Positions 1 through 64,000 of a stretch of 64,000 nt of DNA are shown piece after piece. The notes under the pieces were generated by a model. It saw nothing but the letters and a program-made list of their open reading frames with translations. It was not told the DNA's origin and ran no database searches. Positions within the stretch are counted from its first letter, which is position 1. Each line of letters opens with the position of its first letter. The position numbers and the translations under genes were made by a program. Source of the DNA: a virus. The DNA is taken from positions 86,132 through 150,131 of the IMG/VR virus record IMGVR_UViG_3300025018_000102. One strand, 5' to 3'.

Positions 1-200
1 ATGGACTGAGGGCTTATCGTAAAGAAGTACTCGGCGGTGGGGCGCTGTCCTGCTGGGTCAAGCCGCCCATCCCCAATCACCTCCTGAGTTTTCAGATCCC
101 ACAGAAAGAAACTGTAGTACTTCTGAAGTTCGGCGTAGTTGGTGACCTTGCCCTTCTCGCGAATAGGCTTTGTTATGGTATCTGAGAAAGCGGAGGCCAT
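1..200 (-). CDS. Partial CDS (runs off window start), probable baseplate/tail-associated protein
   Basis: ATG at 200 immediately after the stop of 202..654; open to position 1 (MASAFSDTITKPIREKGKVTNYAELQKYYSFFLWDL...YFFTISPQS); baseplate gene context. Confidence 0.6.
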   Translation of the reverse strand, partial: MASAFSDTITKPIREKGKVTNYAELQKYYSFFLWDLKTQEVIGDGRLDPAGQRPTAEYFFTISPQS

Positions 201-201
201 A

Positions 202-654
202 CTAAGTCCAAGGAAGGGTGGTGAAGGGTGTGGCGATGAGAGTTGTACTGCCCGTACGCGCCCAGGTGTCTATGGCGATGGAGAATGCTGCAGTGGCTGT
301 TTCGTGCGTTGCGGCCGTAGACCCAAACAGAGTTGCGAAGCCCACGTTTCCTGGGGGAGGCACAGACACATATGTGCCGGTAGAAACGATCTGGAGGGAC
401 ACCTGAAGGGCCGTGGTCCTGAACGCGGTCTCCATTGGCTCAATAGCAGCCCCCGACTCAAACGCAGCCTGGAGAGCGCTGCGTAGGAAAGTGTTCGAAA
501 AAGACAAGTCAGGGACTGTGGAGAGCTGCAGCATTCCGGAGAGGTAGTTGGTGGTCGCGTCCGCCCAAGCAGCAGCGCAGCCCTCAAAGGAATCCGGAGG
601 ATCCCGGAAGAGGGAGAGTAGGTCAGTCTGTAGTTGGGCGGGGTTTAGCGGCAC
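202..654 (-). CDS. Hypothetical baseplate-associated protein
   Basis: 150 aa ORF whose start overlaps the stop of the spike-like gene; tail module context. Confidence 0.6.
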   Translation of the reverse strand: MPLNPAQLQTDLLSLFRDPPDSFEGCAAAWADATTNYLSGMLQLSTVPDLSFSNTFLRSALQAAFESGAAIEPMETAFRTTALQVSLQIVSTGTYVSVPPPGNVGFATLFGSTAATHETATAAFSIAIDTWARTGSTTLIATPFTTLPWT

Positions 655-1790
655 TATTCAACAATCGTCTTTGTGCTAAGGACGGCCGCCACGAAGCGGT
701 CTATGTCCACTTGATTGATTTTTGCGGGACCTGTTGCGGTGAGAACAGTCAGTTCTCCTAGGAAAGTGTGGAGGTCTCCGCCTCTTGGTATGCCTTGACC
801 TGCTTGAGCGTTCTTCCCGAGCTTGATGCCTGCAGACTCTAATTCTACCAGATTTGTGGCCTCTATGACAGCCTCATCCTTTGACTTGACCTTGAACGTC
901 CTTGGGACCTGAATAGACACGGTATTTTGGTCTGTGAACAGGTAGGACTTCTCGTAGGTCTGGTTGCCTCCGGCCTGTGTTGGCTTTGGGTTAGATTGAG
1001 GTATTTGAGCCTCAACACCTCCAAGAATGCCTTTTCCTTCGTCAATCTTGTCCCATACAAGCTCCAGAGACTGAGAGGTCTTGGGGTTGATTAGGATTGA
1101 GCCCCCGTTGTCTGGGTCCTCTGTCCGGCCCCAACGGCCCTCTGTGGGCCCATCCTCGCCGAACTTCAGTTTGGAGTTGGCGAAACGGGTGGACAGGTAC
1201 AAGCTGCCCTGCTTGGTGACGACGAACTCAACGCCGTTCAGGCGAGTGAGGGCACGACCACCCTGCTTGAGGGCTCTGGGAGATCCTCCGTCTGTGGGGT
1301 ACGCGTTGCCAGTAGTTTGTGGGTCGTAGAAGTTCTTTGGGTGGGGCCACCAACTGCTAATGTAAGGGGCATCTAGGCTGCCTCCCAGAAAGGACACCAC
1401 GCACCAATCCCCGTCCAACTCGTTTGGGTCAGTCTCGGATAGCGAGGACCTCAACTCAGCCCCAGTGGTCACGTTGGACGTAGGGCGAGGGAGCCATTCA
1501 CAGTAGTCGTCTAGGCCCGAGGGATGCTGCGGAGGAATGACCACGTTACTCAGGACCATGGAGGCAGCGGAGTTGGCCTCTACGATTAGGACAGAGCAAG
1601 TGTGAGCAGACCCGTGAGCATCACTTACTCGGGTAGAATAGATGTTCTTAGGGTCGTCAGATGGAGTGACAGTAAGCACCACGCCCAAAAGAGACCCACG
1701 CATCCTATAGTGGCCATAGTCTTGTCCAGAAAGAGAAAGCCCTGCTTGAATGGGCGTACGATTGGGAGATATGTTGAAGCGGCTACTCAT
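654..1790 (-). CDS. Putative baseplate central spike (gpV/Gp5-like) protein
   Basis: OB-fold-like 'GDWCVVSFLGGSLDAPYI' segment and beta-strand-rich C-terminus; follows hub gene; ATG at 1790 overlaps hub stop. Confidence 0.6.
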   Translation of the reverse strand: MSSRFNISPNRTPIQAGLSLSGQDYGHYRMRGSLLGVVLTVTPSDDPKNIYSTRVSDAHGSAHTCSVLIVEANSAASMVLSNVVIPPQHPSGLDDYCEWLPRPTSNVTTGAELRSSLSETDPNELDGDWCVVSFLGGSLDAPYISSWWPHPKNFYDPQTTGNAYPTDGGSPRALKQGGRALTRLNGVEFVVTKQGSLYLSTRFANSKLKFGEDGPTEGRWGRTEDPDNGGSILINPKTSQSLELVWDKIDEGKGILGGVEAQIPQSNPKPTQAGGNQTYEKSYLFTDQNTVSIQVPRTFKVKSKDEAVIEATNLVELESAGIKLGKNAQAGQGIPRGGDLHTFLGELTVLTATGPAKINQVDIDRFVAAVLSTKTIVE

Positions 1791-4700
1791 CTGGCAACTC
1801 CGAGAGGACATCCACCTCAGTGCCCGTGATGACTACCTCGCCCTCACCTGCGTTCACAAGCCCCAGTTCTGCATCGATCTGAGCCAGGAGGTTCGCTGTG
1901 CGCTCAGTGCTTCCTGCCCCGTAGTCGGGAGTGCCTTGGGTGTCAGCCGGAGTGAGGCCAGGGGACTCCCCTCCAGGCTCGTAGTCCGCTTCAAGTTCGG
2001 AGAAGTCGTATGGGGCTTCGCCCCAGTTGGCCGGATTGTCCAACTCGTTGGTGATTCCACGTCCGTCAAGTGTTGCCATTGTGTTGGCATCTCGACGATC
2101 TCGGAAAGTAATGCCGTTACGCACAGCCACAGGATCCGGAACATTGAAGTACTGCGCCAACCGTGAGCCTTCCTTGCGCGAGTTCTCTGCCCCAGGGAAG
2201 CCTGGAGTGGCTGGGAGGGCGTAGGCTGGGAACGGGTTGTTCGGCTGCCCTCGAGTCACTGTGAGGGAAGTAGTCATTGTGTCTGGGTACTGATAAGTGT
2301 GATTTACGTTCTCTACGTAAAATGACAGATTCCGTTCAAGGATGTCGAGCCGATACCCGACTCGGATCTCTGGGGCGGGGCGAGTCACTATGGACCCGTT
2401 CAGGTATTCCACGTTGTGCTGGAACCAGTGGTCTTGCAGAAGGCACCAACGGCCTAACTGCTTTCGCTGGTCCATGACAGTGACTGGGCGAAGGGGCGTT
2501 GGTGCAGTTGCCGCCTCAAACTCATCGATCTCGTCTGGCTCGACCTCCTCTGTGTTCGCGGAGCGTGCAAGGTCTTCGTCTTCATGAGGGCCCTCCCCGC
2601 CTCCTTCCTCAAAGTCGACTTCAGTGACCTCTGGGGGCGTAGTTCCTGCTCTAGAGGCCTCTTTGATCAGTACTCGAAGCGGCTTGTCTGCGTACTCGGC
2701 AAACCAGGCCTCTGGGTCTTGGGAGTAGATGGAGCCTGGGTCTGGAGGCCTAACGTCTCGTGGGCTAACCGAGTCAGCCACAAGTCTACGTTTGGCAGGG
2801 GTGGTCGCAGCGGCCGCAGCAGCGGCCCTATTGGCCTCAGCGTAGTAGACGTCGGGGTTGTACTTGGACGGGATCCTTGAAGTGATCTCGAAGTGAAGAT
2901 GAGGAAGAGGCGCACTAAACTCACGGCGAGGCTTTGCCCTTGAGCCGTAAGTCTTGCCCATGTAACCAAGGATTTCTCCCTTACGCACGTACACAGGGCT
3001 GTAGGCTGGATTGGCGTAAGGGGACACGCCTTCTGCCACGTACTGTCCAGAGCGAAGAGTAGAGGTGTTGGTTGCTTCCCACTTGGACTCAATGGAACTT
3101 AGATGGGCGTAGAAGCTGATGAGTTTTCGGTCACCCTCAGAGAACTGGGGGTGATGCACGCCTACACAGTTTCCATAGCCGTCGATAGCCCCAGATGGAG
3201 CGGCACACACAACGTAGCCGTCCGCGATGGCGTAGATTGGGATGGTCTCACCAGAGGTTGGTCCTGGTGGGATGTACTCATCGCTCGTGCGTGATCCTGT
3301 CCGCGCAAGAGGACCAATGTCCACTCCGTTGTGAAAGTGCCAAAACTCTCCTGAGTTAGCGTTGCGATAACGGTACTCACTCGTGAGGAAGTTCGACACG
3401 GCCTCGATGCCAGTACCCCTGCCCACGGGAGAGCCTACTTCCATAGAGAAGGTGCCTTCTCCTATGGCCTGTGTCTCGTTAGGAGAGGTAGTGACCGTGC
3501 CAGTTCCAATGTAGAACCGGGCGAAGCGGGTGCGCACCTCACGCACTCGAAGGCCGAATCGGGCGATGTGGATGGGAGTGATGACGGGAATGAAGTCCCG
3601 CATGAAGTACTGTGCGTCTGAGCCTAAGTACACGTCAGACGTCATGCCAAACAAGTTGAACACGTCCTCGTCGCTGCGACCGAGCCGAGTAGCCCGAATC
3701 TCCTTCTCGGACAGGACTGCGACGTCCATGATCTTGTAGCCCTTGGAGGGCCCTACTGCATCACGGTTGTCCGCAACGTTCATGTTTGGGACTTCGACAA
3801 TGTGCCGCCCAGGGACGTTGGGCTTGTTGGAGAAGATCGCTCCAACAGGAATATAGTTCAGCGCCTCTGCGCCTTCGCCGTCTCCCTTGATTGATGTTCC
3901 GTCGATCGACTGGATTGTGCCATAGGGGTACTCCCGCATCACAACGGATGGCATGTACCGGACTCCGTTGGTAGGTACGCCATCGCTGGCTACGTTACCG
4001 AATATGTCGTCAGGATCTCGGTCCCACTCCGTGCCCTCAAACGGGACGCCGCCAAGTGACATAGGGCGTAGGTCAAACATCAACTCGTTGATGACTTCGT
4101 TGGACACAGACCTGACGATGGAGATGAGAGGGCCCTGTTGTTGCCACATGCCCATCTCAACTGCGTACCCGTCGATGGCCTCACGCTCTACAAAGTCTGA
4201 TAGGTTGACGATGTCGAGTAGGCTCTTCAACTCAGTAGGCTCTGTTCTACGCGCATACTCGACAAGGTTAGTTCTTACACGTACTAGGAGCTGCTCGTCG
4301 CCTGCATCTATTTCTCCCAGTTGTGAACGAAGTGCTTCTTGGATCTGTTCCCGGCTTATGGCAGAGTCTAGGTCGTCTACGCCATTCGAAGGCTGCAGGT
4401 TGTCTAGAAGGCTCTCGAGGCTGTTCTGTTGCTCGGGATTCAGAGCACCGCGTAGGTCAGCGAGAAGCTTGGTCTTGGCGACCGAGTTACGGATGGCGGT
4501 GAGCCGGTCGTCCTCGTTGACTGGGTGAGCCCTTGGTAGGATCCACTGCGACCCAAAGCCCAACTGAAGGACGAGGGCGCTGGTGACGCAGTCGCTTGGG
4601 CTTCCGCTGATCTGCAGGCCTCGGCTGATCATGGAGAGTCCACCAATGTTGAAGGTGGAGTAGTCCTCCCCGCCCACATCCCTACGCCGCACAAGGTGCG

Positions 4701-5115
4701 GATTGAAGTAGACGTGCGTCTTCTCTACAGCCTTTTGCCAGTCGGAAGCAATGATGTGGTAGGCGGTTCCTGGGCCCCCCTCTTCATCTACTGCGTAGTC
4801 CTCCTCCACACGATCGACAAATCCAAAGAACGTGCGAATCCACCCCTCCCCGTCCTTGATGTCAAAGTAAACATTGATCACATCCCCCGGACGTATGAGG
4901 TTCATGAAGTTCTTGGAGGCAGTTAGCGCAAGGTTAGCTTTACCCTCGGCCTTTATGGACTTAGACAACTGGCAACTAAACACATCATCGCTGATGTCGA
5001 AAGCCTCAAAGTCAGTAGTGTGGCTGTGTACTACAACTTTGATGCTGACCTTGTACCGCCTTATGTCATCTACGTCCTTGTTATCAAAGGGCGCATTCTC
5101 TGAAAGGGCACCCAT
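1783..5115 (-). CDS. Baseplate hub/tail protein with inserted M23 peptidoglycan endopeptidase domain
   Basis: M23 motifs HNGVD, YAHL, PHLHFEI; hub-like ends (FFGFVDRV; RPAPEIRVGYRL...YVENVNH...TTSLTVTRG); downstream of tape measure. Confidence 0.75.
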   Translation of the reverse strand: MGALSENAPFDNKDVDDIRRYKVSIKVVVHSHTTDFEAFDISDDVFSCQLSKSIKAEGKANLALTASKNFMNLIRPGDVINVYFDIKDGEGWIRTFFGFVDRVEEDYAVDEEGGPGTAYHIIASDWQKAVEKTHVYFNPHLVRRRDVGGEDYSTFNIGGLSMISRGLQISGSPSDCVTSALVLQLGFGSQWILPRAHPVNEDDRLTAIRNSVAKTKLLADLRGALNPEQQNSLESLLDNLQPSNGVDDLDSAISREQIQEALRSQLGEIDAGDEQLLVRVRTNLVEYARRTEPTELKSLLDIVNLSDFVEREAIDGYAVEMGMWQQQGPLISIVRSVSNEVINELMFDLRPMSLGGVPFEGTEWDRDPDDIFGNVASDGVPTNGVRYMPSVVMREYPYGTIQSIDGTSIKGDGEGAEALNYIPVGAIFSNKPNVPGRHIVEVPNMNVADNRDAVGPSKGYKIMDVAVLSEKEIRATRLGRSDEDVFNLFGMTSDVYLGSDAQYFMRDFIPVITPIHIARFGLRVREVRTRFARFYIGTGTVTTSPNETQAIGEGTFSMEVGSPVGRGTGIEAVSNFLTSEYRYRNANSGEFWHFHNGVDIGPLARTGSRTSDEYIPPGPTSGETIPIYAIADGYVVCAAPSGAIDGYGNCVGVHHPQFSEGDRKLISFYAHLSSIESKWEATNTSTLRSGQYVAEGVSPYANPAYSPVYVRKGEILGYMGKTYGSRAKPRREFSAPLPHLHFEITSRIPSKYNPDVYYAEANRAAAAAAATTPAKRRLVADSVSPRDVRPPDPGSIYSQDPEAWFAEYADKPLRVLIKEASRAGTTPPEVTEVDFEEGGGEGPHEDEDLARSANTEEVEPDEIDEFEAATAPTPLRPVTVMDQRKQLGRWCLLQDHWFQHNVEYLNGSIVTRPAPEIRVGYRLDILERNLSFYVENVNHTYQYPDTMTTSLTVTRGQPNNPFPAYALPATPGFPGAENSRKEGSRLAQYFNVPDPVAVRNGITFRDRRDANTMATLDGRGITNELDNPANWGEAPYDFSELEADYEPGGESPGLTPADTQGTPDYGAGSTERTANLLAQIDAELGLVNAGEGEVVITGTEVDVLSELPDE

Positions 5116-7430
5116 CAGTTCACGCTGCCTGTAGGCCCGGCTGTGTCAGCAATAGCCGAGATGCGGGCTCGGAATGCGGTGGTATCTTCGGACGATCCGT
5201 CAAGGGCGTCATGGACATCAAAGTTCTGCCACTCCGATGAGCCGCGCATTTGAGCCCGTTGCACGTGTGACAGCGACAGGCCTAGTTGCTCCATCACAGC
5301 GGTCATCTGAAGTTCTCGGTAGTTGTTTAGCATGGATCGGTGGCCAAGGTTTTCCGCGGGGTTGAAGTTGCCCCCCATGCCCCTAATGTCGTTCCTGAGG
5401 ATATCACGAGTTGCGAGCCCGTTGGCTCTCTCATAGCTCACGCCGCGGTCGTTGATGTAGGAGGATATTCGTCGGGCTCGATCGGCGCCCGCGCTTGCCA
5501 TATCCATCGCGCGGTCCAAGTTCACTTGGCCCGTTACACCTCCTGAGATATCCAGTCCGTGGTTTCTAAACTGGTTCAATATGCGGGTCCCGGCGTGGCG
5601 ATTCCTAAGCGCGTCACTGCGAGTGCCCATTTCCTCCGCCAGTTCTGCGAGCCGTGCCGCTTTGTCTGCATCGGACATGTTGCTGTTCTCTACATCCGAT
5701 GCCTGCTGCATAAGAGCCTTCACCTGATCACGTGCCTCACCTCCCTCCATCATCTGAATAGACAGGCTATCTACGGATTCCCATATGCCCTTGAGCAGGG
5801 ACACCATGGCCTCAAATGCCTTGAGAGCCAAAGGCATCAGAGCGTCAACCAGGTTGTTCCTCAGGTCCTGAAGTTCCTCTACTGCCTTGGCCGAGGACTT
5901 ACCAATCTCCACCATACGATCATCGAGCGTCGCAGTTCTCTTTGCGATCTCCAGGTTGGAGTTGGCGATTTGTTGGTCGACAGGAAGGGACTCCTTCATG
6001 ATCTCTGCGAGCTTTTCTCGCATGTCCCCGCCACCAGCGTCGATAGCTTCGTAGAGTGCAGTGGCCTGGTCCATAGATACCGCGCCATTGGTCATCGTTG
6101 AGAGGGCGAGGTCTCTTGCGTTGGAGTTGCCCCCGCCTTGACCTCGGGCACCTTCCATCATCGCCATGAGGTTGTCCACGTTGCCGTGCACGCCTCGTTG
6201 GGCTTGGCGAGTGATGTCAAAGAAGTCCGTGCCTGGAGCGCCGGAGCCAAAGCCCCGCATCTGGTAGAACAGTGCCTTATTGGCCTCTGCGCTTGAGCCC
6301 ACTTGGCCAAATCCCTTCACGGCACTGTCAATGCCGTTCATGACTCCTAGGCCCCGCATGCCTTGGAGCGCGGGGTTGCCACTACGGCCCAGAAGGGCCA
6401 TGAGGCCTGTGACGGCACCTGAGTTGACCTTGCCACCAGACACGGAGGCTGCCGAGGCAATCGCTGCGCCCATAGCGGACATGGCCTCACCCGCTCGAGA
6501 GCGGTCCATGCCCGACTGCATGGCATGGGACATTGTGCGCTGGAACTCACGCTTCCCAGCAGCTCCCTGCTTGTCGCCTCCTGCGGCGGTAAGGCTGCCC
6601 ATGAAGCCAGTGACTTGCCCCACATCGCCACCGTACTGACGAGCCACGTTCTGAGCCATCTGGGTGCGGCGCAAAAGCCCCCGTCCGCCTCCAGTGGCCG
6701 CAGCCATGCCAGACATCTGCCCAAGAGTCTCAGTGGAACTGAAGCCCAGGGCCTGCGAGCGCCCAAAGCCCTGCAAACTGTACATGTCCTGTGAGTCATT
6801 GCGGCCCGTGATCTTGTTCAATGTGGTGAGATCTCGAGAGCCCTTCTTGAAGGCCATGGCGTTGTAGCCAGTGCCCGAAAGCCGGCCCGCAGCTCGACCG
6901 TAGCCCACGTAGGCTCCATAGCCTCCTCGGATGTCACTGGTAACCGCGTGCCCCACGGCCTCGGCGGCGCCACGGGCCAACCCACCGATGCCTCCGAGCA
7001 ATCCCAAGCCCATGCGCCCAAGGCCGCCTGCGAGGCCGCCTATGCCCCTTCCCACGGCGCCCATGCGCTCTCGGGCGGACATGACTCCAGTGCCCCTACG
7101 TCCCTTCTGAGTGGCGATGTAGAGGGACTGGGTCTTTCTCAGTTCAGCATTGGTGGCCTTGATGAGTTCAAGGTCTTTCTTTCGAGCTTTGGCCTGGTTG
7201 TTCAGGATGTCCAGCTGGGACTTCATCAAGTCCTTGAGATCTTTCTCCTGCTTAAGGGCATCCTTGCCCTGCTTCTTAGCGTCCTTGTTTAGGGCCTTGT
7301 TGACCTTGCCCATTGTGCCGAACGTACTCTGCTGCAACTTCTTTGGCAGAGAAGCCGCCTCCTTCATAGCTCGTTTGAACTCGGAGGTATCAGCAGATAC
7401 GTTTACTTTAATGTCTTTGTCGTCGGCCAT
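5115..7430 (-). CDS. Tape measure protein
   Basis: 771 aa helical Ala/Gly/Met-rich protein, N-term 'IKVNVSADTSEF', directly after tail chaperones. Confidence 0.75.
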   Translation of the reverse strand: MADDKDIKVNVSADTSEFKRAMKEAASLPKKLQQSTFGTMGKVNKALNKDAKKQGKDALKQEKDLKDLMKSQLDILNNQAKARKKDLELIKATNAELRKTQSLYIATQKGRRGTGVMSARERMGAVGRGIGGLAGGLGRMGLGLLGGIGGLARGAAEAVGHAVTSDIRGGYGAYVGYGRAAGRLSGTGYNAMAFKKGSRDLTTLNKITGRNDSQDMYSLQGFGRSQALGFSSTETLGQMSGMAAATGGGRGLLRRTQMAQNVARQYGGDVGQVTGFMGSLTAAGGDKQGAAGKREFQRTMSHAMQSGMDRSRAGEAMSAMGAAIASAASVSGGKVNSGAVTGLMALLGRSGNPALQGMRGLGVMNGIDSAVKGFGQVGSSAEANKALFYQMRGFGSGAPGTDFFDITRQAQRGVHGNVDNLMAMMEGARGQGGGNSNARDLALSTMTNGAVSMDQATALYEAIDAGGGDMREKLAEIMKESLPVDQQIANSNLEIAKRTATLDDRMVEIGKSSAKAVEELQDLRNNLVDALMPLALKAFEAMVSLLKGIWESVDSLSIQMMEGGEARDQVKALMQQASDVENSNMSDADKAARLAELAEEMGTRSDALRNRHAGTRILNQFRNHGLDISGGVTGQVNLDRAMDMASAGADRARRISSYINDRGVSYERANGLATRDILRNDIRGMGGNFNPAENLGHRSMLNNYRELQMTAVMEQLGLSLSHVQRAQMRGSSEWQNFDVHDALDGSSEDTTAFRARISAIADTAGPTGSVN

Positions 7431-7437
7431 TTGTTAC

Positions 7438-7878
7438 TTAGAAGGGGTTGAGGCCCTTCTTCTTTGCAAGGGTTACTGCGTGGGTCGTCGCCTCTCGATC
7501 CATGTCCCCAAAGCTGGTCGCTGAGGCATACTTCTTTGAAGATCTATGGCTCATGTTGCTGATCCGGGTAAGTTCTGTGCGGTCAAAGGCTTCAAGAAGG
7601 TCAACTTCCTTGCCCTCCGCAATCTGGCTCTCCCATCGGTCGATCATCTCGTCGCCTGTACGGAACTGGATGTTACCATCTTCGTTTCGGTGAGCTTCGA
7701 TAGGATCTTCCTCAAACTTATCAACGTAGAACTCCGTCAGCAGCGATAGTAGCGTGCGCTCTTGGAACAGGTCATGGTTCGAGGGCAGCTTGTACTTTCT
7801 CGTCCACCATCTCCCGAGCCACTCCTCGGGCTCCGGATTCGTTATCTGATCCCTGGCGATCTGTTTCGCCAGATCCAT
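7438..7878 (-). CDS. Tail assembly chaperone, downstream ORF (likely frameshift extension)
   Basis: 'RWWTRKYKLPSNHDLF' segment; overlaps upstream chaperone by 107 nt in the +1 frame; precedes tape measure. Confidence 0.65.
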   Translation of the reverse strand: MDLAKQIARDQITNPEPEEWLGRWWTRKYKLPSNHDLFQERTLLSLLTEFYVDKFEEDPIEAHRNEDGNIQFRTGDEMIDRWESQIAEGKEVDLLEAFDRTELTRISNMSHRSSKKYASATSFGDMDREATTHAVTLAKKKGLNPF

Positions 7879-8296
7879 CAGATTTACTGCTTTCGAGGGC
7901 AGCGGCTCGCCGCTTGCGGTCCAGAAACGAGTTCTCGTGGGAGATCACCTCCTGGAAAACTTTGCCCAACAGTTCAACGTCGGAGATGGCATCAAGATCC
8001 CACCAAACAGGAAAGTCCTGAAGAGCAATCTCCAGGTGCGCAATCATCGAGTTGAAGTCATCCGTTTCGGCGGGAACTCCCATTCCAGGCTGGTCGGGGC
8101 TGTGGTGGTAACCTCCGTTCAACTCGGTCTTGCGCACCCCCAGAGCAGCCATGTCCGAAATGGACATCTTCTTGGTGGTGAACTTCCCACGGTACTCCAT
8201 ATCGTCTTGCTCAGACTGATAGTCGATTAGGAATGTATGTAGAAGGTGCTGCCGAGCAGCCACTCCGTTTTTGGCGATCATCTTAGGTTTCTGCAT
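7772..8296 (-). CDS. Tail assembly chaperone
   Basis: 174 aa ORF between tube and tape measure; SD AAGGGG and extended -10 TGGTATAAT (8327-8319) upstream. Confidence 0.7.
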   Translation of the reverse strand: MQKPKMIAKNGVAARQHLLHTFLIDYQSEQDDMEYRGKFTTKKMSISDMAALGVRKTELNGGYHHSPDQPGMGVPAETDDFNSMIAHLEIALQDFPVWWDLDAISDVELLGKVFQEVISHENSFLDRKRRAAALESSKSDGSGETDRQGSDNESGARGVAREMVDEKVQAALEP

Positions 8297-8332
8297 CTAT
8301 GTCCCTTTTGCTTATCTCATTATACCAGAAAA

Positions 8333-8407
8333 TGGCGCGCCGGGAGGGATTTGAACCCACTCTTTTTGATTGGAAATCAGCCGTGCTACCGTTGACACTA
8401 CAAGCGC
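8333..8407 (-). tRNA. tRNA-Gly(TCC), partly degenerate stems
   Basis: GCGCTTG...TT-TCC-AA...GGTTCAAATCC...GCCA; mismatches in acceptor, anticodon and T stems. Confidence 0.7.
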
Positions 8408-8408
8408 T

Positions 8409-8483
8409 TGGAGCCCACGGAGGGAGTCGAACCCTCGACCTACTGCTTACAAAACAGTTGCTCTACCACTGAGCTAAATGGGC
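8409..8483 (-). tRNA. tRNA-Thr(TGT)
   Basis: Cloverleaf GCCCATT...ACTGT-TTTGTAA-GCAGT...GGTTCGACTCC...TCCA. Confidence 0.92.
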
Positions 8484-8486
8484 TTT

Positions 8487-8616
8487 TGGCACGCCTGCTA
8501 AGCGCACCCCTTGGTGCCTCAGGAGGGGATTTACCTTCGTTCTATGAGTCGAAACCAGTTCAGGCCCTTGTTGGCAGTTTTACGTCGATCCGAAGACCTA
8601 CATGCCTAGGACGTGC
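8487..8616 (-). ncRNA. Unidentified ~130-nt structured RNA inside tRNA cluster
   Basis: Ends pair (GCACGTC/GGCGTGC; CTAGG/CTTAG), 3' end reads GCCA, two internal TTCG-capped hairpins, segment resembling the tmRNA 5' end. Confidence 0.5.
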
Positions 8617-8629
8617 ACACAAAGTGCAA

Positions 8630-8705
8630 TGGTGGAATCTGAGGGACTCGAACCCTCGACATCCAGCTTGCAAAGCCAGCGCTCTCCCAACGGAGCTAAG
8701 ACCCC
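8630..8705 (-). tRNA. tRNA-Ala(TGC)
   Basis: GGGGTCT acceptor with G3:U70, CTGGC-TTTGCAA-GCTGG, ACCA end. Confidence 0.93.
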
Positions 8706-8706
8706 A

Positions 8707-8809
8707 TCGAGACAATGAGCAGGACTCGAACCTACAAGGGTGCTACCCAACCGGATTTCGGGAGGCTATCCCTAGACCAGTAGCGTTTACCAGTTTCGCC
8801 ATCATTGTC
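8707..8809 (-). tRNA. Atypical class II (Leu/Ser-like) tRNA with 8-bp acceptor stem and hairpin-expanded anticodon loop
   Basis: GACAATGA/TCATTGTC acceptor, D arm GCG-AAACTGGTAAA-CGC, anticodon stem ACTGG/CCGGT enclosing 22 nt, variable arm GGGT-AGC-ACCC, T arm GTAGG-TTCGAGT-CCTGC; no encoded CCA. Confidence 0.7.
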
Positions 8810-8810
8810 T

Positions 8811-8886
8811 TGGTAGCGCAGGTCGGACTCGAACCGACGTGCTTCTGGTTATGAGCCAGACGAGGTAGCCTCTCCTCAACCGCGCT
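8811..8886 (-). tRNA. tRNA-Met(CAT) (Met/fMet/Ile2 subtype unresolved)
   Basis: AGCGCGG acceptor, TCTGG-CTCATAA-CCAGA, GGTTCGAGTCC, ACCA end. Confidence 0.9.
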
Positions 8887-8892
8887 ATCTTG

Positions 8893-8921
8893 ATCCTAAC
8901 ACCGAGGTGCTAGGTGCGCAA
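8893..8921 (-). promoter_or_regulatory. sigma70-like promoter for tRNA cluster
   Basis: TTGCGC-N17-TAGGAT with TGn extension; 6 nt gap to the tRNA-Met 5' end. Confidence 0.6.
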
Positions 8922-8954
8922 GGTCCTTTCCACGTTGTGTTGCTCATGACCAGC

Positions 8955-8988
8955 AAAAAAGAAGGAGCACCGTGTCCGTGCTCCTTCT
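8955..8988 (-). terminator. Intrinsic terminator after tail tube gene
   Basis: GAAGGAGCAC-loop-GTGCTCCTTC followed by T6. Confidence 0.8.
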
Positions 8989-9064
8989 AGTGTCGGGGGT
9001 TTTCTTCCCTTGGTAGCCAACACAACCAAGCATATCCCCTAGGGTTTAGCTAGAGTTGGAAGGC

Positions 9065-9487
9065 CTAGGCCGGGATGTCGAATTCGTCGTAGTGGCGTAT
9101 TGCCACGAAGCTCACAGCGGTCTGGACAAGTCCTCGGGCCGTGACGTCAAAGTTCTGCGCTGCCGCTCGAACCCCAGTAAAGAGCGCAATAGTCTGCCCC
9201 GTGACCGAGTCCTGCACGGCGGCCTCGAGATCTCCGGACGTGATGATCTCTTCAAGCCGAGGGATAATGCCCAACTTCTTGAGGCTCTCTCCGACCACTC
9301 GGAACACCTGGGCATTCAGAGAAACTCGGTAAGCCACTGGAACGTGTTCACGCACCTCCAAGTAGTTGAGGGTATCCACTGGCTCGTAGTCGATTTCCTC
9401 ACTGCCAGACATTCCGCCGGCGAAGCCGATTGGATTGCTGTTGATTAGGAAGAGAGCGCGGGCTCCTGAAAATGTCTTACTTGCCAA
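9065..9487 (-). CDS. Tail tube protein
   Basis: 140 aa downstream of sheath; 'SGARA...IGFA...EHVPVAY.VSL' pattern resembling tubes of SPO1-like myoviruses; TTG start with AGGAG SD. Confidence 0.8.
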   Translation of the reverse strand: MASKTFSGARALFLINSNPIGFAGGMSGSEEIDYEPVDTLNYLEVREHVPVAYRVSLNAQVFRVVGESLKKLGIIPRLEEIITSGDLEAAVQDSVTGQTIALFTGVRAAAQNFDVTARGLVQTAVSFVAIRHYDEFDIPA

Positions 9488-9619
9488 AGTTTTCTCCTAG
9501 TATAAGTTCTTAGAGTATAACACTTCTTGGAACTTAGGTCACTATAGGTTTATGTTGCCCCATTGAGAGAATCAGGAAGTAGGGGACGGAGGGACGGGGC
9601 GCCCCCTACTTCCCGAAGT

Positions 9620-10852
9620 TTAGGCGGGAAGAACGAGGCCTTCGACAGCCTTCTGAGCCTGCTTGAGCAGGTAGGCCATGAAAGCGTTGTTCGCGTGCCC
9701 ACCCCCTGGGTGGGTGTTGGCAAGTTCGAAGTTGCCTGGACGGAAGTCCGTTGTAGGCTCCACGATCTGGAACGCGGTAGCGGCAGCAGGTGCCGAACTG
9801 AGCGCCTTGGCCAGCAGGAACGAATCGGAGGTGTTGCCCACGATGCGCCGAGTCTCGCCGGCGATGACCAGGTTCTTGCCCTTGAACCCGTCGACGCGCA
9901 TAGTGTCCACAGACTTCACAAGGGTGTCTGTGCTGCCTGCAGCAGTCTCAACTGCGGAGCGGGACAGGACACGTACAGGGACTGTTGTGTTGCCCACCTG
10001 CTCGATGAGTTTGGCAATGGCGTCAAGAGCGACTCGAGTCTCACCGTACACAGAGCCAGCTGGGGCGTCGCCCTTTGACTTGTCCGAGCCCTCGTAAAGG
10101 CTTGCAAGTTCGGGAGCGACCAGAAGCAACTCGATGGTGAAAGTGTCCGTGTTGGCGACGGCTGCCGGTAGAGTGCGGGTGAAGGTGAAGGTCGTTGCGT
10201 TGTGGCTTCCCACATAGGCAACCTCGCCCCTCAGGCCTGCTGTCGTGGTGTCGTCAGCAAAGGTGACCTTCGCTCCAACATACTCTCCTCCATTGGGGAT
10301 AGAGGCCACAACCGCAGTGGTGGTCGTTCCACCAGTAGCAGTCAGGGATGCCGAACAAGCGTCCTGAAGAAGTTCAAGGAAGATCGCGAGGTCCTGTGCG
10401 CGGAGGTAACCCCCGCCTACTGGAGCACCTTGGCCCGAAGCGGAGTTGGATCCACCTGAGAAGGTAGTGGCCGCGATAGGGTTTGTGATCTCGTTGGCCG
10501 ACTGAGTTGTGACCCGCGCAGACACTTCTGGAAGGGCTGCATTGATGGCCGCCGCAACCCTGTTCATCGTGTTGGCCGTAGCAGTAGCTGCACCGGCCGT
10601 GACAGCAAGTGCCACGGTGATGGCTGTGCCAGACTTGGTAACGGCGAGGGCTGAGGTGCCGGCGGGCTCGGTGACTGCAATCGTCCACGAGTTGCCAAAC
10701 GAGCCGGGCTCGTCGAGTTCAACAGTGATGACCCCACCTGCGACGGTTGACGCAAGGGTCGCTGACGCACGTGAGCCGGCATCTTGGCCAAACCGAAGGC
10801 TGTCAGTGACGCGCCGCATGAAGGTCGAGGTTTCTGGGGGTAGCAAAGGCAT
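9620..10852 (-). CDS. Tail-associated structural/decoration protein sharing domains with sheath and neck proteins
   Basis: Ala/Thr-rich beta domains alignable by eye to the sheath and to 16056..18179 and 18179..19120; AGGAG SD. Confidence 0.6.
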   Translation of the reverse strand: MPLLPPETSTFMRRVTDSLRFGQDAGSRASATLASTVAGGVITVELDEPGSFGNSWTIAVTEPAGTSALAVTKSGTAITVALAVTAGAATATANTMNRVAAAINAALPEVSARVTTQSANEITNPIAATTFSGGSNSASGQGAPVGGGYLRAQDLAIFLELLQDACSASLTATGGTTTTAVVASIPNGGEYVGAKVTFADDTTTAGLRGEVAYVGSHNATTFTFTRTLPAAVANTDTFTIELLLVAPELASLYEGSDKSKGDAPAGSVYGETRVALDAIAKLIEQVGNTTVPVRVLSRSAVETAAGSTDTLVKSVDTMRVDGFKGKNLVIAGETRRIVGNTSDSFLLAKALSSAPAAATAFQIVEPTTDFRPGNFELANTHPGGGHANNAFMAYLLKQAQKAVEGLVLPA

Positions 10853-10882
10853 GAGTTATTTCTCCTGAAAAGTGAGTCTAGA

Positions 10883-13468
10883 TTAGGCGGACTGAGTTGC
10901 GAGTTGTAGGAAGATTTCCGAAAGTTGGAAGTTCACACCCAGTACTGGGAAGATCCCTACCCGAAGACGAAGGACATCACCGTCGATGTAAACCTTGAGG
11001 TTGTGGTAAGCCCGAATGGTTATGCCGGTGGCTGGGTCGGTGCTGTCCACGATGATGTTCGCATCACGGAACGCCTCGAACTGAGCTGCGGCAGCCTCTC
11101 GAACGATGCCGGGAAGGGCTGGGGAAGCCTTCTTGCCGGTGAACCGATCCTCGATGAGGGTCCGGGTGTTGTAGGCCACGTAGCGCACAACCGACCGTAC
11201 TGAACCCTCCGAGTAGCAAAGGTTGTCGTCCTTGACCCATGAGGTCAGGTCTCGAACCCATCGTGTCCCCTTTCCGGGGATGGTCTCCGCGAAGAACGCA
11301 CCAGCTCGGATGAGGTCTGCCGCGTCTGTGGCGTCCGAAGGATTCCATGAGGAGTCCTGGGTAATCCCGCTGGTACGGATGTACTTGTGGGTGAGAGGCT
11401 CACCAATCTCTTGGACGCCCGCGCGCATTGAAGCGCCCATCATGGCCTGGGACCGAGGACCTTGACGGACAAGGGTGCCTGAGGAATCTACCACGTTCGG
11501 GTACTGCGAGCAGACTTGGATGTCGGCATCGTTGAGGCTGTTGAGGGCTGCGATGTACTCTGCCTTCGTGCCCTTGAAGCCGATGAATGCCCCTCGCTCA
11601 AGGCCGATGGCCCCGCGAGCTGAAGCCACGTGGGCTAGGAGTTGCTGAGACACGGAGGCCCAAGTTGCCGTTGAGCCGAAGCCCTCGTTGGCTAGGTCCT
11701 CGTCGATCATCGGAACGATCTCGTTGACTTGCCGAGTAAGCATCAGGTCGAATGCGGCCTGCCACGAACTGTTCGAACTTGTGCCTCGCGTTCCGCCCTC
11801 AAGGGAGAAAGCGGTTGCGAAGGTGTAGTCTGTACTCACCTCGTCGACGGGCATAGCGGCGCCGTCTGCAGCATTTGCGCCGTAGCGTGCTGCTGTTGCG
11901 TAGAGTCCAGTTCCGACGAACCAAGCAACCACCTCAGCCAGGCTCTGGGTGAACCCAGTATCGCCGTTACGTGAGATCTGCTTTTGGATGTTCACGGAGA
12001 TGTTGGGTCCGAAGTCGAACGCGCTGGCTAGGGTTGTAGCCGCGTTTACTCCAGCACCAGGGGCCGCAACATAACTCGAGTTCTGGTTGATTTGGTCAAT
12101 CAGGCTCTGCAGGGTGTCGGTTGGGGCGATGGTGATGGCAAGGTTGTCCCCTGCCACCCCGGTGATGGCCGTAGTCAACTGGGTAGCTGCGCCTGATGCA
12201 CCTGTGATGGACGCGGTGGCTTCTGTGACGTTCTTGATCGCGACCTGCACGGTGCCGGTTGTGGCCCCCTGGACAGCTGCGAGGAACGCGGCGCTCAGGC
12301 CTGGGCTCTCGAGAGTGAGTGCTGTGGCTGTGTTGCTCGTGATACGAACCTGCTCGGATAGGCCTGTAGCCGGGTCGGTAAGAACAACAGTTGCCCCATC
12401 ATGTGCGCTTGGAGTAAGCCCACCAGCGGTGAGAGTGACCAGCGTTGCTGTAGTCGCCGAAGGTGTGGTGACAGTGTCCACTGCAACCGCATTGGCCCCG
12501 CCTCGGTACTGGAGTTGGAGCACTGCGTTGCCTCCAAGCGAACCCGACAGCTGGGAGTCGCCCTCAAATCCGATGGCAGCTTGGTACGCGCCAGTGGACG
12601 AGTTGAACACGACGTCTGCAGTCACACCCTCGGTGTGGGCTCCGTAGTCCTTCGAGGTCACTGTGAAGAGCGTAGGCCGCACGATCACGGGGTCGCTTGC
12701 AGCCGGGGCAGCAGGGAACGCCTGTGTGAGGGAAATCACAGTGGCGGTGTTCGAGGCCACCTTGCGGCGGTACGTAGGAAGCACGACGAAATCGTCAGTA
12801 GCTGCAACAGCTGCTGGAAGCGTCTCAGCGAACGTGATGGTAGTTCCATCGTTTGCGAGAACAGTTGCCGCCACATCTTGAAGGGCAACAGTGGTAGTGG
12901 CCGAGTCAAAGAGCACAATCTGCCCAACGTACGCGTCTGCTACTGAGGCCACGACGGCTGTCTTTGTGGTTCCGCCTGTAGCGATGAGTGAGGCAACTGG
13001 GGGGAGCGACGCGAAGCCTACGTCCACCCAACGGTCTGTCAGTGCGGCGGCGGTGAGTCCCCCAGCGGTTACTGTGACCGCGGTGGTCGTAGACGCGCCC
13101 GTAGAAGTGTCGGAGACCAACGAGCCGAAGCTGTCTGGGATGTGCACGCTCGACTGAGTTGAGTCGTTGACCTTGTAGATCACTACTTCGGCAGCACCAC
13201 CTGGGACATTCGGGTCTCCTGAAGACTGGAAGGCTAGACGAATGGCGTCGACAAGGGCTCCATCTCGGAACAAGTCCTTTGCTCGGGAGGGGTCCGTAAG
13301 CGACACGAGGCCACCCACCGATCCGGGGGTGCCTCCAGTGGATTCAGCGATGATGCCGACCGTACCCGCAGACGAGATACCTACTTGGTTGAGGGCGTCT
13401 GCGTTGACTTTGAGGATCCCACCTGGACGGTAGCGAGTGATACCGTTAAAAGTTATTGAGCGAGTCAT
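10883..13468 (-). CDS. Tail sheath protein
   Basis: 861 aa; N-term 'FNG...RPGG', C-term 'GEPLTHKY...SVRSV...IEDRFTGK...FPVLGVNF' sheath pattern; upstream of tube. Confidence 0.88.
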   Translation of the reverse strand: MTRSITFNGITRYRPGGILKVNADALNQVGISSAGTVGIIAESTGGTPGSVGGLVSLTDPSRAKDLFRDGALVDAIRLAFQSSGDPNVPGGAAEVVIYKVNDSTQSSVHIPDSFGSLVSDTSTGASTTTAVTVTAGGLTAAALTDRWVDVGFASLPPVASLIATGGTTKTAVVASVADAYVGQIVLFDSATTTVALQDVAATVLANDGTTITFAETLPAAVAATDDFVVLPTYRRKVASNTATVISLTQAFPAAPAASDPVIVRPTLFTVTSKDYGAHTEGVTADVVFNSSTGAYQAAIGFEGDSQLSGSLGGNAVLQLQYRGGANAVAVDTVTTPSATTATLVTLTAGGLTPSAHDGATVVLTDPATGLSEQVRITSNTATALTLESPGLSAAFLAAVQGATTGTVQVAIKNVTEATASITGASGAATQLTTAITGVAGDNLAITIAPTDTLQSLIDQINQNSSYVAAPGAGVNAATTLASAFDFGPNISVNIQKQISRNGDTGFTQSLAEVVAWFVGTGLYATAARYGANAADGAAMPVDEVSTDYTFATAFSLEGGTRGTSSNSSWQAAFDLMLTRQVNEIVPMIDEDLANEGFGSTATWASVSQQLLAHVASARGAIGLERGAFIGFKGTKAEYIAALNSLNDADIQVCSQYPNVVDSSGTLVRQGPRSQAMMGASMRAGVQEIGEPLTHKYIRTSGITQDSSWNPSDATDAADLIRAGAFFAETIPGKGTRWVRDLTSWVKDDNLCYSEGSVRSVVRYVAYNTRTLIEDRFTGKKASPALPGIVREAAAAQFEAFRDANIIVDSTDPATGITIRAYHNLKVYIDGDVLRLRVGIFPVLGVNFQLSEIFLQLATQSA

Positions 13469-13490
13469 GCGTATATATTCCTAAAAAGTC

Positions 13491-13730
13491 TTAGTAGTCA
13501 GCGAAAAGGTTGTCCCAAACCGCGATAGGCCTGGGTTGTCCGGAGTTCGATACGTGTGCCTGCATTCCGAGCCGGTGAGAGTCCTTGACTCCTCGCATGG
13601 TTGCCCATGTCTGAAAGGAGACACACTTTGGAAGCGGAGGAAGGACAGGGCGTGCCTTAGCCTTAGGAACTTCTTTCTTCTCCTCAGGATCTTCTGAAAT
13701 CTTCAAAGCTGTTTTTGTCTGTTTTGGCAT
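13491..13730 (-). CDS. Small hypothetical protein
   Basis: 79 aa, packed between completion and sheath genes. Confidence 0.6.
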   Translation of the reverse strand: MPKQTKTALKISEDPEEKKEVPKAKARPVLPPLPKCVSFQTWATMRGVKDSHRLGMQAHVSNSGQPRPIAVWDNLFADY

Positions 13731-13731
13731 G

Positions 13732-14757
13732 TTAGATTATAACATCAAAGCTTAGTTCTGTACAAGATTCACCCGTCTCAGGGTTATCTGTGTTGAGTTC
13801 AATGGCGAAACTTGTTGCTACGGCTATTTCTTCGTTGTATGAGAAAGGATAAGTGAAGTTAAGAATCATCACCCTCTGGAACACTTCCGAAGGGAGAAAG
13901 TCTGTTCTAGGAGCGTAATCCGATCCGGAGATCTTCAAAGCCATCAACCCCTGCCGCTCCATGTAGGCCTTCTGTGAGAAGAAGATCGCCTTGAGGATGT
14001 TGTAGAGGTAGATGGTCTCGTCCTGGTGACCAGCAATCACGGAAAGCTGGTACTGAACATCATAGTTTGCGCCTTTGCGAAACACGGTGGTACCAGCTGT
14101 GTAACTTCGTGAGGGTTCACCAGCTATGTCTTTACCCTCAGCAGATCGGATGTCGATCTTGGAGGAACTACTTAAGTGTGGCTCAAAAGCACCCTCTATG
14201 TCAATAGAAGAATAGCCTAAGTTGGATATTAGGCCAACTTGGCCTTTACCGGCCCCATCCACGATGTAGGCGTCGTACAACCCTGGGGTTGGACCTCGAG
14301 CAAATTCCTGAAGGCAGGCTACGTCCTCACCAGCAAATGTGACTGTGGTGACTCCGCGGGCAGCATTGTAGGTAGCGGAGACAACTGTCAGAGGACCCAG
14401 GGCCTTAGGAGGCAGACCATCCAGCCCACTAACTGATGCGCCATGTCCCGTTCCAGTATCGTATGGGTTATCGTCAATGTCGTATAGGCCGCTTGATCCC
14501 ATATGATCCCCCAGAAAAGTCTGTGCCTCTCGTTCATTCTTGAGTACGATCGCGATGGTAGGCGTATGTAGGGCATCAGCTCTAGGGTAGTTGAATGTAA
14601 GGTGAATCGACTTCTCGTTCACAAACTTCTTGATGGTTTCGAGGGTATCCCTGTCGAGATCCACAAAAATGGACTCTAGGATTCGGTTGTCTCGACGCAG
14701 AGTGCGGATGCCGTTAGTCAGCACTTTGTGGAGGATTACCTCTGGCATAACACTCAT
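13732..14757 (-). CDS. Putative tail completion/terminator protein
   Basis: Position between neck and sheath genes; ATGA overlap with upstream gene. Confidence 0.6.
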   Translation of the reverse strand: MSVMPEVILHKVLTNGIRTLRRDNRILESIFVDLDRDTLETIKKFVNEKSIHLTFNYPRADALHTPTIAIVLKNEREAQTFLGDHMGSSGLYDIDDNPYDTGTGHGASVSGLDGLPPKALGPLTVVSATYNAARGVTTVTFAGEDVACLQEFARGPTPGLYDAYIVDGAGKGQVGLISNLGYSSIDIEGAFEPHLSSSSKIDIRSAEGKDIAGEPSRSYTAGTTVFRKGANYDVQYQLSVIAGHQDETIYLYNILKAIFFSQKAYMERQGLMALKISGSDYAPRTDFLPSEVFQRVMILNFTYPFSYNEEIAVATSFAIELNTDNPETGESCTELSFDVII

Positions 14758-15266
14758 TTGGTCACCTCGTCGATGAGTATCTCAATGTGCTTGGGAATGA
14801 GATTGTCCATGATTTCCCGGTGGACGTCTGTGGCGATGTCCACCCCCTTGAAGCCTGGGTGAATCCAGGAGTTGGCAGGGGAGTTCTCTGTCACTGTACG
14901 GAGGGCTACTGGGGCTCCGATTTTGTCAATGGGAATGATGTTGTACCGGCCCTTTGGGCCCATCCTTGCCTTAGGACCTGCCAGCATGCCTGGTTTCATG
15001 TCGAATGGCTCAAAGCCTGCTTCAATGTCGTTGGCTACTTTGCCCTCAAGTTCGAGTGACCACCCATCATTGCCTTGACGAATACGCAAGGCGTCCTGGT
15101 ACACGTCGCGCCGCTTATCCTTGAGGCGACGACCAGCTTCCGATTCCCAGAAGTTGCGGGCCTCTCGAACGATGTCCGCTACCGTCTCAGGAATACGAGC
15201 AACAATCTCCTCAGTCCCAAAGAGGTCGTCTGGGATCTCTACGCTTATTCGAGTGTTGATGTTCAT
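14754..15266 (-). CDS. Putative neck protein
   Basis: 'FDMKPG...WIHPG' motifs; neck-module synteny. Confidence 0.6.
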   Translation of the reverse strand: MNINTRISVEIPDDLFGTEEIVARIPETVADIVREARNFWESEAGRRLKDKRRDVYQDALRIRQGNDGWSLELEGKVANDIEAGFEPFDMKPGMLAGPKARMGPKGRYNIIPIDKIGAPVALRTVTENSPANSWIHPGFKGVDIATDVHREIMDNLIPKHIEILIDEVTK

Positions 15267-16054
15267 ACTTTTGTCGTCCTAGTGAAGGACTGTTCTTGAT
15301 CTCCACGCTTTGCGGCTGTGTCAAACTCGAAGTCGTTCTGTGCCGCAATGTGCACTTTCCGTAGGAGCACCCGCTGGCCCAAGGTCCTCCCCTGGTCAAA
15401 CCGGGTCATGGGAGAGGCGTACACGATCCACTCTAGGAACGCGTTGTACTTGATGGTGTACATCTGCCCGTCTCGGGGCCTGTTGTCGCCCCAGGTAAGG
15501 GTCTTCCCGTCAATACTGAAGTCGACCCCGTTGGTGTACAAAACCCCCTCATCGTCCTCGCACCAGGTGACGCAGTCGGCTTGATACCACAGGCGATCCT
15601 CAACGTTTGAAAGGCCCAGACTCCTGAGGGCGTTGTCGTTCAGGTTGGCCGAGTTGCGCATGATGATCTGGCCGCCTGAAACGGGGGCAGCGTAGCCCAG
15701 AGTGACCTTGTCGAAGTCCTGCACCTCCCGAGCCCGTAGGCTGGGGGAGAACACACAATCGCCAGGTACGGCGTACCCCATCTCAATGAGTTGGCGGTTG
15801 CGTCCTGACTCCACACTGGTGACCTGGCCCTTGATGACTGCTGCGTCTCGGTAAATCCAACCAAGTCCTCCGCACTGAGCACACCCATAGCGCCGCTGGG
15901 TCGCGGGCCTGTTTTGGTGCTCAATCATGGAGCCGTAAACGTCCTCGCCTCGGCAAGGGCACGCAATCCCGCGCTCGATGAGCACTTTGTCTCCTCGTGC
16001 TTGAATGTGGGCTTCAAGGATCTCGAAGTCCCAATCTGCGGATTCAAAACTCAT
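15263..16054 (-). CDS. Putative head-closure/neck protein with Zn-binding Cys motifs
   Basis: 'ACPC...CAQCGGLGWIY'; synteny. Confidence 0.65.
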   Translation of the reverse strand: MSFESADWDFEILEAHIQARGDKVLIERGIACPCRGEDVYGSMIEHQNRPATQRRYGCAQCGGLGWIYRDAAVIKGQVTSVESGRNRQLIEMGYAVPGDCVFSPSLRAREVQDFDKVTLGYAAPVSGGQIIMRNSANLNDNALRSLGLSNVEDRLWYQADCVTWCEDDEGVLYTNGVDFSIDGKTLTWGDNRPRDGQMYTIKYNAFLEWIVYASPMTRFDQGRTLGQRVLLRKVHIAAQNDFEFDTAAKRGDQEQSFTRTTKV

Positions 16055-16055
16055 G

Positions 16056-18179
16056 TTACCCTAGGATGCCCCACTTGAGGCCTCGGTATTTGGCGAGGTA
16101 CCGGTTCTTGTTATCGTCGAACCAGTCCTTGTGGGCTTGGATGGAAGCTGTGTAGATTCCGTACGTCTGCTGGGCCGTGTAGGACACGCTCATAGACACA
16201 CCGTCTCGTGAAGTGGAAACACTGCCTAGACCTGGCCGGAAAGCCGCAGCAAGGGCCGTGAGGGCCTCCATGGCGGCCTTCTTGGCAAGAAGTTCTTGAA
16301 GGTCTGGAGTCGCATCCCGTAGGCCGGCGATCATGTTGAAGTGCCAGAAGTTGGGCAGGTTGACGGCTCCTCGAATGGCGTTCACGCCGATGAGGCCAAG
16401 GAAGTCAAAAGCGGTCTCTTGGTTGTACGGAACAAGTTGCAGTAGCCCTCCGTGCTCTGAATGCTCAATCCACTCTAGGTCAATGTCGATGACACGAGTG
16501 TTTGCGATGGCCCCAAACAGAGAGTCCACTCTAAGCAACTTAGGGTAGGGAGTCTTGATGTTTACCCACGTATTGTTCGTAGGAATGTAGTACGTGAGAG
16601 GGCTCACGATGAAGTCGTAGTCCGTGTCCGTATAGATCGGAAGGGAATTGGCCACTCCAGCCGAGAACTGGATGGTGGTCGGGTCCGTATCCGTCACCAC
16701 GTTCGTGGGCTCTAGGAACACATTCTGCAGGAAGTCCTTCTCAATCCACGCAATGGCCTGGTCTAGATATCTTCCTAGAGTCGCATCGTCCATGGTCTGC
16801 TGGGTGATGAGCAGTTCTTCGACTGCGCCCGTAGTGGGCAACTCGGCCAAGGAGGACACGCGGATGCAGATGTACTCTGCGGAGTCTGTGTCTGCTTTGG
16901 CAAAGACACCCGAGGCGCCCGCTTTCAGAACCACCACGCCAGCGCCACGAATGACTACCAAAGGCCCGCCCTTCCAAGAGAGGGTGCGGAGGGTTGAGGT
17001 TGTGCCGCCCGTCATGATGCCTACAGAGGCAACCCCGATGGAGTCGACCCCTGTCCCGCTCGCAGTGGCGGAGAAGTCAGTTAGGCCATCTATTGCAGCA
17101 GCGATGAGGGTTGCCGTGTTTGCGGCCGGGACGGGCACTCCCGTGTTCACCGCAAGCGAGATCGTGAGCGAGGAGGCAGTAGCGGCCACAGACAGCCCGC
17201 TAGTACCCACAGGTACCTCCACGATCACGTCCACTCCGTTGCCCAGAGAACCTACAAGCCCCTCGATGCCCTCTATGGTCACAGTTCCGTTGGCTCCTGA
17301 GCCGATGTCCAGGGTGGCGTTTGTGAGCGGGTCCCTAAGGTAGCTGTACGCAAGGGAACCGAAGCCCTCTGCATGGGCAGGGTCTACCTCTGAGATCTCT
17401 ACCCCTGTGATGGTCGCGGGCTGGCTCTTAGGCATTTTGATGCTGGTCGCCTTGAGTGGAATACCGAATAGGTAGTCCTTCTTCAGCCGGGCAACGGAGA
17501 CGATTCGAATGTCAAAGTCGTCTGTTGTCGCAGACACCTCATCTGAGCCTCCAGTGAGCGCAACGGCTGCGGCGGCTGAGAGGGGATCCTCTCCAGTGCC
17601 GCTCGCCAGCGCGTAGATTGTAGAAGAATTTGCGTTGATTCGGGCGGCGATGAGTTGGGCTGTGTTGGCTGAGGCGGTTGGGACCCCGCCCACCGTGGCG
17701 AGCGTCACAGTGATTAGCGATCCCGCCTGAGTAACCAGCAGGGCAGATGTGCCCGCTCCTGCCACGACCTCGACACTGAGAAGGTCCCCATCGACCCCCG
17801 CGTCCCTTGCTGCGATGTACACGCTCCCGTTTGCTCCTGAGCCAATAGTGGCTGTGGAGGAGATGGCAGGCACGTACGCTTTGATGAAGTACTTGCCGTG
17901 ACGAATCAGCGAGATGAGGTCGGAGTCAACAAGGTCTGGTAGAAAGAACGAGGCAGACAGTTCTTGAGGGTCGTCATTGCCGTCAAGTTCTAGTGAACGA
18001 GTTGCCACAACTGCATCACGGGCCCGCCGGGCCTTGATCAAGTCCACAGTGATTGGCTCCCCCGAATAGGGAGAGCCTCCAACGGCAGAGACTGCTACGT
18101 TGATTGTGTCCAGACTCTTCTCGTACCTTGAGTACTCAGGCGAATCTGTGGTTACTGTGATGCTAGTTGGGATTGCCAT
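16056..18179 (-). CDS. Putative head-tail adaptor with two inserted beta-rich domains
   Basis: C-term 'GLGSVSTSRDGVSMSVSYT' adaptor-like motif; 707 aa with two internal Ala/Thr/Gly repeats. Confidence 0.6.
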   Translation of the reverse strand: MAIPTSITVTTDSPEYSRYEKSLDTINVAVSAVGGSPYSGEPITVDLIKARRARDAVVATRSLELDGNDDPQELSASFFLPDLVDSDLISLIRHGKYFIKAYVPAISSTATIGSGANGSVYIAARDAGVDGDLLSVEVVAGAGTSALLVTQAGSLITVTLATVGGVPTASANTAQLIAARINANSSTIYALASGTGEDPLSAAAAVALTGGSDEVSATTDDFDIRIVSVARLKKDYLFGIPLKATSIKMPKSQPATITGVEISEVDPAHAEGFGSLAYSYLRDPLTNATLDIGSGANGTVTIEGIEGLVGSLGNGVDVIVEVPVGTSGLSVAATASSLTISLAVNTGVPVPAANTATLIAAAIDGLTDFSATASGTGVDSIGVASVGIMTGGTTSTLRTLSWKGGPLVVIRGAGVVVLKAGASGVFAKADTDSAEYICIRVSSLAELPTTGAVEELLITQQTMDDATLGRYLDQAIAWIEKDFLQNVFLEPTNVVTDTDPTTIQFSAGVANSLPIYTDTDYDFIVSPLTYYIPTNNTWVNIKTPYPKLLRVDSLFGAIANTRVIDIDLEWIEHSEHGGLLQLVPYNQETAFDFLGLIGVNAIRGAVNLPNFWHFNMIAGLRDATPDLQELLAKKAAMEALTALAAAFRPGLGSVSTSRDGVSMSVSYTAQQTYGIYTASIQAHKDWFDDNKNRYLAKYRGLKWGILG

Positions 18180-19120
18180 TACGCGATGTCAAACAGGTTG
18201 CTGGAGGTCGATGGAACGACGAAGGTACGGCCGTAGTTTGCGGCGGGGATGGAGGCCTCCATCGCCGTGCCGGCAATCAGTTCAGCAGTGAAGAACCCCT
18301 GTGCGTCGGTTGTAGCGCTAATGAACTCATTCGTGATTACCAGGCCAGAGTCTGCTGCTCGGCGCACAGTGGGTGAACCTAGAGTCCTGAACCCTACCTT
18401 CGCTCCAACTACTGGAGTACCCTGTGGGCCTGACACGTAGCCAAAGACAGAAACCGTAGGGACTGGCAGCGCCCCAGAGCTGCTGGCCTCTGTGAAGGCT
18501 GCCACCACGTTGGCCTGCACAAGGGCAGGCTTGGTGTACTCGCCGGTGACTCGGATTGCGAGCGACCCGAGCACCGAGGTGTCTGTGGCATCGAGTTGTA
18601 GGGAGAAGAACCCCCCTCCTAGGTTGGTGAAGTCCCCGTCCGTACCCCCGCTCAGGGCAGTGGGTCCTCCAGCTACAGAAACCACGGAGGTGCCCAGGCC
18701 GACGAAGTTCACATCTACCTCGGAGGCAAGTGCGTCAACGGCAGCCACAATCTGGGCGTAGGTGTTGTCTGCCGGCACCGGTACGCCAGCCACAACACTC
18801 AAACTCACGACGAAAGCGGTGCCTGTTAGGCTGACCGCCAGATCCGAGGTGCCCGCAGGAACCACAATCTCGAAGGTGTATGAGTTGCCTGCGGTACCGG
18901 CTACATAGGCAGTCAGATCCCCAATAGTGGCGGAGGCGTTCGTGGATAGGGTGAACGCTTGGGTCTTGAAGAAAGTGTCCGTAGACTTCTTCAAGGCAAC
19001 AGTCAGCGTGTCAAAACCGTACCCGACAAGAGCGGGTGCAGACGAGGCCCCAGTCGAGGCCTCATTCTCAAGGTAGAAGATTACCTCAGCAGGGGTACTT
19101 TGTACTAAGAAGACGGACAC
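18179..19120 (-). CDS. Virion structural protein with C-terminal carboxypeptidase-regulatory-like beta domain
   Basis: 'VFGYV...GTPVVGAKV...TTDAQGFF' motif; shared beta domain. Confidence 0.55.
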   Translation of the reverse strand: MSVFLVQSTPAEVIFYLENEASTGASSAPALVGYGFDTLTVALKKSTDTFFKTQAFTLSTNASATIGDLTAYVAGTAGNSYTFEIVVPAGTSDLAVSLTGTAFVVSLSVVAGVPVPADNTYAQIVAAVDALASEVDVNFVGLGTSVVSVAGGPTALSGGTDGDFTNLGGGFFSLQLDATDTSVLGSLAIRVTGEYTKPALVQANVVAAFTEASSSGALPVPTVSVFGYVSGPQGTPVVGAKVGFRTLGSPTVRRAADSGLVITNEFISATTDAQGFFTAELIAGTAMEASIPAANYGRTFVVPSTSSNLFDIA

Positions 19121-19144
19121 TAATCAACTCTCCCGTACACATAG

Positions 19145-19185
19145 AAAAAGGGCAGTGCACTACACAAAGTATAGCACACTGCCCT
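19145..19185 (-). terminator. Terminator-like hairpin containing an extended -10 element
   Basis: GGGCAGTGTGCTATAC-TTT-GTGTAGTGCACTGCCC-TTTTT; TGCTATACT lies in the stem. Confidence 0.65.
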
Positions 19186-19205
19186 AACTTCAGTAAGTGG
19201 TGTTC

Positions 19206-19535
19206 TTACTGGTTGACGTCATCCAGACTTAGTGCCTTGACATTCGATGTGTCTCCGGCAACAAAACCTGGGCGACGTGGATGCCGGTTCATGGGACGAA
19301 GCCCCACCAACTCTGCTCCAGTGCCTACATATGCGTCAGTACTCGTGGCTGTGGTAAAGTCGCTGTCCACCCCTGTATTCAGGGTGTTCGCTAGTGCCTC
19401 TTGGAAATCTTCAAACGCCGTAAAGGTCGTTCCTGCTAGATTCTCAAGCACATGCAAAAGCCCATTTAGGGACTTACGCAACTGATCCACTTCCGCCGAG
19501 GACTGATCGCCAACTACAAGTCGTACATTAGCCAT
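19206..19535 (-). CDS. Hypothetical protein
   Basis: 109 aa with AGGAGG SD. Confidence 0.7.
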   Translation of the reverse strand: MANVRLVVGDQSSAEVDQLRKSLNGLLHVLENLAGTTFTAFEDFQEALANTLNTGVDSDFTTATSTDAYVGTGAELVGLRPMNRHPRRPGFVAGDTSNVKALSLDDVNQ

Positions 19536-19547
19536 GTCTTACTCCTC

Positions 19548-20156
19548 CTACTTCTTACTCTTTGATTTGCGACCAGAAGCCGCTGGTTTTTGTGATTCTT
19601 TGGGTTTTGCCTCTTCAGCAACTTTTGCCTCTTCAGCCTTAGCCGCCTCTTCAGCAACTTTTGCCTCTTCAGCAACTTTTGCCTCTTCAGCCTTAGCAGC
19701 CTCTTCGTCAGCAACTTTTGCCCCTTCAGCAGCTTTTGCCTCTTCAGCAGCATCGTCGGCCTCAGCGGCCTTGAGCTTGGCAAGAACCTCCAGCGCCTCT
19801 TCCGAGGGCATTGGGCTCTTAGGGGCCTCAGCCTCGTCGATGAACGTGTAGCGGCCAGGGCGAACCCGAGCAATACTCTTCATCAGCGGAAGCTGGTTTT
19901 CGGGGAAAGAGGCAACTCCCTCTGAGTCAAACTTGAGCACTAGTTCACCGCGGTCACCAAACACCTGGGTGCTAGATCGGGCGGAGTTGCTTCGTACTTT
20001 GATTCTCTTCATACCTTGTCCTTCAGTTGCTCTTGATCTTGGCTTGTCACTCTCCATTACCTTCCCAAGGACCTGTTCTAGCGAACTAGGCTTGATATCT
20101 TTGCGTAAGTCGGCTGCGCCTTCTGACCATTGGGATATCGAGTTGTACTTCTTCAT
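19548..20156 (-). CDS. Hypothetical protein with EEAK(V/A)A repeats, following major capsid gene
   Basis: ORF track; alternative start ATG at 20012. Confidence 0.65.
   Translation of the reverse strand: MKKYNSISQWSEGAADLRKDIKPSSLEQVLGKVMESDKPRSRATEGQGMKRIKVRSNSARSSTQVFGDRGELVLKFDSEGVASFPENQLPLMKSIARVRPGRYTFIDEAEAPKSPMPSEEALEVLAKLKAAEADDAAEEAKAAEGAKVADEEAAKAEEAKVAEEAKVAEEAAKAEEAKVAEEAKPKESQKPAASGRKSKSKK
19605..19752 (-). repeat. Coding tandem repeat (18/21-bp units, AEEAKV / AEEAAK)
   Basis: Repeated GCCTCTTCAGCAACTTTT-type units on + strand. Confidence 0.85.
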
Positions 20157-20170
20157 TGGGAAGGGAATGG

Positions 20171-20207
20171 AAAGAAGAGTAGGGCGGAGTTTCCCCCGCC
20201 CTACTCA
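20171..20207 (-). terminator. Intrinsic terminator after major capsid gene
   Basis: GAGTAGGGCGG-loop-CCGCCCTACTC-TTCTTT. Confidence 0.75.
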
Positions 20208-20211
20208 GCTA

Positions 20212-21672
20212 TTAGCTGCGGGTTTCGAGGGCGCCGATGTTGATCAGGCGGATCCACTTCTTACGAGCGAACATGATGGGTGTACCGTACAGGAGGATCA
20301 TCCAGCGGTATGCGGGGCTAAGCACCGCAAGGTCCATCTTCATCATCGGCATCAGCTGACGGAAGGTAAGGACGCTAGGCGTCATCTCTCCGATGTAGGC
20401 TGTGCTGGTGAACGGAAGCGTGAGATTCACGTCCGAGACCGTGGTGACGCCAGCTGCAGCTTGCGATGCTGCTGGAATCTTGGCAATCAGGGCGTAGTCA
20501 CCTAGGCTCGAAGGAACAGCCGCGCCGGAAGCTTGCGCTCGGCAACGATAGACCTTGAAGTACTCAGGAGGCTGCGCGCCAATTGTGGCCGCGTTGGTGA
20601 TGGTGAGGGTGATCGACGCACCGGAAGCCTTCTGGCCGGCCGAGATACTGGTAAGGGCACCTGGGACTGCAGTAGGAGCTGACTCGCCGAAGCGGTTGGC
20701 GGCCGTAACCACGTAACCGTACTCGTTTGCGCCCGCCCCCGCACCCTTGACGAAGTCACCATCAGTCGCGCCGCCAGCCACGACTGCTGCGATGGACGCA
20801 GGAGTTGCAGGAGCGTTCGAACTGGTAGCTGCCGAAGGAGCTGGAGGAGTCTTCTGAATGAAGACGTCGGGGTTCATCTCAATGTCACCCGCTGAGGTGG
20901 CGATCGAGCCGATGGTCATGCCGACCTTACCGTTCACCGGGGCAGGCATCTGGATGCGCTGACGTGGGTAGAACGTCTTGGTCAAGTCACTGTGGGTCCG
21001 GAAGCCGGAGAAGAAGTCCGTTGGGAAACCGAAGTTCTCAAGAACGATGTTGGTGGCCTCTTCAATGTCGGCTTCTTGAGCAGCGTGGCCCTCAAGGTCA
21101 AGCACCGAAGTGGGGTCGATGAGCGAGTCAAGACCGTCCCACTGCTCGGCTTCACCATCAAAGGCAAGCGAGGAGTCACCTGTGAACAGGCTTCGCTCGA
21201 TTTGCTCCATGAGGTGCATGATGCCGTTTTGGTTCTCGAGGGCGATTAGGTCGCCGTGGGCAGGTGTCACAAGTGATGCCTGGTGAGTAACCTCACGCAC
21301 AGTTCCTAGGAACTTAACGAGTTTGGTTTGACGGCTGTAGGACGAATCGCTGGCCTGCGGGAGTTCACCCTCTCGCGTCCATGGAGTCGCCTGTCCGCCG
21401 TAGTCGCTCAACTGGTTGTATTCCTCAACCGTGCTGTATGCGGGGCTCTTGAAGATTTTCTTCCAGAGCTTGATGTGGCTTGATGTGTGAGTGAGGACCT
21501 TGAGCGACAACTCGAGACTCTCAACGCGAAGGCTCGAGCCACCAGTGCGGCCTGCGCCGACTTGGTAACCTGCCTCAAGTGCCTTTTGAAGTGATTCCAC
21601 TTCTTGGGCATTTGTCGCGCCGTGGCCTTCGTAGCCACCACTCTTTGAAAACTGATTTAGACCGATAGACAT
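20212..21672 (-). CDS. Major capsid protein
   Basis: 'KALEAGY...GGSSLRVESLE...AYSTVEEY...EGELP...FLG' pattern of SPO1/Herelleviridae-like capsids; follows protease and scaffold; internal 'YVVTAANRFGESAP' Fn3-like insert. Confidence 0.9.
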   Translation of the reverse strand: MSIGLNQFSKSGGYEGHGATNAQEVESLQKALEAGYQVGAGRTGGSSLRVESLELSLKVLTHTSSHIKLWKKIFKSPAYSTVEEYNQLSDYGGQATPWTREGELPQASDSSYSRQTKLVKFLGTVREVTHQASLVTPAHGDLIALENQNGIMHLMEQIERSLFTGDSSLAFDGEAEQWDGLDSLIDPTSVLDLEGHAAQEADIEEATNIVLENFGFPTDFFSGFRTHSDLTKTFYPRQRIQMPAPVNGKVGMTIGSIATSAGDIEMNPDVFIQKTPPAPSAATSSNAPATPASIAAVVAGGATDGDFVKGAGAGANEYGYVVTAANRFGESAPTAVPGALTSISAGQKASGASITLTITNAATIGAQPPEYFKVYRCRAQASGAAVPSSLGDYALIAKIPAASQAAAGVTTVSDVNLTLPFTSTAYIGEMTPSVLTFRQLMPMMKMDLAVLSPAYRWMILLYGTPIMFARKKWIRLINIGALETRS

Positions 21673-21684
21673 CTGATTCTCTCC

Positions 21685-22644
21685 TTATTGACCTACGGCC
21701 TGGCGGACCTTAGCTGCAAGAGCATCCGACATGTGACCATTTGTGTTGTAGCTAACCGCTTCGTGAACCGAGCATTGTCCCTTTTGGACTAGCTCGCTGA
21801 TTGTGCTCTCGATGAGGGCCTTGCTGATTTGCTGGCCTTGTGGGGCGTATCCGCCCTTTTCGATCGCTTGAATGTTCTCCACCGAACGGAAACCGTTGGC
21901 TGGAGTCGACTCAATCGCTTCTTGTCGAGCTGCGACGCCTGTGACGGCCTCGCCAAGCGACACGACTGCGTTCGCTAGGCTCTTCTTGAACTGAGCGTCG
22001 TCCGACTGCATGGTGCCGAGGGCATTCATGATCTTCGCGACGGTGCGTTGCTCGGAGGCTGCAATCGCCTTTGAGAGCACATCACCAAAAGATGCAAGGA
22101 ACTCTGAGACTTCGAAGCCCTTTGAGACGTCCTCGTCTTCAGCGGCAAAGTCGGCAAGGGACTTGTTCATGTCCTTCTTGTCGTCCTCGTCCTCGTCCTC
22201 GTCGTCCTTCTTCTTGAACTGCGGAGGAAGGCCCTTCTCGGCATCTTCCTTCTCGTCGTCCTTACCTGCGAACGCCATCGCCTTGGCGAAGAACGCTGCT
22301 TCCTTGACAGTCAGCTCTTCACCCTTGAGGATCTTAGCCGTGATGCCCTTCATGACCTTGCCCTGGGGCGAATAGTCGGTGCCGTTCTCGGAAACCGAGT
22401 CAACGCCTGGACCGTTGTCCGAGACCTTGCTCCAGTCCGATCCGGCCCAGCCCTCGCGGCTCGAGTTCGCACCCGCGCTGGAGTGCTGTGTTGCGCCTGC
22501 ACTGGATCCTGCGCCCTTGGAACCATCCTTCATGGACTCGACCTCAGTTGGCTTCGTGCCGCGTGAGGAGTGTCCCTTCGAGAGATCCCGGAGGTCGCTA
22601 AGAGCCTTTGCAAAATCGCCTTGATTTACATTTTGCTCACTCAT
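21685..22644 (-). CDS. Capsid scaffold protein
   Basis: Acidic/helical, between protease and capsid, many xxK(S/A/G) motifs. Confidence 0.75.
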   Translation of the reverse strand: MSEQNVNQGDFAKALSDLRDLSKGHSSRGTKPTEVESMKDGSKGAGSSAGATQHSSAGANSSREGWAGSDWSKVSDNGPGVDSVSENGTDYSPQGKVMKGITAKILKGEELTVKEAAFFAKAMAFAGKDDEKEDAEKGLPPQFKKKDDEDEDEDDKKDMNKSLADFAAEDEDVSKGFEVSEFLASFGDVLSKAIAASEQRTVAKIMNALGTMQSDDAQFKKSLANAVVSLGEAVTGVAARQEAIESTPANGFRSVENIQAIEKGGYAPQGQQISKALIESTISELVQKGQCSVHEAVSYNTNGHMSDALAAKVRQAVGQ

Positions 22645-22645
22645 A

Positions 22646-23434
22646 TTATTGCTCCTTACCTAAATAACTAAAAATGACGCGCGCAATATTATCTGCCGCG
22701 ACACGATCTATGTTCAATGTGGACTCAACCAACTTCACGGACTCGTCAAACGAGAGGGACTTTTGAGTTCTAACGTCCTTCACATCGGAGTCCAAAGACT
22801 CTGGAACAAGAGGGTTTCCTCCGGCTCCAACAGTCAGTGCCTTTTCCTCATCGTCGTCTTCGTGCGACTGTGAGGGGTCCCAACCTTGGGCGGAGAGGCT
22901 CTTGGCAATCTCGGCCCACGTGGTGGTGTTCACGGGACAGCTCGTCACTGCCACTTCTTGGATCCAGCACTTCTTGATGGTGCTGCCTTCGCGTCGTTGG
23001 ACCTTCCCCTGAATGGAGAAGCCCATCTTGCGGTTGGAGCCTGCAGCCTGAACGGCGTGCATATGCTCCCAGATGTCATCTGCGGTCTTCTTTAGGCCGG
23101 CGGGGTAGAGGTAGCCCTTTACCCATAGGCCATTTTTGGTAATCTTCGCTTCAGTGGGCTCACCCACTCGATTGTCTTCACCGGGCTTATGGTCCCAGTT
23201 GAAGTATCCCCGCTTAAGGAAGTAGGAGAAGTCTAGACCTGCTTGGTCTACGACCTCACCTTGGAGGTCACGTGCGGAAGTCGAGGCGATCCCTTGGATC
23301 CACCTGCGCCCCTTTGCATCCACCTTAGGTTTACCGTCCTTGCCGCCCTTAGAGAGCACTTGGCAAGGAAGCCAAAAGGTAAAAGTGTTTTCGTCATTCC
23401 AACCGTTCAAAATGGTACTTTCAATGAAAAACAA
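22646..23434 (-). CDS. Prohead (capsid maturation) protease; start uncertain (TTG at 23410 possible)
   Basis: 'IQGIAST...DLQGE', 'NWDH', 'GFSIQG', 'VAVTSCPVN' HK97/U35-type protease motifs. Confidence 0.88.
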   Translation of the reverse strand: MFFIESTILNGWNDENTFTFWLPCQVLSKGGKDGKPKVDAKGRRWIQGIASTSARDLQGEVVDQAGLDFSYFLKRGYFNWDHKPGEDNRVGEPTEAKITKNGLWVKGYLYPAGLKKTADDIWEHMHAVQAAGSNRKMGFSIQGKVQRREGSTIKKCWIQEVAVTSCPVNTTTWAEIAKSLSAQGWDPSQSHEDDDEEKALTVGAGGNPLVPESLDSDVKDVRTQKSLSFDESVKLVESTLNIDRVAADNIARVIFSYLGKEQ

Positions 23435-23472
23435 AAAAGGAGAGCAACCTCGATGACCAAGGTTCGCTCTCC
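23433..23472 (-). terminator. Terminator/attenuator directly upstream of protease gene
   Basis: GGAGAGCGAACCT-loop-AGGTTGCTCTCC-T6. Confidence 0.7.
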
Positions 23473-23506
23473 CTTTATTGGAGACACTGATTATTTCACT
23501 ACGCCA

Positions 23507-23535
23507 ATAGTAATATAAGGAGATCTGTCCGTCAA
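23507..23535 (-). promoter_or_regulatory. sigma70-like promoter
   Basis: TTGACG-N17-TACTAT. Confidence 0.55.
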
Positions 23536-23757
23536 CTACTTTCTTATAAAAAGTTTCAACCTAGAAGACTTTAGCATACTCTTGACCAGTGTGTCATCTA
23601 TGGACAGGGGGAAGGGTATGTCTGACCCACAGCCCTTACAGACTACGACTGACGTATTTCCCTTGAGAATGATGACTTTTGAGCGAAGCTTGGCCGAGCC
23701 GTCGGGCATCGACTTGAGCACCTGCTCTCCACAATGGGTGCAGCACAGTGTTGACAT
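23536..23757 (-). CDS. Small Zn-ribbon protein
   Basis: CTHC...CKGC. Confidence 0.7.
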   Translation of the reverse strand: MSTLCCTHCGEQVLKSMPDGSAKLRSKVIILKGNTSVVVCKGCGSDIPFPLSIDDTLVKSMLKSSRLKLFIRK

Positions 23758-24675
23758 TTATTCGTCCTGAGTGAACTCTAAGAGAGAAAAAGTGGCCAAC
23801 CCCAGGACGTGGTTAGCAAAAGATATGAGTAGGGAAGGATGTACGTCTCCTCCCTTGGTGATGTCAAAGAACGTGTAGTCCCGATCAAACAGTGAGATAC
23901 TTACTGGCTCCCCAGTTCTCGCATTTACAAAGTGCACGTTGGCGGGCGAGATACGGGCCATAACTCCTTGGCCCATAGGCACCACACTGCCGGGACGAGG
24001 GAACAGACTCTTGATGAGAGGGTAGGTGTCCTCGTGGAACTCCTGAAGTGGGAGGCGCAGAGACTTCTCCACGTCCTTCGAACGCTCCTCCACCTCATCC
24101 ATTGCCGCACACAAATCCAAGTTGTTGGCGGCGAAGTAGGACTCTTCGGCGAGTTTCCAGCCGTAAGCCTGCCCCGTGGCCTTGCTGTACACCCGCTGCT
24201 CACTGGGAACTGCTGTGTAGGTGCCGTACCCACTTTTGACGGTGATGGACTCTTGCTTCAGCGCTGCTTGCTTTTGCCTGGACTTAGGATCACTCGAGTA
24301 GGAGGGATGAGGAGTACCCTCGTCTACATCGCCCTCCGGGAAGCTCTCGAGCCCGGAGGCTGCCCAATACTCTGGGTTGGCAGGGTGCTCCTTCTTGGCG
24401 ATCTCCTTGTCCGAGATGTTCGGATCTACGATTCGCCAATGGTATTTAGATAGGCAGAATCCTGGGTTCACGTACCCTAGGAGGAACATGAGATTCCCAG
24501 AGGCGGAGCCCAGGTACTTCTTGGTGCCCTCTAGGCCGGGGTAACTCGTGGTGAACGTGATGTGAGAGGCCTTCTTGCCCTTCAGGTGCTCACTTACGGC
24601 CTCCAACTTCTTCCAGTTGTCCAAGCCCTTTGCCTTGCGGGCCTTGGCGATGTCTTCTAGTGCGTCAAAGATCAT
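23758..24675 (-). CDS. Hypothetical protein (probable internal head protein)
   Basis: 305 aa, ATGA overlap, xxK(S/A/G) motifs. Confidence 0.6.
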   Translation of the reverse strand: MIFDALEDIAKARKAKGLDNWKKLEAVSEHLKGKKASHITFTTSYPGLEGTKKYLGSASGNLMFLLGYVNPGFCLSKYHWRIVDPNISDKEIAKKEHPANPEYWAASGLESFPEGDVDEGTPHPSYSSDPKSRQKQAALKQESITVKSGYGTYTAVPSEQRVYSKATGQAYGWKLAEESYFAANNLDLCAAMDEVEERSKDVEKSLRLPLQEFHEDTYPLIKSLFPRPGSVVPMGQGVMARISPANVHFVNARTGEPVSISLFDRDYTFFDITKGGDVHPSLLISFANHVLGLATFSLLEFTQDE

Positions 24676-26015
24676 TCGTCGGCCTCTGGGAGCTGCGGGT
24701 CATCTTCGGAGCTACCGGACTCTTGTTCGGTCTCAGCCTGCTGGTCTTCGGCTAGTTCGTCCTCAGTGGGCTCAGTGGGCTGAAGTAGGTCTTCCAACTC
24801 GGCTTCCGTTACCTCATGTAGGGGCATGGAGTGGAGCCACTTACTGAAGTCCATCTCATCGGGGCGCTTGGCTGTGAGGTCAGCCCAAACGGTGAGTACG
24901 CCGAAAGGGTCCGGATTGATCTTCGTCAGCGACTTACCTACTTCATCGGGCGGAGGAGGCTCTTCCTCGTCGCCTTCAGGGGCCGTGTCTTCTTCGGGCT
25001 CGTCGAGCATTGGGGGCTCATCTTCTTCTCGATAGTTCTGCTTGAGCACACGCTGCAACTGGAGGTCAACCAGGTGGCTGATGTCGTCTGGGGTCCCAAG
25101 GACGTTCCCAACCTCGATGAGAGCCATCTCGTGGAAGTCCTTGATGTCCACAGCGTTGGCAGCCAATCGGTGCACGATTTTGCTGTACAGGTGGCTGACG
25201 TGCCAGAAGAGCAGGTAGGCTGGTGAGATTCTCAGGGCCGAGAAGATGGACTGCATGTGGCGGGGGCCAATGGGCTGTTGGCCCATACGAGTGCCCAGCA
25301 TGAACAGTGGCTCTTCGCCGTCCCTCCCGGTGGTGAGAGACGTGAATAGGTCAAGAAGCACTACGTCCAGAACAATCTTCTTTCCTAGGAAGATCACAGT
25401 GGAATCCACGTACTCCACATCTGCCACTGTGGCCGTAAGAAGCTCGTACATGTCGTACATGCCTTGGTCAACCAGCATCAGGATCAGCGCGACGACACGA
25501 TCCTTCGGGTGTGCGGATTGGAGAAGCTTGGCTGCGTATTTGCGGTAACGCACTAGCCCGGAGTCTGTGGTGCGCAGGTTGTACTGGACCCAAAGGTCCA
25601 GGTTCTCTCGAATGTCTGAATCGAGGTACATGAAGCGCACAGACCCGTCCTCGACCTCGTACATCCCATACCATATGGACGAGGGGTTCATTGGGTCGTA
25701 GGCCTCGTTGCGAAGTAGTTCGGTGTCAATAGGGAGCGACGCGTGAAGTTTTCTTCCGTCCTCCGTATAGAACTGAGGGGCCAAGTTGGGCATCACCTGG
25801 TCAGCGACCAAGATGGCGTTACCACTTAGGGGATCGTAGTCTGGATGGTGCTCAGGGGCATTGGTGTACTGCCAGTAGTTGAGGAACCTGTCCTTGTACC
25901 AGAAGTCGTAGATGCCGTGGGAGCCCGAGCGATAGACGTATTTGTGCGTTGGGTCAACGCCTTCTGGCAACCCAAACGCCTTGTCAATGTTGTCTTCGGA
26001 TATTACGAGCTTCAT
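24672..26015 (-). CDS. Topoisomerase IB/tyrosine-recombinase-fold protein, apparently catalytically degenerate, acidic C-terminus
   Basis: Ordered segments 'KDRVVALILMLVDQG', 'FLGKK', 'EEPLF', 'EVGNVLG' recall the TopIB core; catalytic R/R/H/Y not seen. Confidence 0.45.
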   Translation of the reverse strand: MKLVISEDNIDKAFGLPEGVDPTHKYVYRSGSHGIYDFWYKDRFLNYWQYTNAPEHHPDYDPLSGNAILVADQVMPNLAPQFYTEDGRKLHASLPIDTELLRNEAYDPMNPSSIWYGMYEVEDGSVRFMYLDSDIRENLDLWVQYNLRTTDSGLVRYRKYAAKLLQSAHPKDRVVALILMLVDQGMYDMYELLTATVADVEYVDSTVIFLGKKIVLDVVLLDLFTSLTTGRDGEEPLFMLGTRMGQQPIGPRHMQSIFSALRISPAYLLFWHVSHLYSKIVHRLAANAVDIKDFHEMALIEVGNVLGTPDDISHLVDLQLQRVLKQNYREEDEPPMLDEPEEDTAPEGDEEEPPPPDEVGKSLTKINPDPFGVLTVWADLTAKRPDEMDFSKWLHSMPLHEVTEAELEDLLQPTEPTEDELAEDQQAETEQESGSSEDDPQLPEADE

Positions 26016-26341
26016 GAGCCTGGCATGCTAGGTATAACTACTGAATAGTAACATATCCCGGAGGACTTGTCTGGAACGAGGATTCCCTTGGCTTCGAGAT
26101 TGCGGATTGCCTTGATACTCATGTGCTTGAGCAACTTGAGTTTGGTGAGGCCTTTGACCTGGGACAGGGACTTTAGCACATTTATGGCTACTTGTGCCCT
26201 AAGGTAGGGGTTGCGAACGTCATAGCCCTTACTGACGTCCTCCTCCTCATTTTGGGGAGGCTTGGGGCGCTCTTTCGGAGCAGCGGTCTTTGCCTCTGCA
26301 AATACTGCGTCTTCCTGCGACCACAGGATGCCTAATGCCTG
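26012..26341 (-). CDS. Hypothetical protein; start uncertain
   Basis: Open frame filling the gap between flanking genes (track 26012..26383). Confidence 0.45.
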   Translation of the reverse strand, partial: QALGILWSQEDAVFAEAKTAAPKERPKPPQNEEEDVSKGYDVRNPYLRAQVAINVLKSLSQVKGLTKLKLLKHMSIKAIRNLEAKGILVPDKSSGICYYSVVIPSMPGS

Positions 26342-26348
26342 ACTATCT

Positions 26349-26669
26349 TCATAACTCGACAACAGGTCCACCCATCTCGGCAATGTAGTCCATCAGGTAT
26401 CCCTTCAGTTCCAAACGGGCCATACGCTCGTGGAGGGCGTCGATAGGGTACCCTGGAAAGATCTCCTGGTAAACCTCTTTGATGATCTCAGGGTCCATGA
26501 TGGGCAGAAGCTCGATGAGCCTGGTGAGCCCGTCCTGCGAATCCAGGTCGAAGTTGTACATCGACTTCGCCACAATGTTCCTCTCGGACATAGCGGGCTC
26601 GTAGTGGATGTTGAGAAGTTCGACGGACTTGTCGTCGTCGAACCAGGTTTCTAGGTGGGAGAAGTTCAC
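26349..26669 (-). CDS. Hypothetical protein
   Basis: 106 aa, GTGA overlap with upstream gene. Confidence 0.65.
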   Translation of the reverse strand: MNFSHLETWFDDDKSVELLNIHYEPAMSERNIVAKSMYNFDLDSQDGLTRLIELLPIMDPEIIKEVYQEIFPGYPIDALHERMARLELKGYLMDYIAEMGGPVVEL

Positions 26670-26893
26670 TTTACCTTCGTCATGCTGATGTAGCCGTTGT
26701 TGTAGCGCTGAGGGAGCACCTCAAGGAACTCGATGCCGTCCTTGATAGTCTTGCCTCCAATATCGGCCTCCTTCAGACGTATCATGAAGTGCGGGGTGTC
26801 ACAGGCAACCCGCTGACCATCCCACCACACGTGAATGGTCTCCTTCATGCCTGAGTTCATCTTTAACTCGTACTCGTGTTCTCTGGTAGCCAT
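26666..26893 (-). CDS. Hypothetical protein
   Basis: 75 aa, tightly packed. Confidence 0.65.
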   Translation of the reverse strand: MATREHEYELKMNSGMKETIHVWWDGQRVACDTPHFMIRLKEADIGGKTIKDGIEFLEVLPQRYNNGYISMTKVK

Positions 26894-26896
26894 GCC

Positions 26897-29404
26897 TTAT
26901 CCTAACCCATTCTTATGTCCAGTCAATAGGTCTTGTCTAAGAAAAAGCCCTTTCTTCACTCGCTTACCTCTTCGAGTGGACATGTCCCTACCGCTAGTTG
27001 GGGCATACTGAATGAGATCTGCGTCTGGTCGTGCATCCCCTGAAGGGAACAGTTTCTCTGGGCTCTCTGCGAAGATCTTATCCTCCAGCCCAAGGTGCTT
27101 GCCTTCCGCCCTAAACTTGTCAGGGTTCTGCATTGCTTCCGTGGTAGAGGGCATAAACACCCCAATCTTCTGAAGTTCTAGGGCGTCTGCATTGTGAGGA
27201 GAGGACGGGTCTGAGGCGTGCTCCGCGATCCATTTCTTCGCAAACCCGTTGAACAGATCGTTGGGCATTGTCTTGTTGGTAGTGCGGGCATTGAAGTCTG
27301 CGCCGGGAGACTTTCCATGCCAAAAAGCGTCGATCGCACGAGGGTACTCATGGCCCTTGGGGTGTGCCCAGTGCACCCTAAACTTGTCATAGTCCAGGTG
27401 CCCTTCAGTCTGCTGAAGGTGCGTGACGTACTGCATTCGCAGGAATGTTTGTCCCTGCTGCCAATCCTTCATACCGGCGGTGGAGCGTTTGATGTCTCCA
27501 AACGACATTTTGGACATCTTGTCCATCAACGAATCGGGCACCTTGAGTTTGCGTCCCAGAGAGTGCAGGTTGGCGTGAATCATGTTCTTAGGAGCCATCA
27601 TTCCATTGCCGCCAATGCCCGTGTTGTCGATGAACCGGACGTCGTGCTTCTCTGGATCCCACATGACATTGTCCATGTGCTGATCTTGGTGGTTCAGCAC
27701 ATGGGCCATCACCGCTCCTTCAGACAACTTCTCAACAAGCGCATCCTGCTTACTCGGGGGAGTAGATTGGATCATCTGATCCACCGAGTTGCCTGCCTTG
27801 GCTTGAGGGTTTGGCTTGGCCGAGAAGTACGTAGCGGAGCTGTGCATGCCGTCCTGCCAGCTCTGCATAGAGACATTCACCCCTTGGTCCATGCGAGTTG
27901 CGGTGGGAGGAACGTGGTCTGTTAGCCCAAAAGCCATGTGGACATTGTACGCAATCTTCTCGTTGGACGCCCCAGTACCGTGGGGTATGGTTGCATTGCC
28001 TTCAGTAAGGGCGTTTCCAGAAGCCGCCTTCTCGCTGTATACCTGGTTGGGCTTGTATAGTGCTGAGCCGTTGCCTGCAATTGCCACCTTGAAGGTATCC
28101 TGTAGTCCCTTCTGCTCTTCACCAAGCCGGTCCTTAGTGGCAATGACGCCATTGTTGAGGTGGTCGAGGGCAACGTGGTGTGGGTGCTCTTCCTTGTCCC
28201 ATGCGGTAGCGGCCAGCTTAGCCTGGAAGGACTGCTGCTTGGCCGTCTCGGGGTCCGAAGGGGCCACTCCTTGGGCCTTCGCCTTTTGATGCTCCAGGTC
28301 GGCCTGAGAGCCTCGCTTGTGCTGCTTGGAGCCGAGTTTGCCTCCGTAGCGAGCACAGCGCTCGTCACCGCCAAAGATGCAGGGCACCATGTCGGTGCCG
28401 CCATCTCCAGGAGTGTCCCCAGGCTTGGGCGCCGCCGTAGGAGTCTTCTGTCCGGGGGACTTGATGCCTGGAATGGAGGGGGGCTGCTTGGGTGCTGGCG
28501 GGTCTCCAAAGGCTTTCTTCAGATCCATGGCCACGAGGCGGCCTGACTGCCACTCCATGCCCGGAGGCACAGGGACCACGCTGCACGCGCAGGCCGGGTG
28601 GAGCGGGGGAAGTGTAGGCTTCCAGTGCGTGTGGACACCGTTCTTCTTACTGTGGGACACACTGCCATCAGCGTTTGTGCCCGCAGAGATCAGTTCTCGA
28701 AGGGAGTACACCTTGGGATTGCCCTTGGCGTCCAGGTAGTGCCTGGCGCAATCAGGGCACGTGTCCGGATTGGGAACGATGGAAACCTTGGTGTCGATAC
28801 CGTTCAGGTTGGCAAAAGGGCCCACCTTGTTGAGGATTGCTTGGACACTGCCAGCAACCTTGGCGCGATGAAGCTCTGTCCGAGAGATCTTGATCCATCG
28901 AGGGTTGAGGACTGTGCCGAGGCGCTTCGTCATGGAGGCCGCGAGGTCCATGTAGCTCTTCTGATACAGAACGGCGAGAGCTACCTCATCCTGGATAACT
29001 CCCTGCACCGTGGCCTTGTTGAGCGCTTTGCCCTCGGCGACCTGAATGCCCGTGAAGACGCCCTCCGACAAGTCTGACTCGAGCCCGCGGATGTGTGTAG
29101 CTGCCTGCTGTCGAGCGTTGGCAATCGCTAGGCGTTCTGAGGCCGACAGGGACCTGTTTGCCCGCATCAGTTTATCGAGGTCAACGTCCTTCCACTCAGT
29201 CTTCTTCACCAGCAGTTTCATTCGCCCTAAGAGGAACGAGCGCTCAGTAAGCGAGACTTCGCGATCTGGAAGCGCCTTCAACTCCACCACCTCAATAAGT
29301 TCCTCTTTGGAGAGGACCTCGGGGCCAAGTAGAGCTGCGAGAAACCAGTTGAAGCGAACTCGAATACGAGCGCGAAGACGTGCTAGTGCATTAGGCTTGA
29401 GCAA
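26897..29404 (-). CDS. MuF (SPP1 gp7-like) head morphogenesis protein fused to HipA/PI3-4K-like kinase domain
   Basis: MuF: 'ISRTELHRA', 'TCPDC', 'PPLHPACAC'; kinase: 'ALYKP', 'NEKIAY...VPPTATR', 'DQHMDN', 'FIDN'. Confidence 0.78.
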   Translation of the reverse strand: MLKPNALARLRARIRVRFNWFLAALLGPEVLSKEELIEVVELKALPDREVSLTERSFLLGRMKLLVKKTEWKDVDLDKLMRANRSLSASERLAIANARQQAATHIRGLESDLSEGVFTGIQVAEGKALNKATVQGVIQDEVALAVLYQKSYMDLAASMTKRLGTVLNPRWIKISRTELHRAKVAGSVQAILNKVGPFANLNGIDTKVSIVPNPDTCPDCARHYLDAKGNPKVYSLRELISAGTNADGSVSHSKKNGVHTHWKPTLPPLHPACACSVVPVPPGMEWQSGRLVAMDLKKAFGDPPAPKQPPSIPGIKSPGQKTPTAAPKPGDTPGDGGTDMVPCIFGGDERCARYGGKLGSKQHKRGSQADLEHQKAKAQGVAPSDPETAKQQSFQAKLAATAWDKEEHPHHVALDHLNNGVIATKDRLGEEQKGLQDTFKVAIAGNGSALYKPNQVYSEKAASGNALTEGNATIPHGTGASNEKIAYNVHMAFGLTDHVPPTATRMDQGVNVSMQSWQDGMHSSATYFSAKPNPQAKAGNSVDQMIQSTPPSKQDALVEKLSEGAVMAHVLNHQDQHMDNVMWDPEKHDVRFIDNTGIGGNGMMAPKNMIHANLHSLGRKLKVPDSLMDKMSKMSFGDIKRSTAGMKDWQQGQTFLRMQYVTHLQQTEGHLDYDKFRVHWAHPKGHEYPRAIDAFWHGKSPGADFNARTTNKTMPNDLFNGFAKKWIAEHASDPSSPHNADALELQKIGVFMPSTTEAMQNPDKFRAEGKHLGLEDKIFAESPEKLFPSGDARPDADLIQYAPTSGRDMSTRRGKRVKKGLFLRQDLLTGHKNGLG

Positions 29405-29416
29405 GGTGTACTCACC

Positions 29417-29806
29417 TTACCTCTTCTTGTTCAAAGCTGCAAGAAGCGCCTTACCTGATTCTTCCACGTTAGTTCGAAGAGACTTGGAGACCTCGTTGGA
29501 CTTGGAGACCGCTGCTGCCTGATCCGTCTTGGAGAGGAATGCCTTGACGACGGCCTCTGCATCTTCAAGTTTTCGCTTCGGGACCGAGGGGAGCGCCTTC
29601 GCGATGGCGGGCCGTGCGTCGCCAATAACGAGCGTAGGGCCCGCATCCGGAGGATGGAGTGCGCTTGCGCCGTGGCGGGTGTGGGGAGTCCCATCGGCAT
29701 CTCGTTGGGCTTTCCAGCGATTCGCAGGGACCTTCACAGGCTCATGAAGTTCGTGAGTGAATAGGCCCTGAATGTTCATGGGCTTGCGTGTTGTCCAGTT
29801 ATCCAT
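29417..29806 (-). CDS. Hypothetical protein (probable internal head protein)
   Basis: Several xxK(S/A) motifs; ATG at 29806. Confidence 0.6.
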   Translation of the reverse strand: MDNWTTRKPMNIQGLFTHELHEPVKVPANRWKAQRDADGTPHTRHGASALHPPDAGPTLVIGDARPAIAKALPSVPKRKLEDAEAVVKAFLSKTDQAAAVSKSNEVSKSLRTNVEESGKALLAALNKKR

Positions 29807-30005
29807 TTGGTTCACCTAGTATTTCTTTGACGTCTAGTGAGATGTCCGAAAGGAGTTCATCAAACAACGAGTCCATTCCGTCCATGAGTTCTTTCTCAGC
29901 GGGGTTGCTCGCCTTGTAGGGCTTCAGCATCTTTCGAGCTGCTTTGGCGACACCCTTCGAGATAGCCTCGAGTTGAGTGGCGCTGAGGTTTGTGTTGATC
30001 TTCAC
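29799..30005 (-). CDS. Small hypothetical protein
   Basis: GTG at 30005 overlapping upstream stop (MKINTNLSATQLEAISKG...). Confidence 0.55.
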   Translation of the reverse strand: MKINTNLSATQLEAISKGVAKAARKMLKPYKASNPAEKELMDGMDSLFDELLSDISLDVKEILGEPNG

Positions 30006-30481
30006 TATCGGCCGTGGTTTGAGAGACGGTACTCGTCTTCCGCCGATAGGTGGTCCGCAACTGCAAAAGCGAGCATCATTTGCTCCTCGGCTGAGATGCC
30101 GAGTTGCACGTTGCGGAAGGAAGCCGCGGTTGCAGGGTCCAGGTAGCAGAACACTCCAGGGAACACGCACGAAAGGGCGACCTCTTCGGCGGTGTTGAGT
30201 TGGATGCCGTCTCGAACCTTTACGATGGCGATCTTGATCTGCCCCACCGCGTAGTCGATGGCCAGGGAGCCATCAGGGTTGCGTCGGAACATTCGGTTAC
30301 CCGATGCCCGATTCGCGGGTGCGCGGTACATACTGCCCCTCGGGGCTTCCATGATGTACTCAGTTGGACGTGAGTAGTCTGTCATGTCGTGACGCCGCGA
30401 GGCGCCCGGCATACTCTTCACTAGTTCATCGTTGGCCGCAATGAAGCGGACGGGGACTTTGGGGAGTAGGTTTGTAGTCAT
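30005..30481 (-). CDS. Hypothetical protein
   Basis: 158 aa, ATGA overlap. Confidence 0.6.
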   Translation of the reverse strand: MTTNLLPKVPVRFIAANDELVKSMPGASRRHDMTDYSRPTEYIMEAPRGSMYRAPANRASGNRMFRRNPDGSLAIDYAVGQIKIAIVKVRDGIQLNTAEEVALSCVFPGVFCYLDPATAASFRNVQLGISAEEQMMLAFAVADHLSAEDEYRLSNHGR

Positions 30482-30942
30482 AGATCAATCTGCCAAATGA
30501 AGAGTGGGGTGCCTGCTGGTAGGGACTTTTTGACGCCTTCGTCGTTCTTGTCCTTTTTGTCTTTAGGGTTGTTCTTGGGCTCAGTCTTCTTGTCGACCTT
30601 GTTCTTGTCCTTCTTAGTGGACACAAACAGGTTTCCCGTCTCGACCTTTCCTGGAGTCTGTCCCTGTTTCTCCTTAGAGTTCTGCTTTTCGTCTGAGAGC
30701 TTGTTCTTCAGATCCTCGCCCTTGCCGGCGTTCCTCTGGCCGCGCTCCTGGAGGTATTTGTCTCGGGCGTCGAAGGACTCAAAGTACTTGTATCGGGGAC
30801 TACCGTCTTTCTCGTACCCCACCTGCAGGCGTGCGGCGTACTTGCCTCCACGAGTCTCTCCCTGCTCGTTGGTCTGTGTGGGACCATCTTTTGCCCGCGT
30901 CGACTCGGCCTTACATAGGCTGTCCGGTAGGATGAGGTTCAT
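30478..30942 (-). CDS. Lys-rich hypothetical protein with GGKY..R...G..RYKY motif
   Basis: ATG at 30942 just after upstream stop (MNLILPDSLCKA...). Confidence 0.6.
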   Translation of the reverse strand: MNLILPDSLCKAESTRAKDGPTQTNEQGETRGGKYAARLQVGYEKDGSPRYKYFESFDARDKYLQERGQRNAGKGEDLKNKLSDEKQNSKEKQGQTPGKVETGNLFVSTKKDKNKVDKKTEPKNNPKDKKDKNDEGVKKSLPAGTPLFIWQIDL

Positions 30943-30943
30943 A

Positions 30944-31762
30944 CTAGTCTTCGATTGCGGAGAGCTTGGTAGGAGCTGTTCGAGTGGTGTACTCGCATCG
31001 AGGGCACTCAGCCAAACTCTTGTGCATCGTTCCACAAGCTCCGCAGGACTTGTAGGTCACTCCGGTGCCTCGTGGGTCGGATGACCTGAGGGGCTGGGCG
31101 GCTATTGAGCGCACAGGAACCACTGGAGGCTCACCAGCGTTGCGGGTACGGACGGTGCCGATTCTGCTGTTCTCCATGTCCACGGCCGCGAGTGACCTGT
31201 GCTCGCTGAGGGCTACTCGCGGCACATGCATGCTTGTGAGAGCCTTCTCCACCTTTTCTTCCGGTGCCGCAGTCTCTTTCTTAGAGGAAAGTCCCTTGAC
31301 AATGGAAGTGACGCCATCAAGTACATTGATAGCTTCCTTTAGATTCTTGTTCATAGATTCCTCACTAGAGATTACCTTGATTTTAGCACTTATAGGGTTG
31401 ACCATCAATGCCTTTATGATTTGGCCTGGATTAGCCTCGAGTTGATGCAGGAAAGAAGTTATGTGAACAGCCCTTATGCACCCCAGCCTTCGAGGGTCAT
31501 CGTCGTATTGGGCCAGGTACTCGTCCCGAACCTGCTGCTCGTCTTGGAAGTACACAAAGCACTTTTGCTCGTCAAACTCAGTGAAATCCGGGCCCGTCAT
31601 CTGGTCCACCACGAACACGAGGGGTGAGTCGTAGTGGGTTCCCACGTACACATCCACCTCATCCCCGTCAGATCCTAGGGTGTTCTTGATGTACCCGTAG
31701 TCTATCCGCTTGTAGTATCCACGGCGCTTGGTGCCCGCCTTCGCTTCGATAACTAGGTCCAT
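30944..31762 (-). CDS. Inorganic pyrophosphatase-like (InPase) domain protein with C-terminal Zn ribbon
   Basis: 'DYGYIKNTLGSDGDEVDVYVG...VVDQ...FDEQK' and 'CGAC...CPRC'. Confidence 0.7.
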   Translation of the reverse strand: MDLVIEAKAGTKRRGYYKRIDYGYIKNTLGSDGDEVDVYVGTHYDSPLVFVVDQMTGPDFTEFDEQKCFVYFQDEQQVRDEYLAQYDDDPRRLGCIRAVHITSFLHQLEANPGQIIKALMVNPISAKIKVISSEESMNKNLKEAINVLDGVTSIVKGLSSKKETAAPEEKVEKALTSMHVPRVALSEHRSLAAVDMENSRIGTVRTRNAGEPPVVPVRSIAAQPLRSSDPRGTGVTYKSCGACGTMHKSLAECPRCEYTTRTAPTKLSAIED

Positions 31763-31763
31763 G

Positions 31764-34745
31764 CTATTGACGCCACACATCTAGCCAGGTGTCGTAGTCG
31801 TCCAACTGGATCTCTAGGATTTGAGGGGCCCTGACCATGGATTTCACGAACTGAGAGGCGTAGTCTGGAATGCCCTCGTCCTGGTCCTGGGTGCCGTCAC
31901 CGTCGGCGTCCCCCTGCTCCTGGGAAGGCGCTGAGTCGGCTTGGGCAGCCTGCTGCATCTGTTGCTCAGCCTGCTCCATCTGCTGAGTGACCTGCATAGC
32001 CTGGATGTAGGTAGGATTGAGCACAAGGTCGCCGTGCTCAACATCAGGCAGATCTTCGGCGCGTCGAATCTCATTGAGGGTCTTGTAGGACGCCAGTTGC
32101 TCTTTGTGCAACTCGTGCTTCTCCTGCTCGGTAAGTTCGTCTAGCCCAACAAACTCGAAGATGAAGTTGTCATCCATCCGAGAGACGATGTTGTCGTTGA
32201 AAAACTTGCTGAAGAACCGGAGAAGCGGCTTGAGCCCGCGGTCGCGAGACGCCTTGAGCTTCCATTCGCTCGAAGACTCAAATAGTGGAGTTTGCTGCAC
32301 ACCACCGGCTAGGTCAAAGTTCAGTTCTGCGGGGTCGCAGAGGAAGACACCAGTGATCAGCTTGACTAGGTACTCCACCCATTGGCCGTACTCCATGTCC
32401 CGGTTTGACGGGTTCATGTTGATCCAGTCGATGCCTGCCTCAGACTGAATCATGGGCGTCTTGAAGGCGTTGGCAGTGCCTGCGACGTTGGCTTCCCACT
32501 CCCGCTTGAAGCCCTCGAACATGTCGGTGTCCATGGAGTCACCCTTGATAGCAAGGATGCCCTTTGGCATCGAATTCGAGACGATACAAGGCCCTGTAGA
32601 CCACCTGTGCTTGTGGTGCGCCTGCACAACATCATAGGTAGGGATTTCAATGCCCGTATCTACGATCTTAGTGATCTTAGTCCAACTATACTTTAGTGCC
32701 TCTAGGTTCGCGTTGTGGCGCTTCTCGGCGGCCTTTAGTTTTGAGTATGAGAAATACTTTAGAGTGCAGGGCTTGCCTAGCAACTTCTCATACAGTGCCA
32801 TTTGAAGTGGCCTAGGAATAGACTCTCTCTCTCGGGTGTAGCCTTTGGGAAACACTTGCCTTTTGTAGTCAAGAATGAACCCTACTTGCTCCGCAAACTC
32901 CAAATGGTCAGATACTCTTACGTAGTGGCACTGCCTTCCTGAACTGTTGTTTAGGGTATGGCTGTAGGTACTGCGAATGCCCAATGTCCACAATACCTGC
33001 TGTACCCCCTCAACCAGTTCTTTGCTAGAGGAACAGAAGTGTGCTTGGAATTTGTTCTTGATGAACCCGTCGGCGCTAAACAGTCCGCGCAGAAATGCAG
33101 CCCTGTTTTCCTTAGACTCCTTAAATACTCTTGTGGGAACGGTCTTTTCATGGGACTTGCTCTCACTCATACCCACTACGTCTCGAAGGAACTCAAAGAG
33201 TCCTTTGTTCCTAATCTGTAGGGTGTGTACGACACTCGTGCCCCAATGTGCATCGCTCTTAGAGTAATCCGTTTCGCACTCATTGAAGTTTATGTCTCTT
33301 CGTGTGAGCATTTCCCTAAATCTAGCGCGGGCATCAGCATCTTTAGGCCCAAAGCAGCATTGTACTGTGTACGATCTGCAATCAAACTTAGAGTTCAAAC
33401 TAGCATGGTTATTGGAGATAAATCCGTCGCCCACCAGCCATCCGATGAACTCGTAGAACTCTGCGTCCAAGTCACCAACAGTCCTTACTGGGCACTTGTT
33501 ATGAGTACCCACCTCGACCTGCACAGGCGCTAACGGGGCGAACTCCTCGGCCGTCTTTGACTGCGCTACATAGTCTCCAACCTTCAAGTCCTCGATGGGT
33601 ACCATCACGCAGTCACCCTCCGAATTGAAGGTAAGGAACTTGTGATCGGGTGAGGTCGTAATCTCGTTAAGGCCATTTAGGGTAGTAACTACCGCGGTCC
33701 TATGGCCGGACGAGACTGCTGTGGAGTCCACGAACTCCTCGCCGTTCCATGACTTGAAGGTTTTACCGACTAGATCCTTGATCTCCGTCATACCCTCTTC
33801 CGTGTGCACAAGGGTATGCCCTGCTACGCAGGCGTTCATGAAGAAGCGGCGGTTGTATTCCTCCGCGTAAAGATGGGCAGTGATGATTGTGATCAGTTGC
33901 TCGATCTCGCTGTGGCCGTAACCCTGCACGTAAATGTCAGTTCGGGGGTTACGGACTCCGAATGCCATCTCTTCACGAGTGAAAGCCCGGAACAACTGCC
34001 CGTTGATGACCTGGACGTAAGAGGGGTTCTTGTTCGCTGGGTCGTTCTGGGCGGCGTGAATGCGGGCGTACGGGTTGCTGGAGTGCACAAATCCGCGGTC
34101 TGCGTAGCCCCACGGGTCGTCGTCGTACGTGGCTGGAGGCTTAGCAGCCATGCGGATCGTTGCGGCGTCGACTGCCTTGAACTCGTAAGGAAGCCCCCGC
34201 CGGTCGTTCACGATCTCTACGCACACCTGGTCGAAGGTAAGGCTGTCCCGGACGAGCTTCCTGATGAGGGTCTCGAAGTCGTCCCGGACGTACTCTCCCT
34301 TGTTGTGAGGGTTTGGCTTCTCCGCGCCGCAGTTGTACATGAAGGCTTCCATGCTGCGGATCATCTCCCGCTCACCCTTAGTGGTGACCTTGGCGGGGTT
34401 CTTGTGCTTGATCACAAAGCCCAGACTGCCCGACAAGCGAAACGGCTGGGCAAAAGATGCGATCTGTGCCGTACGGGTGTTGATGATCGAACTGAGCAGC
34501 GACAAGTTCTGCACAACGTGTCGGGCCATGTCGTACGAGATACTGTGACGACGGTCCTTGTATCCCATGCTGTACTGGATGGCCAGAGGGTCCTCTTGGA
34601 GGGCCTTGAAGTCCATCTTGGGCGAAGCAGGCTTGTAGTTGCCCTTGACGATATCCTCTCGTACGAGCGCCGGGATTGACCTCGTAGCGTCACGCCACTT
34701 ATGTACCTGATCGATATCCTCTGCAGTTACTTTGATGTCTACCAT
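31764..34745 (-). CDS. Portal protein containing an intein
   Basis: 'GYGHSEIE', 'RRFF..|.MPKGIL', 'DMEY', 'DPAELN', 'GLKPLL', 'TLNEIR' portal motifs. Confidence 0.88.
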   Translation of the reverse strand: MVDIKVTAEDIDQVHKWRDATRSIPALVREDIVKGNYKPASPKMDFKALQEDPLAIQYSMGYKDRRHSISYDMARHVVQNLSLLSSIINTRTAQIASFAQPFRLSGSLGFVIKHKNPAKVTTKGEREMIRSMEAFMYNCGAEKPNPHNKGEYVRDDFETLIRKLVRDSLTFDQVCVEIVNDRRGLPYEFKAVDAATIRMAAKPPATYDDDPWGYADRGFVHSSNPYARIHAAQNDPANKNPSYVQVINGQLFRAFTREEMAFGVRNPRTDIYVQGYGHSEIEQLITIITAHLYAEEYNRRFFMNACVAGHTLVHTEEGMTEIKDLVGKTFKSWNGEEFVDSTAVSSGHRTAVVTTLNGLNEITTSPDHKFLTFNSEGDCVMVPIEDLKVGDYVAQSKTAEEFAPLAPVQVEVGTHNKCPVRTVGDLDAEFYEFIGWLVGDGFISNNHASLNSKFDCRSYTVQCCFGPKDADARARFREMLTRRDINFNECETDYSKSDAHWGTSVVHTLQIRNKGLFEFLRDVVGMSESKSHEKTVPTRVFKESKENRAAFLRGLFSADGFIKNKFQAHFCSSSKELVEGVQQVLWTLGIRSTYSHTLNNSSGRQCHYVRVSDHLEFAEQVGFILDYKRQVFPKGYTRERESIPRPLQMALYEKLLGKPCTLKYFSYSKLKAAEKRHNANLEALKYSWTKITKIVDTGIEIPTYDVVQAHHKHRWSTGPCIVSNSMPKGILAIKGDSMDTDMFEGFKREWEANVAGTANAFKTPMIQSEAGIDWINMNPSNRDMEYGQWVEYLVKLITGVFLCDPAELNFDLAGGVQQTPLFESSSEWKLKASRDRGLKPLLRFFSKFFNDNIVSRMDDNFIFEFVGLDELTEQEKHELHKEQLASYKTLNEIRRAEDLPDVEHGDLVLNPTYIQAMQVTQQMEQAEQQMQQAAQADSAPSQEQGDADGDGTQDQDEGIPDYASQFVKSMVRAPQILEIQLDDYDTWLDVWRQ
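32574..33830 (-). mobile_element. Intein (419 aa) with LAGLIDADG homing endonuclease
   Basis: N-junction NA|CVAGHTLV, block B 'TSPDHKF', 'FIGWLVGDG' and 'FLRGLFSADG', C-junction IVSN|S; more AT-rich than flanks. Confidence 0.88.
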
Positions 34746-34746
34746 G

Positions 34747-35376
34747 CTATCTTCCTAGGATATCTCGAGGGTCAAGGACGAGGCGAGAGCACAGCCAAGA
34801 GTTGAACTCGCTCCGGAGGGTGGAGTTTATCCGAAGAGAAGGACTATGTATATCCTTCATTGTGAAGCCTTTGGACAAGAGGAACTCCTCCTCAAGAGGG
34901 TCGGCCTTACGGATGTACTTGTCCATGCTTCCGCAAAACGACTTGAGAATGTTGGAGGCCTCAGACTTCTCCATCTCCTCAAGTTTGTCGTAGTACTTTG
35001 GGTCTTCTTTGAGGTGCGAGTGGGCGATCTTACCTATGACGCCCGCCTCCTTAGACACGTCGGAGTGCTCGCGTTCGGCGTTCATGCCCTGTGTGAACGC
35101 ACTGAGGTCAAAGGAGGTCGAGTTGAAATCGATACCAAGGCTCTCAGCGGCGCGAGCGGCCTCCTCGGACGTGAAGCCACCGTCAAAAGGCTGGGCCTTC
35201 TTCACTGGCTTGCTGTCATCCTGGTTGTCCACTGCCTCTCCTGGGGCTTCCCCAATAGGGTCCTTCTCAAAAGAGGTCTCGTAGGCTTGGATGGCCTGCT
35301 TCTCGTCAGGAGTCTCCTTTGCCCCAGAGGACTGTCCGAGAGCTTTGCTTATGGTGTTATCGAGATACAACTTCAT
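34747..35376 (-). CDS. DUF5661-like domain protein
   Basis: 'GMNAEREH...KIAHSHLKEDPKYYDKLEEME'. Confidence 0.65.
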   Translation of the reverse strand: MKLYLDNTISKALGQSSGAKETPDEKQAIQAYETSFEKDPIGEAPGEAVDNQDDSKPVKKAQPFDGGFTSEEAARAAESLGIDFNSTSFDLSAFTQGMNAEREHSDVSKEAGVIGKIAHSHLKEDPKYYDKLEEMEKSEASNILKSFCGSMDKYIRKADPLEEEFLLSKGFTMKDIHSPSLRINSTLRSEFNSWLCSRLVLDPRDILGR

Positions 35377-37403
35377 CGTCTTGCTTTTCTGGACCTAACA
35401 GAGTCTAACATAGAGTGACCTGCTTGTGTAATGCCCTGGCCTGCGTAAGTCAAGGCTGAGGCGCCGGAGCCCGCACTCTGTACCGTGGCCCCTGGAGCAG
35501 TGACGACTTGGCCAAGCTTCTTTCCTGCGTTGATTGCCTGCTTCATGTACGAGGGCCCGCTGCGGTCATGTTGCTCCTTGCGTGCCTTTTCTTCGTCGTC
35601 TTTCTGCACGGTCTCTCGGGCTAGGTCCTTGTCGCCCTCGTCCTGCTTGGCCTTCTTCTTGGCAGCATTCTCTTGCCGCTTCTTCTCTCGGTCCGCCTTT
35701 ATGCGAGCGCGCTCCTCGTCCTTCATCTTCTTCTCTTCGGCCTTGGCGGCGGCTTGCTCTTCCTTGGCCTTCTGATTGTCTTCCTTCTCAGCGGCCTTGG
35801 CTTCACCCTGCTTCTCACGGACCTTTTGAGAAGCCTCGGCCCCAGCTTCCTTAGCTTGTTTCCGAGCCCCCTCGATGGCCGAGATGCGCTCCTCTTCCTT
35901 CTTCTTGGCCTTTTCGGCCTTTGCAGTCTCCTTCTCCCAGTCCTTCAAAGCCTCCTGATGTTCCGCGGCCTCGGCTGCCTTGGCCTCGTCATGGGCTCCG
36001 GATAGGTCGTGCGCCTCCCGTTGCATCTTGTTGAGTTTGGCCTTGTGCTCTTGCTTATCTAGTTTGTGGGCCTTTTGAGCGGTCTTGACCTGGGCAGCTA
36101 GGGCATTCTTCTTGTCCGTCCACTTGACCTTGGCGGCTGCGCCTGCACTGATCTTCGGCTCCTTAGCAGAATGAGCCTCGAGTGCGTCCTTGGCCCTGTC
36201 CACCTTCTCAGAGGTGGGAGCGTTCAAGCGGTGCTCTGCGATCTCCTTCTTCTTGGCCTTGATTTTGTTTTGGATCTTGTTGGACTTGTCCTTTTTCAAA
36301 GAAGGCTTCTGGCCCTTGACCTCCTTCAGCTTCTCACTGGCCTCTGAGTGGGCTGCCTTGGCTTCCTCAATCTTCTTCGTAGCCGCCTTCACGTCGGCGT
36401 CTGCTCGGTCCTTGGCTTCCTGGTGCTTGGCGGCCTGAGACTCAAACTTCTCCTTCTTGGAGCGCTGAGCGTCTGCTCGCTCTTTGTCCACCTTGGCTTG
36501 CTTGGCCTCATGATCAGCCATCTTACGCTCATAGAGCTTCTCTTGCCCTGCTTGGCGCTTAGCTTCTAGGACAGGGTCTGGAGTGTTCTGGAACTTATCA
36601 TTGGCTGCTTTAGCCTTCTCACCGACAGCAGCCTTCAGTCCCTCTTTGTGTGCCTTCTCATGTGCTTGGGCCTCCTTGTGCATGCCCGCGTTCTTGAGTC
36701 GCTCTGACATGAACTGGTGGTCACCAGGACTTTCTATGCTTGCTTGCGCTTGCTGCCTCAGAGCCTCCGCCTGTTTTGAGTCTCCCGCTTTCTCGGCTGC
36801 CGCAGCCTGCTGGTACATCTCCATTGGGTCGTCAGTGCGGCCGTGCTCCCCGTTGGTGAATGCCTGCTGATCGTTCTTCTTCTGGTGAAGTGGGTCCTTG
36901 TTAGCCTCTTCGTTTCGAGATGCCGTCTCGGCCGTGGCCTTGTCTGTAGCAGCCTGCTCACCGGGAGTTTCAGCCTCTGGGCTGTCCTCTTTCTCCTCAG
37001 GTCCCTTGGCCTTGAAGGCAGCATGGGCCTTAGCTGACTCACTGTCAGGGGCATGAGTAGCCGCGCCGTTTCCTCCATGGGAGATGCATTCCTTGCCTCC
37101 CCCGTAAGGACAGGCGGGGTTCTTTGCTGCCGGGGCACTAGGTGATGGGTCAGCAGCTCCACCTGCCTTGGGTTCGGCCATGCCTGGGCCTGCTACGTTG
37201 CTTGGGGGCTTTATGGTGCCAGTCTTGACGGTCAACTTAGGGCTTGCCGGCTTGTCCGGAGTCTTGTAGGCACCACGCCCACCTCCCTTGCCCTGATAAC
37301 CCTTAGCCTTTTCAAGAAGCTCTCCCTCACCCACGCCCACAAGGCCGCGTTCGCCATCGGCGCCAACAGATTTGAACAGGGCGGGGTGAAGAAAGAGATT
37401 CAT
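35373..37403 (-). CDS. Lys/Ala/Glu-rich coiled-coil protein (probable internal head protein)
   Basis: 676 aa low-complexity helical sequence; CCHH motif shared with MuF. Confidence 0.65.
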   Translation of the reverse strand: MNLFLHPALFKSVGADGERGLVGVGEGELLEKAKGYQGKGGGRGAYKTPDKPASPKLTVKTGTIKPPSNVAGPGMAEPKAGGAADPSPSAPAAKNPACPYGGGKECISHGGNGAATHAPDSESAKAHAAFKAKGPEEKEDSPEAETPGEQAATDKATAETASRNEEANKDPLHQKKNDQQAFTNGEHGRTDDPMEMYQQAAAAEKAGDSKQAEALRQQAQASIESPGDHQFMSERLKNAGMHKEAQAHEKAHKEGLKAAVGEKAKAANDKFQNTPDPVLEAKRQAGQEKLYERKMADHEAKQAKVDKERADAQRSKKEKFESQAAKHQEAKDRADADVKAATKKIEEAKAAHSEASEKLKEVKGQKPSLKKDKSNKIQNKIKAKKKEIAEHRLNAPTSEKVDRAKDALEAHSAKEPKISAGAAAKVKWTDKKNALAAQVKTAQKAHKLDKQEHKAKLNKMQREAHDLSGAHDEAKAAEAAEHQEALKDWEKETAKAEKAKKKEEERISAIEGARKQAKEAGAEASQKVREKQGEAKAAEKEDNQKAKEEQAAAKAEEKKMKDEERARIKADREKKRQENAAKKKAKQDEGDKDLARETVQKDDEEKARKEQHDRSGPSYMKQAINAGKKLGQVVTAPGATVQSAGSGASALTYAGQGITQAGHSMLDSVRSRKARR

Positions 37404-37406
37404 ACG

Positions 37407-38111
37407 TTAGCCAGCGAGAGAAGGGTCTAGGTCAGCGCCGCCGGTTGGGCGGATGTTGATGGGAACGGAGCCTTGGGGCACGACGGGCGGCGGGCCTTGC
37501 GGAACGGCATCAGGCTTGAAGGTCTTGAAGACCTCCAACTGCTGCTCCTGGGCTTTTTGCATGCCGTAGGGGCGACGACGAGGCAGGTTAGGGTTCGATT
37601 GTGCCCGAATCTCGTCAGGCGACATTAGTTCGACCTCAGTGATTGGGTCACCCGTAACAATGGCGTCCTCTAGTTGCTCAAGAGCAGCCTCGTACTTGTA
37701 CGCCTGGATGACGAGCAACTCGACGAAGGAGCCCACTGTCACCACTCGATGCGGGGTGCCACCAGGAACAAGAACTTCGTCCCCAGTCTCGATGCCTGTT
37801 GCGACCGAGGTCTTGTCATCGCCCTCCAGTGTCTCAATGATACAGGAGCCCCGAAGCACACGAAATGCTCGGTCCTTCTTTGGATTCACCACCATCTCGA
37901 TGGCCTGGTGGGCCATCACGTAGCGAGTGAATGTCTCAAACCCTCGAGACTCCTGGCCAGCCACCGTGTAGCCTCCAGGAGCGAGTGTCCTGCCGGCAGC
38001 GTCAACTCGGTTGATCGCTGAGAAGGCAGGGGGCTTTGGGCCCTCTGGGCGCCGTCGTCGCTTGTGTAGGGTCTTAGGGTCGATTTGTGGTCGTCGGTCT
38101 TGTGGTCTCAT
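37407..38111 (-). CDS. Cupin-fold protein
   Basis: 'VLRGS...GDEVLVPGGTPHRV'. Confidence 0.6.
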   Translation of the reverse strand: MRPQDRRPQIDPKTLHKRRRRPEGPKPPAFSAINRVDAAGRTLAPGGYTVAGQESRGFETFTRYVMAHQAIEMVVNPKKDRAFRVLRGSCIIETLEGDDKTSVATGIETGDEVLVPGGTPHRVVTVGSFVELLVIQAYKYEAALEQLEDAIVTGDPITEVELMSPDEIRAQSNPNLPRRRPYGMQKAQEQQLEVFKTFKPDAVPQGPPPVVPQGSVPINIRPTGGADLDPSLAG

Positions 38112-38128
38112 GTTTGTCCTTCTAAGCG

Positions 38129-38662
38129 CTATGTGATGCGCTTACCCGTTTGTTGGTACTTGTAATCTACGGCATAAGCAGCTTGCTCATGGTAGCTATC
38201 GCGGTAGGCTCGCTCTCCTCGGATCCAGGCACATAGCCAGTTACCTACTGCGTGTTGAAGAGTCGCGCCCAACCATAGGATACTACCGCAAACAAACGCT
38301 GCCGTCCAATGCCCATAAGCTGCTAAGACGCCAAAAGGCACCCAAGCCCAGAGGAAAGATCCTAGCGTGATGCTCTCGAACTGCTTTACGTGGAACTGCT
38401 CATGCACCGTGATTCGGTGAAGCGTTCCGTCTGCTGCGGGCTTCACGTGAGGGGCGTACATGAGCGCATGACCGATGGATGTGCCACTCCAGTCCTTGTA
38501 CCACGTGCGCATGGGCCAACTGTCCTCCTTGAGGGTGAAGGCCAACGAGCCCTCTTCCCACCGAAGGTCGCGGCCCCACGCCGCTCGGAATGGAAGGATC
38601 CAAAGGATCCAAAGGAGGACGTCAAGAGGCCAAGTCCAAATGTAGGGGAGTAGTCGTCTCAT
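38129..38662 (-). CDS. Membrane protein with HExxH motif
   Basis: 'VHEQFHVKQ', hydrophobic segments, downstream 'EQAAY'. Confidence 0.55.
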   Translation of the reverse strand: MRRLLPYIWTWPLDVLLWILWILPFRAAWGRDLRWEEGSLAFTLKEDSWPMRTWYKDWSGTSIGHALMYAPHVKPAADGTLHRITVHEQFHVKQFESITLGSFLWAWVPFGVLAAYGHWTAAFVCGSILWLGATLQHAVGNWLCAWIRGERAYRDSYHEQAAYAVDYKYQQTGKRIT

Positions 38663-39051
38663 ATGCTTCTTGGCTTTCGGTGGTAAGGCCTGTGTACTAG
38701 GAGTATGTGCCGGGACATGGACATCCCATTAGGCAGCCTTACCTCGAGTGTGAACAGATTTCCTATGCGGACTAAAGTGTCTTGCTTGGCAAGATTGCCA
38801 TTCAGGTATACCAAACCCATCTTTGTGAAGTTCTTTGATTCTCTTACGGAACTAGTAATCCCACTCAGGTCGAGCACTCGCCAGATGGGGGCAAACTCCA
38901 CAACATGGCTAGCAGGCCATTGTACCACAATAGGCCTTGGACGGGTGGGGGCCGTAGGAGGCCTAATGACGATTGTGTCAAAAAACCCTGGTCCTGGTGC
39001 GTTTAGGTTCTGGGTGATCGCACCACCCAGGGTATTTAGGCCCTGCATCAT
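38659..39051 (-). CDS. S4-like RNA-binding domain protein
   Basis: 'VLDLSGITSSVRESKNFTKMGLVYLNG' matches the S4 pattern of TyrRS C-terminal domains. Confidence 0.5.
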   Translation of the reverse strand: MMQGLNTLGGAITQNLNAPGPGFFDTIVIRPPTAPTRPRPIVVQWPASHVVEFAPIWRVLDLSGITSSVRESKNFTKMGLVYLNGNLAKQDTLVRIGNLFTLEVRLPNGMSMSRHILLVHRPYHRKPRSI

Positions 39052-39740
39052 ATGATGTTGGCCTTTCTCTTAGTTTGCACGCCAGTTCCCGTAGTCACAT
39101 TCTCCCCACCAGCCGTTTCAATGGGCCAGCGTCTGAGAGGGGTGACCCCATCGTCGTCATATAAGACAAGCTCTTGTGCAGTGAAGTCCACCTCAAGCCT
39201 ATTCTGTAGGTGTTTCTTGATCACACTTGTGTCCAGTATGAGGACTGCGGATTCGGCCTGTAGTGCAGTGACGGAGGTCTTCAAGGTGTCCGTGTCTGCA
39301 AGTATGGCGGTAGTGTCACCTGATACCTGGGCAAGTTGCGCTGCTTGAGTAACATCCAAGCCCGACCCGCTTGTGACAGAGATTAGCCCTGCGGCGTTGA
39401 AAGACCGGATAGACACTTGGTTGACATTAGCCACATCTGCAATATTGGAGTTGGCCCCAACTAAGTTCACAGCGTACTGCCCGTCCTCAAAGGTCACTGT
39501 GTAGCCATTGATAATCTCAACAGTTCTAGCAAATGTAACGCCTGAAAGGTTCACAGATGTGTTGTGTTGATGGGTGTCCTCAAAAGGCTCACCCTCTTCA
39601 CTTGCCTCAATAGCTTTTAGTTCTAGCCTAAACGCGTTGATGTCCAGCTGTCGAACCTCCGGAGGGCCCGCAGATATGAGAGTAAGATCAGCACGGGGCA
39701 CAGTGATGACTCTCGTCAGCCAGTTTATTTGTAGCGCCAT
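39048..39740 (-). CDS. Hypothetical virion-associated protein
   Basis: 230 aa with GGAG SD; beta-rich N-half and coiled coil. Confidence 0.6.
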   Translation of the reverse strand: MALQINWLTRVITVPRADLTLISAGPPEVRQLDINAFRLELKAIEASEEGEPFEDTHQHNTSVNLSGVTFARTVEIINGYTVTFEDGQYAVNLVGANSNIADVANVNQVSIRSFNAAGLISVTSGSGLDVTQAAQLAQVSGDTTAILADTDTLKTSVTALQAESAVLILDTSVIKKHLQNRLEVDFTAQELVLYDDDGVTPLRRWPIETAGGENVTTGTGVQTKRKANII

Positions 39741-39751
39741 GCTTACTCCAC

Positions 39752-40189
39752 CTATCCAGTGGGCCCGTTACCTCTGGATTTGGCAAAGGCAATCCTCTCA
39801 CGCTCCTCCATGGTGGAAAGGCGCGCGGACACTAGTGCAAGTGTAGCCTCTAAATGGATGACTGCGATGTGTGTGGCATTACCAAAGTTTACGATACCAT
39901 CATAGATAGTATCTCCGCCATCCTGGATAATAGATCCGTCGTAGAGGTGTTCTGCAAGCGTGTCGTCAATATTGTACGGCGCGTTCAGCGTGATAATGTT
40001 ATCCGTCGAACGCTCGGAGGGCGTATCATTTGTGATATCAAGAAGGTCATTAGGCGCAGCAACAGCGTCGTCAGCCTTGGCCTGTAGCCATCGGTGAAAC
40101 TCGATGACGGTGTTATTTGTGGTTGTACCCGTGTAACGGATGTCACCATTTGCGGAGATAGAGTAATCGCTATCTACTACTGCAGCCAT
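39752..40189 (-). CDS. Hypothetical protein, possibly truncated
   Basis: GGAG SD and TATAAT upstream; abrupt compositional change in last ~35 aa. Confidence 0.55.
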   Translation of the reverse strand: MAAVVDSDYSISANGDIRYTGTTTNNTVIEFHRWLQAKADDAVAAPNDLLDITNDTPSERSTDNIITLNAPYNIDDTLAEHLYDGSIIQDGGDTIYDGIVNFGNATHIAVIHLEATLALVSARLSTMEERERIAFAKSRGNGPTG

Positions 40190-40244
40190 TTATAACTACT
40201 CCAATACTTATAAGTGAACAAAAACCGGTTAAGCTATCATTATA

Positions 40245-40748
40245 CTATGGAACTAGTCTTTCAACCAGATAAACTACGAGATGTACCAGGGTGGTCACGA
40301 TGGCAATCAATCCCATCATGGGGCCATTCTTGCTCATGAATGCCTTTATTGCCGAATCCTCGCCCATGGGCGTGGTCCGATCGATCTCAGCCCGCACCTC
40401 GGCCAGTCGGTGGCGTCCAGTTGCTTCTGCCACACGCTGGCCCTCAAGAGTGCCCTTGAGAAGCATGAACTCTCGGTGGTGTTTGCCTTGCTCGTCTGCG
40501 TTGGCCTTGACGGTGCCCTCAAGTTTCACAACCCTGTCCTCCAGGGAGTTTATTAACACTTCGTTACGCGAAACGAAGACCTTGAACTTCTCCACAAGGT
40601 CAGCGATCTTACGGCCTTGGTCGGAGTTCTCCCCGTCCCCACGAAGAGCCAGTCCCTCAAGTGCGGCAAGCTTGAAGAGCAACTCAGTCTGTTTTTCCTT
40701 GAGTCGGGTGATCTCAGCGGTGTGCTCTAGTAGTGTCTTTTCTTGCAT
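40245..40748 (-). CDS. Coiled-coil protein with single C-terminal TM helix (holin-like)
   Basis: Heptad-rich N-term, 'MMGLIAIVTTLVHLVVYLV'; start overlaps receiver gene stop. Confidence 0.5.
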   Translation of the reverse strand: MQEKTLLEHTAEITRLKEKQTELLFKLAALEGLALRGDGENSDQGRKIADLVEKFKVFVSRNEVLINSLEDRVVKLEGTVKANADEQGKHHREFMLLKGTLEGQRVAEATGRHRLAEVRAEIDRTTPMGEDSAIKAFMSKNGPMMGLIAIVTTLVHLVVYLVERLVP

Positions 40749-41527
40749 TACTTAGTCCCCCAAATATCGTCGTCCCACTGTGTCAATACCTCACTGATGG
40801 CCTCCTTGGCGGCTACTGGCGTGTTGATATCTGGGCTGGACTTGATACGTTTCTGAAGTGCTTGCAGGGCTGGAGAAGGCGGAGGCTTGGTTGTGCGCTC
40901 CTGGTACAGGGACATTAGGGAGCGGGCGTCTTGAAGGGCACTGTCGACCCCGCCCGCCTCTAGGATCTCAACGACGCGATCGTACGCACTAGGGGAGTTG
41001 AGGACCAAGTACTCCTTGATCTTGTGGAACATGTCCTCAAAGAGGTCGATGTGAGGAGACAGGGCGGTGGCCCCGGTAAACTCTCCCGCGTTCAGGTTGG
41101 AGTGCGACTCGAGAAGCATCCGCTTGGCCTGAGTCTCACGGTGCTTACGCTTGAGTGCGTAGATGATCTCTCGCTCCAGCATCTCGGGAGCGATGTCGTG
41201 GTTCTTGACAATGAACGACTGGGCCCCGGCCGAAACGGAGTTCATTGAGACTTGGAGGTCGTCACGTCCTGACAGGACGAGCACAGGCACGTTGGGCGCC
41301 GCCCGGATCACGCTCACAGCAGTATCTACCCCGCTGGAGTCCTCAAGAGTGAGATCCAATAGGATGATATCAAAAGTTCGAGTGCTCAGTGCCTGGAGAG
41401 CCGTAGAGAGCCACCCAGCCTGTGTGACGTTCGCGCGCAAGATCTGCGTACGACGCAGTTTGCTCTTGAGCAGCTCCGCATCGTCAACATTGTCTTCCAC
41501 TAGAAGTATCTCAACTGGGATGTTCAT
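40748..41527 (-). CDS. Response regulator: receiver domain plus unknown helical C-terminal domain
   Basis: 'ILLVEDN', 'IILLDLTL', 'VLSG', 'FIVK'; ATG at 41527. Confidence 0.85.
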   Translation of the reverse strand: MNIPVEILLVEDNVDDAELLKSKLRRTQILRANVTQAGWLSTALQALSTRTFDIILLDLTLEDSSGVDTAVSVIRAAPNVPVLVLSGRDDLQVSMNSVSAGAQSFIVKNHDIAPEMLEREIIYALKRKHRETQAKRMLLESHSNLNAGEFTGATALSPHIDLFEDMFHKIKEYLVLNSPSAYDRVVEILEAGGVDSALQDARSLMSLYQERTTKPPPSPALQALQKRIKSSPDINTPVAAKEAISEVLTQWDDDIWGTK

Positions 41528-41567
41528 TTCCCAATAGTAGCACATTTGAGTCTGTGTGAGTATGGCT

Positions 41568-41819
41568 CTAAGCGCGGTACTTGAGCCTAAACTGCCTGAC
41601 CATCCCCACAACGGCCATCGTAGCGCACCACGCGTCCAGAACCACAAACACCAGGAGCCATCGCTGATAAGGGTCCCTAAGAGCCAGCCAAAGCTCGACG
41701 CCCCCGTACATCACGTAGGTGATAAAGAGGCGGAGGTGGGGGATGTGGCCCTTCGACATACTCCACAGGTTGGTGGCCTGGAGCATCGCGGCGGTTAGGG
41801 ATGAGAGGGCGAACAGCAT
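41568..41819 (-). CDS. Small multi-TM membrane protein
   Basis: Three hydrophobic stretches; GGGAGG-free context, ATG at 41819 chosen by hydrophobic start. Confidence 0.5.
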   Translation of the reverse strand: MLFALSSLTAAMLQATNLWSMSKGHIPHLRLFITYVMYGGVELWLALRDPYQRWLLVFVVLDAWCATMAVVGMVRQFRLKYRA

Positions 41820-41939
41820 GAGTTGGAACGGGAGGTAACGTTCGAGGCTACATCTTCCCACCCCAAAGGTTCGCCGGTAACTTAATCCGGCGCTTGGAAT
41901 GAGCCGTCTTTCCTTTAGACTACTCCCGGAACCCTGAGT

Positions 41940-42110
41940 CTACCATGAACACCAGCCCTGTGTAGACCTAAAGCGCTCAATCTTGTCTTCCTCGCCCTTT
42001 TTTAGGGAGATCCGTGCCTTCTGCCGCTCGCTCCTGCGTTGACGCTTGATCACGCATGGGACCTCTTTGTCGTAGCGGCAGTTCTTGTTGTGTCGGTCTC
42101 TAGCAGCCAT
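41940..42110 (-). CDS. Small basic protein (56 aa, not in ORF track)
   Basis: MAARDRHNKNCRYDKEVPCVIKRQRRSERQKARISLKKGEEDKIERFRSTQGWCSW; AAGGAG SD upstream. Confidence 0.55.
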   Translation of the reverse strand: MAARDRHNKNCRYDKEVPCVIKRQRRSERQKARISLKKGEEDKIERFRSTQGWCSW

Positions 42111-42112
42111 GA

Positions 42113-42304
42113 CTAAGCTCCTTTGAAGGGCTCCACCCGTGCGGGGGTGCCTAGTGTGCGGATCGCGTTGGCGAGGTGAGTATCACACACCTGAAGCTTT
42201 TGTCCGGAGTCTACGCTTTCCAATGCCCACGAGAGTTTGTCCTTGCACGAGTCATCGGCAAGGCTGCATAGGTTCACAGTCTTTCTTTCAGAACGGGTAC
42301 GCAT
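42113..42304 (-). CDS. Small Cys/His protein
   Basis: C..C..CDTH pattern; fills gap after receiver gene. Confidence 0.5.
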   Translation of the reverse strand: MRTRSERKTVNLCSLADDSCKDKLSWALESVDSGQKLQVCDTHLANAIRTLGTPARVEPFKGA

Positions 42305-42309
42305 GGGAT

Positions 42310-42699
42310 CTAGGGGAGGGATATGTTGTGGACCCACCATGTGTCGGCGGCCTTGGCGAACTCTTTGAACTTCGCGGGCGTGGCTGGCTTAGACATGTAT
42401 GCAGCGCACTGGAGGTTGTAGGCGGCTCGAATGTGGTCGGTATTGGTGGAACTTGTGAGGACAACCACGGGTATGGATCTTGTCGTAGGGAACTTTTTGA
42501 GCAGTTCCAACACTTTATCCCCGCGGATCTTGGGAAGGTTGATGTCGAGGAATATGAGGTCGGGATAGGATTCCTCTGCCAATATGAGCCCTTCTTCGCC
42601 GTCTCGAGCCACAATGAACTCAAAGGGTAGGTTCCGAAAAGCGTTCTTAACGAACTTGATGTCCGTCTCACTGTCCTCGATGAGCAGCACTCTGATCAT
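42310..42699 (-). CDS. Single-domain response regulator (Rcp1/CheY-like)
   Basis: 'LLIEDS', 'IFLDINLP', 'VLTSS', 'YMSKP', C-terminal WW; ATGA-coupled to kinase. Confidence 0.9.
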   Translation of the reverse strand: MIRVLLIEDSETDIKFVKNAFRNLPFEFIVARDGEEGLILAEESYPDLIFLDINLPKIRGDKVLELLKKFPTTRSIPVVVLTSSTNTDHIRAAYNLQCAAYMSKPATPAKFKEFAKAADTWWVHNISLP

Positions 42700-43886
42700 G
42701 TGGAGCTTTCTGCGAATGGAAGGTGCACTCGCACCTCAGTTCCGTGGCCAATCCCTCGACTACTGACTTCTATCTTGCCGTGATGTGACTCGACGATCTT
42801 CTTCACTAGAGTGAGGCCTAAACCGGAGCCTGAGAACTCGCGCTCCGGATTGAGCTTGAAACAAGCCTGACCCACCTTGTCTACGTATTCTGAACTTATA
42901 CCTATTCCATTGTCTGTCACACTTAGTACTACATAAGGATACTTCAGTTTAGCACTAATATCAATACTTGGTTTTTCTACCTTTGAACTGAACTTTAGGG
43001 CATTTCCTAGGACATTCTCAACTACCTGAATGAGTAGGGCATGCTCCCCCTTGACATGTAGTTCCTCAGGCACATCAATGGTCAACTCAGGCTGTGTTGT
43101 CTCGATGCGGTTCTTGTAGGTCTGAAGAGCGTCGGACACCACCAAACTGAGGGACACTGGGACGGGGTCGATCTCTACTCCTATTTTCGCAAACTTCACA
43201 AACGACTCGATGACGGAGAAGCCCTTGTGCCCACTCTTGATCAGTTGCTCGGCGAAGTCCTTCCTGACGTCCTCAGGCGTCTCTGGATCGATGATCACAT
43301 CTGCACACATCATCATGGTGCGGATGGGCTCCTTCAGGTCGTGGGAGGCGATGAAGGTGAACTGGTCTCGTTCGGAATGGGCCATCTTCAGTCTGTTCTG
43401 TGCCTCCACAAGTTCACTCACGTCCATGTGAGTGCCCATCACCATGCACACCTGTCCGTCGTCATCAAAGAACGGCATTCCCATGTCTAGGTGGTACGTC
43501 CACTCTCCAGACACTTTTCGGGCGCGCACAATCTGCTGGTAAGGCTCTCCGTACATTACACAGCGATCGAAAGCTGCCTGTACGGCTGGGCGGTCATCCT
43601 TGTGGATTAGGCACAGCCAGTCGTCAACCTCTGGGAGGATGTCCACATAGCCCAAGGCGGCGTGGTGTCGACCGCTGCTCCACCGAACGCCAGCTCCCGG
43701 AGTCCACTCGTAGTGGCCCTCGGACATGGTATCCACGAAGTCCTTGTAGCGCTTGTAGTCCGCGGTCTTGTCGAGCCGCACCTTCAGTCTATGGATGCCG
43801 TACACCGCCAGCAATGTGATGAGAAGAACACCCACGCTAGTTAGGCCCACTATGTTCTCGATAAAACTGGTTAGGAGGGAGTTCAT
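42696..43886 (-). CDS. Sensor histidine kinase (TM-PAS-HisKA-HATPase)
   Basis: N-term TM; PAS 'IHKDD...GTHMDVSE'; H-box SHDLKEP; N-box NALKF; DNGIGI; GSGLGL. Confidence 0.92.
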   Translation of the reverse strand: MNSLLTSFIENIVGLTSVGVLLITLLAVYGIHRLKVRLDKTADYKRYKDFVDTMSEGHYEWTPGAGVRWSSGRHHAALGYVDILPEVDDWLCLIHKDDRPAVQAAFDRCVMYGEPYQQIVRARKVSGEWTYHLDMGMPFFDDDGQVCMVMGTHMDVSELVEAQNRLKMAHSERDQFTFIASHDLKEPIRTMMMCADVIIDPETPEDVRKDFAEQLIKSGHKGFSVIESFVKFAKIGVEIDPVPVSLSLVVSDALQTYKNRIETTQPELTIDVPEELHVKGEHALLIQVVENVLGNALKFSSKVEKPSIDISAKLKYPYVVLSVTDNGIGISSEYVDKVGQACFKLNPEREFSGSGLGLTLVKKIVESHHGKIEVSSRGIGHGTEVRVHLPFAESST

Positions 43887-44131
43887 AAGTAGGGAGGCTT
43901 GTTGTGCGCGGAAGCGTCGCGCGCCGCTTTACCCCGAAGAGTCTGGCGGCCCCGGACATAGGTGTAGTAGACCTCAAGGCCATTGGGGCCCTCGACCATC
44001 AACTCAGCTAGGCCGGAGTCGTTGTCTTCACTGTAGCGACGGGCCTGTTCGTTGGCGACCCCATAGAAAAAGGGACCTACGATCTCTTCAGATCGAAAGT
44101 CCCGATAATACCACACTTCTCCCTGGCTCAT
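43883..44131 (-). CDS. Hypothetical protein, first gene of two-component operon
   Basis: 82 aa; TGCTATAAT 6 nt upstream of ATG; ATGA overlap with kinase. Confidence 0.65.
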   Translation of the reverse strand: MSQGEVWYYRDFRSEEIVGPFFYGVANEQARRYSEDNDSGLAELMVEGPNGLEVYYTYVRGRQTLRGKAARDASAHNKPPYL

Positions 44132-44157
44132 TTAGCCATTATAGCATGGATCAAAAC

Positions 44158-44232
44158 TGGACCCCCGCCTCCGATTCGAACGGAGATAGTTGGCACCAAA
44201 AACCAACGTCTTAGCCATTAGACGAACGGGGA
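44158..44232 (-). tRNA. tRNA-Gln(TTG)
   Basis: TCCCCGT...TTGGT-TTTTGGT-GCCAA...CGTTCGAATCG...TCCA. Confidence 0.85.
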
Positions 44233-44253
44233 GTAGAGAACCGGGGCTCTCGG

Positions 44254-44327
44254 TCAAAGCGGCAGGATTTGAACCTGCAATCTCCTGTATCCAAAACAGG
44301 CGGCCTACCAGATTGGCCCACGCTCTG
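44254..44327 (-). tRNA. tRNA-Pro(TGG), CCA not encoded (ACCG)
   Basis: CAGAGCG...CCTGT-TTTGGAT-ACAGG...GGTTCAAATCC. Confidence 0.88.
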
Positions 44328-44336
44328 AGAAATCAG

Positions 44337-44819
44337 TTACGGCATCTTACCATACCTGTGGGCACAGGAGTGAGAAATGCCTAGTTCTTTGGCGATGTAT
44401 GCGTATGTGTGCCCGCATTTTCTTAGGTTGACTATGGTGTCCTGTGTTGCTTGGCTGAGCTTGCGTTCAGCTGCTGCGTGCTTGGCACGGGCCACTCGAA
44501 GTTCCAAGGGCTCATCCAGCGAGTTGTCTCTGACTGTCCCAAGTTGTAGATTGCTTACATGGAAGTTGTGCTTGTTCCCATCCATGTGACGCACTACGAT
44601 ACCTTCTTCAAAAATAGTTTCCCCCCAGGCAAAGAACGCCACGAGCCTGTGTACGGCTACGAAGTGGGACTCCCCAGCGTGGCGCACCTTGAATCGGGGG
44701 TAGCCCTTCCTAGACACCAGGAGCTTGAGCGGCCTTCTAGCGGGCCCAATCACGTACTTGCCCTCGACCCTGTATCCCTTATCCACTGCAGACAGCAGTG
44801 CATCTTGCATTGCGCCCAT
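44337..44819 (-). CDS. HNH homing endonuclease with C-terminal HTH
   Basis: 'VHRLVA...VRHMDGNKHNFHVSNL...N'; GGAGG SD before ATG 44819; TTGACA-N16-TAAGTT upstream. Confidence 0.85.
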   Translation of the reverse strand: MGAMQDALLSAVDKGYRVEGKYVIGPARRPLKLLVSRKGYPRFKVRHAGESHFVAVHRLVAFFAWGETIFEEGIVVRHMDGNKHNFHVSNLQLGTVRDNSLDEPLELRVARAKHAAAERKLSQATQDTIVNLRKCGHTYAYIAKELGISHSCAHRYGKMP

Positions 44820-44875
44820 TACTCGTCCTCCATGACCCAAACTTAGCGGGCCTGGGGCACGTGTCAAGAGTAAAA

Positions 44876-45313
44876 CTACTTTCGCTGGGCGCGAGGCTGC
44901 ACGATTGCTGTCATATCCCGGATTTTGCGGGTCATTTCAACCTTGTCCGCAAGGCGGTCGTGGGCCTCTTTGATCATCGCGCCGGCCTTGGGGTCCGGTG
45001 TATGGGACTGGTAGTTGTTGCCCATCGTGCGAAGGGCCTCAGCAATGGAGTCGTCTGCGTTGGCCAGGAGCATGACTGCCGCGGCAAGTTCGTTGCCGAT
45101 CTGAGACACGGCCTCCAGAATGGCCTCCACCTTGTCGGAGTCGGAGTAGCCAGCTGACTCTTCGGGGGACACGTCAGCCAGTTCGGAGATCATACTCCAC
45201 AGCGTCTGGACGCATAGAACAGCCTCAATAGTCCACACCAGGGTCTCTTGCTCCTCTGGGTTGACGTCTTCGGATTCGATTAGTTCTTCGAGCAGGGGGA
45301 TTGCTTTGTTCAT
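44876..45313 (-). CDS. Hypothetical helical protein
   Basis: 145 aa; TTGGCA-N17-TATGTT-N6-ATG. Confidence 0.7.
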   Translation of the reverse strand: MNKAIPLLEELIESEDVNPEEQETLVWTIEAVLCVQTLWSMISELADVSPEESAGYSDSDKVEAILEAVSQIGNELAAAVMLLANADDSIAEALRTMGNNYQSHTPDPKAGAMIKEAHDRLADKVEMTRKIRDMTAIVQPRAQRK

Positions 45314-45352
45314 TTCAGGAACATAGCACCGTACTCAGCCTATGCCAAGTAC

Positions 45353-45862
45353 CTAATCTACGGAGTAGTCGAATGGCGGCTTGATTCCGTCACTGTGAGA
45401 CGCAGCAAGCGCCATTGTACGCTGGATCGCAAGAAGCGGGTTGCGGGACAGGGCACCTGTCTTGGCAGCATAGGCCAGTGAGCCCATGGCGAAGTCTCTA
45501 CCAATACCGATGGCTGCAAAGGGGCGTGAGGTCTGGAACCATGCGTACCCCTCGTCCATGTAGTAGATATCCTTCCCCCAGACAAGGAGCCCTGAGATGT
45601 CAGGACGCTCCTCGGGCATCTGCTTGCGGGCGATCTTGGTGAACAGAGACAGGGTGCCTGAGTGGCCCGCCATCAGTTCTATCAGTTGGTCCATGTTGGT
45701 GGGGTCTCCGGCGTAACCAAACCACGCCTCCCCACCAAAGACTTGGGAGATCTTAGGCACCGCCAATAGATCAAATATGGGCGAAGTTGGCTCTCCCAGG
45801 TAGCGATCGCCTGCGAGGATTGCGTCCCCTTCGGCCCCACGTGCTGCGAGAATCAACGTCAT
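45353..45862 (-). CDS. HslV/proteasome-beta-like Ntn protease
   Basis: N-terminal M-T, 'LAGDR', 'KI', 'GYAG', 'AIGIG'. Confidence 0.7.
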   Translation of the reverse strand: MTLILAARGAEGDAILAGDRYLGEPTSPIFDLLAVPKISQVFGGEAWFGYAGDPTNMDQLIELMAGHSGTLSLFTKIARKQMPEERPDISGLLVWGKDIYYMDEGYAWFQTSRPFAAIGIGRDFAMGSLAYAAKTGALSRNPLLAIQRTMALAASHSDGIKPPFDYSVD

Positions 45863-45865
45863 ATT

Positions 45866-47158
45866 CTACACCGACATCTTTCCGTTGTGGATAAACTTGG
45901 GAGTTGGGATGACCTTGTCCAGTTCTGTGTCATCATCCGCTTCCCGTACGCACACGATGGAGACATTACTCACAGGCCGGCCCGTGCGGGATATGAACAT
46001 GATCTGAGCGGGTTCTGGATTGAACGTGCCGATGCCGTTCTGCCCGAAAGGCTCTCCACCAATCAGCGAACCGTTCACGATGAGGCAAGCTCCATTGGGG
46101 AGCATCTGCACAGTGGGAGTGTGCCAATGGCCAAAGATTGCCACCGAGATCTTCTTGTTGATGACCTTGGACTCCTGAATCCGCAGGAGCGTGTCGGCCA
46201 TGTGGCCTACTGAGATACTTCGAGATACGTTCTTCGAATCCGGGGCAGTGTCGCCGTGAGAGGCCATAATCAGGCCCCCGTTGAGGTCATCCACAAAGGC
46301 GATGCCCGCAGACGGGATGTCAAACTCCACCTTGGTGTTCTTGAACGTCAGCATCAGGGCCAGGTACAGGCTGTGGGCATGACTGTCCCACCGTTGAGAC
46401 AGCTCCCGAGAGCTGTTCTTATAGGTCATGCGATCGTGATTGCCGGGCAGGCACACCACCGTCACGTTGACAAAGTGCTGACTGAGGTAGTCGATGGCAG
46501 CGATGAGGATGCTAGCTGCTGCCCAGATTTGCTCTGTCATGGGCTTGATGTTGGTGTCGTCCAAGTGGATGACGCCCTGCATGATGTCCCCGTTGAGAAC
46601 GACTCGAAGCTCTTTGACGTCCGAGTTGGCCCCGTGCTCGACGGCCTCAACGCACAGCATCGCCATTCGGCGGGCGGCGATCGTCCAGTTGAAGTTGCTG
46701 CCAAGCACCTCAAAGTCGTTTACGTCCACTCCAAAGTGAAGGTCACTCCACACCAACGTCAATGCCTGGTTGGGCTTGGCCTTGGACCGCGAGGTCTTGT
46801 AGGCGCCCTTGTTCAGCTTGACTGGGTTTGCCTTGATCGTCTTCTCCATCGTCTCAGCAAGACGATCTCCGAAGTAATCCTTGGCGCCCACGATGCGCTC
46901 GAGCCGGCGCACGTAGTTGTTACGCAGTTCAACGCCCCGAGTCTCGGGACCATTGGTCTTGACCTCGAGTCCAGCCACATGGGCTGCATCCGCCTTGACC
47001 TTTGCCCACCCACCGTATTGCTCGATATCATGCCGAGTAACGTCGGGGTCACTCTTCAGGAACGTGCGCCGCGAGAATAAGGGAGACCTTGGATCAAGAT
47101 CCAGGTCCTTTGCAACTCGGAGGATCTCGTCCTGTACTTGCTCTAGTGATCTAGGCAT
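45866..47158 (-). CDS. Calcineurin-like metallophosphoesterase
   Basis: SDLH, NGD, GNHD, HGD, GHWH motifs. Confidence 0.85.
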   Translation of the reverse strand: MPRSLEQVQDEILRVAKDLDLDPRSPLFSRRTFLKSDPDVTRHDIEQYGGWAKVKADAAHVAGLEVKTNGPETRGVELRNNYVRRLERIVGAKDYFGDRLAETMEKTIKANPVKLNKGAYKTSRSKAKPNQALTLVWSDLHFGVDVNDFEVLGSNFNWTIAARRMAMLCVEAVEHGANSDVKELRVVLNGDIMQGVIHLDDTNIKPMTEQIWAAASILIAAIDYLSQHFVNVTVVCLPGNHDRMTYKNSSRELSQRWDSHAHSLYLALMLTFKNTKVEFDIPSAGIAFVDDLNGGLIMASHGDTAPDSKNVSRSISVGHMADTLLRIQESKVINKKISVAIFGHWHTPTVQMLPNGACLIVNGSLIGGEPFGQNGIGTFNPEPAQIMFISRTGRPVSNVSIVCVREADDDTELDKVIPTPKFIHNGKMSV

Positions 47159-47185
47159 ATTGTCCCTTTGAAGATGGTGGAGGCG

Positions 47186-47512
47186 TTATCGATCGGACGG
47201 CCAAACGAATGCTTCGTAGGTAACTGCGCCATCCCCAATGAAGTTGAGGTACACCTTGTCAGGCACGTTTCGGAAGGTAATCACCGCGTTTGGAGGCAAC
47301 CGGAAGTCAGTTGACGTTGCAACATCGGCCCGGTCATTTGTGAAGCGAATGCGGCAAGGCGCGGCGCCCGTCATGATAGTGATCCCCTTATCCCGTGTCA
47401 GTCGAGTGCTGTAGGGAGCAGCAACTCCGCTAGCTCCAGTGACCCGCTCGTAGCCAGGGGTGCCCGCAGCGGGCGGAGTGAATGCCAGTGTGGCGTCTAG
47501 AAACAGGCTCAT
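47186..47512 (-). CDS. Hypothetical beta-rich protein
   Basis: 108 aa with AAGGA SD. Confidence 0.6.
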   Translation of the reverse strand: MSLFLDATLAFTPPAAGTPGYERVTGASGVAAPYSTRLTRDKGITIMTGAAPCRIRFTNDRADVATSTDFRLPPNAVITFRNVPDKVYLNFIGDGAVTYEAFVWPSDR

Positions 47513-47546
47513 GTTGGTATTTCCTTACGTAGATATCTTACTATGG

Positions 47547-49466
47547 TTAGGACTCGATGTCCACCAACTCACAAACGTTGCCCACACAGGCGAGTTCGTG
47601 TGAACTCGTGGTGGTATCCTCTTTCTCGTAAAGGGGAAGCTGGCCCCAATCGATGGCAGGCATAGCGGCCCGGAGCTGCTCGTAGGCATCCTTGTCGATG
47701 CGCTCGTAAGGAGCCTGCTGGTATACATGGTCGCCATCCTCACGGGGCAGGAACGAGATGCCTGAGATGGAATCAAAGTTCTCCCAAATCCAGGCTCCGA
47801 CTGCGAGGAACTCATCATCCGAGTAGTACACGGTGCATGAGGGCTTGTGCTCGCACCAATGGTCCTGGTAGATCTTCCACAGGTTGAGTTGGTCGAGCGC
47901 GCTCATGTCTCGTGCGGTGACCGCCCCCTCTGGGGCATGAATGGGGAACGAGAACACGGCAGTGTTGTCTCGGTGCACATCATCCTCCACAGGCACGCCC
48001 TGCAAGGATAGGAAGTCGAACACAGGATCCGTCTTTGCGATGCGCACACGTCGGATGTAGTAGGTGCTGTAACGTGGGTGAATACCAGAGGCTGAGTTCA
48101 CCAGTTGGCTAACAGTTCCGGAGGGCTTGACTGCAGTGACGGCGGTGGACTGGTTGATGCCTAGTTTCTTAGCCCACTTCTTGTTGACCTCGATTGCATG
48201 GTCCCGGAGCTTTTCAAGCATTTCCGGAAGTTCGGGGTTCGTGTGATCCCCAAGGATTGCGTGATCCATGATGCCAGTCAGACTCACGCCGAGGAGACGC
48301 TCCTCCTCGCAGTTCTGCTGCCACTTCTTACGCAGGTACTTGAACTCCGTAACGGTGGACTGGAGTGTGCCCAAGATGGTAGCGACCTCGACCTTGCGCA
48401 GCAGGTCCTCCAGGGTGTCCCCGAAGCGGACAACGACCTCAGAAAGGTTGCACATTTGCATCGAGCGGAGAAGGATCTCACTGCAAGGGTTGCACCCCCA
48501 CTCCCACCCTGTCTCACGGCGGCCATTCTCGGCTACCTTGAGGTCTGCAGAGGTACGGTTGAAAATGCCCCGTTCCCCGCTGTAACTGCGGTACATGGAC
48601 ATCCACTCGTCCATAAAGGCTGATAGGTCCGGCTTCTCCGTGTAGCAGACTGAGTTGTTGCTCAGGTCTCGATGTGGATGGTTTGTGCGATAGTCACCTG
48701 TCTTGGCGCCACGCATGCGATCGTCAGACAGGTTGCTCAAGGAAAGTAGGGCAGAACGTCGGGTGCCTCCAGCGACGACGACATCGCCAATCTTGCACAT
48801 GAGGTCATGGCACTCGAGTGAGTTGAGTTTGCGGCCTTTGGCCTTGCTGAACGTGGCCACAGTGAAGTTGAACAGGTCCACGAGGGGCGCAGGCCCGCTG
48901 GCTCGTCCACCAAAAGTCTTGAGTCGGGCCCCCTTGAGCCGCACGCCGCTGACGTCCCACCTAGGCACCTGCCCGCTGTAAAGCAGGGAGATCAGTTCCT
49001 TGAAGGCTTTTGCCCACCCAATACGGCTGTCACGCACATGGATGACTGTGTCCGTGGGGTGCATCTCATCAGAGACCGTGGGGAGTTTGTTGACGAACTG
49101 CCGCTCCACAGAGAACCCGAGGCCGCATCCGTTCATCAGGATGAACATGGCCTCATCGAAGATGCGAGGATGATCGACTGCAGCGTAGGCACAGTTGAAG
49201 TTGGCCACGTGGGTGCTGTCGAGGGCATCCCCAGCACACTGCATGGCGCGCATGGAAGGCATCACTTCGAAGTTCTCGATGGGCTTCTTCAGCTTTCCAA
49301 TGGCCTTCTCGTGCTCAGGAAAGCGGGATTGGAACCAAGAGATGTAGCGCCCAGTGGTCTCTGGCCAGCTCTCCCTTCGTACTTCTTCTTCAAGCCACTT
49401 AGAGTACTTAGACTTGTATATAAACTCGCTGTAAGCAGGGGTGCCGGTGGCTTCAAAATAGGACAT
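47547..49466 (-). CDS. nrdJ: Class II (adenosylcobalamin-dependent) ribonucleotide reductase
   Basis: 'PSMR', 'FNC', 'GGRASGP', 'NPCSE', 'CNL', 'KPSGTVS', 'EHKPS', C-terminal 'ACVGNVCE'; no small subunit nearby. Confidence 0.9.
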   Translation of the reverse strand: MSYFEATGTPAYSEFIYKSKYSKWLEEEVRRESWPETTGRYISWFQSRFPEHEKAIGKLKKPIENFEVMPSMRAMQCAGDALDSTHVANFNCAYAAVDHPRIFDEAMFILMNGCGLGFSVERQFVNKLPTVSDEMHPTDTVIHVRDSRIGWAKAFKELISLLYSGQVPRWDVSGVRLKGARLKTFGGRASGPAPLVDLFNFTVATFSKAKGRKLNSLECHDLMCKIGDVVVAGGTRRSALLSLSNLSDDRMRGAKTGDYRTNHPHRDLSNNSVCYTEKPDLSAFMDEWMSMYRSYSGERGIFNRTSADLKVAENGRRETGWEWGCNPCSEILLRSMQMCNLSEVVVRFGDTLEDLLRKVEVATILGTLQSTVTEFKYLRKKWQQNCEEERLLGVSLTGIMDHAILGDHTNPELPEMLEKLRDHAIEVNKKWAKKLGINQSTAVTAVKPSGTVSQLVNSASGIHPRYSTYYIRRVRIAKTDPVFDFLSLQGVPVEDDVHRDNTAVFSFPIHAPEGAVTARDMSALDQLNLWKIYQDHWCEHKPSCTVYYSDDEFLAVGAWIWENFDSISGISFLPREDGDHVYQQAPYERIDKDAYEQLRAAMPAIDWGQLPLYEKEDTTTSSHELACVGNVCELVDIES

Positions 49467-49607
49467 AAACTCCGAAAAGTAGAGGGTAAAAGGTCTTACA
49501 GTATACCAAAAAGGGACGCGTAACACACGCGCAAAATACGTCCTATGGGTCGAGGGAAACCCAGACGACGACAAAGACGATGAGCCACACAAGGGTCTGT
49601 TCGGCCA

Positions 49608-50213
49608 TCACTTCCTCCAAGACTCTTCGTCGTGCGGGTCCAGTCCTGGAGGGCACATGGAGGCCCAACACTCGGGACCACTGAGCACTAGGCCGTACTC
49701 AGCGTAGAGTCTGTGGACGTAAGGATCGTCCTCGAAGAACACGATAGACTCCCCACGACCTACCCAACTTATGAGCCACTCAACCTGAGTGCGCTTGTGC
49801 ACGCTCGCAGGAACGTCCTTGGAATCTAGAGGCCGCATAAGGAGCTTCTTGCTCAGGTGGCCATCTGGCACGTGGAAGTGCTTCCTCAGCCACTCCTCTG
49901 TCGCCTCCCGAAGGCCCTCGTTGCGGCCAGTGATGTACCAGATGGAGGCGCCTTGGGAGTACAGGTAGTTGATGACCCTCTGAGCCTCCGGAACAGGCTC
50001 ATCAAGAGCGAGTAGGCTAGCGTCCAGGAACGCATCCCAGCAGTGCTGAGGAACCTTGAAGTCTCCCCCTGTGCCTGCGCAGGTAGCACAGCCGAGAGCC
50101 TGCCAGGAGGGCTTGCCGCACGGTTCGCAGTGGGGGACTAGAAGTTCTTCCCTATGAGTCAGGTCGGCAATGGTGATATCAATGTCCACCACGAATACTG
50201 GGAAGTTTGGCAT
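49608..50213 (-). CDS. HAD-family phosphatase (polynucleotide 3'-phosphatase-like)
   Basis: 'VDIDITI', 'ITGR', 'LLMRP', 'FEDD'. Confidence 0.75.
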   Translation of the reverse strand: MPNFPVFVVDIDITIADLTHREELLVPHCEPCGKPSWQALGCATCAGTGGDFKVPQHCWDAFLDASLLALDEPVPEAQRVINYLYSQGASIWYITGRNEGLREATEEWLRKHFHVPDGHLSKKLLMRPLDSKDVPASVHKRTQVEWLISWVGRGESIVFFEDDPYVHRLYAEYGLVLSGPECWASMCPPGLDPHDEESWRK

Positions 50214-50219
50214 CCCAAC

Positions 50220-50248
50220 ACCCTAGGGCTAGGATCCTAAAGTGTCAA
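50220..50248 (-). promoter_or_regulatory. sigma70-like promoter, leaderless spacing
   Basis: TTGACA-N17-TAGGGT-N6-ATG. Confidence 0.6.
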
Positions 50249-50838
50249 GGAGGCTGGATACTGTCTCGAACGTAGAGGATGTCCTCGGGCTGAATGTAGG
50301 CCTCTGGGCGAGCGGACAGCCACATGATTGAGCCTTCGTCACGCATGTCATGGGCCAAACCAAGGCAATGGCCAAGCTCGTGCACAGCAAGCGCGACTGC
50401 ATCCTCATCTGAATATCTATCTAAGAGAAAGAAGACGTGTGTGCTATGGATCTCCCCACGCTCTCCAGGGGCCCCGAGGTGCTGATGGACCTCCGCAAGT
50501 CCACGAATGCGCAGTGGCCCGCGGAAGCCTAGGTCCTTTGCGCCCTCTATGGACACGTACCCCCTGTGAGGCGGACCTCCGTTGAACATGTGGAAGGAGT
50601 CCGAGCCCTCATAGACTCGAAACACCTTCAAGCCCACAGCGCCCTCCCAGATGTCCGCTCCGGTCCTCGCAGCGTCCTTGAACCTCTGAGGCATCCCAGG
50701 ATGGATGACCACTGGGATTGGAAAGCGATCTTGAGCCCAGTGGAGAGACACACCGCGGGACGTATGCAGTCGACCGCCATCGAGCCCTGGGGTTGCGGGG
50801 CAAGCTGAAATGACAAGGGCTATGAGGAAATACCTCAT
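50245..50838 (-). CDS. Matrixin-type zinc metalloprotease, predicted lipoprotein
   Basis: HELGHCLGLAH plus Met-turn 'SIM'; signal MRYFLIALVISA-C. Confidence 0.8.
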   Translation of the reverse strand: MRYFLIALVISACPATPGLDGGRLHTSRGVSLHWAQDRFPIPVVIHPGMPQRFKDAARTGADIWEGAVGLKVFRVYEGSDSFHMFNGGPPHRGYVSIEGAKDLGFRGPLRIRGLAEVHQHLGAPGERGEIHSTHVFFLLDRYSDEDAVALAVHELGHCLGLAHDMRDEGSIMWLSARPEAYIQPEDILYVRDSIQPP

Positions 50839-50870
50839 AGCCCAAGTTTACACCAGATTGCCTTTTAGGG

Positions 50871-51068
50871 CTACGCCTTGCTAAACTCCTCCAGACGCTT
50901 AGCGTTCTTACGAGCACGCTTGGTGTCAGCCTTCGCCTTGATCTGCTCCTGGAGGTGCTCTGGAACTTCGTGGCGCTCAGACTCATGCTTTGGGCCAAAG
51001 CGAGGCATTTCAACGCCCATAGAGGCAAAAGTGGCCATCATGGTGCTGATCTCACGATCGGTGACCAT
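50871..51068 (-). CDS. Small basic protein
   Basis: 65 aa, start overlaps upstream stop. Confidence 0.6.
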   Translation of the reverse strand: MVTDREISTMMATFASMGVEMPRFGPKHESERHEVPEHLQEQIKAKADTKRARKNAKRLEEFSKA

Positions 51069-51997
51069 TATAGGATCTCTGCATCAGACACGTTGGCAGT
51101 CTGCTTGCTAGGGGCCTTGAGCGGTTCGAAGTCGGGTGTCTGAGTCTCAGCCGAGAGGGCTGCCACGCTCTTGGTCATGTTCGCCACGGTCTCACCAAGC
51201 ACACCCATGTACTTGCCTGTGAGGAGGGCGAAGCTGGAGGTGATCTGGAGATCGGTGGCCATGTGAATGGATTCCTGCTTGGCAGGGAAGGCGTTGGAGC
51301 TGTAGCGGATCGCCGTTGCCAGGATGAGCTTGATGGCCTCGCGGCCTTCCATGGTAGCCAGCATGGGCTTGAACATTGGAATGTCTGCGCTCATCTTCTC
51401 GGCGAGGTTGAGGAGGGCTTCGCCTGAGGCGTGAACAGCCCCCAGCTTGGCACCTGCGATTGCGGCATCTTTGAACGTTGGGGCTTCTTTTTTGGTTGGC
51501 ATTTTCTCTTGTTTCTCGTTGGGTTGGATTAGTTCTGAGGCTTTGATCTTCGTCGAAACTGCGGCTGAGGGATTGACGTATATGGAGGCACCATCAAGGT
51601 GACCCGGGTTTGGGTGCTGATTGTTCCGTGTACGAATGTCTTTGACATATAGCACGAAGTCGCTACGGGACATATCGACTTCGTGTATGAACCACTCAGT
51701 CCTGCTCTCTAGTATGGCGTTGTTTCTTAGAAACAACGCTGCACCCTCCTCTGACATGCGAGAGGGAATGACCAGCACGGTGCGCTTAGGTACGTTTGTC
51801 AGCGTACCTGACGTAAGTTCGGGCCGGAGCACTCGAAGTTTTCGGAGGGTATCATGGTCCGGAACCATCCAGTAGGCATCTCTGATGCCTACGCCCAAAG
51901 GTCGTTCCCATACTGACATTGACTCCAGTTCCTCTGCCGTGTACTTGTCGCTACTCATGAGGCACATCTTGGGCTGCCGCGAGTCCACGTCAAGCAA
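51068..51997 (-). CDS. Hypothetical protein
   Basis: 309 aa; AGGGAG SD before TTG. Confidence 0.6.
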   Translation of the reverse strand: MLDVDSRQPKMCLMSSDKYTAEELESMSVWERPLGVGIRDAYWMVPDHDTLRKLRVLRPELTSGTLTNVPKRTVLVIPSRMSEEGAALFLRNNAILESRTEWFIHEVDMSRSDFVLYVKDIRTRNNQHPNPGHLDGASIYVNPSAAVSTKIKASELIQPNEKQEKMPTKKEAPTFKDAAIAGAKLGAVHASGEALLNLAEKMSADIPMFKPMLATMEGREAIKLILATAIRYSSNAFPAKQESIHMATDLQITSSFALLTGKYMGVLGETVANMTKSVAALSAETQTPDFEPLKAPSKQTANVSDAEIL

Positions 51998-52085
51998 CTA
52001 TTTGCTCCCTAGCGAATTTTGGACGCAGCTGTTCATTTAGATAACCTTTAGGCCTTTGAGCCTTGAAGCCTTAGGAACCAGAACT

Positions 52086-52149
52086 CTTTACCAAGACACT
52101 CAAAGGGAGCGAAGCGACCGAGTGTCTTTGGAGGCGAAGCCTCCTAAAG
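52086..52149. other. Branched hairpin element with two GCGAAGC motifs in divergent intergenic region
   Basis: CTTTA/TAAAG enclosing AAGACACTC...GAGTGTCTT and GGAGGC-GAA-GCCTCC. Confidence 0.6.
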
Positions 52150-52199
52150 CCTACGTGCCTTGAGTTTCACGTGCCCTAAGGCACATGAGCCTAAGAGGG

Positions 52200-52227
52200 A
52201 TTTTAGCTTTTTGGCCAAACGTGTCAA
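52200..52227 (-). promoter_or_regulatory. Leftward sigma70-like promoter
   Basis: TTGACA-N16-TAAAAT. Confidence 0.55.
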
Positions 52228-52554
52228 GGAAAAAGAGATCCTGTTGCAAAATTGTTACATAAGACCCTAGGGTGATCATAAGGCAAAAAAGCCTAAGTAT
52301 TTGATATCATTGAGCTTTTTGAGATTGCCTCCAATCCACACACTCTGGATCCCATGACGCTCTGGCGATCTAAAGCCTGTGATCTACTCAGTGCTGGGTT
52401 ATGGTGCTAAATATCGCTTGATAGGAATAATAAGGTGCCAATGTTGCCCTGCAATGAGGTATACTTTGGCCACTAATGACCCTAGGGTCATTATAATTCG
52501 GCCCGTAACGCAAAATGTGCTTGCACCTCAGCCCAAGGAAACTAGATTGCGGGA

Positions 52555-53520
52555 ATGTTCATCCCATTCCCAAAAATCCCCTCGCTCAGGAACCTCATTG
52601 GCTCTATGTCCAGGGAGGAGGGCTTCGAATCAGCCGGCATGATGACCTTTGTAGGTCGTCCCAAGATTCATGGGACAAACGCTGGAATCACCCTGACACC
52701 CTCAGGGCAGCTTCTGCCTCAGAGCCGAAACAGGGCTCTCACGCTAGGCAACGACAACATGAAATTTGCCTCCTGGGTGAAGCAGAACGAGGAGGAACTA
52801 GGCAGTACTCTCTACCACGGCCTCCTGGGACCCGTATTGCCTCTTGCGTGGCCCCAAGATGAGAGTATCACTGTGTGGGGAGAGTGGGCTGGTCCTGGAG
52901 TGCAGCGTGGAGTTGCGGTATCCAGACTTTCCCATCGCATGTTCTTCCCGTTTGCCTACAAGGTGGGTGAAGAGAAACTTAGGCCTACAAGGGCTTTTGA
53001 ACACGAGCTTATGCACTCAGTCGAGTTCTTCGGGGCTGAGACTGTGCGCTTCAATCCGGCCACCAACGAGGGCCTGCAGGAGGCCGTGGATCGCATCCAA
53101 GAACTCACAGATGCTTATGAGGCCAAGTGCCCTGTAGCAGCCCACTTCGGCATTGAGGGTATGGGAGAGGGACTTGTTTGGTGGGATCACCACAACCACT
53201 GGCTGTTCAAGTCCAAGGGAGAAAAGCACCAGCAAGTCCGAAAGCCCCTCCCAACTCCTCCAGACCCAGAGGAAGCAGGACGGGCTCTTGCCTTTGCTGA
53301 ACGAGTGGTTACCCCCGCTCGGATGGAGGGGGCATACAGTTGGCTCAAGGAGATGAATCACCCCCTTGACCAAACGAGTACTGGCGCCCTCATCCGCTAC
53401 GTGTTAGAAGACGTCCGAGCTGAGTGCATCGAAGAGTTCAAGGAGGCCCAGGCTTCTTGGAAACTGTGCGGAGGCCAGATTTCTCGCTTGGTTCGTCAGT
53501 ACTTTTTTGAGGTAGTGTAA
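52555..53520 (+). CDS. RNA ligase (Rnl2-like)
   Basis: Motif I 'KIHGTN', 'QSR', 'WGEW', 'EGLV', 'FKSK'. Confidence 0.85.
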   Translation: MFIPFPKIPSLRNLIGSMSREEGFESAGMMTFVGRPKIHGTNAGITLTPSGQLLPQSRNRALTLGNDNMKFASWVKQNEEELGSTLYHGLLGPVLPLAWPQDESITVWGEWAGPGVQRGVAVSRLSHRMFFPFAYKVGEEKLRPTRAFEHELMHSVEFFGAETVRFNPATNEGLQEAVDRIQELTDAYEAKCPVAAHFGIEGMGEGLVWWDHHNHWLFKSKGEKHQQVRKPLPTPPDPEEAGRALAFAERVVTPARMEGAYSWLKEMNHPLDQTSTGALIRYVLEDVRAECIEEFKEAQASWKLCGGQISRLVRQYFFEVV

Positions 53521-53987
53521 TGCCCTACTTGCCAAATCCCAACAATCTCGAGGCCTGGCGGCTTATTAACCTCCCGAAGCCACTGCCGCTACTATTGCAG
53601 TATGGGTACTTAGTAGGCTCCCAGGCAGTTCGGCTGGTCACGGGAGGTGAACCACTGGACACGGGGGACTGGGATATCATGGTGCCCCCAAAGAACTGGA
53701 GCACTCTGTGGAGTGCGGAGGAGTCTTTTCTGGCGGGATACCGGGGGTCATCCACCTATCTTGGTGGCATCCATTTTTCCTTCAATATACCTCCAAGAAG
53801 TCGCCCAGGCGATGGCTCAGCGCCAGATCCCTTCTCGGCCCCCCTTACGGGGTCGGTTGAGGTGGATTTGTTTTCAGCTTACCTAGAGGAGTACCTAGCC
53901 GCCGCTAGCCTTGCGAGGGACAAAACTGTGGTGTTCGCAGTAGATATACCAAAAAACATTGTGTACTCTGCGCGAGCTTTTGGATGA
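53520..53987 (+). CDS. Putative minimal nucleotidyltransferase
   Basis: 'LVGS...GDWDI...VDLF'; coupled to RNA ligase. Confidence 0.5.
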   Translation: MPYLPNPNNLEAWRLINLPKPLPLLLQYGYLVGSQAVRLVTGGEPLDTGDWDIMVPPKNWSTLWSAEESFLAGYRGSSTYLGGIHFSFNIPPRSRPGDGSAPDPFSAPLTGSVEVDLFSAYLEEYLAAASLARDKTVVFAVDIPKNIVYSARAFG

Positions 53988-54466
53988 CCTACAAGACGTT
54001 CCATAAGTCGTTCCATAAGTCCTATCTGGTGCGTAGTAAGTCGCTTCCTCAGGATCTAGCAACCAAGAATGAGCGCCGCGTCCTTCAAAGCACTGAGACT
54101 CTTCGAATCCACATTGACGGAGAGCCTGTGTATGGTAGCCCTCAGGAACTGTACGAAGACGTCGTGCGGCCCATGATGATTGAGACTGCTCTATCCTACT
54201 TTGATGAAATGCAGGGGCCCTTGGACACGAGGCCGGGGCCCCCGTGGTTTACTGGTTGTGAGCGCGCTTACCTTTTGCCCGTCACGTCTTCCGGGGGCCT
54301 CCGCTTCCTGTGGAGGTTTGAGTTCTGCACGATAAACTTCATGACGCACACTTCTAGTGCCTCCCTGCACTATCCTGGTCACCTATTTCACCGCATCACC
54401 ACGCACTCCCCAGAGGACCGGCGTAAAATCTTACAACTTGCTCTCCCTGAGACCCTCATTCCTTAG
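53984..54466 (+). CDS. Hypothetical protein
   Basis: ATGA overlap. Confidence 0.55.
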   Translation: MTYKTFHKSFHKSYLVRSKSLPQDLATKNERRVLQSTETLRIHIDGEPVYGSPQELYEDVVRPMMIETALSYFDEMQGPLDTRPGPPWFTGCERAYLLPVTSSGGLRFLWRFEFCTINFMTHTSSASLHYPGHLFHRITTHSPEDRRKILQLALPETLIP

Positions 54467-54476
54467 GATTTTTACC

Positions 54477-55043
54477 TTGCTTACAAAAGAACGTGCAACC
54501 ATTATTCTCGCCCTCATTGCCCTTGCGCACACAGTTGAAGCCCAAGATTTACCTCCGGCCGAATCTGCCCTTGGGCTGGCTGTGGCCCGTGTGTGTGCAA
54601 ATGAAGCCTCCTTGCAGAGGGCCACACCTGCTGATTGTGCCCTCATTTACCAGGCGGCCCGGAGGCATGGGGACACCCAGGAAGAGCAACTTCGGTGGCT
54701 CACAAACCACTCGAGTTGTGTTCTTGGGCCCCGAAGGCGCCACAGACTTAGGGGCAACTGTGCCTGGTCCCGCAACTTGACCCGAGAGGGTACTCGGCCA
54801 CAATCTTGGCCTACGGTTTCCCCATGGAGAAGGTACAAGCCCCGTTGGCTCGCGATGCTCGCTTACTGCGATGCCCTCGCTGGAGGAGCCATTCCTGCAG
54901 GAGGATGGCCCTGCGAAAGGGACCCCGACACTTGGGGCGGGCACATGGATCATGGCCGCGCTCGCCGCCTCGGGTACACCCGCGTAACGTGCCATCGAAC
55001 AGCCAATACAGGCTGGATGTACCCTGCCTGGAATAGGGACTGA
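54477..55043 (+). CDS. Secreted protein, possibly SleB-like cell wall hydrolase
   Basis: Signal peptide then 'VARVCANEA' helix with candidate catalytic Glu; TTG start. Confidence 0.4.
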   Translation: MLTKERATIILALIALAHTVEAQDLPPAESALGLAVARVCANEASLQRATPADCALIYQAARRHGDTQEEQLRWLTNHSSCVLGPRRRHRLRGNCAWSRNLTREGTRPQSWPTVSPWRRYKPRWLAMLAYCDALAGGAIPAGGWPCERDPDTWGGHMDHGRARRLGYTRVTCHRTANTGWMYPAWNRD

Positions 55044-55348
55044 TCCTATTCACGTGTAAGGGTAATATCAACTAAGTCTTTGTTCATCTTTGATTTTGCA
55101 AAAAACCCTTTAATAAAGCCCACTCTGAACTGGATCGGGCACGCTTCAGAAAACGGCGCATCAACTATTCATTTTCCTTGCGGGTATTCAAATGAGCACT
55201 ATACTCCACGGGGGCATCATATGCCCAATCGAAGTCGTCGCAGGCCTTGCTGCGCTGACAAAAGCTGGACTCTGCTGGAGGTGGTATTCCACTCCCATTA
55301 GAGCTTGGTGGAAGAGAATCAAGGCCACTCCCTAAAGAAAGACAGCAA

Positions 55349-55975
55349 ATGAACAAGACAGCCATCCTATTTATCCTTGATCGAAGCGGATCCATGATGT
55401 CCACGGCAGATGATGTGCGAGGGGGATTTGCAGCCTTCATCAAAGAGCAGCAGGAGTTGCCTGGTGAGGCCACACTCACCCTGGCACAGTTCGACCACGA
55501 GTTTCAGCTTGAGTACACCAATGTTCCGATCTCCGAGGTGCCTGAGCTGGTGTTTGCCCCTAGAGGCAACACTGGGCTCTTAGACGCCATCGGAATGGGA
55601 GTCCAGAGTTTCGCGGATGCCTTCGACGCCCTTCCAGAGGATGAAAAGCCAGGAACTGTCGTTGCAGTCATCTACACAGACGGTGGCGAGAATTGCTCTA
55701 CGGAGTGGACTAAGGCCAAGGTGGCTGAACTTGTGGAGTCCAAAAAGAAACTTGGCTGGGAGTTCGTCTTCCTTGGCGAGGACCTGGCCGGAGTGCACGA
55801 TGCCCACAACTATGGCATGGTTGCCTACTCCGTTGCTGGGCAATCAAAGGGCTCCATCCTTGGCTCAATGAGCCGAGGAGTCGCCTCCAGCCGCGCTGGT
55901 ACTGGCTACATCCACACCACGGATAGCAACGTGGGAGGATCCAACTCAACCACTACTGGAAAATCCAGTGAGTGA
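55349..55975 (+). CDS. von Willebrand factor A domain protein
   Basis: MIDAS 'DRSGSM', 'T.LLDAIG', 'TDG.EN'. Confidence 0.85.
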   Translation: MNKTAILFILDRSGSMMSTADDVRGGFAAFIKEQQELPGEATLTLAQFDHEFQLEYTNVPISEVPELVFAPRGNTGLLDAIGMGVQSFADAFDALPEDEKPGTVVAVIYTDGGENCSTEWTKAKVAELVESKKKLGWEFVFLGEDLAGVHDAHNYGMVAYSVAGQSKGSILGSMSRGVASSRAGTGYIHTTDSNVGGSNSTTTGKSSE

Positions 55976-56294
55976 AACAAAGCTTCCCGAAGGCTGGCTT
56001 ATGGACACCCTGGAGCGATGTCGCGCTGAGGTGGCCACTTGGCCTGATTGGAAGAAGATCGCATACAGGGTCATGGAAGATCCATCCAGAGGCGTTCCAG
56101 TGCCTCCCATGGAGGACCCGACCGTAAAGAAGTCCTTCAAGGATCTTGCGGCCACTTGTGCCAAACGGATCATGGCCGACTATCCCGACGCGAAGGAGTT
56201 GGATGTGATCCGTATGCTTGGCGACTATGGGCACGCCCACATGGTCGCTGTGGAGGTTTGTGGCGAGATCTTCAACAAATGCTTCGACGAATGA
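55968..56294 (+). CDS. Hypothetical protein
   Basis: Overlap-coupled small gene. Confidence 0.55.
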   Translation: MSETKLPEGWLMDTLERCRAEVATWPDWKKIAYRVMEDPSRGVPVPPMEDPTVKKSFKDLAATCAKRIMADYPDAKELDVIRMLGDYGHAHMVAVEVCGEIFNKCFDE

Positions 56295-56713
56295 TCTTAT
56301 ACCAGCGAGCATCCTCGGGGGCCCATATGGTGAGTTCAGCAGCCAGTCGGAGGTACAGGCTCCTGACCTTGCCCCACGACGGCGTGTGGGAACTGCGAGC
56401 CCACTTCGGCTTCGACTCCGACTTCGACTACGCCAAAATGCAGCCACTTTGCGACGAGCCAGCACTTGTGCGTGTAGATACCGCTCCCCTGTTCATCAGG
56501 GACATTGTGGGCACTCCCACGCACCCAGACTTCAATCAAGGGGCTAGGTGGAACGGGCTGCTCGTCCTGACCCACACGAGTGGAGATAGGGTCCTGTGGG
56601 CAGGAAGCCTTCCTCCATGGGACATGGCTGTCTCGAGCATTCTTGGGCCTATGGAGTACACTCCAGTTCCTCCCGGGAGGCGATGGCCAGGTGTTTCCGA
56701 CTGGGTTCCCTAG
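56291..56713 (+). CDS. Hypothetical protein
   Basis: ATGA overlap at 56291. Confidence 0.5.
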   Translation: MILYQRASSGAHMVSSAASRRYRLLTLPHDGVWELRAHFGFDSDFDYAKMQPLCDEPALVRVDTAPLFIRDIVGTPTHPDFNQGARWNGLLVLTHTSGDRVLWAGSLPPWDMAVSSILGPMEYTPVPPGRRWPGVSDWVP

Positions 56714-56782
56714 CCCAGAAAGAACAAAATAAGGCTTGCTTAGCCCGTATTCGGAACTATATAGATTGTGAAAGGAAGCATC

Positions 56783-56906
56783 ATGAGTAACGAGACTGCT
56801 GAACAGAAGAAGGCCCGGAAGCGACGCGAGGCCGAAGATCGCAACGCCAAGACCCCAGATCATCTCCGGAAAAAGAACCGAGAGAAGAACTGGAAGGGCA
56901 AGTAGA
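56783..56906 (+). CDS. Small basic peptide (not in ORF track)
   Basis: AAGGA SD; MSNETAEQKKARKRREAEDRNAKTPDHLRKKNREKNWKGK; abuts next start. Confidence 0.5.
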
Positions 56907-57313
56907 TGGTCTGCGAGGAAGATCCCGCCGAAAGCCACGACTGGGATCCCGCTGATGATGCTGAGAGCAGCCCCTCTCACCCAATCACCCTAAAGCAGTT
57001 CGACGCGTGGGTGATGGCGCTCAAGTCCGGATCCTACAGACAGGCAAGCGACGCCCTCAAGTCCGTGGACCCACACGATGGGCACACCGTTTTCTGCTGC
57101 CTTGGTGTGCTTAGGGACATCACGCCAGGTATAGTACCAGTTGGTGGACCCAATGAAGATTTCTTGTACGGCAACAGTTTATCGTTCGACCCCATCATGC
57201 TCCCTACATGCCTACAGATCCACCTGGCAGAGATGAACGATAAGGGATCTTCCTTCGAGGAGATCGCGGAGTGGCTTGAAGCTCGCAAGGACGACATATG
57301 TCCAAAGAGTTAG
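56906..57313 (+). CDS. Hypothetical protein, paralog of 58703..59053
   Basis: Shared W..AL.SG.Y.Q / FCCLGVL / MND.G..F.EIA motifs. Confidence 0.7.
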   Translation: MVCEEDPAESHDWDPADDAESSPSHPITLKQFDAWVMALKSGSYRQASDALKSVDPHDGHTVFCCLGVLRDITPGIVPVGGPNEDFLYGNSLSFDPIMLPTCLQIHLAEMNDKGSSFEEIAEWLEARKDDICPKS

Positions 57314-57492
57314 AGATCGCAGTTAGAGTAGCCTTCAAGGCTTACAAAGCTACGCACGAGAACCTGCTAGAGGCCATATCCAAGCAGGCCGCAGCATGGG
57401 ATGAGTATGTGAAAATCCACGATGCCATGGAGGCATCGTATCGAGCCACGAACGACACACAAACCGGCGATGCCGGGATTGAGGAGGGGTGA
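57298..57492 (+). CDS. Hypothetical protein
   Basis: AAGGA SD, helical. Confidence 0.55.
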   Translation: MSKELEIAVRVAFKAYKATHENLLEAISKQAAAWDEYVKIHDAMEASYRATNDTQTGDAGIEEG

Positions 57493-57746
57493 GTATGGAA
57501 CCGTGGCTTAGGGCGGCCCTTGACCGAGGGGGCATTGAGACTGACATCAACGCTAGATGGGAAAATGGGCATGACCATCATCCCAAGTCTGTGGAGCTTT
57601 TCGAGTCCATGATCGCGATCGACAGAGTCCACAACGGCAGTTCATTGGACATTGAGATTGGTGGAGATGGCGACTACGGAGAGATGCTGATGTTTCTGGC
57701 GGACATATACTTTGAGGCCCAGGATGGGCGAAGGGGGATCAAGTGA
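57489..57746 (+). CDS. Hypothetical protein
   Basis: GAGGAGG SD, overlap-coupled. Confidence 0.6.
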   Translation: MSMEPWLRAALDRGGIETDINARWENGHDHHPKSVELFESMIAIDRVHNGSSLDIEIGGDGDYGEMLMFLADIYFEAQDGRRGIK

Positions 57747-57964
57747 GACGGTACGACATCTGGTCAGAAGGGTACCGGGTCACCGGCAACTCAGCGGGAG
57801 CTGAGTTAGTGGCCACATCAAGCGGATACAGTTTCCGAGATGCTGTGGACGCTTACGCAAAGAAGTATCCTGCATTTGCCAGGTACTACGATCGGGAACG
57901 CATGACCTACTGGGGTTGTCGGCTCTTTGACAACGAGGAAGACGCGAGAAAGTCCTTTGGATAA
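57743..57964 (+). CDS. Hypothetical protein
   Basis: GTGA overlap; 'WSEGY...YWGCRLF'. Confidence 0.65.
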   Translation: MRRYDIWSEGYRVTGNSAGAELVATSSGYSFRDAVDAYAKKYPAFARYYDRERMTYWGCRLFDNEEDARKSFG

Positions 57965-58023
57965 GATGGAAACGTTCACACTAACAAATAAGTGCGACAC
58001 CCGCTCGTGGGTGCTGGTGCCAA

Positions 58024-58698
58024 GTGAGTAGCCTCTCGTTCACTCCTGAGTTCGAAGTGCTTGCGAGCCTCGATGGACTCGCAAGTATCGAGGAACTGTC
58101 AAACGAGATAAGTGTGTACGCAGCTTCTCCGTTCTTCGTGAGGGTGAACTGTGGTCCCTTGGCCCGGAGGTTCTTGGACGCCGTTCCTAACTCCTACTAT
58201 GACAAGTGCCGCGGCTTAGGGATGCTCCCAAACATCGACATCCGTGTCCACCGCCTGAACATTGGAGAGTATCCTGCTGTGCCCGGATGGCACTGTGACG
58301 GCCTCCGAAGAGAGACTTACTTCTCCCAGCCCGCCATGGATAGGGCCACCATCAGGGACACTGTGTTTGGGTTCATCTCGTCGGCCCCTGAGGTGTCCAG
58401 GACTGAGATCATCACCCAAAACCTAGACGTGGCCGGCCCCAGCAACGGTGGAGATGAGTTTGGGTTCTGGCGAGAAGTGTCCTCTCAAGTTCCTCGAGAC
58501 GTTACTCGGACAGAAGTGCAGGAGGGCCAGTTCGTTAGCATTGGGGCCAAGACGCTCCATAGAGCCACGCCAGCAAAGGTACGTGGATGGCGCCTGTTTT
58601 TTCGCATGAGCATGTGGCACAACGCCTACCTGGGCGACGGGGGCAAAGTGGCGAACCAGCAACAAGTGTACGTAGTCTCAGAACATTCAGGATGGTGA
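58024..58698 (+). CDS. 2OG-Fe(II) oxygenase-like protein
   Basis: 'GWHCD' HxD, distal 'LHRA', 'RLFFR'. Confidence 0.65.
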   Translation: MSSLSFTPEFEVLASLDGLASIEELSNEISVYAASPFFVRVNCGPLARRFLDAVPNSYYDKCRGLGMLPNIDIRVHRLNIGEYPAVPGWHCDGLRRETYFSQPAMDRATIRDTVFGFISSAPEVSRTEIITQNLDVAGPSNGGDEFGFWREVSSQVPRDVTRTEVQEGQFVSIGAKTLHRATPAKVRGWRLFFRMSMWHNAYLGDGGKVANQQQVYVVSEHSGW

Positions 58699-58702
58699 TC
58701 AG

Positions 58703-59053
58703 ATGGAAAAAGAACTAGTAATCAAGTGGGTGGAAGAACTGGAGTCTGGTAAGTACGAACAGTGCAAAGGCCAGCTCATGACCAACCCTGCGCACGATGA
58801 GAAAGCTTTCTGCTGTCTTGGAGTTTTGTGTGAGATTCAGAAGGACAAGCTTTATGGCGAATGGGTCGCGGGGTGCGGCGCGTGGCACCTGATGAGCGAG
58901 GGCGGCGGGGTGTACGTCGCCGCCTGGGGCATAGACGTACCCAATGGACCTCCTCAGCCTTTCGCCCGTGTTGTCTCGGACATGAACGATGAGGGCAAGA
59001 CCTTCAAAGAGATCGCCCAGCGGATCCGTGAAGAGTACCTGGAGGAGGAATAG
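58703..59053 (+). CDS. Hypothetical protein, paralog of 56906..57313
   Basis: Same motifs as 56906..57313. Confidence 0.7.
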   Translation: MEKELVIKWVEELESGKYEQCKGQLMTNPAHDEKAFCCLGVLCEIQKDKLYGEWVAGCGAWHLMSEGGGVYVAAWGIDVPNGPPQPFARVVSDMNDEGKTFKEIAQRIREEYLEEE

Positions 59054-59337
59054 TGGACCTAAGAGAACTGCTACGAACTACGGCTCATCGGATTGGCAAC
59101 ATCCCCGCGCACTCCCCCGAACTGATCAACCTCGTGGGAGCCGTTCGGGACGTTTTGACGAACAGGGGGCTTGGAGGGAACTGCCATGTTGGAGGAGACT
59201 TCTCCAAAGACGTGGACGGCGAAATGACGCTCGAGTGGTACGCAGGAGCCCTCGTGGACATCTACGACAACAAGGCGTGGTACGCCATGAACTCGTGGAT
59301 CAACTGCGTCGACAAGTTCGCCCAGAAGAAGCCATGA
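59053..59337 (+). CDS. Hypothetical protein
   Basis: GGAGG SD, stop/start overlap. Confidence 0.55.
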   Translation: MDLRELLRTTAHRIGNIPAHSPELINLVGAVRDVLTNRGLGGNCHVGGDFSKDVDGEMTLEWYAGALVDIYDNKAWYAMNSWINCVDKFAQKKP

Positions 59338-60323
59338 AGCCCCCTATTCTGTGTAAGAATGCCGGGGAAGGCGCTCCAGGCTGCCGCACGGTAGCCGACC
59401 CCAACTGGACCATGGACTACACTGACGTGGAGCCTGGAGCGTACTTTCATTGGTGCTCTCGTTGCGGCCCGGCTGCTGCGGTGCTAGAAGCAGCACTGAC
59501 TGCAAAGTTGGAGGCCGATCCAGAACTTAGGGCACGATTGGACGAAGCCCTCAAGAAGGAAAAACTGATGGAAGACACAAGGGAAGATCCAGTGAATGTT
59601 GCTGGTAGGTTTTACGGGTGCCACAACAACATCCTCAACATTGGAGGAGAGTGCTGGGAGGTCCGTGAGGATGAGAGCGACGGGTACCGCTCGTACCTGG
59701 ACGGGCTCTATCGCGTCCCCAACCCTGGGGGATTTTTTGACTCTGCACTGGACCTTGTGCACATTGAGCCCGTTGGGGACTCCGAGGCCCTCGAGGAACT
59801 GTCGGAGCAAATAGGCTATGGTGCTGACGACTTTGAGGGATACAAGGTTGTGGGCCAGGATGGGCACGTGTGGGCCATCTTTGGCACCGCCGATGCGGGC
59901 GACTACTATCCTAGCTTCCGGTGCATCTACTTCCCGAAGCCTGTGCTGCCCGGGGCTGGCGAGTATGACGACTCAGTGGAGCACCAAGAGGCATCTGGCA
60001 CGGAGGCTGTCAATGACGGCTCCCGCGTCTACGAAATGAGCGAGTCTCAGTTCGTGAGCTTCGAGGCCGCTGTCGCGAACTCTCGACCATCAGGTCGTCT
60101 TGCATCATTCGCCAACGCAAGCGACTACTATGTTGAGATGGATAAAGAACACGCCCTCGAAGAGGCCATCATCGAGGACGTGTGTTTGGCCGTGTACACA
60201 GCCTGCGAAAACGCCTTCGAGGCTGGAGAGCAAGACAACTCAGACAATCCAGCGGCAGAGTTCGGGGACCCCGTCATCGACGCCATTCGCAAGGCTGTAC
60301 GCACTCACACGGGCAGCAAGTGA
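59334..60323 (+). CDS. Hypothetical acidic multi-module protein
   Basis: ATGA overlap at 59334 preferred over track start 58989. Confidence 0.55.
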   Translation: MKPPILCKNAGEGAPGCRTVADPNWTMDYTDVEPGAYFHWCSRCGPAAAVLEAALTAKLEADPELRARLDEALKKEKLMEDTREDPVNVAGRFYGCHNNILNIGGECWEVREDESDGYRSYLDGLYRVPNPGGFFDSALDLVHIEPVGDSEALEELSEQIGYGADDFEGYKVVGQDGHVWAIFGTADAGDYYPSFRCIYFPKPVLPGAGEYDDSVEHQEASGTEAVNDGSRVYEMSESQFVSFEAAVANSRPSGRLASFANASDYYVEMDKEHALEEAIIEDVCLAVYTACENAFEAGEQDNSDNPAAEFGDPVIDAIRKAVRTHTGSK

Positions 60324-60658
60324 CTCGAGAGGAGAAACTGGACAAGCTCTCAAAACTGGCATTTGCCTACGTAAATGAGAAAGCCCCCTGCGATCAAATC
60401 CGGCTCTGGTGGGAGTTTGTGGACTTCGTGTTCCCCTATTTGGACAACAATCAAGCGGAGGTCGATGCCCTGAGGGCCCAGGACTTCGACACGATGGCCC
60501 GTGAGGCAGATGAGGCTGGGCGCCTCTGGGCTGAGAAGTACAACGCCAGTCACCCTGGTTGCCTTACGGTCCTCATAGTTCTGCTCCTAAAGGGCTTGGT
60601 GTATTTTGTCGTGTTCGTGGCAATGGTTTGGGCCTCGCTGGAGATCTTGGGCAGATGA
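60320..60658 (+). CDS. Membrane protein (C-terminal TM)
   Basis: GTGA overlap; hydrophobic C-terminus. Confidence 0.55.
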   Translation: MTREEKLDKLSKLAFAYVNEKAPCDQIRLWWEFVDFVFPYLDNNQAEVDALRAQDFDTMAREADEAGRLWAEKYNASHPGCLTVLIVLLLKGLVYFVVFVAMVWASLEILGR

Positions 60659-60837
60659 GTACAAAAGAGCCTAACTGGGTGTGCCCTGAGTACAAAGAGG
60701 TTGACGCACACTGTGACTGTGGTGAGGGTGAGGCCCCTGCGCAAGAAGGCCCGTTGCCCCTCACCCAGACAGATGAGCGCGACGCATGGAACGCTGAAGC
60801 AGCAGAATGGTACCAGGAGTATGATTGGGATGACTAA
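60655..60837 (+). CDS. Small Cys-containing protein
   Basis: ATGA overlap. Confidence 0.5.
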   Translation: MSTKEPNWVCPEYKEVDAHCDCGEGEAPAQEGPLPLTQTDERDAWNAEAAEWYQEYDWDD

Positions 60838-60949
60838 AGAAGCAACTTTGCAAGAAGACTTATAGGTTAAAAAGTGGCCTGGAGTACCTTGACGCATAAG
60901 GGCTGCGCCCTTATGGTTCCCTCCTGCCCCGTTTGAAAGGAACTGTAGA

Positions 60950-61870
60950 ATGAGTATGGTATTCGGCGTGGAGTGCCCGATCTGCGGCATGGATCTGGTC
61001 TTCGCGGATGCAAACCACCCGCCGGATGAATGCGCTGACCAAGTCGCTGAGAACGAGCGACAGGTGGCCGCCTACAAGGCGGAGAAAGCGTGGTCGGAGG
61101 AGTTGGCTCGCCGTACGAAACACTCAAGAAGGAACTGTGGAATGAGTCCAACAGATATCATGATGCCCAACGACAAACCCCCTGTGGAGGTTCAGATGAC
61201 GGAAGAAGAACAAGTGGCCGGCTCGTGCAGGAAGGTGACACTGGTCTCCCCCAGAATCGTCAAAGCCGCGATGGACCGCACGCAGATTGTAGGTGCGCTC
61301 AAGCAGCGGCCTGCAAGCAGTACGTCGTTGGAGACAAACGAGCGCCGAACAGTGCTCATCAAGTTCGCAGGTAAAACCTTCGACAACACTGGAAGCAAAG
61401 CTGTTGAAAGTGCGGCCGTGACCCTAATGCAGGAGGTGGATCATAAGCTGGTGTGGGGGGACCCTACGCCTGCCCCCTTCGATCCGTTTTCCCCCGGAAC
61501 GGTCGAGGGTCGCGAAGGTCCCGAAATATTAGGGCTCAAAGGGTACGCCCGCGAATACAAAGACATGGTTGTGTCTGCGGACGTGTTCCAGGATCACTTG
61601 AAGAACAATCCTCAAGTGATGCACGCACATGTATCCCCCGCGGCTTTCGTGGAAGAGGGATCCATTCCTCCTTTGGGAGCCTATGTGGCTTGGGATCCTT
61701 CTCATGTTTCCCTGCACATTTTGATGCCCTTAACCATCATTCCTTTGGCAAACTGGAAAGACATCAACGGGACTCCAGGGCCTGACTTCAAAGAGAATCG
61801 GTCTGTGATGATGTGGTACGGCGCACTCGTCATCCACAACCCCAGCAGCATCAAAATCCATCTCGCATGA
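60950..61870 (+). CDS. Hypothetical protein with N-terminal CPIC motif
   Basis: 306 aa; possible internal start at 61142. Confidence 0.55.
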   Translation: MSMVFGVECPICGMDLVFADANHPPDECADQVAENERQVAAYKAEKAWSEELARRTKHSRRNCGMSPTDIMMPNDKPPVEVQMTEEEQVAGSCRKVTLVSPRIVKAAMDRTQIVGALKQRPASSTSLETNERRTVLIKFAGKTFDNTGSKAVESAAVTLMQEVDHKLVWGDPTPAPFDPFSPGTVEGREGPEILGLKGYAREYKDMVVSADVFQDHLKNNPQVMHAHVSPAAFVEEGSIPPLGAYVAWDPSHVSLHILMPLTIIPLANWKDINGTPGPDFKENRSVMMWYGALVIHNPSSIKIHLA

Positions 61871-61874
61871 AAAG

Positions 61875-62237
61875 GTGAATGTAGTGACAAAGAAGATGAA
61901 GACGATATTAGGTGACCTTGACCCCGAAACAGAGTTCGAGTGGTTAGGTACAAAGTTCAGGGTTAGTGGGGCGGTCAAAAGGCAAATCAATCACGTGCCT
62001 GCTGTAGGGCCCGACAATGTGTGCATCCACTTCATCCATGACCTAACAGAGGTACAGGTGGCTGTGCCCAAGCAGTGGATCAAGGTGCCTCTCCATGAAG
62101 TAGAGAAGGGTGAGGAGTTCCGTATGAATGGAGGCACATGGACCGCCCATGGTTCAAAAGATAACTGGAGGATAGTTTCATTCCTGAATCTCAGGCATCG
62201 TATCTGGCCAGACGAAGAAGTGGAGGTGTTTCGATGA
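61875..62237 (+). CDS. Hypothetical protein with two-fold internal repeat
   Basis: 'LGDLDPETEF' / 'LHEVEKGEEF' halves. Confidence 0.55.
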   Translation: MNVVTKKMKTILGDLDPETEFEWLGTKFRVSGAVKRQINHVPAVGPDNVCIHFIHDLTEVQVAVPKQWIKVPLHEVEKGEEFRMNGGTWTAHGSKDNWRIVSFLNLRHRIWPDEEVEVFR

Positions 62238-62428
62238 AGGAGGAATCCAAACTCAAGCAAGCACTGATCAACTATCCCAATACTGCTACGGAACGGCTCA
62301 ATCGAGCCATGAAACAACTCGCTAAGGCCCAAAGAGAGATGGGGGAGGCTGACAAGGCCGATGCTCACGCCCCAGCCGTTCTATGGCCCCTCAAGGACCT
62401 GGAGGAGACTTGTCATGTTGACCTTTGA
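62234..62428 (+). CDS. Hypothetical protein
   Basis: GGAGG SD, ATGA overlap. Confidence 0.55.
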   Translation: MKEESKLKQALINYPNTATERLNRAMKQLAKAQREMGEADKADAHAPAVLWPLKDLEETCHVDL

Positions 62429-62663
62429 CGTAACCTACCACTGCGATGCCAAGGACTGCTCCGCACAGGCCAAACTCGAGCAAGTCAGCCTGTCAGTCGA
62501 GATAACTGAGGAGTCCAACTCCTATGGCTCCACCTACTGCACCGGGCAAATCTCGCCCGATAGCCTCCCTCCTCGCTGGGCTACCGTCATCATATGGAGC
62601 GAGCCCTGCTTCTACTGCCCCAAACACGCCAAACTAGCCAAACTAGCCAAACTATCTCAATAG
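62415..62663 (+). CDS. Small Zn-binding protein
   Basis: GGAGG SD; CDAKDC...CPKH. Confidence 0.55.
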   Translation: MLTFDVTYHCDAKDCSAQAKLEQVSLSVEITEESNSYGSTYCTGQISPDSLPPRWATVIIWSEPCFYCPKHAKLAKLAKLSQ

Positions 62664-63205
62664 GTAAGACAATGCCACAACCAAAATGCTGGTTCTACGC
62701 GGAAGACGGGGGCTGTGAAGATCCGAGATCCCGACTTAACCAACATCTCGCCCTAGGCCCCTCCATGGCCCCGTCTCCTGGGAGAAGCCTTCATCCTAGC
62801 CGCAGGTGAGGCTGAGGCCCAAAGAAGCCAGGAGACAGCCGCACAGGAGCCCCAGCGGTAATTCCGAACAGACGCCATCATGCCGGCATACAAAGAAGCC
62901 GGAGATCCCGGCAAGTTCGAAGAGGACGAGGAAGGCAAGTGACTACTGGACAGAATACTTCTTGTGACTCTCTCAGGAGGGCGCTGTTCAAAACAAGGCC
63001 TTTATGGCCAAAAAAAGCGATCCGCCCCACGGTAGCTTTCGGTCCCCCGTTAGGCTTAGATCCCCAGGTTAGGGAAATAGCCCGCCCAGTATCCCAAGGC
63101 ACTGGGGCCCTACTAGACTTAGATCCCCAGAACAGGGCAATCTAGGAGGCACTAGGCACTGGGGCCGGACGGGCAATCTAGGAATCTGAGGCAATCGAGG
63201 ACCCT

Positions 63206-63300
63206 ATTTAGCATTTTGTATTTTCTAAAAAATATAGGAATATAGGAATATAGGGCCTGATTTAGCATTTTGTATTTTCTAAAAATATAGGAATATAGGG
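63206..63300. repeat. AT-rich direct duplication with AATATAGG sub-repeats
   Basis: ATTTAGCATTTTGTATTTTCTAAA(A)-(AATATAGG)x3 then x2. Confidence 0.9.
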
Positions 63301-63466
63301 CACGTACGGGCGATCGGGTCCATGCCCTCAGAGCCCTAGGGTCCCCCGAGCGTGATAGTGACACCCCCCCTTCAAGGCCACCCCTTGCCCGGCAGAGCCA
63401 CGACAAGGCCTAGGGGGTACCGATCTAGCCTCGAGAGCAAGGAGGGCCTTAGCGAGCCTTCTAGGC

Positions 63467-63556
63467 CTGTCGGTATACCGACAGCACGATCGGGCCTATC
63501 GACCCCGGCTGCGCCACCTTGTCATACCACGATCGGGGGTGTCGGTATACCGACAC
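63467..63556. repeat. Two 18-bp perfect palindromes with core TGTCGGTATACCGACA
   Basis: 63467-63484 and 63539-63556. Confidence 0.9.
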
Positions 63557-63724
63557 AGGGTCATATGAACTTAGGCTGCCCTGGGTAGGCCCCCTAGGCA
63601 GCTAGGGTCCCCCGAGGCGGATCGCCTAGAAGGCGCCTAGAAGCCCGTCTAAGCGATCCAAGCCCCACGCCGCTATGTGGGCCTACCCAATACCGTTTGC
63701 GTGCAATGCAGGCCCGCAGGCTGC

Positions 63725-64000
63725 CCTAGGCTTCTAGGCTTCTAGGCCCCTAGGGGGTAGGCCCCTGGCGATAGGCCCCTAGGCTAGGGTAGGCCCCTGG
63801 CGATAGGCCCCTAGGCTAGGGTAGGATCCTAGGCCCCTAGGCCCCTAGGCTAGGGTAGGCCCCTAGGCTAGGGTAGGCCCCTAGGCTAGGGTAGGATCCT
63901 AGGCTAGGGTAGGATCCTAGGCCCCTAGGCCCCTAGGCTAGGGTAGGCCCCTAGGCTAGGGTAGGATCCTAGGCCCCTAGGCCCCTAGGCTAGGGTAGGC
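63725..64000. repeat. Irregular tandem array of TAGG-based modules, continuing past window end
   Basis: TAGGCCCC, TAGGCTAGGG and TAGGATCC units in variable order. Confidence 0.92.

Follow-up and report, generated by a model that had tools for sequence, protein, structure and literature searches.

Full-length tmRNA genes are carried by the mycobacteriophage Bxz1 group and by Bacillus phage G (Hudson et al., 2014; PMC4131195), and tmRNA genes have been recorded in 402 of 18,146 phage genomes (PMC9004378); the latter study also cites ssrA gene fragments in prophages. In mycobacteriophage DS6A, Hudson et al. (2014; PMC4131195) recorded a "TLD only" sequence, for which they proposed a possible role in titrating SmpB, and they refer to Mao et al. 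(2009) for the inhibition of tmRNA by a TLD-like molecule, regardless of whether it is chargeable. This DS6A sequence was the single example of a TLD-only RNA found in the searchable literature. Fragments of approximately 90 nt from the tmRNA 5' end are used by the anti-CRISPR protein AcrIIIA1 of a Twort-like phage (PMC11662646).

Here we describe a 130-nt element from a phage tRNA island. The original prediction was that it is a structured RNA carrying tmRNA-like segments in permuted order, serving as a mini TLD mimic or SmpB decoy or representing a new class of non-coding RNA of tRNA clusters. The reading that we favor, with a probability of roughly 0.7, is that a tmRNA (ssrA) gene borne by the phage was rearranged and truncated within an eroding tRNA island, that the element is what remains of it, and that it is discarded as spacer.

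Setting of the element in a tRNA island

The window, i.e., the whole 64,000-nt stretch of DNA that was analyzed, comes from an IMG/VR virus record of 150 kb, which is 89% complete and has a G+C content of 55%. The genome is that of a myovirus, and the island is localized between its tail-tube gene and a tail-chaperone-like gene. Upstream on the minus strand are a tail-sheath gene, then a 410-aa gene and then a Phi812-type tail-tube gene (9487–9065, minus strand), and a strong terminator-like hairpin of 11 bp followed by a T run (8988–8960, minus strand) was observed directly after the latter. The island is made up of four tRNAs and two odd elements, all of which are on the minus strand and arranged as follows: tRNA-Met (8886–8811), an odd tRNA-like gene of 105 nt (8810–8706), tRNA-Ala(UGC) (8705–8630; Rfam tRNA score of 55.6 bits), the 130-nt element (8616–8487), tRNA-Thr(UGU) (8483–8409; 65.3 bits), which starts 3 nt past the element, and a weak tRNA-Gly(UCC) (8407–8336) reported by Rfam only. 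The tail-chaperone-like gene (8296–7772, minus strand) comes after the island. The sequence originally singled out was recovered letter for letter at 8487–8616 on the minus strand, and its placement between two tRNAs holds according to both ARAGORN and Rfam; the Ala–Thr spacer that contains it measures 146 nt. A search for a sigma-70-like promoter for the island found none.

Two other genes of the island deserve a description of their own. The 105-nt tRNA-like gene at 8706–8810 (minus strand) was missed by both ARAGORN and Rfam. It folds as a cloverleaf (z −1.5) in which the acceptor stem has 8 bp, a D-arm, a hairpin in the variable arm and a good T-arm are present, and the anticodon arm is extended (5 bp, internal loop, 4 bp and a 5-nt loop); CCA is not encoded, and its T-arm is identical at 17 of 17 positions to that of a tRNA-Arg (100 nt, with a long variable arm) in the related phage L300 (L300:4793–4809). 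The tRNA-Gly(UCC)-like gene at 8336–8407 (minus strand) scored 40.9 bits with Rfam and received no call from ARAGORN; mismatches are present in its anticodon and T stems, and it may be a decaying tRNA.

A protein search with the tube protein retrieved the window phage itself, as identical copies, from a number of samples in ENA, Logan and JGI, as well as the relative L300, on a contig from ENA ERZ2485795. The tube protein of L300 is 90% identical and the gene order (sheath of 862 aa, 410-aa gene, tube) is shared; the tube-gene DNA of the two phages is 74% identical, and they are old relatives. After its tube gene, L300 carries tRNA-Ile, tRNA-Met, a full tmRNA and then tRNA-Asp, tRNA-Ala, tRNA-Arg, tRNA-Lys and tRNA-Val. 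The tmRNA gene (L300:3810–4132) has the ARAGORN tag ANDNTPAFAQAA, a G3:U70 pair and a score of 96.4 bits against Rfam RF00023, the cut-off of which is 47. A second contig from ERZ2485795, L321, contains more tRNAs and an HNH-like ORF before the chaperone-like gene. If this contig from the same sample is assumed to adjoin L300, the L300-type island (L300:2924–5300 plus L321:1–1660) holds at least 14 tRNAs, the full tmRNA, small ORFs and the HNH-like ORF. Long variable-arm insertions are found in several tRNAs of this island, namely a tRNA-Arg of 100 nt, a tRNA-Lys of 87 nt and a tRNA-like gene of 112 nt at L300 3563–3674.

Farther away, 53 IMG/VR loci with 35–76% tube identity showed no tRNAs and no match to the element at the site, and no tRNAs were present at the site in a relative whose chaperone is 60% identical; the pattern method returned no IMG/VR relatives of the chaperone-like protein. 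The tRNA island is absent from relatives under approximately 80% tube identity. The large island of L300, taken together with the tRNA-free distant relatives, identifies the site as a fast-changing tRNA island, and the tube–chaperone junction is a hotspot for tRNA gene gain and loss. All of the other copies of the element (at least nine, from ENA, Logan and JGI) were 100% identical over its length, and no variant copy was found.

Folding and origin of the three segments

The idea of a structured RNA did not stand up to folding analysis. The folding-energy z of the 130 nt was only −0.82, and shuffled sequences folded equally well; for the 81-nt 3' part (8567–8487) and the 49-nt 5' part (8616–8568) the values were 0.03 and −0.31, respectively. 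The sole unusually stable feature is a 25-nt hairpin at 8522–8498 on the minus strand, with 10 bp, one bulge and an AAGG loop (−12.8 kcal/mol, z −3.1), which was equaled by 1 of 200 shuffles. The two ends had been said to pair, but shuffling the 146-nt spacer produced a 7-bp end helix in 19% of cases. That the RNA finishes in CCA depends on the boundary, because three further A's separate this CCA from tRNA-Thr; the CCA end is therefore chosen and not given. The internal ACCA that had been pointed out is present at 8515–8512.

Segment A (8567–8532, minus strand) corresponds to a tmRNA 5' end, comprising the acceptor 5' strand, the D-loop analogue and the start of the P2 5' strand. The resemblance of its first 20 nt (8567–8548) to a tmRNA 5' end, which had been pointed out in the original prediction, was borne out by identity to the 5' ends of IMG/VR tmRNAs. 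In IMG/VR, three contigs contain the exact 20-mer. In two of these, ARAGORN calls a tmRNA with the 20-mer as its 5' end; the third locus stops 127 bases later, so that no gene can be called, though the 20-mer is probably the start of a tmRNA gene there as well. The exact 20-mer was absent from 185,579 bacterial and archaeal species genomes, and a relaxed version of the pattern returned 109 loci, mostly standard or permuted tmRNAs. As judged from these matches, the likeness to tmRNA is beyond chance.

Over its full length, segment A is identical to nt 1–36 of the L300 tmRNA at 32 of 36 positions, a score reached by 0 of 500 shuffles, and the agreement extends into the P2 5' strand (14 of 16 positions identical), a strand that is freely variable among tmRNAs. 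By this comparison, segment A is related specifically to the tmRNA of L300. A pattern joining the end of the D-loop to the P2 start of segment A had no match in IMG/VR, and a scan of JGI metagenomes with a shorter D-loop/P2 pattern gave only chance matches inside coding sequence. Segment A is 89% identical to L300, compared with 43% for the third codon positions of the tube gene and 73% for tRNA-Met. Preservation so far above that of neutral sites would imply a recent truncation, a lateral exchange or selection on A: it fits a gene that was constrained for a long time and lost only recently, or an exchange between phages inside the island by lateral transfer, and would also fit selection.

Segment B (8616–8568, minus strand) was recognized by local alignment as a PK1-like piece; it ends in GCC AAC AA, which looks like a resume codon and resembles the start of many tags. 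On the L300 tmRNA, its best local alignment is to nt 41–79, within the PK1 region, and 17 of 500 shuffles scored as well. When 32 distinct phage tmRNAs were considered, the best alignment was in the PK1-to-resume zone for 17, as opposed to 6.8 ± 3.0 for shuffled sequences. The predicted likeness of the upstream part to the PK1/resume region is thus genuine but weak. The identity of segment B to the L300 PK1 region is 0.62, equal to the background seen between tmRNAs that are unrelated. Where true tmRNAs share at least 13 of 16 positions in nt 21–36, their PK1 regions are 0.87–1.0 identical, and no convincing pseudoknot was found in segment B. An identity at background level suggests that segment B is PK1-like only generically, and that segments A and B probably do not go back to one tmRNA copy that was intact until recently. 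The permuted order itself is real: B, which corresponds to a later part of tmRNA, precedes A, the first part. With one informative relative to go by, this order could have arisen by tandem duplication and subsequent deletions, or by successive recombination events.

Segment C (8531–8487, minus strand) consists of 45 nt that include the internal ACCA, the 10-bp hairpin and a terminal CAGGCGU-G-CCA, and has no detectable homologue. Its local alignment to the L300 tmRNA scored under the shuffle mean, and no source for it was found in L300, L321, the rest of the genome, the fetched loci or IMG/VR. Of its last 11 nt, 8 appear to agree with the 3' end that would go with this 5' strand, which is not significant alone.

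TLD-only genes and alternative readings of the element

No Rfam family reached its cut-off over the element when the window and sub-regions were searched with gathering and E-value thresholds. A blastn search against 50,697 phage records gave chance matches of 22–35 nt only, and exact-pattern scans of IMG/VR found none of its junctions or element-specific words. Two YrlA (RF02553) matches, of 21.3 and 18.8 bits against a cut-off of 69, lie over neighboring tRNA pairs and not over the element. As a tmRNA, the element is rejected. RF00023 scored the element alone at 3.7 bits (E 8.2; cut-off 47), and reached 18.6 bits only by borrowing the T-arm of tRNA-Thr. The element has no closed acceptor stem; the best partner strand, CAGGCGU, gives G1:U, G2xG and G3-C with G as the discriminator, position 3 being G3-C70 and not G3:U70. 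It has no T-loop of the UUCRAnU or GGUUCGA type, and the loop of the hairpin by the 3' strand is AAGG or, in an alternative register, GGGUGCG. Nowhere in the whole 150-kb genome does a T-arm precede a strand that is complementary to GGGCCUG. Translation in the frame starting at GCC gives ANKGLNWFRLIERR*, passing straight through segment A, and no tag frame in the element ends in hydrophobic -AA. ARAGORN called no tmRNA in the window or the genome, a full tmRNA being absent from this phage, and an SmpB gene was not found in the phage genome.

The sorting of relaxed-pattern matches revealed TLD-only genes of 78–84 nt in IMG/VR viral contigs. In these genes, which have no mRNA-like domain, a tmRNA 5' motif is followed by a short P2 hairpin, the linker GGAC and a perfect T-arm, and the 7-bp acceptor stem is perfect too. 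A dedicated pattern scan of IMG/VR for such genes returned at least 120 matches; among the matches listed, at least 34 distinct sequences have flawless acceptor stems. Within this set of 34 from the matches listed, G3:U70 is present in 33, the discriminator is A in all 34, and the G1-C72 and G2-C71 pairs are invariant; the T-loop is fixed by the search pattern itself. Compensatory changes were observed in 13 of the 19 predicted pairs of the resulting alignment (A1; examples are L087:5624–5700, L117:1383–1461 and L176:1579–1657, from IMG/VR loci), with covariation in P2 and the T-stem. Some members sit inside tRNA clusters, and ARAGORN called 0 of the 34 genes. The covariance model built from the 34 sequences, R1, detected the "TLD only" RNA of DS6A (JN698994.1:28478–28557) at 63.3 bits and eight bacterial or MAG loci at 56–90 bits (L398, L392, L377, L408, L409, L393, L372 and L343); TLD-only genes are rare in cellular genomes, with 8 true genes among 94 pattern matches. 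As far as alignment and covariation can tell, TLD-only mini-tmRNAs are a family with good covariation, which is common among viral contigs but escapes ARAGORN. This family may matter more than the element, and with it the old idea that phages interfere with trans-translation can be put to the test.

The existence of such RNAs in DS6A and in IMG/VR contigs upholds one half of the proposal of a mini TLD or SmpB decoy; the other half, that the element is one, fails. It is rejected as a member of the R1 family, since it has no T-loop and R1 gave it 12.6 bits with the first 19 nt aligned only, in comparison with 56–90 bits for members and 21.7 bits for tRNA-Ala. A looser proposal would be that the 81-nt unit 8567–8487, composed of A and C, is a derived and uncharged TLD-like RNA, released by RNase P and 3' trimming, which binds SmpB or another tmRNA partner and so damps host trans-translation, as proposed for TLD-only RNAs. 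Precedent for it is provided by the genes just described, common as they are in viral contigs, by the published DS6A sequence and by the inhibition of tmRNA regardless of charging for which Hudson et al. (2014; PMC4131195) refer to Mao et al. (2009). A crude TLD-like layout can indeed be drawn on these 81 nt, a length to be set against 78–84 for the family: GGGCCUG and CAGGCGU form five Watson-Crick pairs, one G:U and one mismatch, the mismatch lying between GGCCUG (nt 2–7 of segment A) and CAGGCG, acceptor positions 4–5 differ from those of L300 in a compensated way, the D-loop analogue is intact, and the hairpin adjoins the 3' strand, after which comes the terminal G-CCA. The high conservation of segment A speaks for this proposal as well. 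The loop at the position of the T-arm, however, is GGGUGCG and not UUCGAAU, so that the D-loop/T-loop elbow cannot form as in tmRNA, and this elbow is what SmpB grips in TLD–SmpB structures. Moreover, G2 is mismatched, G3 is paired with C, the P2 helix is weak, the 81 nt are without excess stability (z 0.03) and no SmpB is encoded by the phage. On balance, we consider the proposal unlikely. Quite unlikely, too, is that these 81 nt are a diverged TLD-only derivative, in which an SmpB-facing 5' D-loop segment together with a CCA-ended minihelix would be excised by tRNA-processing enzymes and would act uncharged; such a derivative might be a sponge for SmpB or RNase R or, by analogy with the fragments used by AcrIIIA1, a tmRNA-fragment cofactor. 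The one observation pointing to it is the preservation of segment A, at 89% vs. 43% at neutral sites.

The stable hairpin brings up a reading of another kind, in which the spacer is a processing or stability element of a polycistronic tRNA precursor: the hairpin and the tRNA-like 5' strand would guide cuts by RNase P, RNase E or an exonuclease, and the tmRNA-derived bases would be raw material and not a mimic. In its favor, the 25-nt hairpin (z −3.1) is separated by 11 nt from the CCA-like end and by 14 nt from tRNA-Thr. CCA is encoded in all four tRNAs of the cluster, which is therefore probably matured by standard tRNA enzymes, and the terminator at 8988–8960 after the tube gene makes it likely that the cluster is a transcription unit of its own, but no promoter-like site was found for it. 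The proposal is also without comparative support, no diverged copies having been found, and most phage tRNA spacers are short, and nothing about this one requires 146 nt; we regard it as rather improbable.

A two-piece (permuted) tmRNA, of which the element would supply one half and tRNA-Ala, or something else upstream, the acceptor piece, is hardly credible and was rejected, for although RF04321 (tmRNA_permuted) aligns with the tRNA-Ala T-arm and CCA, the linker and the 20-mer, it reaches 20.3 bits (E 0.018; cut-off 47) only by using these tRNA-Ala parts, AGAUUCC, the 3' strand of tRNA-Ala, fails to pair with GGGCCUG, tRNA-Ala by itself forms a complete cloverleaf (55.6 bits), the complementary T-arm and strand occur nowhere in the genome, the PK1-like piece is upstream of the 5' strand and hence in the wrong order, and a tag frame ending in hydrophobic -AA is missing.

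A separate RF04321 match, at approximately 54.3 kb of the genome, was also rejected as a permuted tmRNA; it is actually a pair of back-to-front tRNA-like units. Two units in which the T-arm and acceptor 3' strand come before the matching 5' strand are located at G000:C1 ~53,800–54,450 (minus strand) and L319 ~1150–1650 (minus strand). A small hairpin separates the perfect T-arm/3' strand from the matching acceptor 5' strand in the ~54.3-kb units, one of which scores 21.7 bits with RF04321, and a tag-like frame ending in KAA* is found downstream. ARAGORN at a low threshold gave only noise in this region.

The element as a probable ssrA gene remnant among known systems

To return to the reading of the element as the remnant of a tmRNA gene, two observations are central: part of the element is homologous to part of a bona fide tmRNA (32/36 to L300; 0/500 shuffles), and a relative, L300, carries the intact gene at the matching site. 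The presence of an intact tmRNA at the same site argues for a gene remnant rather than a new class of non-coding RNA or a designed decoy. Thus, the tmRNA-like segments in permuted order were substantiated by the comparison with L300, whereas support was found neither for a mini-TLD or decoy role nor for a new class of RNA from tRNA clusters. Also counting for a remnant are the alignment of segment B in the PK1 zone, the missing working parts, the lack of a thermodynamic signal, the non-significant pairing of the ends and the rapid turnover of the island. What counts against it is that segment A is better kept than neutral sites, that the identity of segment B to L300 (0.62) is unlike that expected of one recent copy, that a TLD-like layout can be drawn on 8567–8487, and that all copies are identical.

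In the history that we propose, an intact tmRNA gene would have been cut down to its first 36 nt, now segment A, with the generic PK1/resume-like piece B placed before it, in the wrong order, and the 45-nt segment C after it. The element would be transcribed along with the tRNA cluster, and the RNase P and 3'-processing nucleases that mature tRNA-Ala and tRNA-Thr would discard it as spacer. Being without a T-arm, G3:U70, a closed acceptor stem and a tag frame, it would undergo neither alanine charging nor trans-translation. The element would then exemplify the erosion of a phage tRNA island, with nothing but a 36-nt signature, set among shuffled pieces, left of a tmRNA gene. Motifs resembling tmRNA in tRNA clusters need the test of a relative or of covariance before being called new RNAs.

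Among described systems, the stable RNAs C and D of phage T4 (species 1 and 2) are non-tRNA RNAs of the T4 tRNA cluster that are released by tRNA processing. They are discrete stable species, whereas the element, which likewise lies between phage tRNA genes, is a putative RNA. With the two-piece tmRNAs of RF04321 it has in common that tmRNA parts stand in a non-canonical order; real permuted genes, however, consist of an acceptor piece, a linker and a coding piece, with PK1 after the 5' strand, while in the element the PK1-like sequence comes before the 5' strand and an acceptor piece is missing. With the TLD-only family, represented by DS6A, it shares the 5' motif GGG..UGAA.UGGUUUCGAC, the approximate length of its 81-nt 3' part and a location in a tRNA cluster, where some members are also found, but not the invariant G1-C72 and G2-C71 pairs and discriminator A or the G3:U70 (33/34) of the matches listed. 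Segment A is homologous to the 5' end of the full-length phage tmRNA that L300 carries in the same island; the element differs in being 130 nt long, with no T-arm, tag frame, PK2–4 or acceptor closure. In the tmRNA pseudogenes and ssrA fragments covered in two studies (PMC4131195; PMC9004378), as in the element, a partial gene copy has kept one end and lost the functional parts. Bacterial ssrA fragments are mostly 3' and result from the integration of islands into ssrA, whereas the element is a 5' fragment, belongs to a tRNA island of a phage where an integrase context is lacking, and includes a second piece that is out of order. A derived function has a slim chance of being correct; set beside these systems, the element is most likely the remnant of a tmRNA gene and not a new class of RNA.

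Follow-up and report, generated by a model that had tools for sequence, protein, structure and literature searches.

The window analysed here (64,000 nucleotides, positions 86,132 to 150,131 of the IMG/VR virus record IMGVR_UViG_3300025018_000102) carries on its minus strand a tRNA array, in which a tRNA-shaped gene with an enlarged anticodon loop, referred to below as the element, lies between tRNA-Met and tRNA-Ala. Read along the minus strand, the features of the locus are as follows.

8960..8988, minus strand: intrinsic terminator that follows the tail-tube gene and precedes the array
8811..8886, minus strand: tRNA-Met(CAU), first gene of the array, with its CCA end one base before the element
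8707..8809, minus strand (8809 to 8707): the element, a tRNA-shaped gene with a Leu-type class II cloverleaf and a 22-nt anticodon loop
8630..8705, minus strand: tRNA-Ala(UGC), directly downstream of the element
8484..8629, minus strand: gene debris, 146 nt (31 nt of the 5′ part of a tmRNA, a tRNA 3′ end, and a tRNA-Tyr-like start)
8336..8483, minus strand: tRNA-Thr(UGU) and tRNA-Gly(UCC), last genes of the array

The debris was recognised by blastn against the array of a relative (L004), in which the one tmRNA and the two tRNA genes that are fragmented here are all intact; the debris patch has no significant fold. Lying beside the element, it shows that the array is decaying. A scan for a sigma-70 consensus promoter found none, and the stretch TTGCGC-17-TAGGAT before tRNA-Met looks promoter-like by eye (8/12 match). 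Among the tRNAs of this genome, the 3′ end is encoded as CCA in five, as CC in two, and as neither in one. The lack of CCA, to which the earlier note had drawn attention, is therefore true of the element but not unique to it.

Fold and detection of the element

The element is composed of the following parts.

8802..8809, minus strand: acceptor 5′ strand GACAAUGA, pairing with 8718-8711 (8 bp with G8809:C8711, otherwise 7)
8783..8801, minus strand: U8-G9 (8801-8800), then the D arm, with G18 and G19 in its 11-nt loop
8799-8797 with 8785-8783, minus strand: D stem, 3 bp (3-4 bp), closing the 11-nt D loop
8750..8781, minus strand: anticodon arm, 5-bp stem ACUGG/CCGGU (8781-8777 with 8754-8750) enclosing 22 nt
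8776-8755, minus strand: anticodon loop, 22 nt, reading U32 C33 U34 A35 G36 G37, 15 extra nt, and U38 (by alignment to the Leu-type model R1 and Rfam tRNA)
8760..8772, minus strand: inner hairpin GGGA-UAGCC-UCCC within the anticodon loop (RNAfold)
8736..8749, minus strand: long variable arm U-GGGU-AGC-ACCC-UU, the hairpin itself at 8748-8738
8719..8735, minus strand: T arm GUAGG-UUCGAGU-CCUGC, 5 bp with a canonical UUCGAGU loop
8710-8707, minus strand: 3′ tail UCGA, without CCA; the trailer UCGAU (8706..8710) reaches the first base of tRNA-Ala

The minimum-energy RNAfold structure is exactly the full cloverleaf, in agreement with the earlier description of a complete tRNA-shaped gene whose 22-nt anticodon loop contains a 4-bp hairpin. 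All six helices (~29 bp) are intact, with G.U wobbles as the sole irregularity, and the core tertiary nucleotides (U8, A14, G18, G19, A21, G53, U54, U55, C56, A58, and C61) are complete in the sequence and in the model alignments. In the anticodon region, a 4 × 5 internal loop leads into a 4-bp helix that is capped by a 5-nt apical loop. The acceptor stem is drawn with 8 bp by ARAGORN and RNAfold, whereas both covariance models (the Leu-type model R1 and Rfam tRNA) place a 7-bp stem starting at 8808; G8809:C8711 (G-1:C73) is an optional eighth pair, and the chance of one such fortuitous pair is ~1 in 3. Of the 8-bp acceptor and 8/5 geometry first proposed, the extra G:C pair is possible, but it is weak evidence when taken alone. 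The good pairing of all arms had also been held to argue against decay; the arms are indeed paired, but a single recent insertion would disable a tRNA and leave its stems untouched, and the array holds debris. Furthermore, the element was picked for its intact arms and plugged loop, so that these features cannot double as evidence of selection.

The inner hairpin occurs once in the window, and its stability is mildly non-random, being equalled or bettered by 11.5% of loop shuffles and by 2.2% of random 15-nt inserts. Several origins and motifs considered for the insert were rejected. Similarity to the variable-arm hairpin (GGG-UAGC-CCC), of which it might have been a copy, is not significant (p ~0.07-0.12), and the insert is unique in the window, unlike a dispersed repeat. 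The tandem G.A pairs of a kink-turn are absent from the anticodon region as read from the sequence, and the apical loop makes an unconvincing second anticodon loop (AUAGCCU, 'AGC'), for its stem would be 3 bp and position 37 would be C.

Default ARAGORN gives no call for the element, and its intron-aware mode (-i) returns tRNA-Ser(AGA), treating 13 nt as an intron and drawing the acceptor with 8 bp. When 8700-8815 was searched alone, the Rfam tRNA model (RF00005) matched over its full length (1-71) with 32.6 bits, above the gathering score of 29, but the whole-window Rfam scan missed the element because of its speed filters; aberrant array members are silently skipped by standard tRNA finders, as happened here with default ARAGORN and the whole-window scan. 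Model R1, with training sequences chosen by sharing the element's own D arm, gave 62.6 bits over the full length (E ~2e-17), and 22-38 bits for the four neighbours. All 103 nt are unchanged in L009, an independent ENA assembly from another sample (99.6% identity over 3255 nt), and therefore the possibility of an assembly error, raised in the earlier note, is removed. With this identity and the covariance-model E value against it, an assembly artefact or a chance cloverleaf is scarcely credible, and the element is confirmed as real, far beyond chance.

Leucine-type body and nearest relatives

The 19-mer made up of U8-G9 and the D arm (8783..8801) has exact matches in 73 IMG/VR contigs, among which ARAGORN typed 21-23 distinct canonical tRNA-Leu and 0 tRNA-Ser. 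Simple alignment outside the D arm fails to split Leu from Ser or Tyr, and therefore the Leu assignment rests on the D arm and model R1, by which the body of the element is of the Leu-type class II. The Leu/Ser-like D arm originally described was thus right as to class, but not in its serine part, since the 19-mer is found mostly in tRNA-Leu and never in tRNA-Ser in the 73 contigs. The tetranucleotide U34-A35-G36-G37 stands at the expected offset from the anticodon stem, yet within a 22-nt loop with C33. Both covariance models assign C to position 33, at which 21/21 canonical relatives have U33, and position 73 is likewise C, in place of the A73 found in 21/21 of them.

A serine identity appears only after an arbitrary removal of 13 nt, giving AGA or CGA; the D arm is never of the Ser type in the matches, and position 73 is C or U, not G73. 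The intron-aware ARAGORN check, which had been suggested, did return tRNA-Ser(AGA), but the serine reading is not supported. Nor is the resemblance to tRNA-Sec: the 6-bp D stem with a 4-nt loop is missing, UCA is absent from the anticodon loop, and generic tRNA is the one Rfam family with a meaningful score here. It is nevertheless conceivable that the element has a true 8/5 fold and works in the manner of tRNA-Ser or tRNA-Sec, charged by SerRS through its long variable arm. The eighth G:C pair is compatible with such a fold, and long acceptor stems are used in this lineage, as the same phage has a true 8/4 tRNA-Ser(UGA) (genome positions 18595-18678); 8/4 tRNA-Ser and tRNA-His have been reported in phages of alpha-proteobacteria (PMC5389517). 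However, the Leu-type D arm without a single Ser among its 73 matches, the tRNA-Sec hallmarks that are lacking, the generic tRNA score in Rfam, the 7-bp acceptor of both covariance models, and the missing usable 7-nt anticodon loop make this very improbable, and the genuine 8/4 tRNA-Ser of the phage looks quite unlike the element.

Other identities were also considered and rejected. YrlA or Y RNA-like RNA (RF02553) scored 11.9-18.8 bits against a gathering score of 69, with matches that only reuse the T arm. An allo-tRNA (8/4 or 9/3) does not fit the 5-bp T stem, which gives a 7/5 or 8/5 branch rather than one of 12 bp. A histidine identity through G-1:C73 was discarded because the tRNA-His of a relative has A73 and no G-1 (alpha-proteobacterial type), and the host HisRS therefore probably ignores this signal.

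Based on the neighbouring proteins, relatives were found at 98% (L009), 71-74% (L004, L005, L006, L010, and L012), 60% (L011), and 51-52% (L007 and L008) identity, and a viral-contig scan with a 410-aa protein added L002 at 41%; among all of these, the element is present in L009 alone. The relatives at 71-74% protein identity have at least 16 genes in the array and no orthologue of the element. L004-X3, which combines an 8-bp acceptor, a D arm, a GGGU-CGC-ACCC hairpin, and a T arm but lacks an anticodon arm, was examined as a positional orthologue and rejected, its similarity to the element being no better than that of unrelated tRNAs. A single-protein tail-sheath search gave no relatives, the exact insert 21-mer had no match in IMG/VR, and blastn against cultured phages gave generic T-arm matches only. 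A gapped pattern of D arm and variable arm, run on the IMG/VR, metagenome, and genome collections, found only L078 in the first, only L088 (identical to L078) in the second, and chance matches in the third. Except for the near-identical L009, no insert-bearing homologue was found in the cultured phages or in the IMG/VR, metagenome, and genome collections, and the suggested search for covarying insert hairpins in homologues accordingly gave none, the nearest relative having a 7-nt loop.

This nearest relative, L078, is an 84-nt class II tRNA on the viral contig IMGVR_UViG_3300037067_018293, and L088 lies on the metagenome contig Ga0172380_10075439. They share with the element the D-arm 19-mer, AAUCCGG-N-UGGGUAGCACC (the 3′ strand of the anticodon stem and the variable arm), the loop start U-C-U with C33, and the absence of CCA, but in L078 the loop is of 7 nt (UCUGCAA), position 73 is A, and the 7-bp acceptor is wholly different in sequence. 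The acceptor and T stems differ from those of the element by compensated changes, and turnover of the acceptor stem is complete. No protein common to the two phages was detectable in the 7.8 kb of the L078 contig compared. The ordinary 7-nt loop of L078/L088 therefore indicates that the insert is derived and lineage-specific. Because C33 and the missing CCA are common to L078 of an unrelated phage, the odd loop may be an old, tolerated or selected trait of the lineage.

Possible excision of the insert

The earlier note had proposed, as one possibility, a mini-intron spliced with the help of the phage RNA ligase and phosphatase. On this reading, 13-15 nt would be cut out after transcription and the ends ligated, possibly by an Rnl2-like ligase and a HAD phosphatase of the phage. 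Two products come into question: Leu(UAG), when 15 nt are removed after G37, and Ser(AGA/CGA), when the 13 nt given by ARAGORN are removed. The two enzymes are indeed encoded, an Rnl2-like RNA ligase (PF09414) at 52555-53520 and a HAD/PNKP-like phosphatase at 49608-50213 of the window. Moreover, ARAGORN -i proposes a consistent 13-nt intron; removal of 15 nt at the canonical 37/38 position yields UCUAGGU, one base off a Leu(UAG) loop on a Leu body; and a U34 tRNA would suit the repertoire of the phage (UGU, UGC, UCC, UUG, and UGG). Small unexplained introns have also been published for the tRNAs of Lak megaphages, where they were termed 'enigmatic' (Devoto et al. 2019, PMC6784885).

However, the insert fits no route of removal that we considered. 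With 15 nt it is much too small for self-splicing. A group I intron in a tRNA anticodon loop needs a ribozyme core of more than ~200 nt. The bulge-helix-bulge geometry is absent, as read from the sequence: the two strands do not each carry a 3-nt bulge, and the 4-bp helix contains the 37/38 junction. An RNase III site was likewise rejected, the helices of 5 and 4 bp being too short. The 150-kb phage record has no match to PF01974, PF01139, or PF09511; it lacks EndA, RtcB, and Rnl1, and it encodes neither a clear polynucleotide kinase nor a CCA-adding enzyme. Furthermore, the Leu product would keep C33 and C73 (U33 and A73 in 21/21 relatives), and the Ser products would combine a Leu-type D arm with A34 or C34; lacking U33 and/or A73, every excision product would still be defective. 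We therefore consider excision improbable, and the proposal was not sustained.

Interpretation and comparison with known systems

The element is non-decoding and Leu-derived, and evidence from a single element reaches no further than this. Our best explanation, to which we give a probability of about 45%, is that this class II tRNA gene of leucine type has recently been disabled, has lost its adaptor function, and is now a pseudo-tRNA. Blocked by the 15-nt hairpin insert, the anticodon loop cannot read codons. The ancestor would have resembled the 84-nt tRNA of L078, with the same D arm, 3′ anticodon-stem strand, and variable arm, and with a 7-nt loop starting UCU; it would then have gained a 15-nt palindromic insert within this loop. 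The discriminator probably changed from A to C in the lineage of the element, creating the G-1:C73 pair as well. From established tRNA processing, the element would be co-transcribed with tRNA-Met, -Ala, -Thr, and -Gly. With the acceptor/T minihelix and elbow intact, RNase P should still cut at the 5′ end, 1-2 nt past the CCA of tRNA-Met, and the 3′ end would be freed by RNase P cleavage at tRNA-Ala followed by exonuclease trimming. So processed, the RNA would probably accumulate as an L-shaped molecule of ~100 nt with a lengthened anticodon arm. Codon pairing should be impossible with its 22-nt loop, and C73 would make it a poor substrate for LeuRS by the identity rules of E. coli. It would persist because the disabling event is recent, and perhaps also because the intact cloverleaf keeps the packed neighbours processable.

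In favour of a disabled pseudo-tRNA, the adaptor features are gone from a Leu chassis (22-nt loop, C33, and C73), no splicing machinery or motif was found, and the stability of the hairpin is weakly non-random. The insert, with no carrier found besides L009, is most simply viewed as derived and lineage-specific, and the decay of the array and the lack of an orthologue in the 71-74% relatives point in the same direction. On the other hand, the helices and the tertiary core are intact, and the changes lie in the determinants of decoding and charging; a selected non-decoder would look alike. The odd loop, with C33 and no CCA as in L078, may be an old trait, and the element has outlasted the deletion of most of the ancestral array.

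These points lead to another explanation, which we regard as quite possible, that the element is a selected non-decoding tRNA mimic, kept for its tRNA shape; it would be processed as a tRNA is, but with a plugged anticodon and no leucylation (C73 being paired with G-1). It could sequester, as decoy or sponge, some host factor that binds tRNA (such as a defence nuclease acting on the anticodon loop or the tRNA body, or a modification enzyme), or as a handle for a phage protein. In its favour stand the fully intact core with changes at positions 33 and 73, the 3′ end, and the anticodon, the position flush between two working tRNAs, and retention through the loss of most of the array. L078 of an unrelated phage likewise has C33 and no CCA, despite the complete, compensated turnover of the acceptor stem, and a ligase and phosphatase of the RNA-end-healing type are compatible with an arms race over tRNA. 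However, the two near-identical copies give no covariation support for the element itself, an insert-bearing homologue was found in no collection searched, and the inner hairpin is only weakly non-random.

Independent precedent for a mimic is provided by RNAs on a Leu chassis in the tRNA arrays of jumbo phages (L025, L028, L077, and two copies in L032), of which we found no published description. In the L028/L032 family, the same Leu D arm is combined with a 12-nt loop (AACC-GAAA-GGAG) that forms a CC-GAAA-GG mini-hairpin, and CCA is missing. Among its three variants, both partners have changed in seven pairs, 98.8% of cells are paired, and the loop does not vary; these compensatory changes mean that selected non-decoding mimics exist. 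By analogy, such a hairpin-looped, non-decoding family, clearly under structural selection, weighs against a mere pseudo-tRNA here. Further aberrant Leu-chassis genes were found (L017, L037, L060, and L004-X1). We propose, tentatively, that the element belongs to a wider and undescribed class of phage RNAs on a leucine-tRNA chassis, in which the anticodon is deliberately replaced or plugged by a small hairpin. Should this be so, the hairpin, C33, and C73 with its G-1 partner would be adaptations rather than damage. The RNAs would be produced and matured as tRNAs are, yet withheld from the ribosome and from LeuRS, and could act as decoys or sponges for host defences that target tRNA or for enzymes that bind it, or as handles for a phage protein.

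The tRNA arrays of phages are commonly regarded as a means of supplying codons or of countering defences. If the element is a relic, a single 550-nt array holds one insertion, one discriminator change, and deletion debris, and thereby gives a dated view of the pace at which such arrays are acquired, rearranged, and lost. A selected mimic, on the other hand, would add to the hints, such as the compensated L028/L032 family, that RNAs of tRNA shape but without adaptor function form a class on the Leu chassis.

In comparison with canonical phage tRNA-Leu, of which tRNA-Leu(UAG) is the nearest, the element shares the D arm (U8-G9, 3-bp stem, and 11-nt loop), a 4-bp variable arm followed by UU, and the T arm, but differs in its 22- rather than 7-nt loop, C33, C73, the absence of CCA, and the possible extra G-1:C73 pair. 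The debris at 8484-8629, like pseudo-tRNAs of phage arrays in general, resembles it in lying in a fast-turnover array and deriving from tRNA-type genes that are intact or rearranged in relatives; in contrast to this truncated and unfolded material, the element is a complete cloverleaf with every stem paired. The species 1 and species 2 RNAs of phage T4 (rnaC and rnaD) are small stable RNAs of unknown function processed from the phage tRNA cluster, but, in contrast to the element, neither is known to fold as a simple cloverleaf in which the anticodon is plugged.

Bacterial tRNA-Sec (8/5) corresponds to the element in its 5-bp T stem and would do so in the acceptor only with the possible eighth G:C pair, the covariance models giving 7 bp. 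A long variable arm, a possible 8-bp acceptor, and a place in a phage tRNA cluster are common to the element and to allo-tRNAs and tRNA-Sec (Mukai et al. 2017, PMC5389517); its D arm, however, is of neither type, its acceptor branch is 13 bp (8/5) or plain 7/5, and it has no functional anticodon loop. The inserts of Lak megaphage tRNAs (PMC6784885) are, like that of the element, non-group-I sequences in the anticodon loops of phage tRNAs with no known mechanism of removal. They sit in tRNAs that are canonical in other respects, recur from genome to genome, and in one case resemble a tRNA themselves, whereas the insert described here is 13-15 nt long, unique to one phage species, and flanked by tRNA sequence without U33 and A73; its insert-free relative, L078, is not an allele of the same gene. 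The jumbo-phage RNAs share with the element the Leu D arm, the long variable arm, the lack of CCA, a small hairpin in an enlarged anticodon loop, and a location in a tRNA array, and are distinguished from it by an unrelated loop sequence, the retained A73, an irregular T arm, and seven compensated pairs.

Setting and fold of the tRNA-shaped gene

The window (bases 86132–150131 of the 150-kb IMG/VR virus record) derives from a contractile-tailed phage. A compact minus-strand tRNA array, located between a tail-tube gene (9065–9487; family assignment taken from relatives) and a gene for a 174-aa protein (7772–8296), contains the gene with a hairpin in its anticodon loop (hereafter, the element), which is firmly established as a real, complete, Leu-type tRNA-shaped gene unable to decode.

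Features of the window, with the array listed from its head
47547–49592, minus, ribonucleotide reductase
31764–34745, minus, portal
20212–21672, minus, major head protein
10883–13468, minus, tail sheath
8988–8960, minus, terminator
8886–8811, minus, tRNA-Met(CAU), followed by one base
8809–8707, minus, element, between tRNA-Met and tRNA-Ala
8706, minus, U, the single base between element and tRNA-Ala and the last of a UCGAU trailer
8705–8630, minus, tRNA-Ala(UGC), followed by a 146-nt spacer
8483–8409, minus, tRNA-Thr(UGU)
8407–8336, minus, tRNA-Gly(UCC), missed by default ARAGORN (Rfam match, 40.9 bits)

Elsewhere in the window, a PAS-HisKA-HATPase sensor histidine kinase (42696–43886, minus), an uncommon phage cargo, adjoins tRNA-Gln and tRNA-Pro(UGG) (44252–44327, minus), the latter with a 3' end of CCG, not CCA. 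Outside the window, the same genome (G000:C1:18595–18678) encodes a true 8/4 tRNA-Ser(UGA) in which the acceptor stem has 8 bp and the T stem 4 bp, a single base serves as linker, and a D stem of 6 bp closes a 3-nt loop; missed by default ARAGORN and recovered only at a lowered threshold, it is consistent with the 8/4 tRNA-Ser reported in alpha-proteobacterial phages (Mukai et al. 2017, PMC5389517).

Every feature of the element described in the earlier note is present in the sequence. The acceptor helix can reach 8 bp, the D arm pairs over 3 bp around an 11-nt loop, and the 22 nt inside the 5-bp anticodon stem include a hairpin of 4 perfect base pairs. The variable arm has 4 bp, the T arm is canonical with 5 bp, and the tail is UCGA, without CCA. 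The RNAfold minimum-energy structure is exactly this cloverleaf. The element was missed by default ARAGORN and by the whole-window Rfam scan, and the Rfam tRNA model applied to the short stretch alone gave 32.6 bits, above the cut-off (threshold, 29). An assembly error is excluded, because an independent 3255-nt contig (L009; different sample and different assembler), 99.6% identical to the window, has all 103 nt of the element unaltered; this copy carries no evolutionary information.

The tRNA body and its decoding positions

The 19-nt stretch that begins at U8 and spans the D arm had exact matches in 73 IMG/VR contigs, among which ARAGORN typed 23 distinct canonical tRNA-Leu (UAA, CAA, UAG, GAG, CAG, and AAG) and no tRNA-Ser. 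A covariance model built from an alignment of 21 of these 23 matched the element over its full length with 62.6 bits (E about 2e-17), as compared with 22–38 bits for the four neighbouring tRNAs, the training sequences having been picked by the element's own D arm; outside the D arm, Leu was not separable from Ser or Tyr by plain alignment. The model assigns a 7-bp acceptor from A8808, an anticodon stem of ACUGG/CCGGU, and a loop of U32-C33-U34-A35-G36, followed by 15 nt beyond its expectation. The body is thus that of a leucine-type class II tRNA with UAG at the anticodon position, not of a serine or selenocysteine tRNA. The likeness to tRNA-Ser or tRNA-Sec proposed earlier retains a probability of a few per cent: the Leu-type body has neither a Sec-type D arm nor UCA, and no Rfam family besides generic tRNA scored meaningfully on the element. 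ARAGORN with intron search did call a tRNA-Ser(AGA) with a 13-nt intron, but on a body that is of the Leu type, not Ser.

All 21 canonical relatives have U33, A35, and A73 as the discriminator; the element has C33, A35, and C73. C73 is able to pair with G8809, and the 8/5 acceptor/T geometry suggested in the earlier note comes down to this single extra pair, which is possible but not established, both covariance models omitting it. The absence of CCA is real but less telling than supposed, since the tRNAs of this genome encode CCA in five cases, CC only in two, and none in one. The phage encodes no CCA-adding enzyme and must therefore depend on that of its host.

Beyond the D arm, the only sequence resembling the element was an 84-nt class II tRNA in L078 (also in L088), a 79-kb viral contig of an unrelated phage. 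The two share the D arm, the AAUCCGG-N-UGGGUAGCACC stretch, a loop beginning with U-C-U, and the lack of CCA, whereas in the L078 tRNA the loop is of the normal 7 nt, position 73 is A, and the acceptor is wholly different and fully paired. The insert and the A73-to-C change of the element are derived relative to L078. Some 75 nt upstream of the L078 tRNA, the reverse strand of that contig carries a second odd tRNA-like gene (about 70 nt) with a good acceptor stem, a T arm, CCA, and a loop with CUUUAAA, in which no D arm is recognisable.

The insert and the surrounding array

According to the earlier note, the insert might be a mini-intron, spliced with the help of the phage RNA ligase and phosphatase. 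Both enzymes are indeed present:

52555–53520, plus, Rnl2-family RNA ligase (PF09414)
49608–50213, minus, HAD/PNKP-like phosphatase

However, a splicing endonuclease, RtcB, Rnl1, and a convincing polynucleotide kinase are all missing from the 150-kb record, and with the last three lacking, a full T4-style tRNA repair pathway is not evident. The 13–15-nt insert is incapable of self-splicing; its fold (a 4 × 5 internal loop, a 4-bp helix, and a 5-nt loop) is not a bulge-helix-bulge, the 37/38 junction would fall within the helix, and any excision product would lack U33 and/or A73, or bear a Ser anticodon on a Leu body. Splicing is thus very improbable, although small unexplained introns reported in Lak megaphage tRNAs (PMC6784885) provide a precedent that keeps the idea from being absurd.

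Relatives were fetched via two flanking proteins. Three of them (L004, L005, and L010; 71–74% protein identity) have, at the same position, a far larger array of Ile, Met, tmRNA, Asp, Ala, Lys, Val, Phe, Tyr, His, Pro, Gly, Trp, Ser, and Thr genes together with several odd tRNA-like genes, none of which is an orthologue of the element; three others (L007, L008, and L011; 51–60% identity) have no tRNA array there. The spacer between tRNA-Ala and tRNA-Thr (8484–8629, minus; 146 nt) is a patchwork of remnants of the larger array, in which 31 nt derive from the 5' portion of the tmRNA gene (94% identity to the intact L004 tmRNA) and are joined by a Phe-like tRNA 3' end and the first part of a tRNA-Tyr-like gene; the spacer has no significant fold. 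These remnants and the larger arrays of the relatives show the array of this phage to be a deletion-reduced, decaying version. The large tRNA/tmRNA array of L004 (9274–12697; ENA ERZ2485795) has several non-canonical members:

9384–9462, X1, anticodon arm forming a bulged 9-bp rod with a 5-nt loop
10822–10921, X2, 100 nt, with a GUU loop and a 28-nt variable arm
9785–9857, X3, 8-bp acceptor, without an anticodon arm

Its tRNA-Lys(UUU) is 87 nt long with a long variable arm, and its tRNA-His, without G-1 and with A73, hints at an alpha-proteobacterial host.

Disabled tRNA or retained non-decoder

With a probability of roughly 45%, we favour a recently disabled tRNA, probably still transcribed and trimmed alongside its neighbours. 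The element is limited to a single phage species, its array shows visible erosion, and one insertion can disable a tRNA without touching the stems. The insert hairpin is only mildly non-random: 11.5% of loop shuffles and 2.2% of random inserts do as well or better. Because the element was noticed for its combination of intact arms and a plugged loop, these traits must not also be taken as evidence of selection.

A tRNA mimic retained for a non-adaptor job, also put forward in the earlier note, is a serious, if tentative, possibility. All helices and all core tertiary nucleotides are intact, with the changes at the anticodon and at positions 33 and 73; L078 likewise has C33 and a 3' end without CCA, despite complete, compensated turnover of the acceptor stem; and the element has outlasted the array deletions. 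That such RNAs can be under selection is shown by a separate family. This conserved 93-nt Leu-chassis RNA occurs as five copies in the tRNA arrays of four viral contigs, including those of jumbo phages (L028, 415 kb; L077, 230 kb):

L028:5145–5237
L025:6976–7068
L077:3530–3622
L032:3863–3955 and 4445–4537

It shares with the element the Leu D arm, the long variable arm, and the lack of CCA; its 12-nt loop contains a CC-GAAA-GG mini-hairpin, and its T arm is irregular. Comparison of its three variants showed 98.8% of pair cells to be paired, both sides altered in 7 pairs, and an invariant loop. Anticodon arms that are rod-like or enlarged were also found in further Leu-chassis genes, in L017, L037, L060, and L004 (X1). 

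As a side observation, about 15 viral contigs (L016, L020, L023, L026, L038, L044, L045, L046, L049, L052, L058, L059, L071, L084, and L085) carry class II tRNAs with the same Leu-type D arm and a CUGUUUA or CUGUUUC loop; given the GUU (Asn) anticodon, U37, G73, and stems varying in a compensated manner, a non-Leu anticodon appears to be borne on a Leu-type body.

The element is of moderate interest, chiefly as a further candidate for a possible class of Leu-chassis non-decoders and as an example of what standard tRNA finders overlook. It is a variation on known kinds, namely the pseudo-tRNAs and the tRNA-like RNAs of phage arrays.
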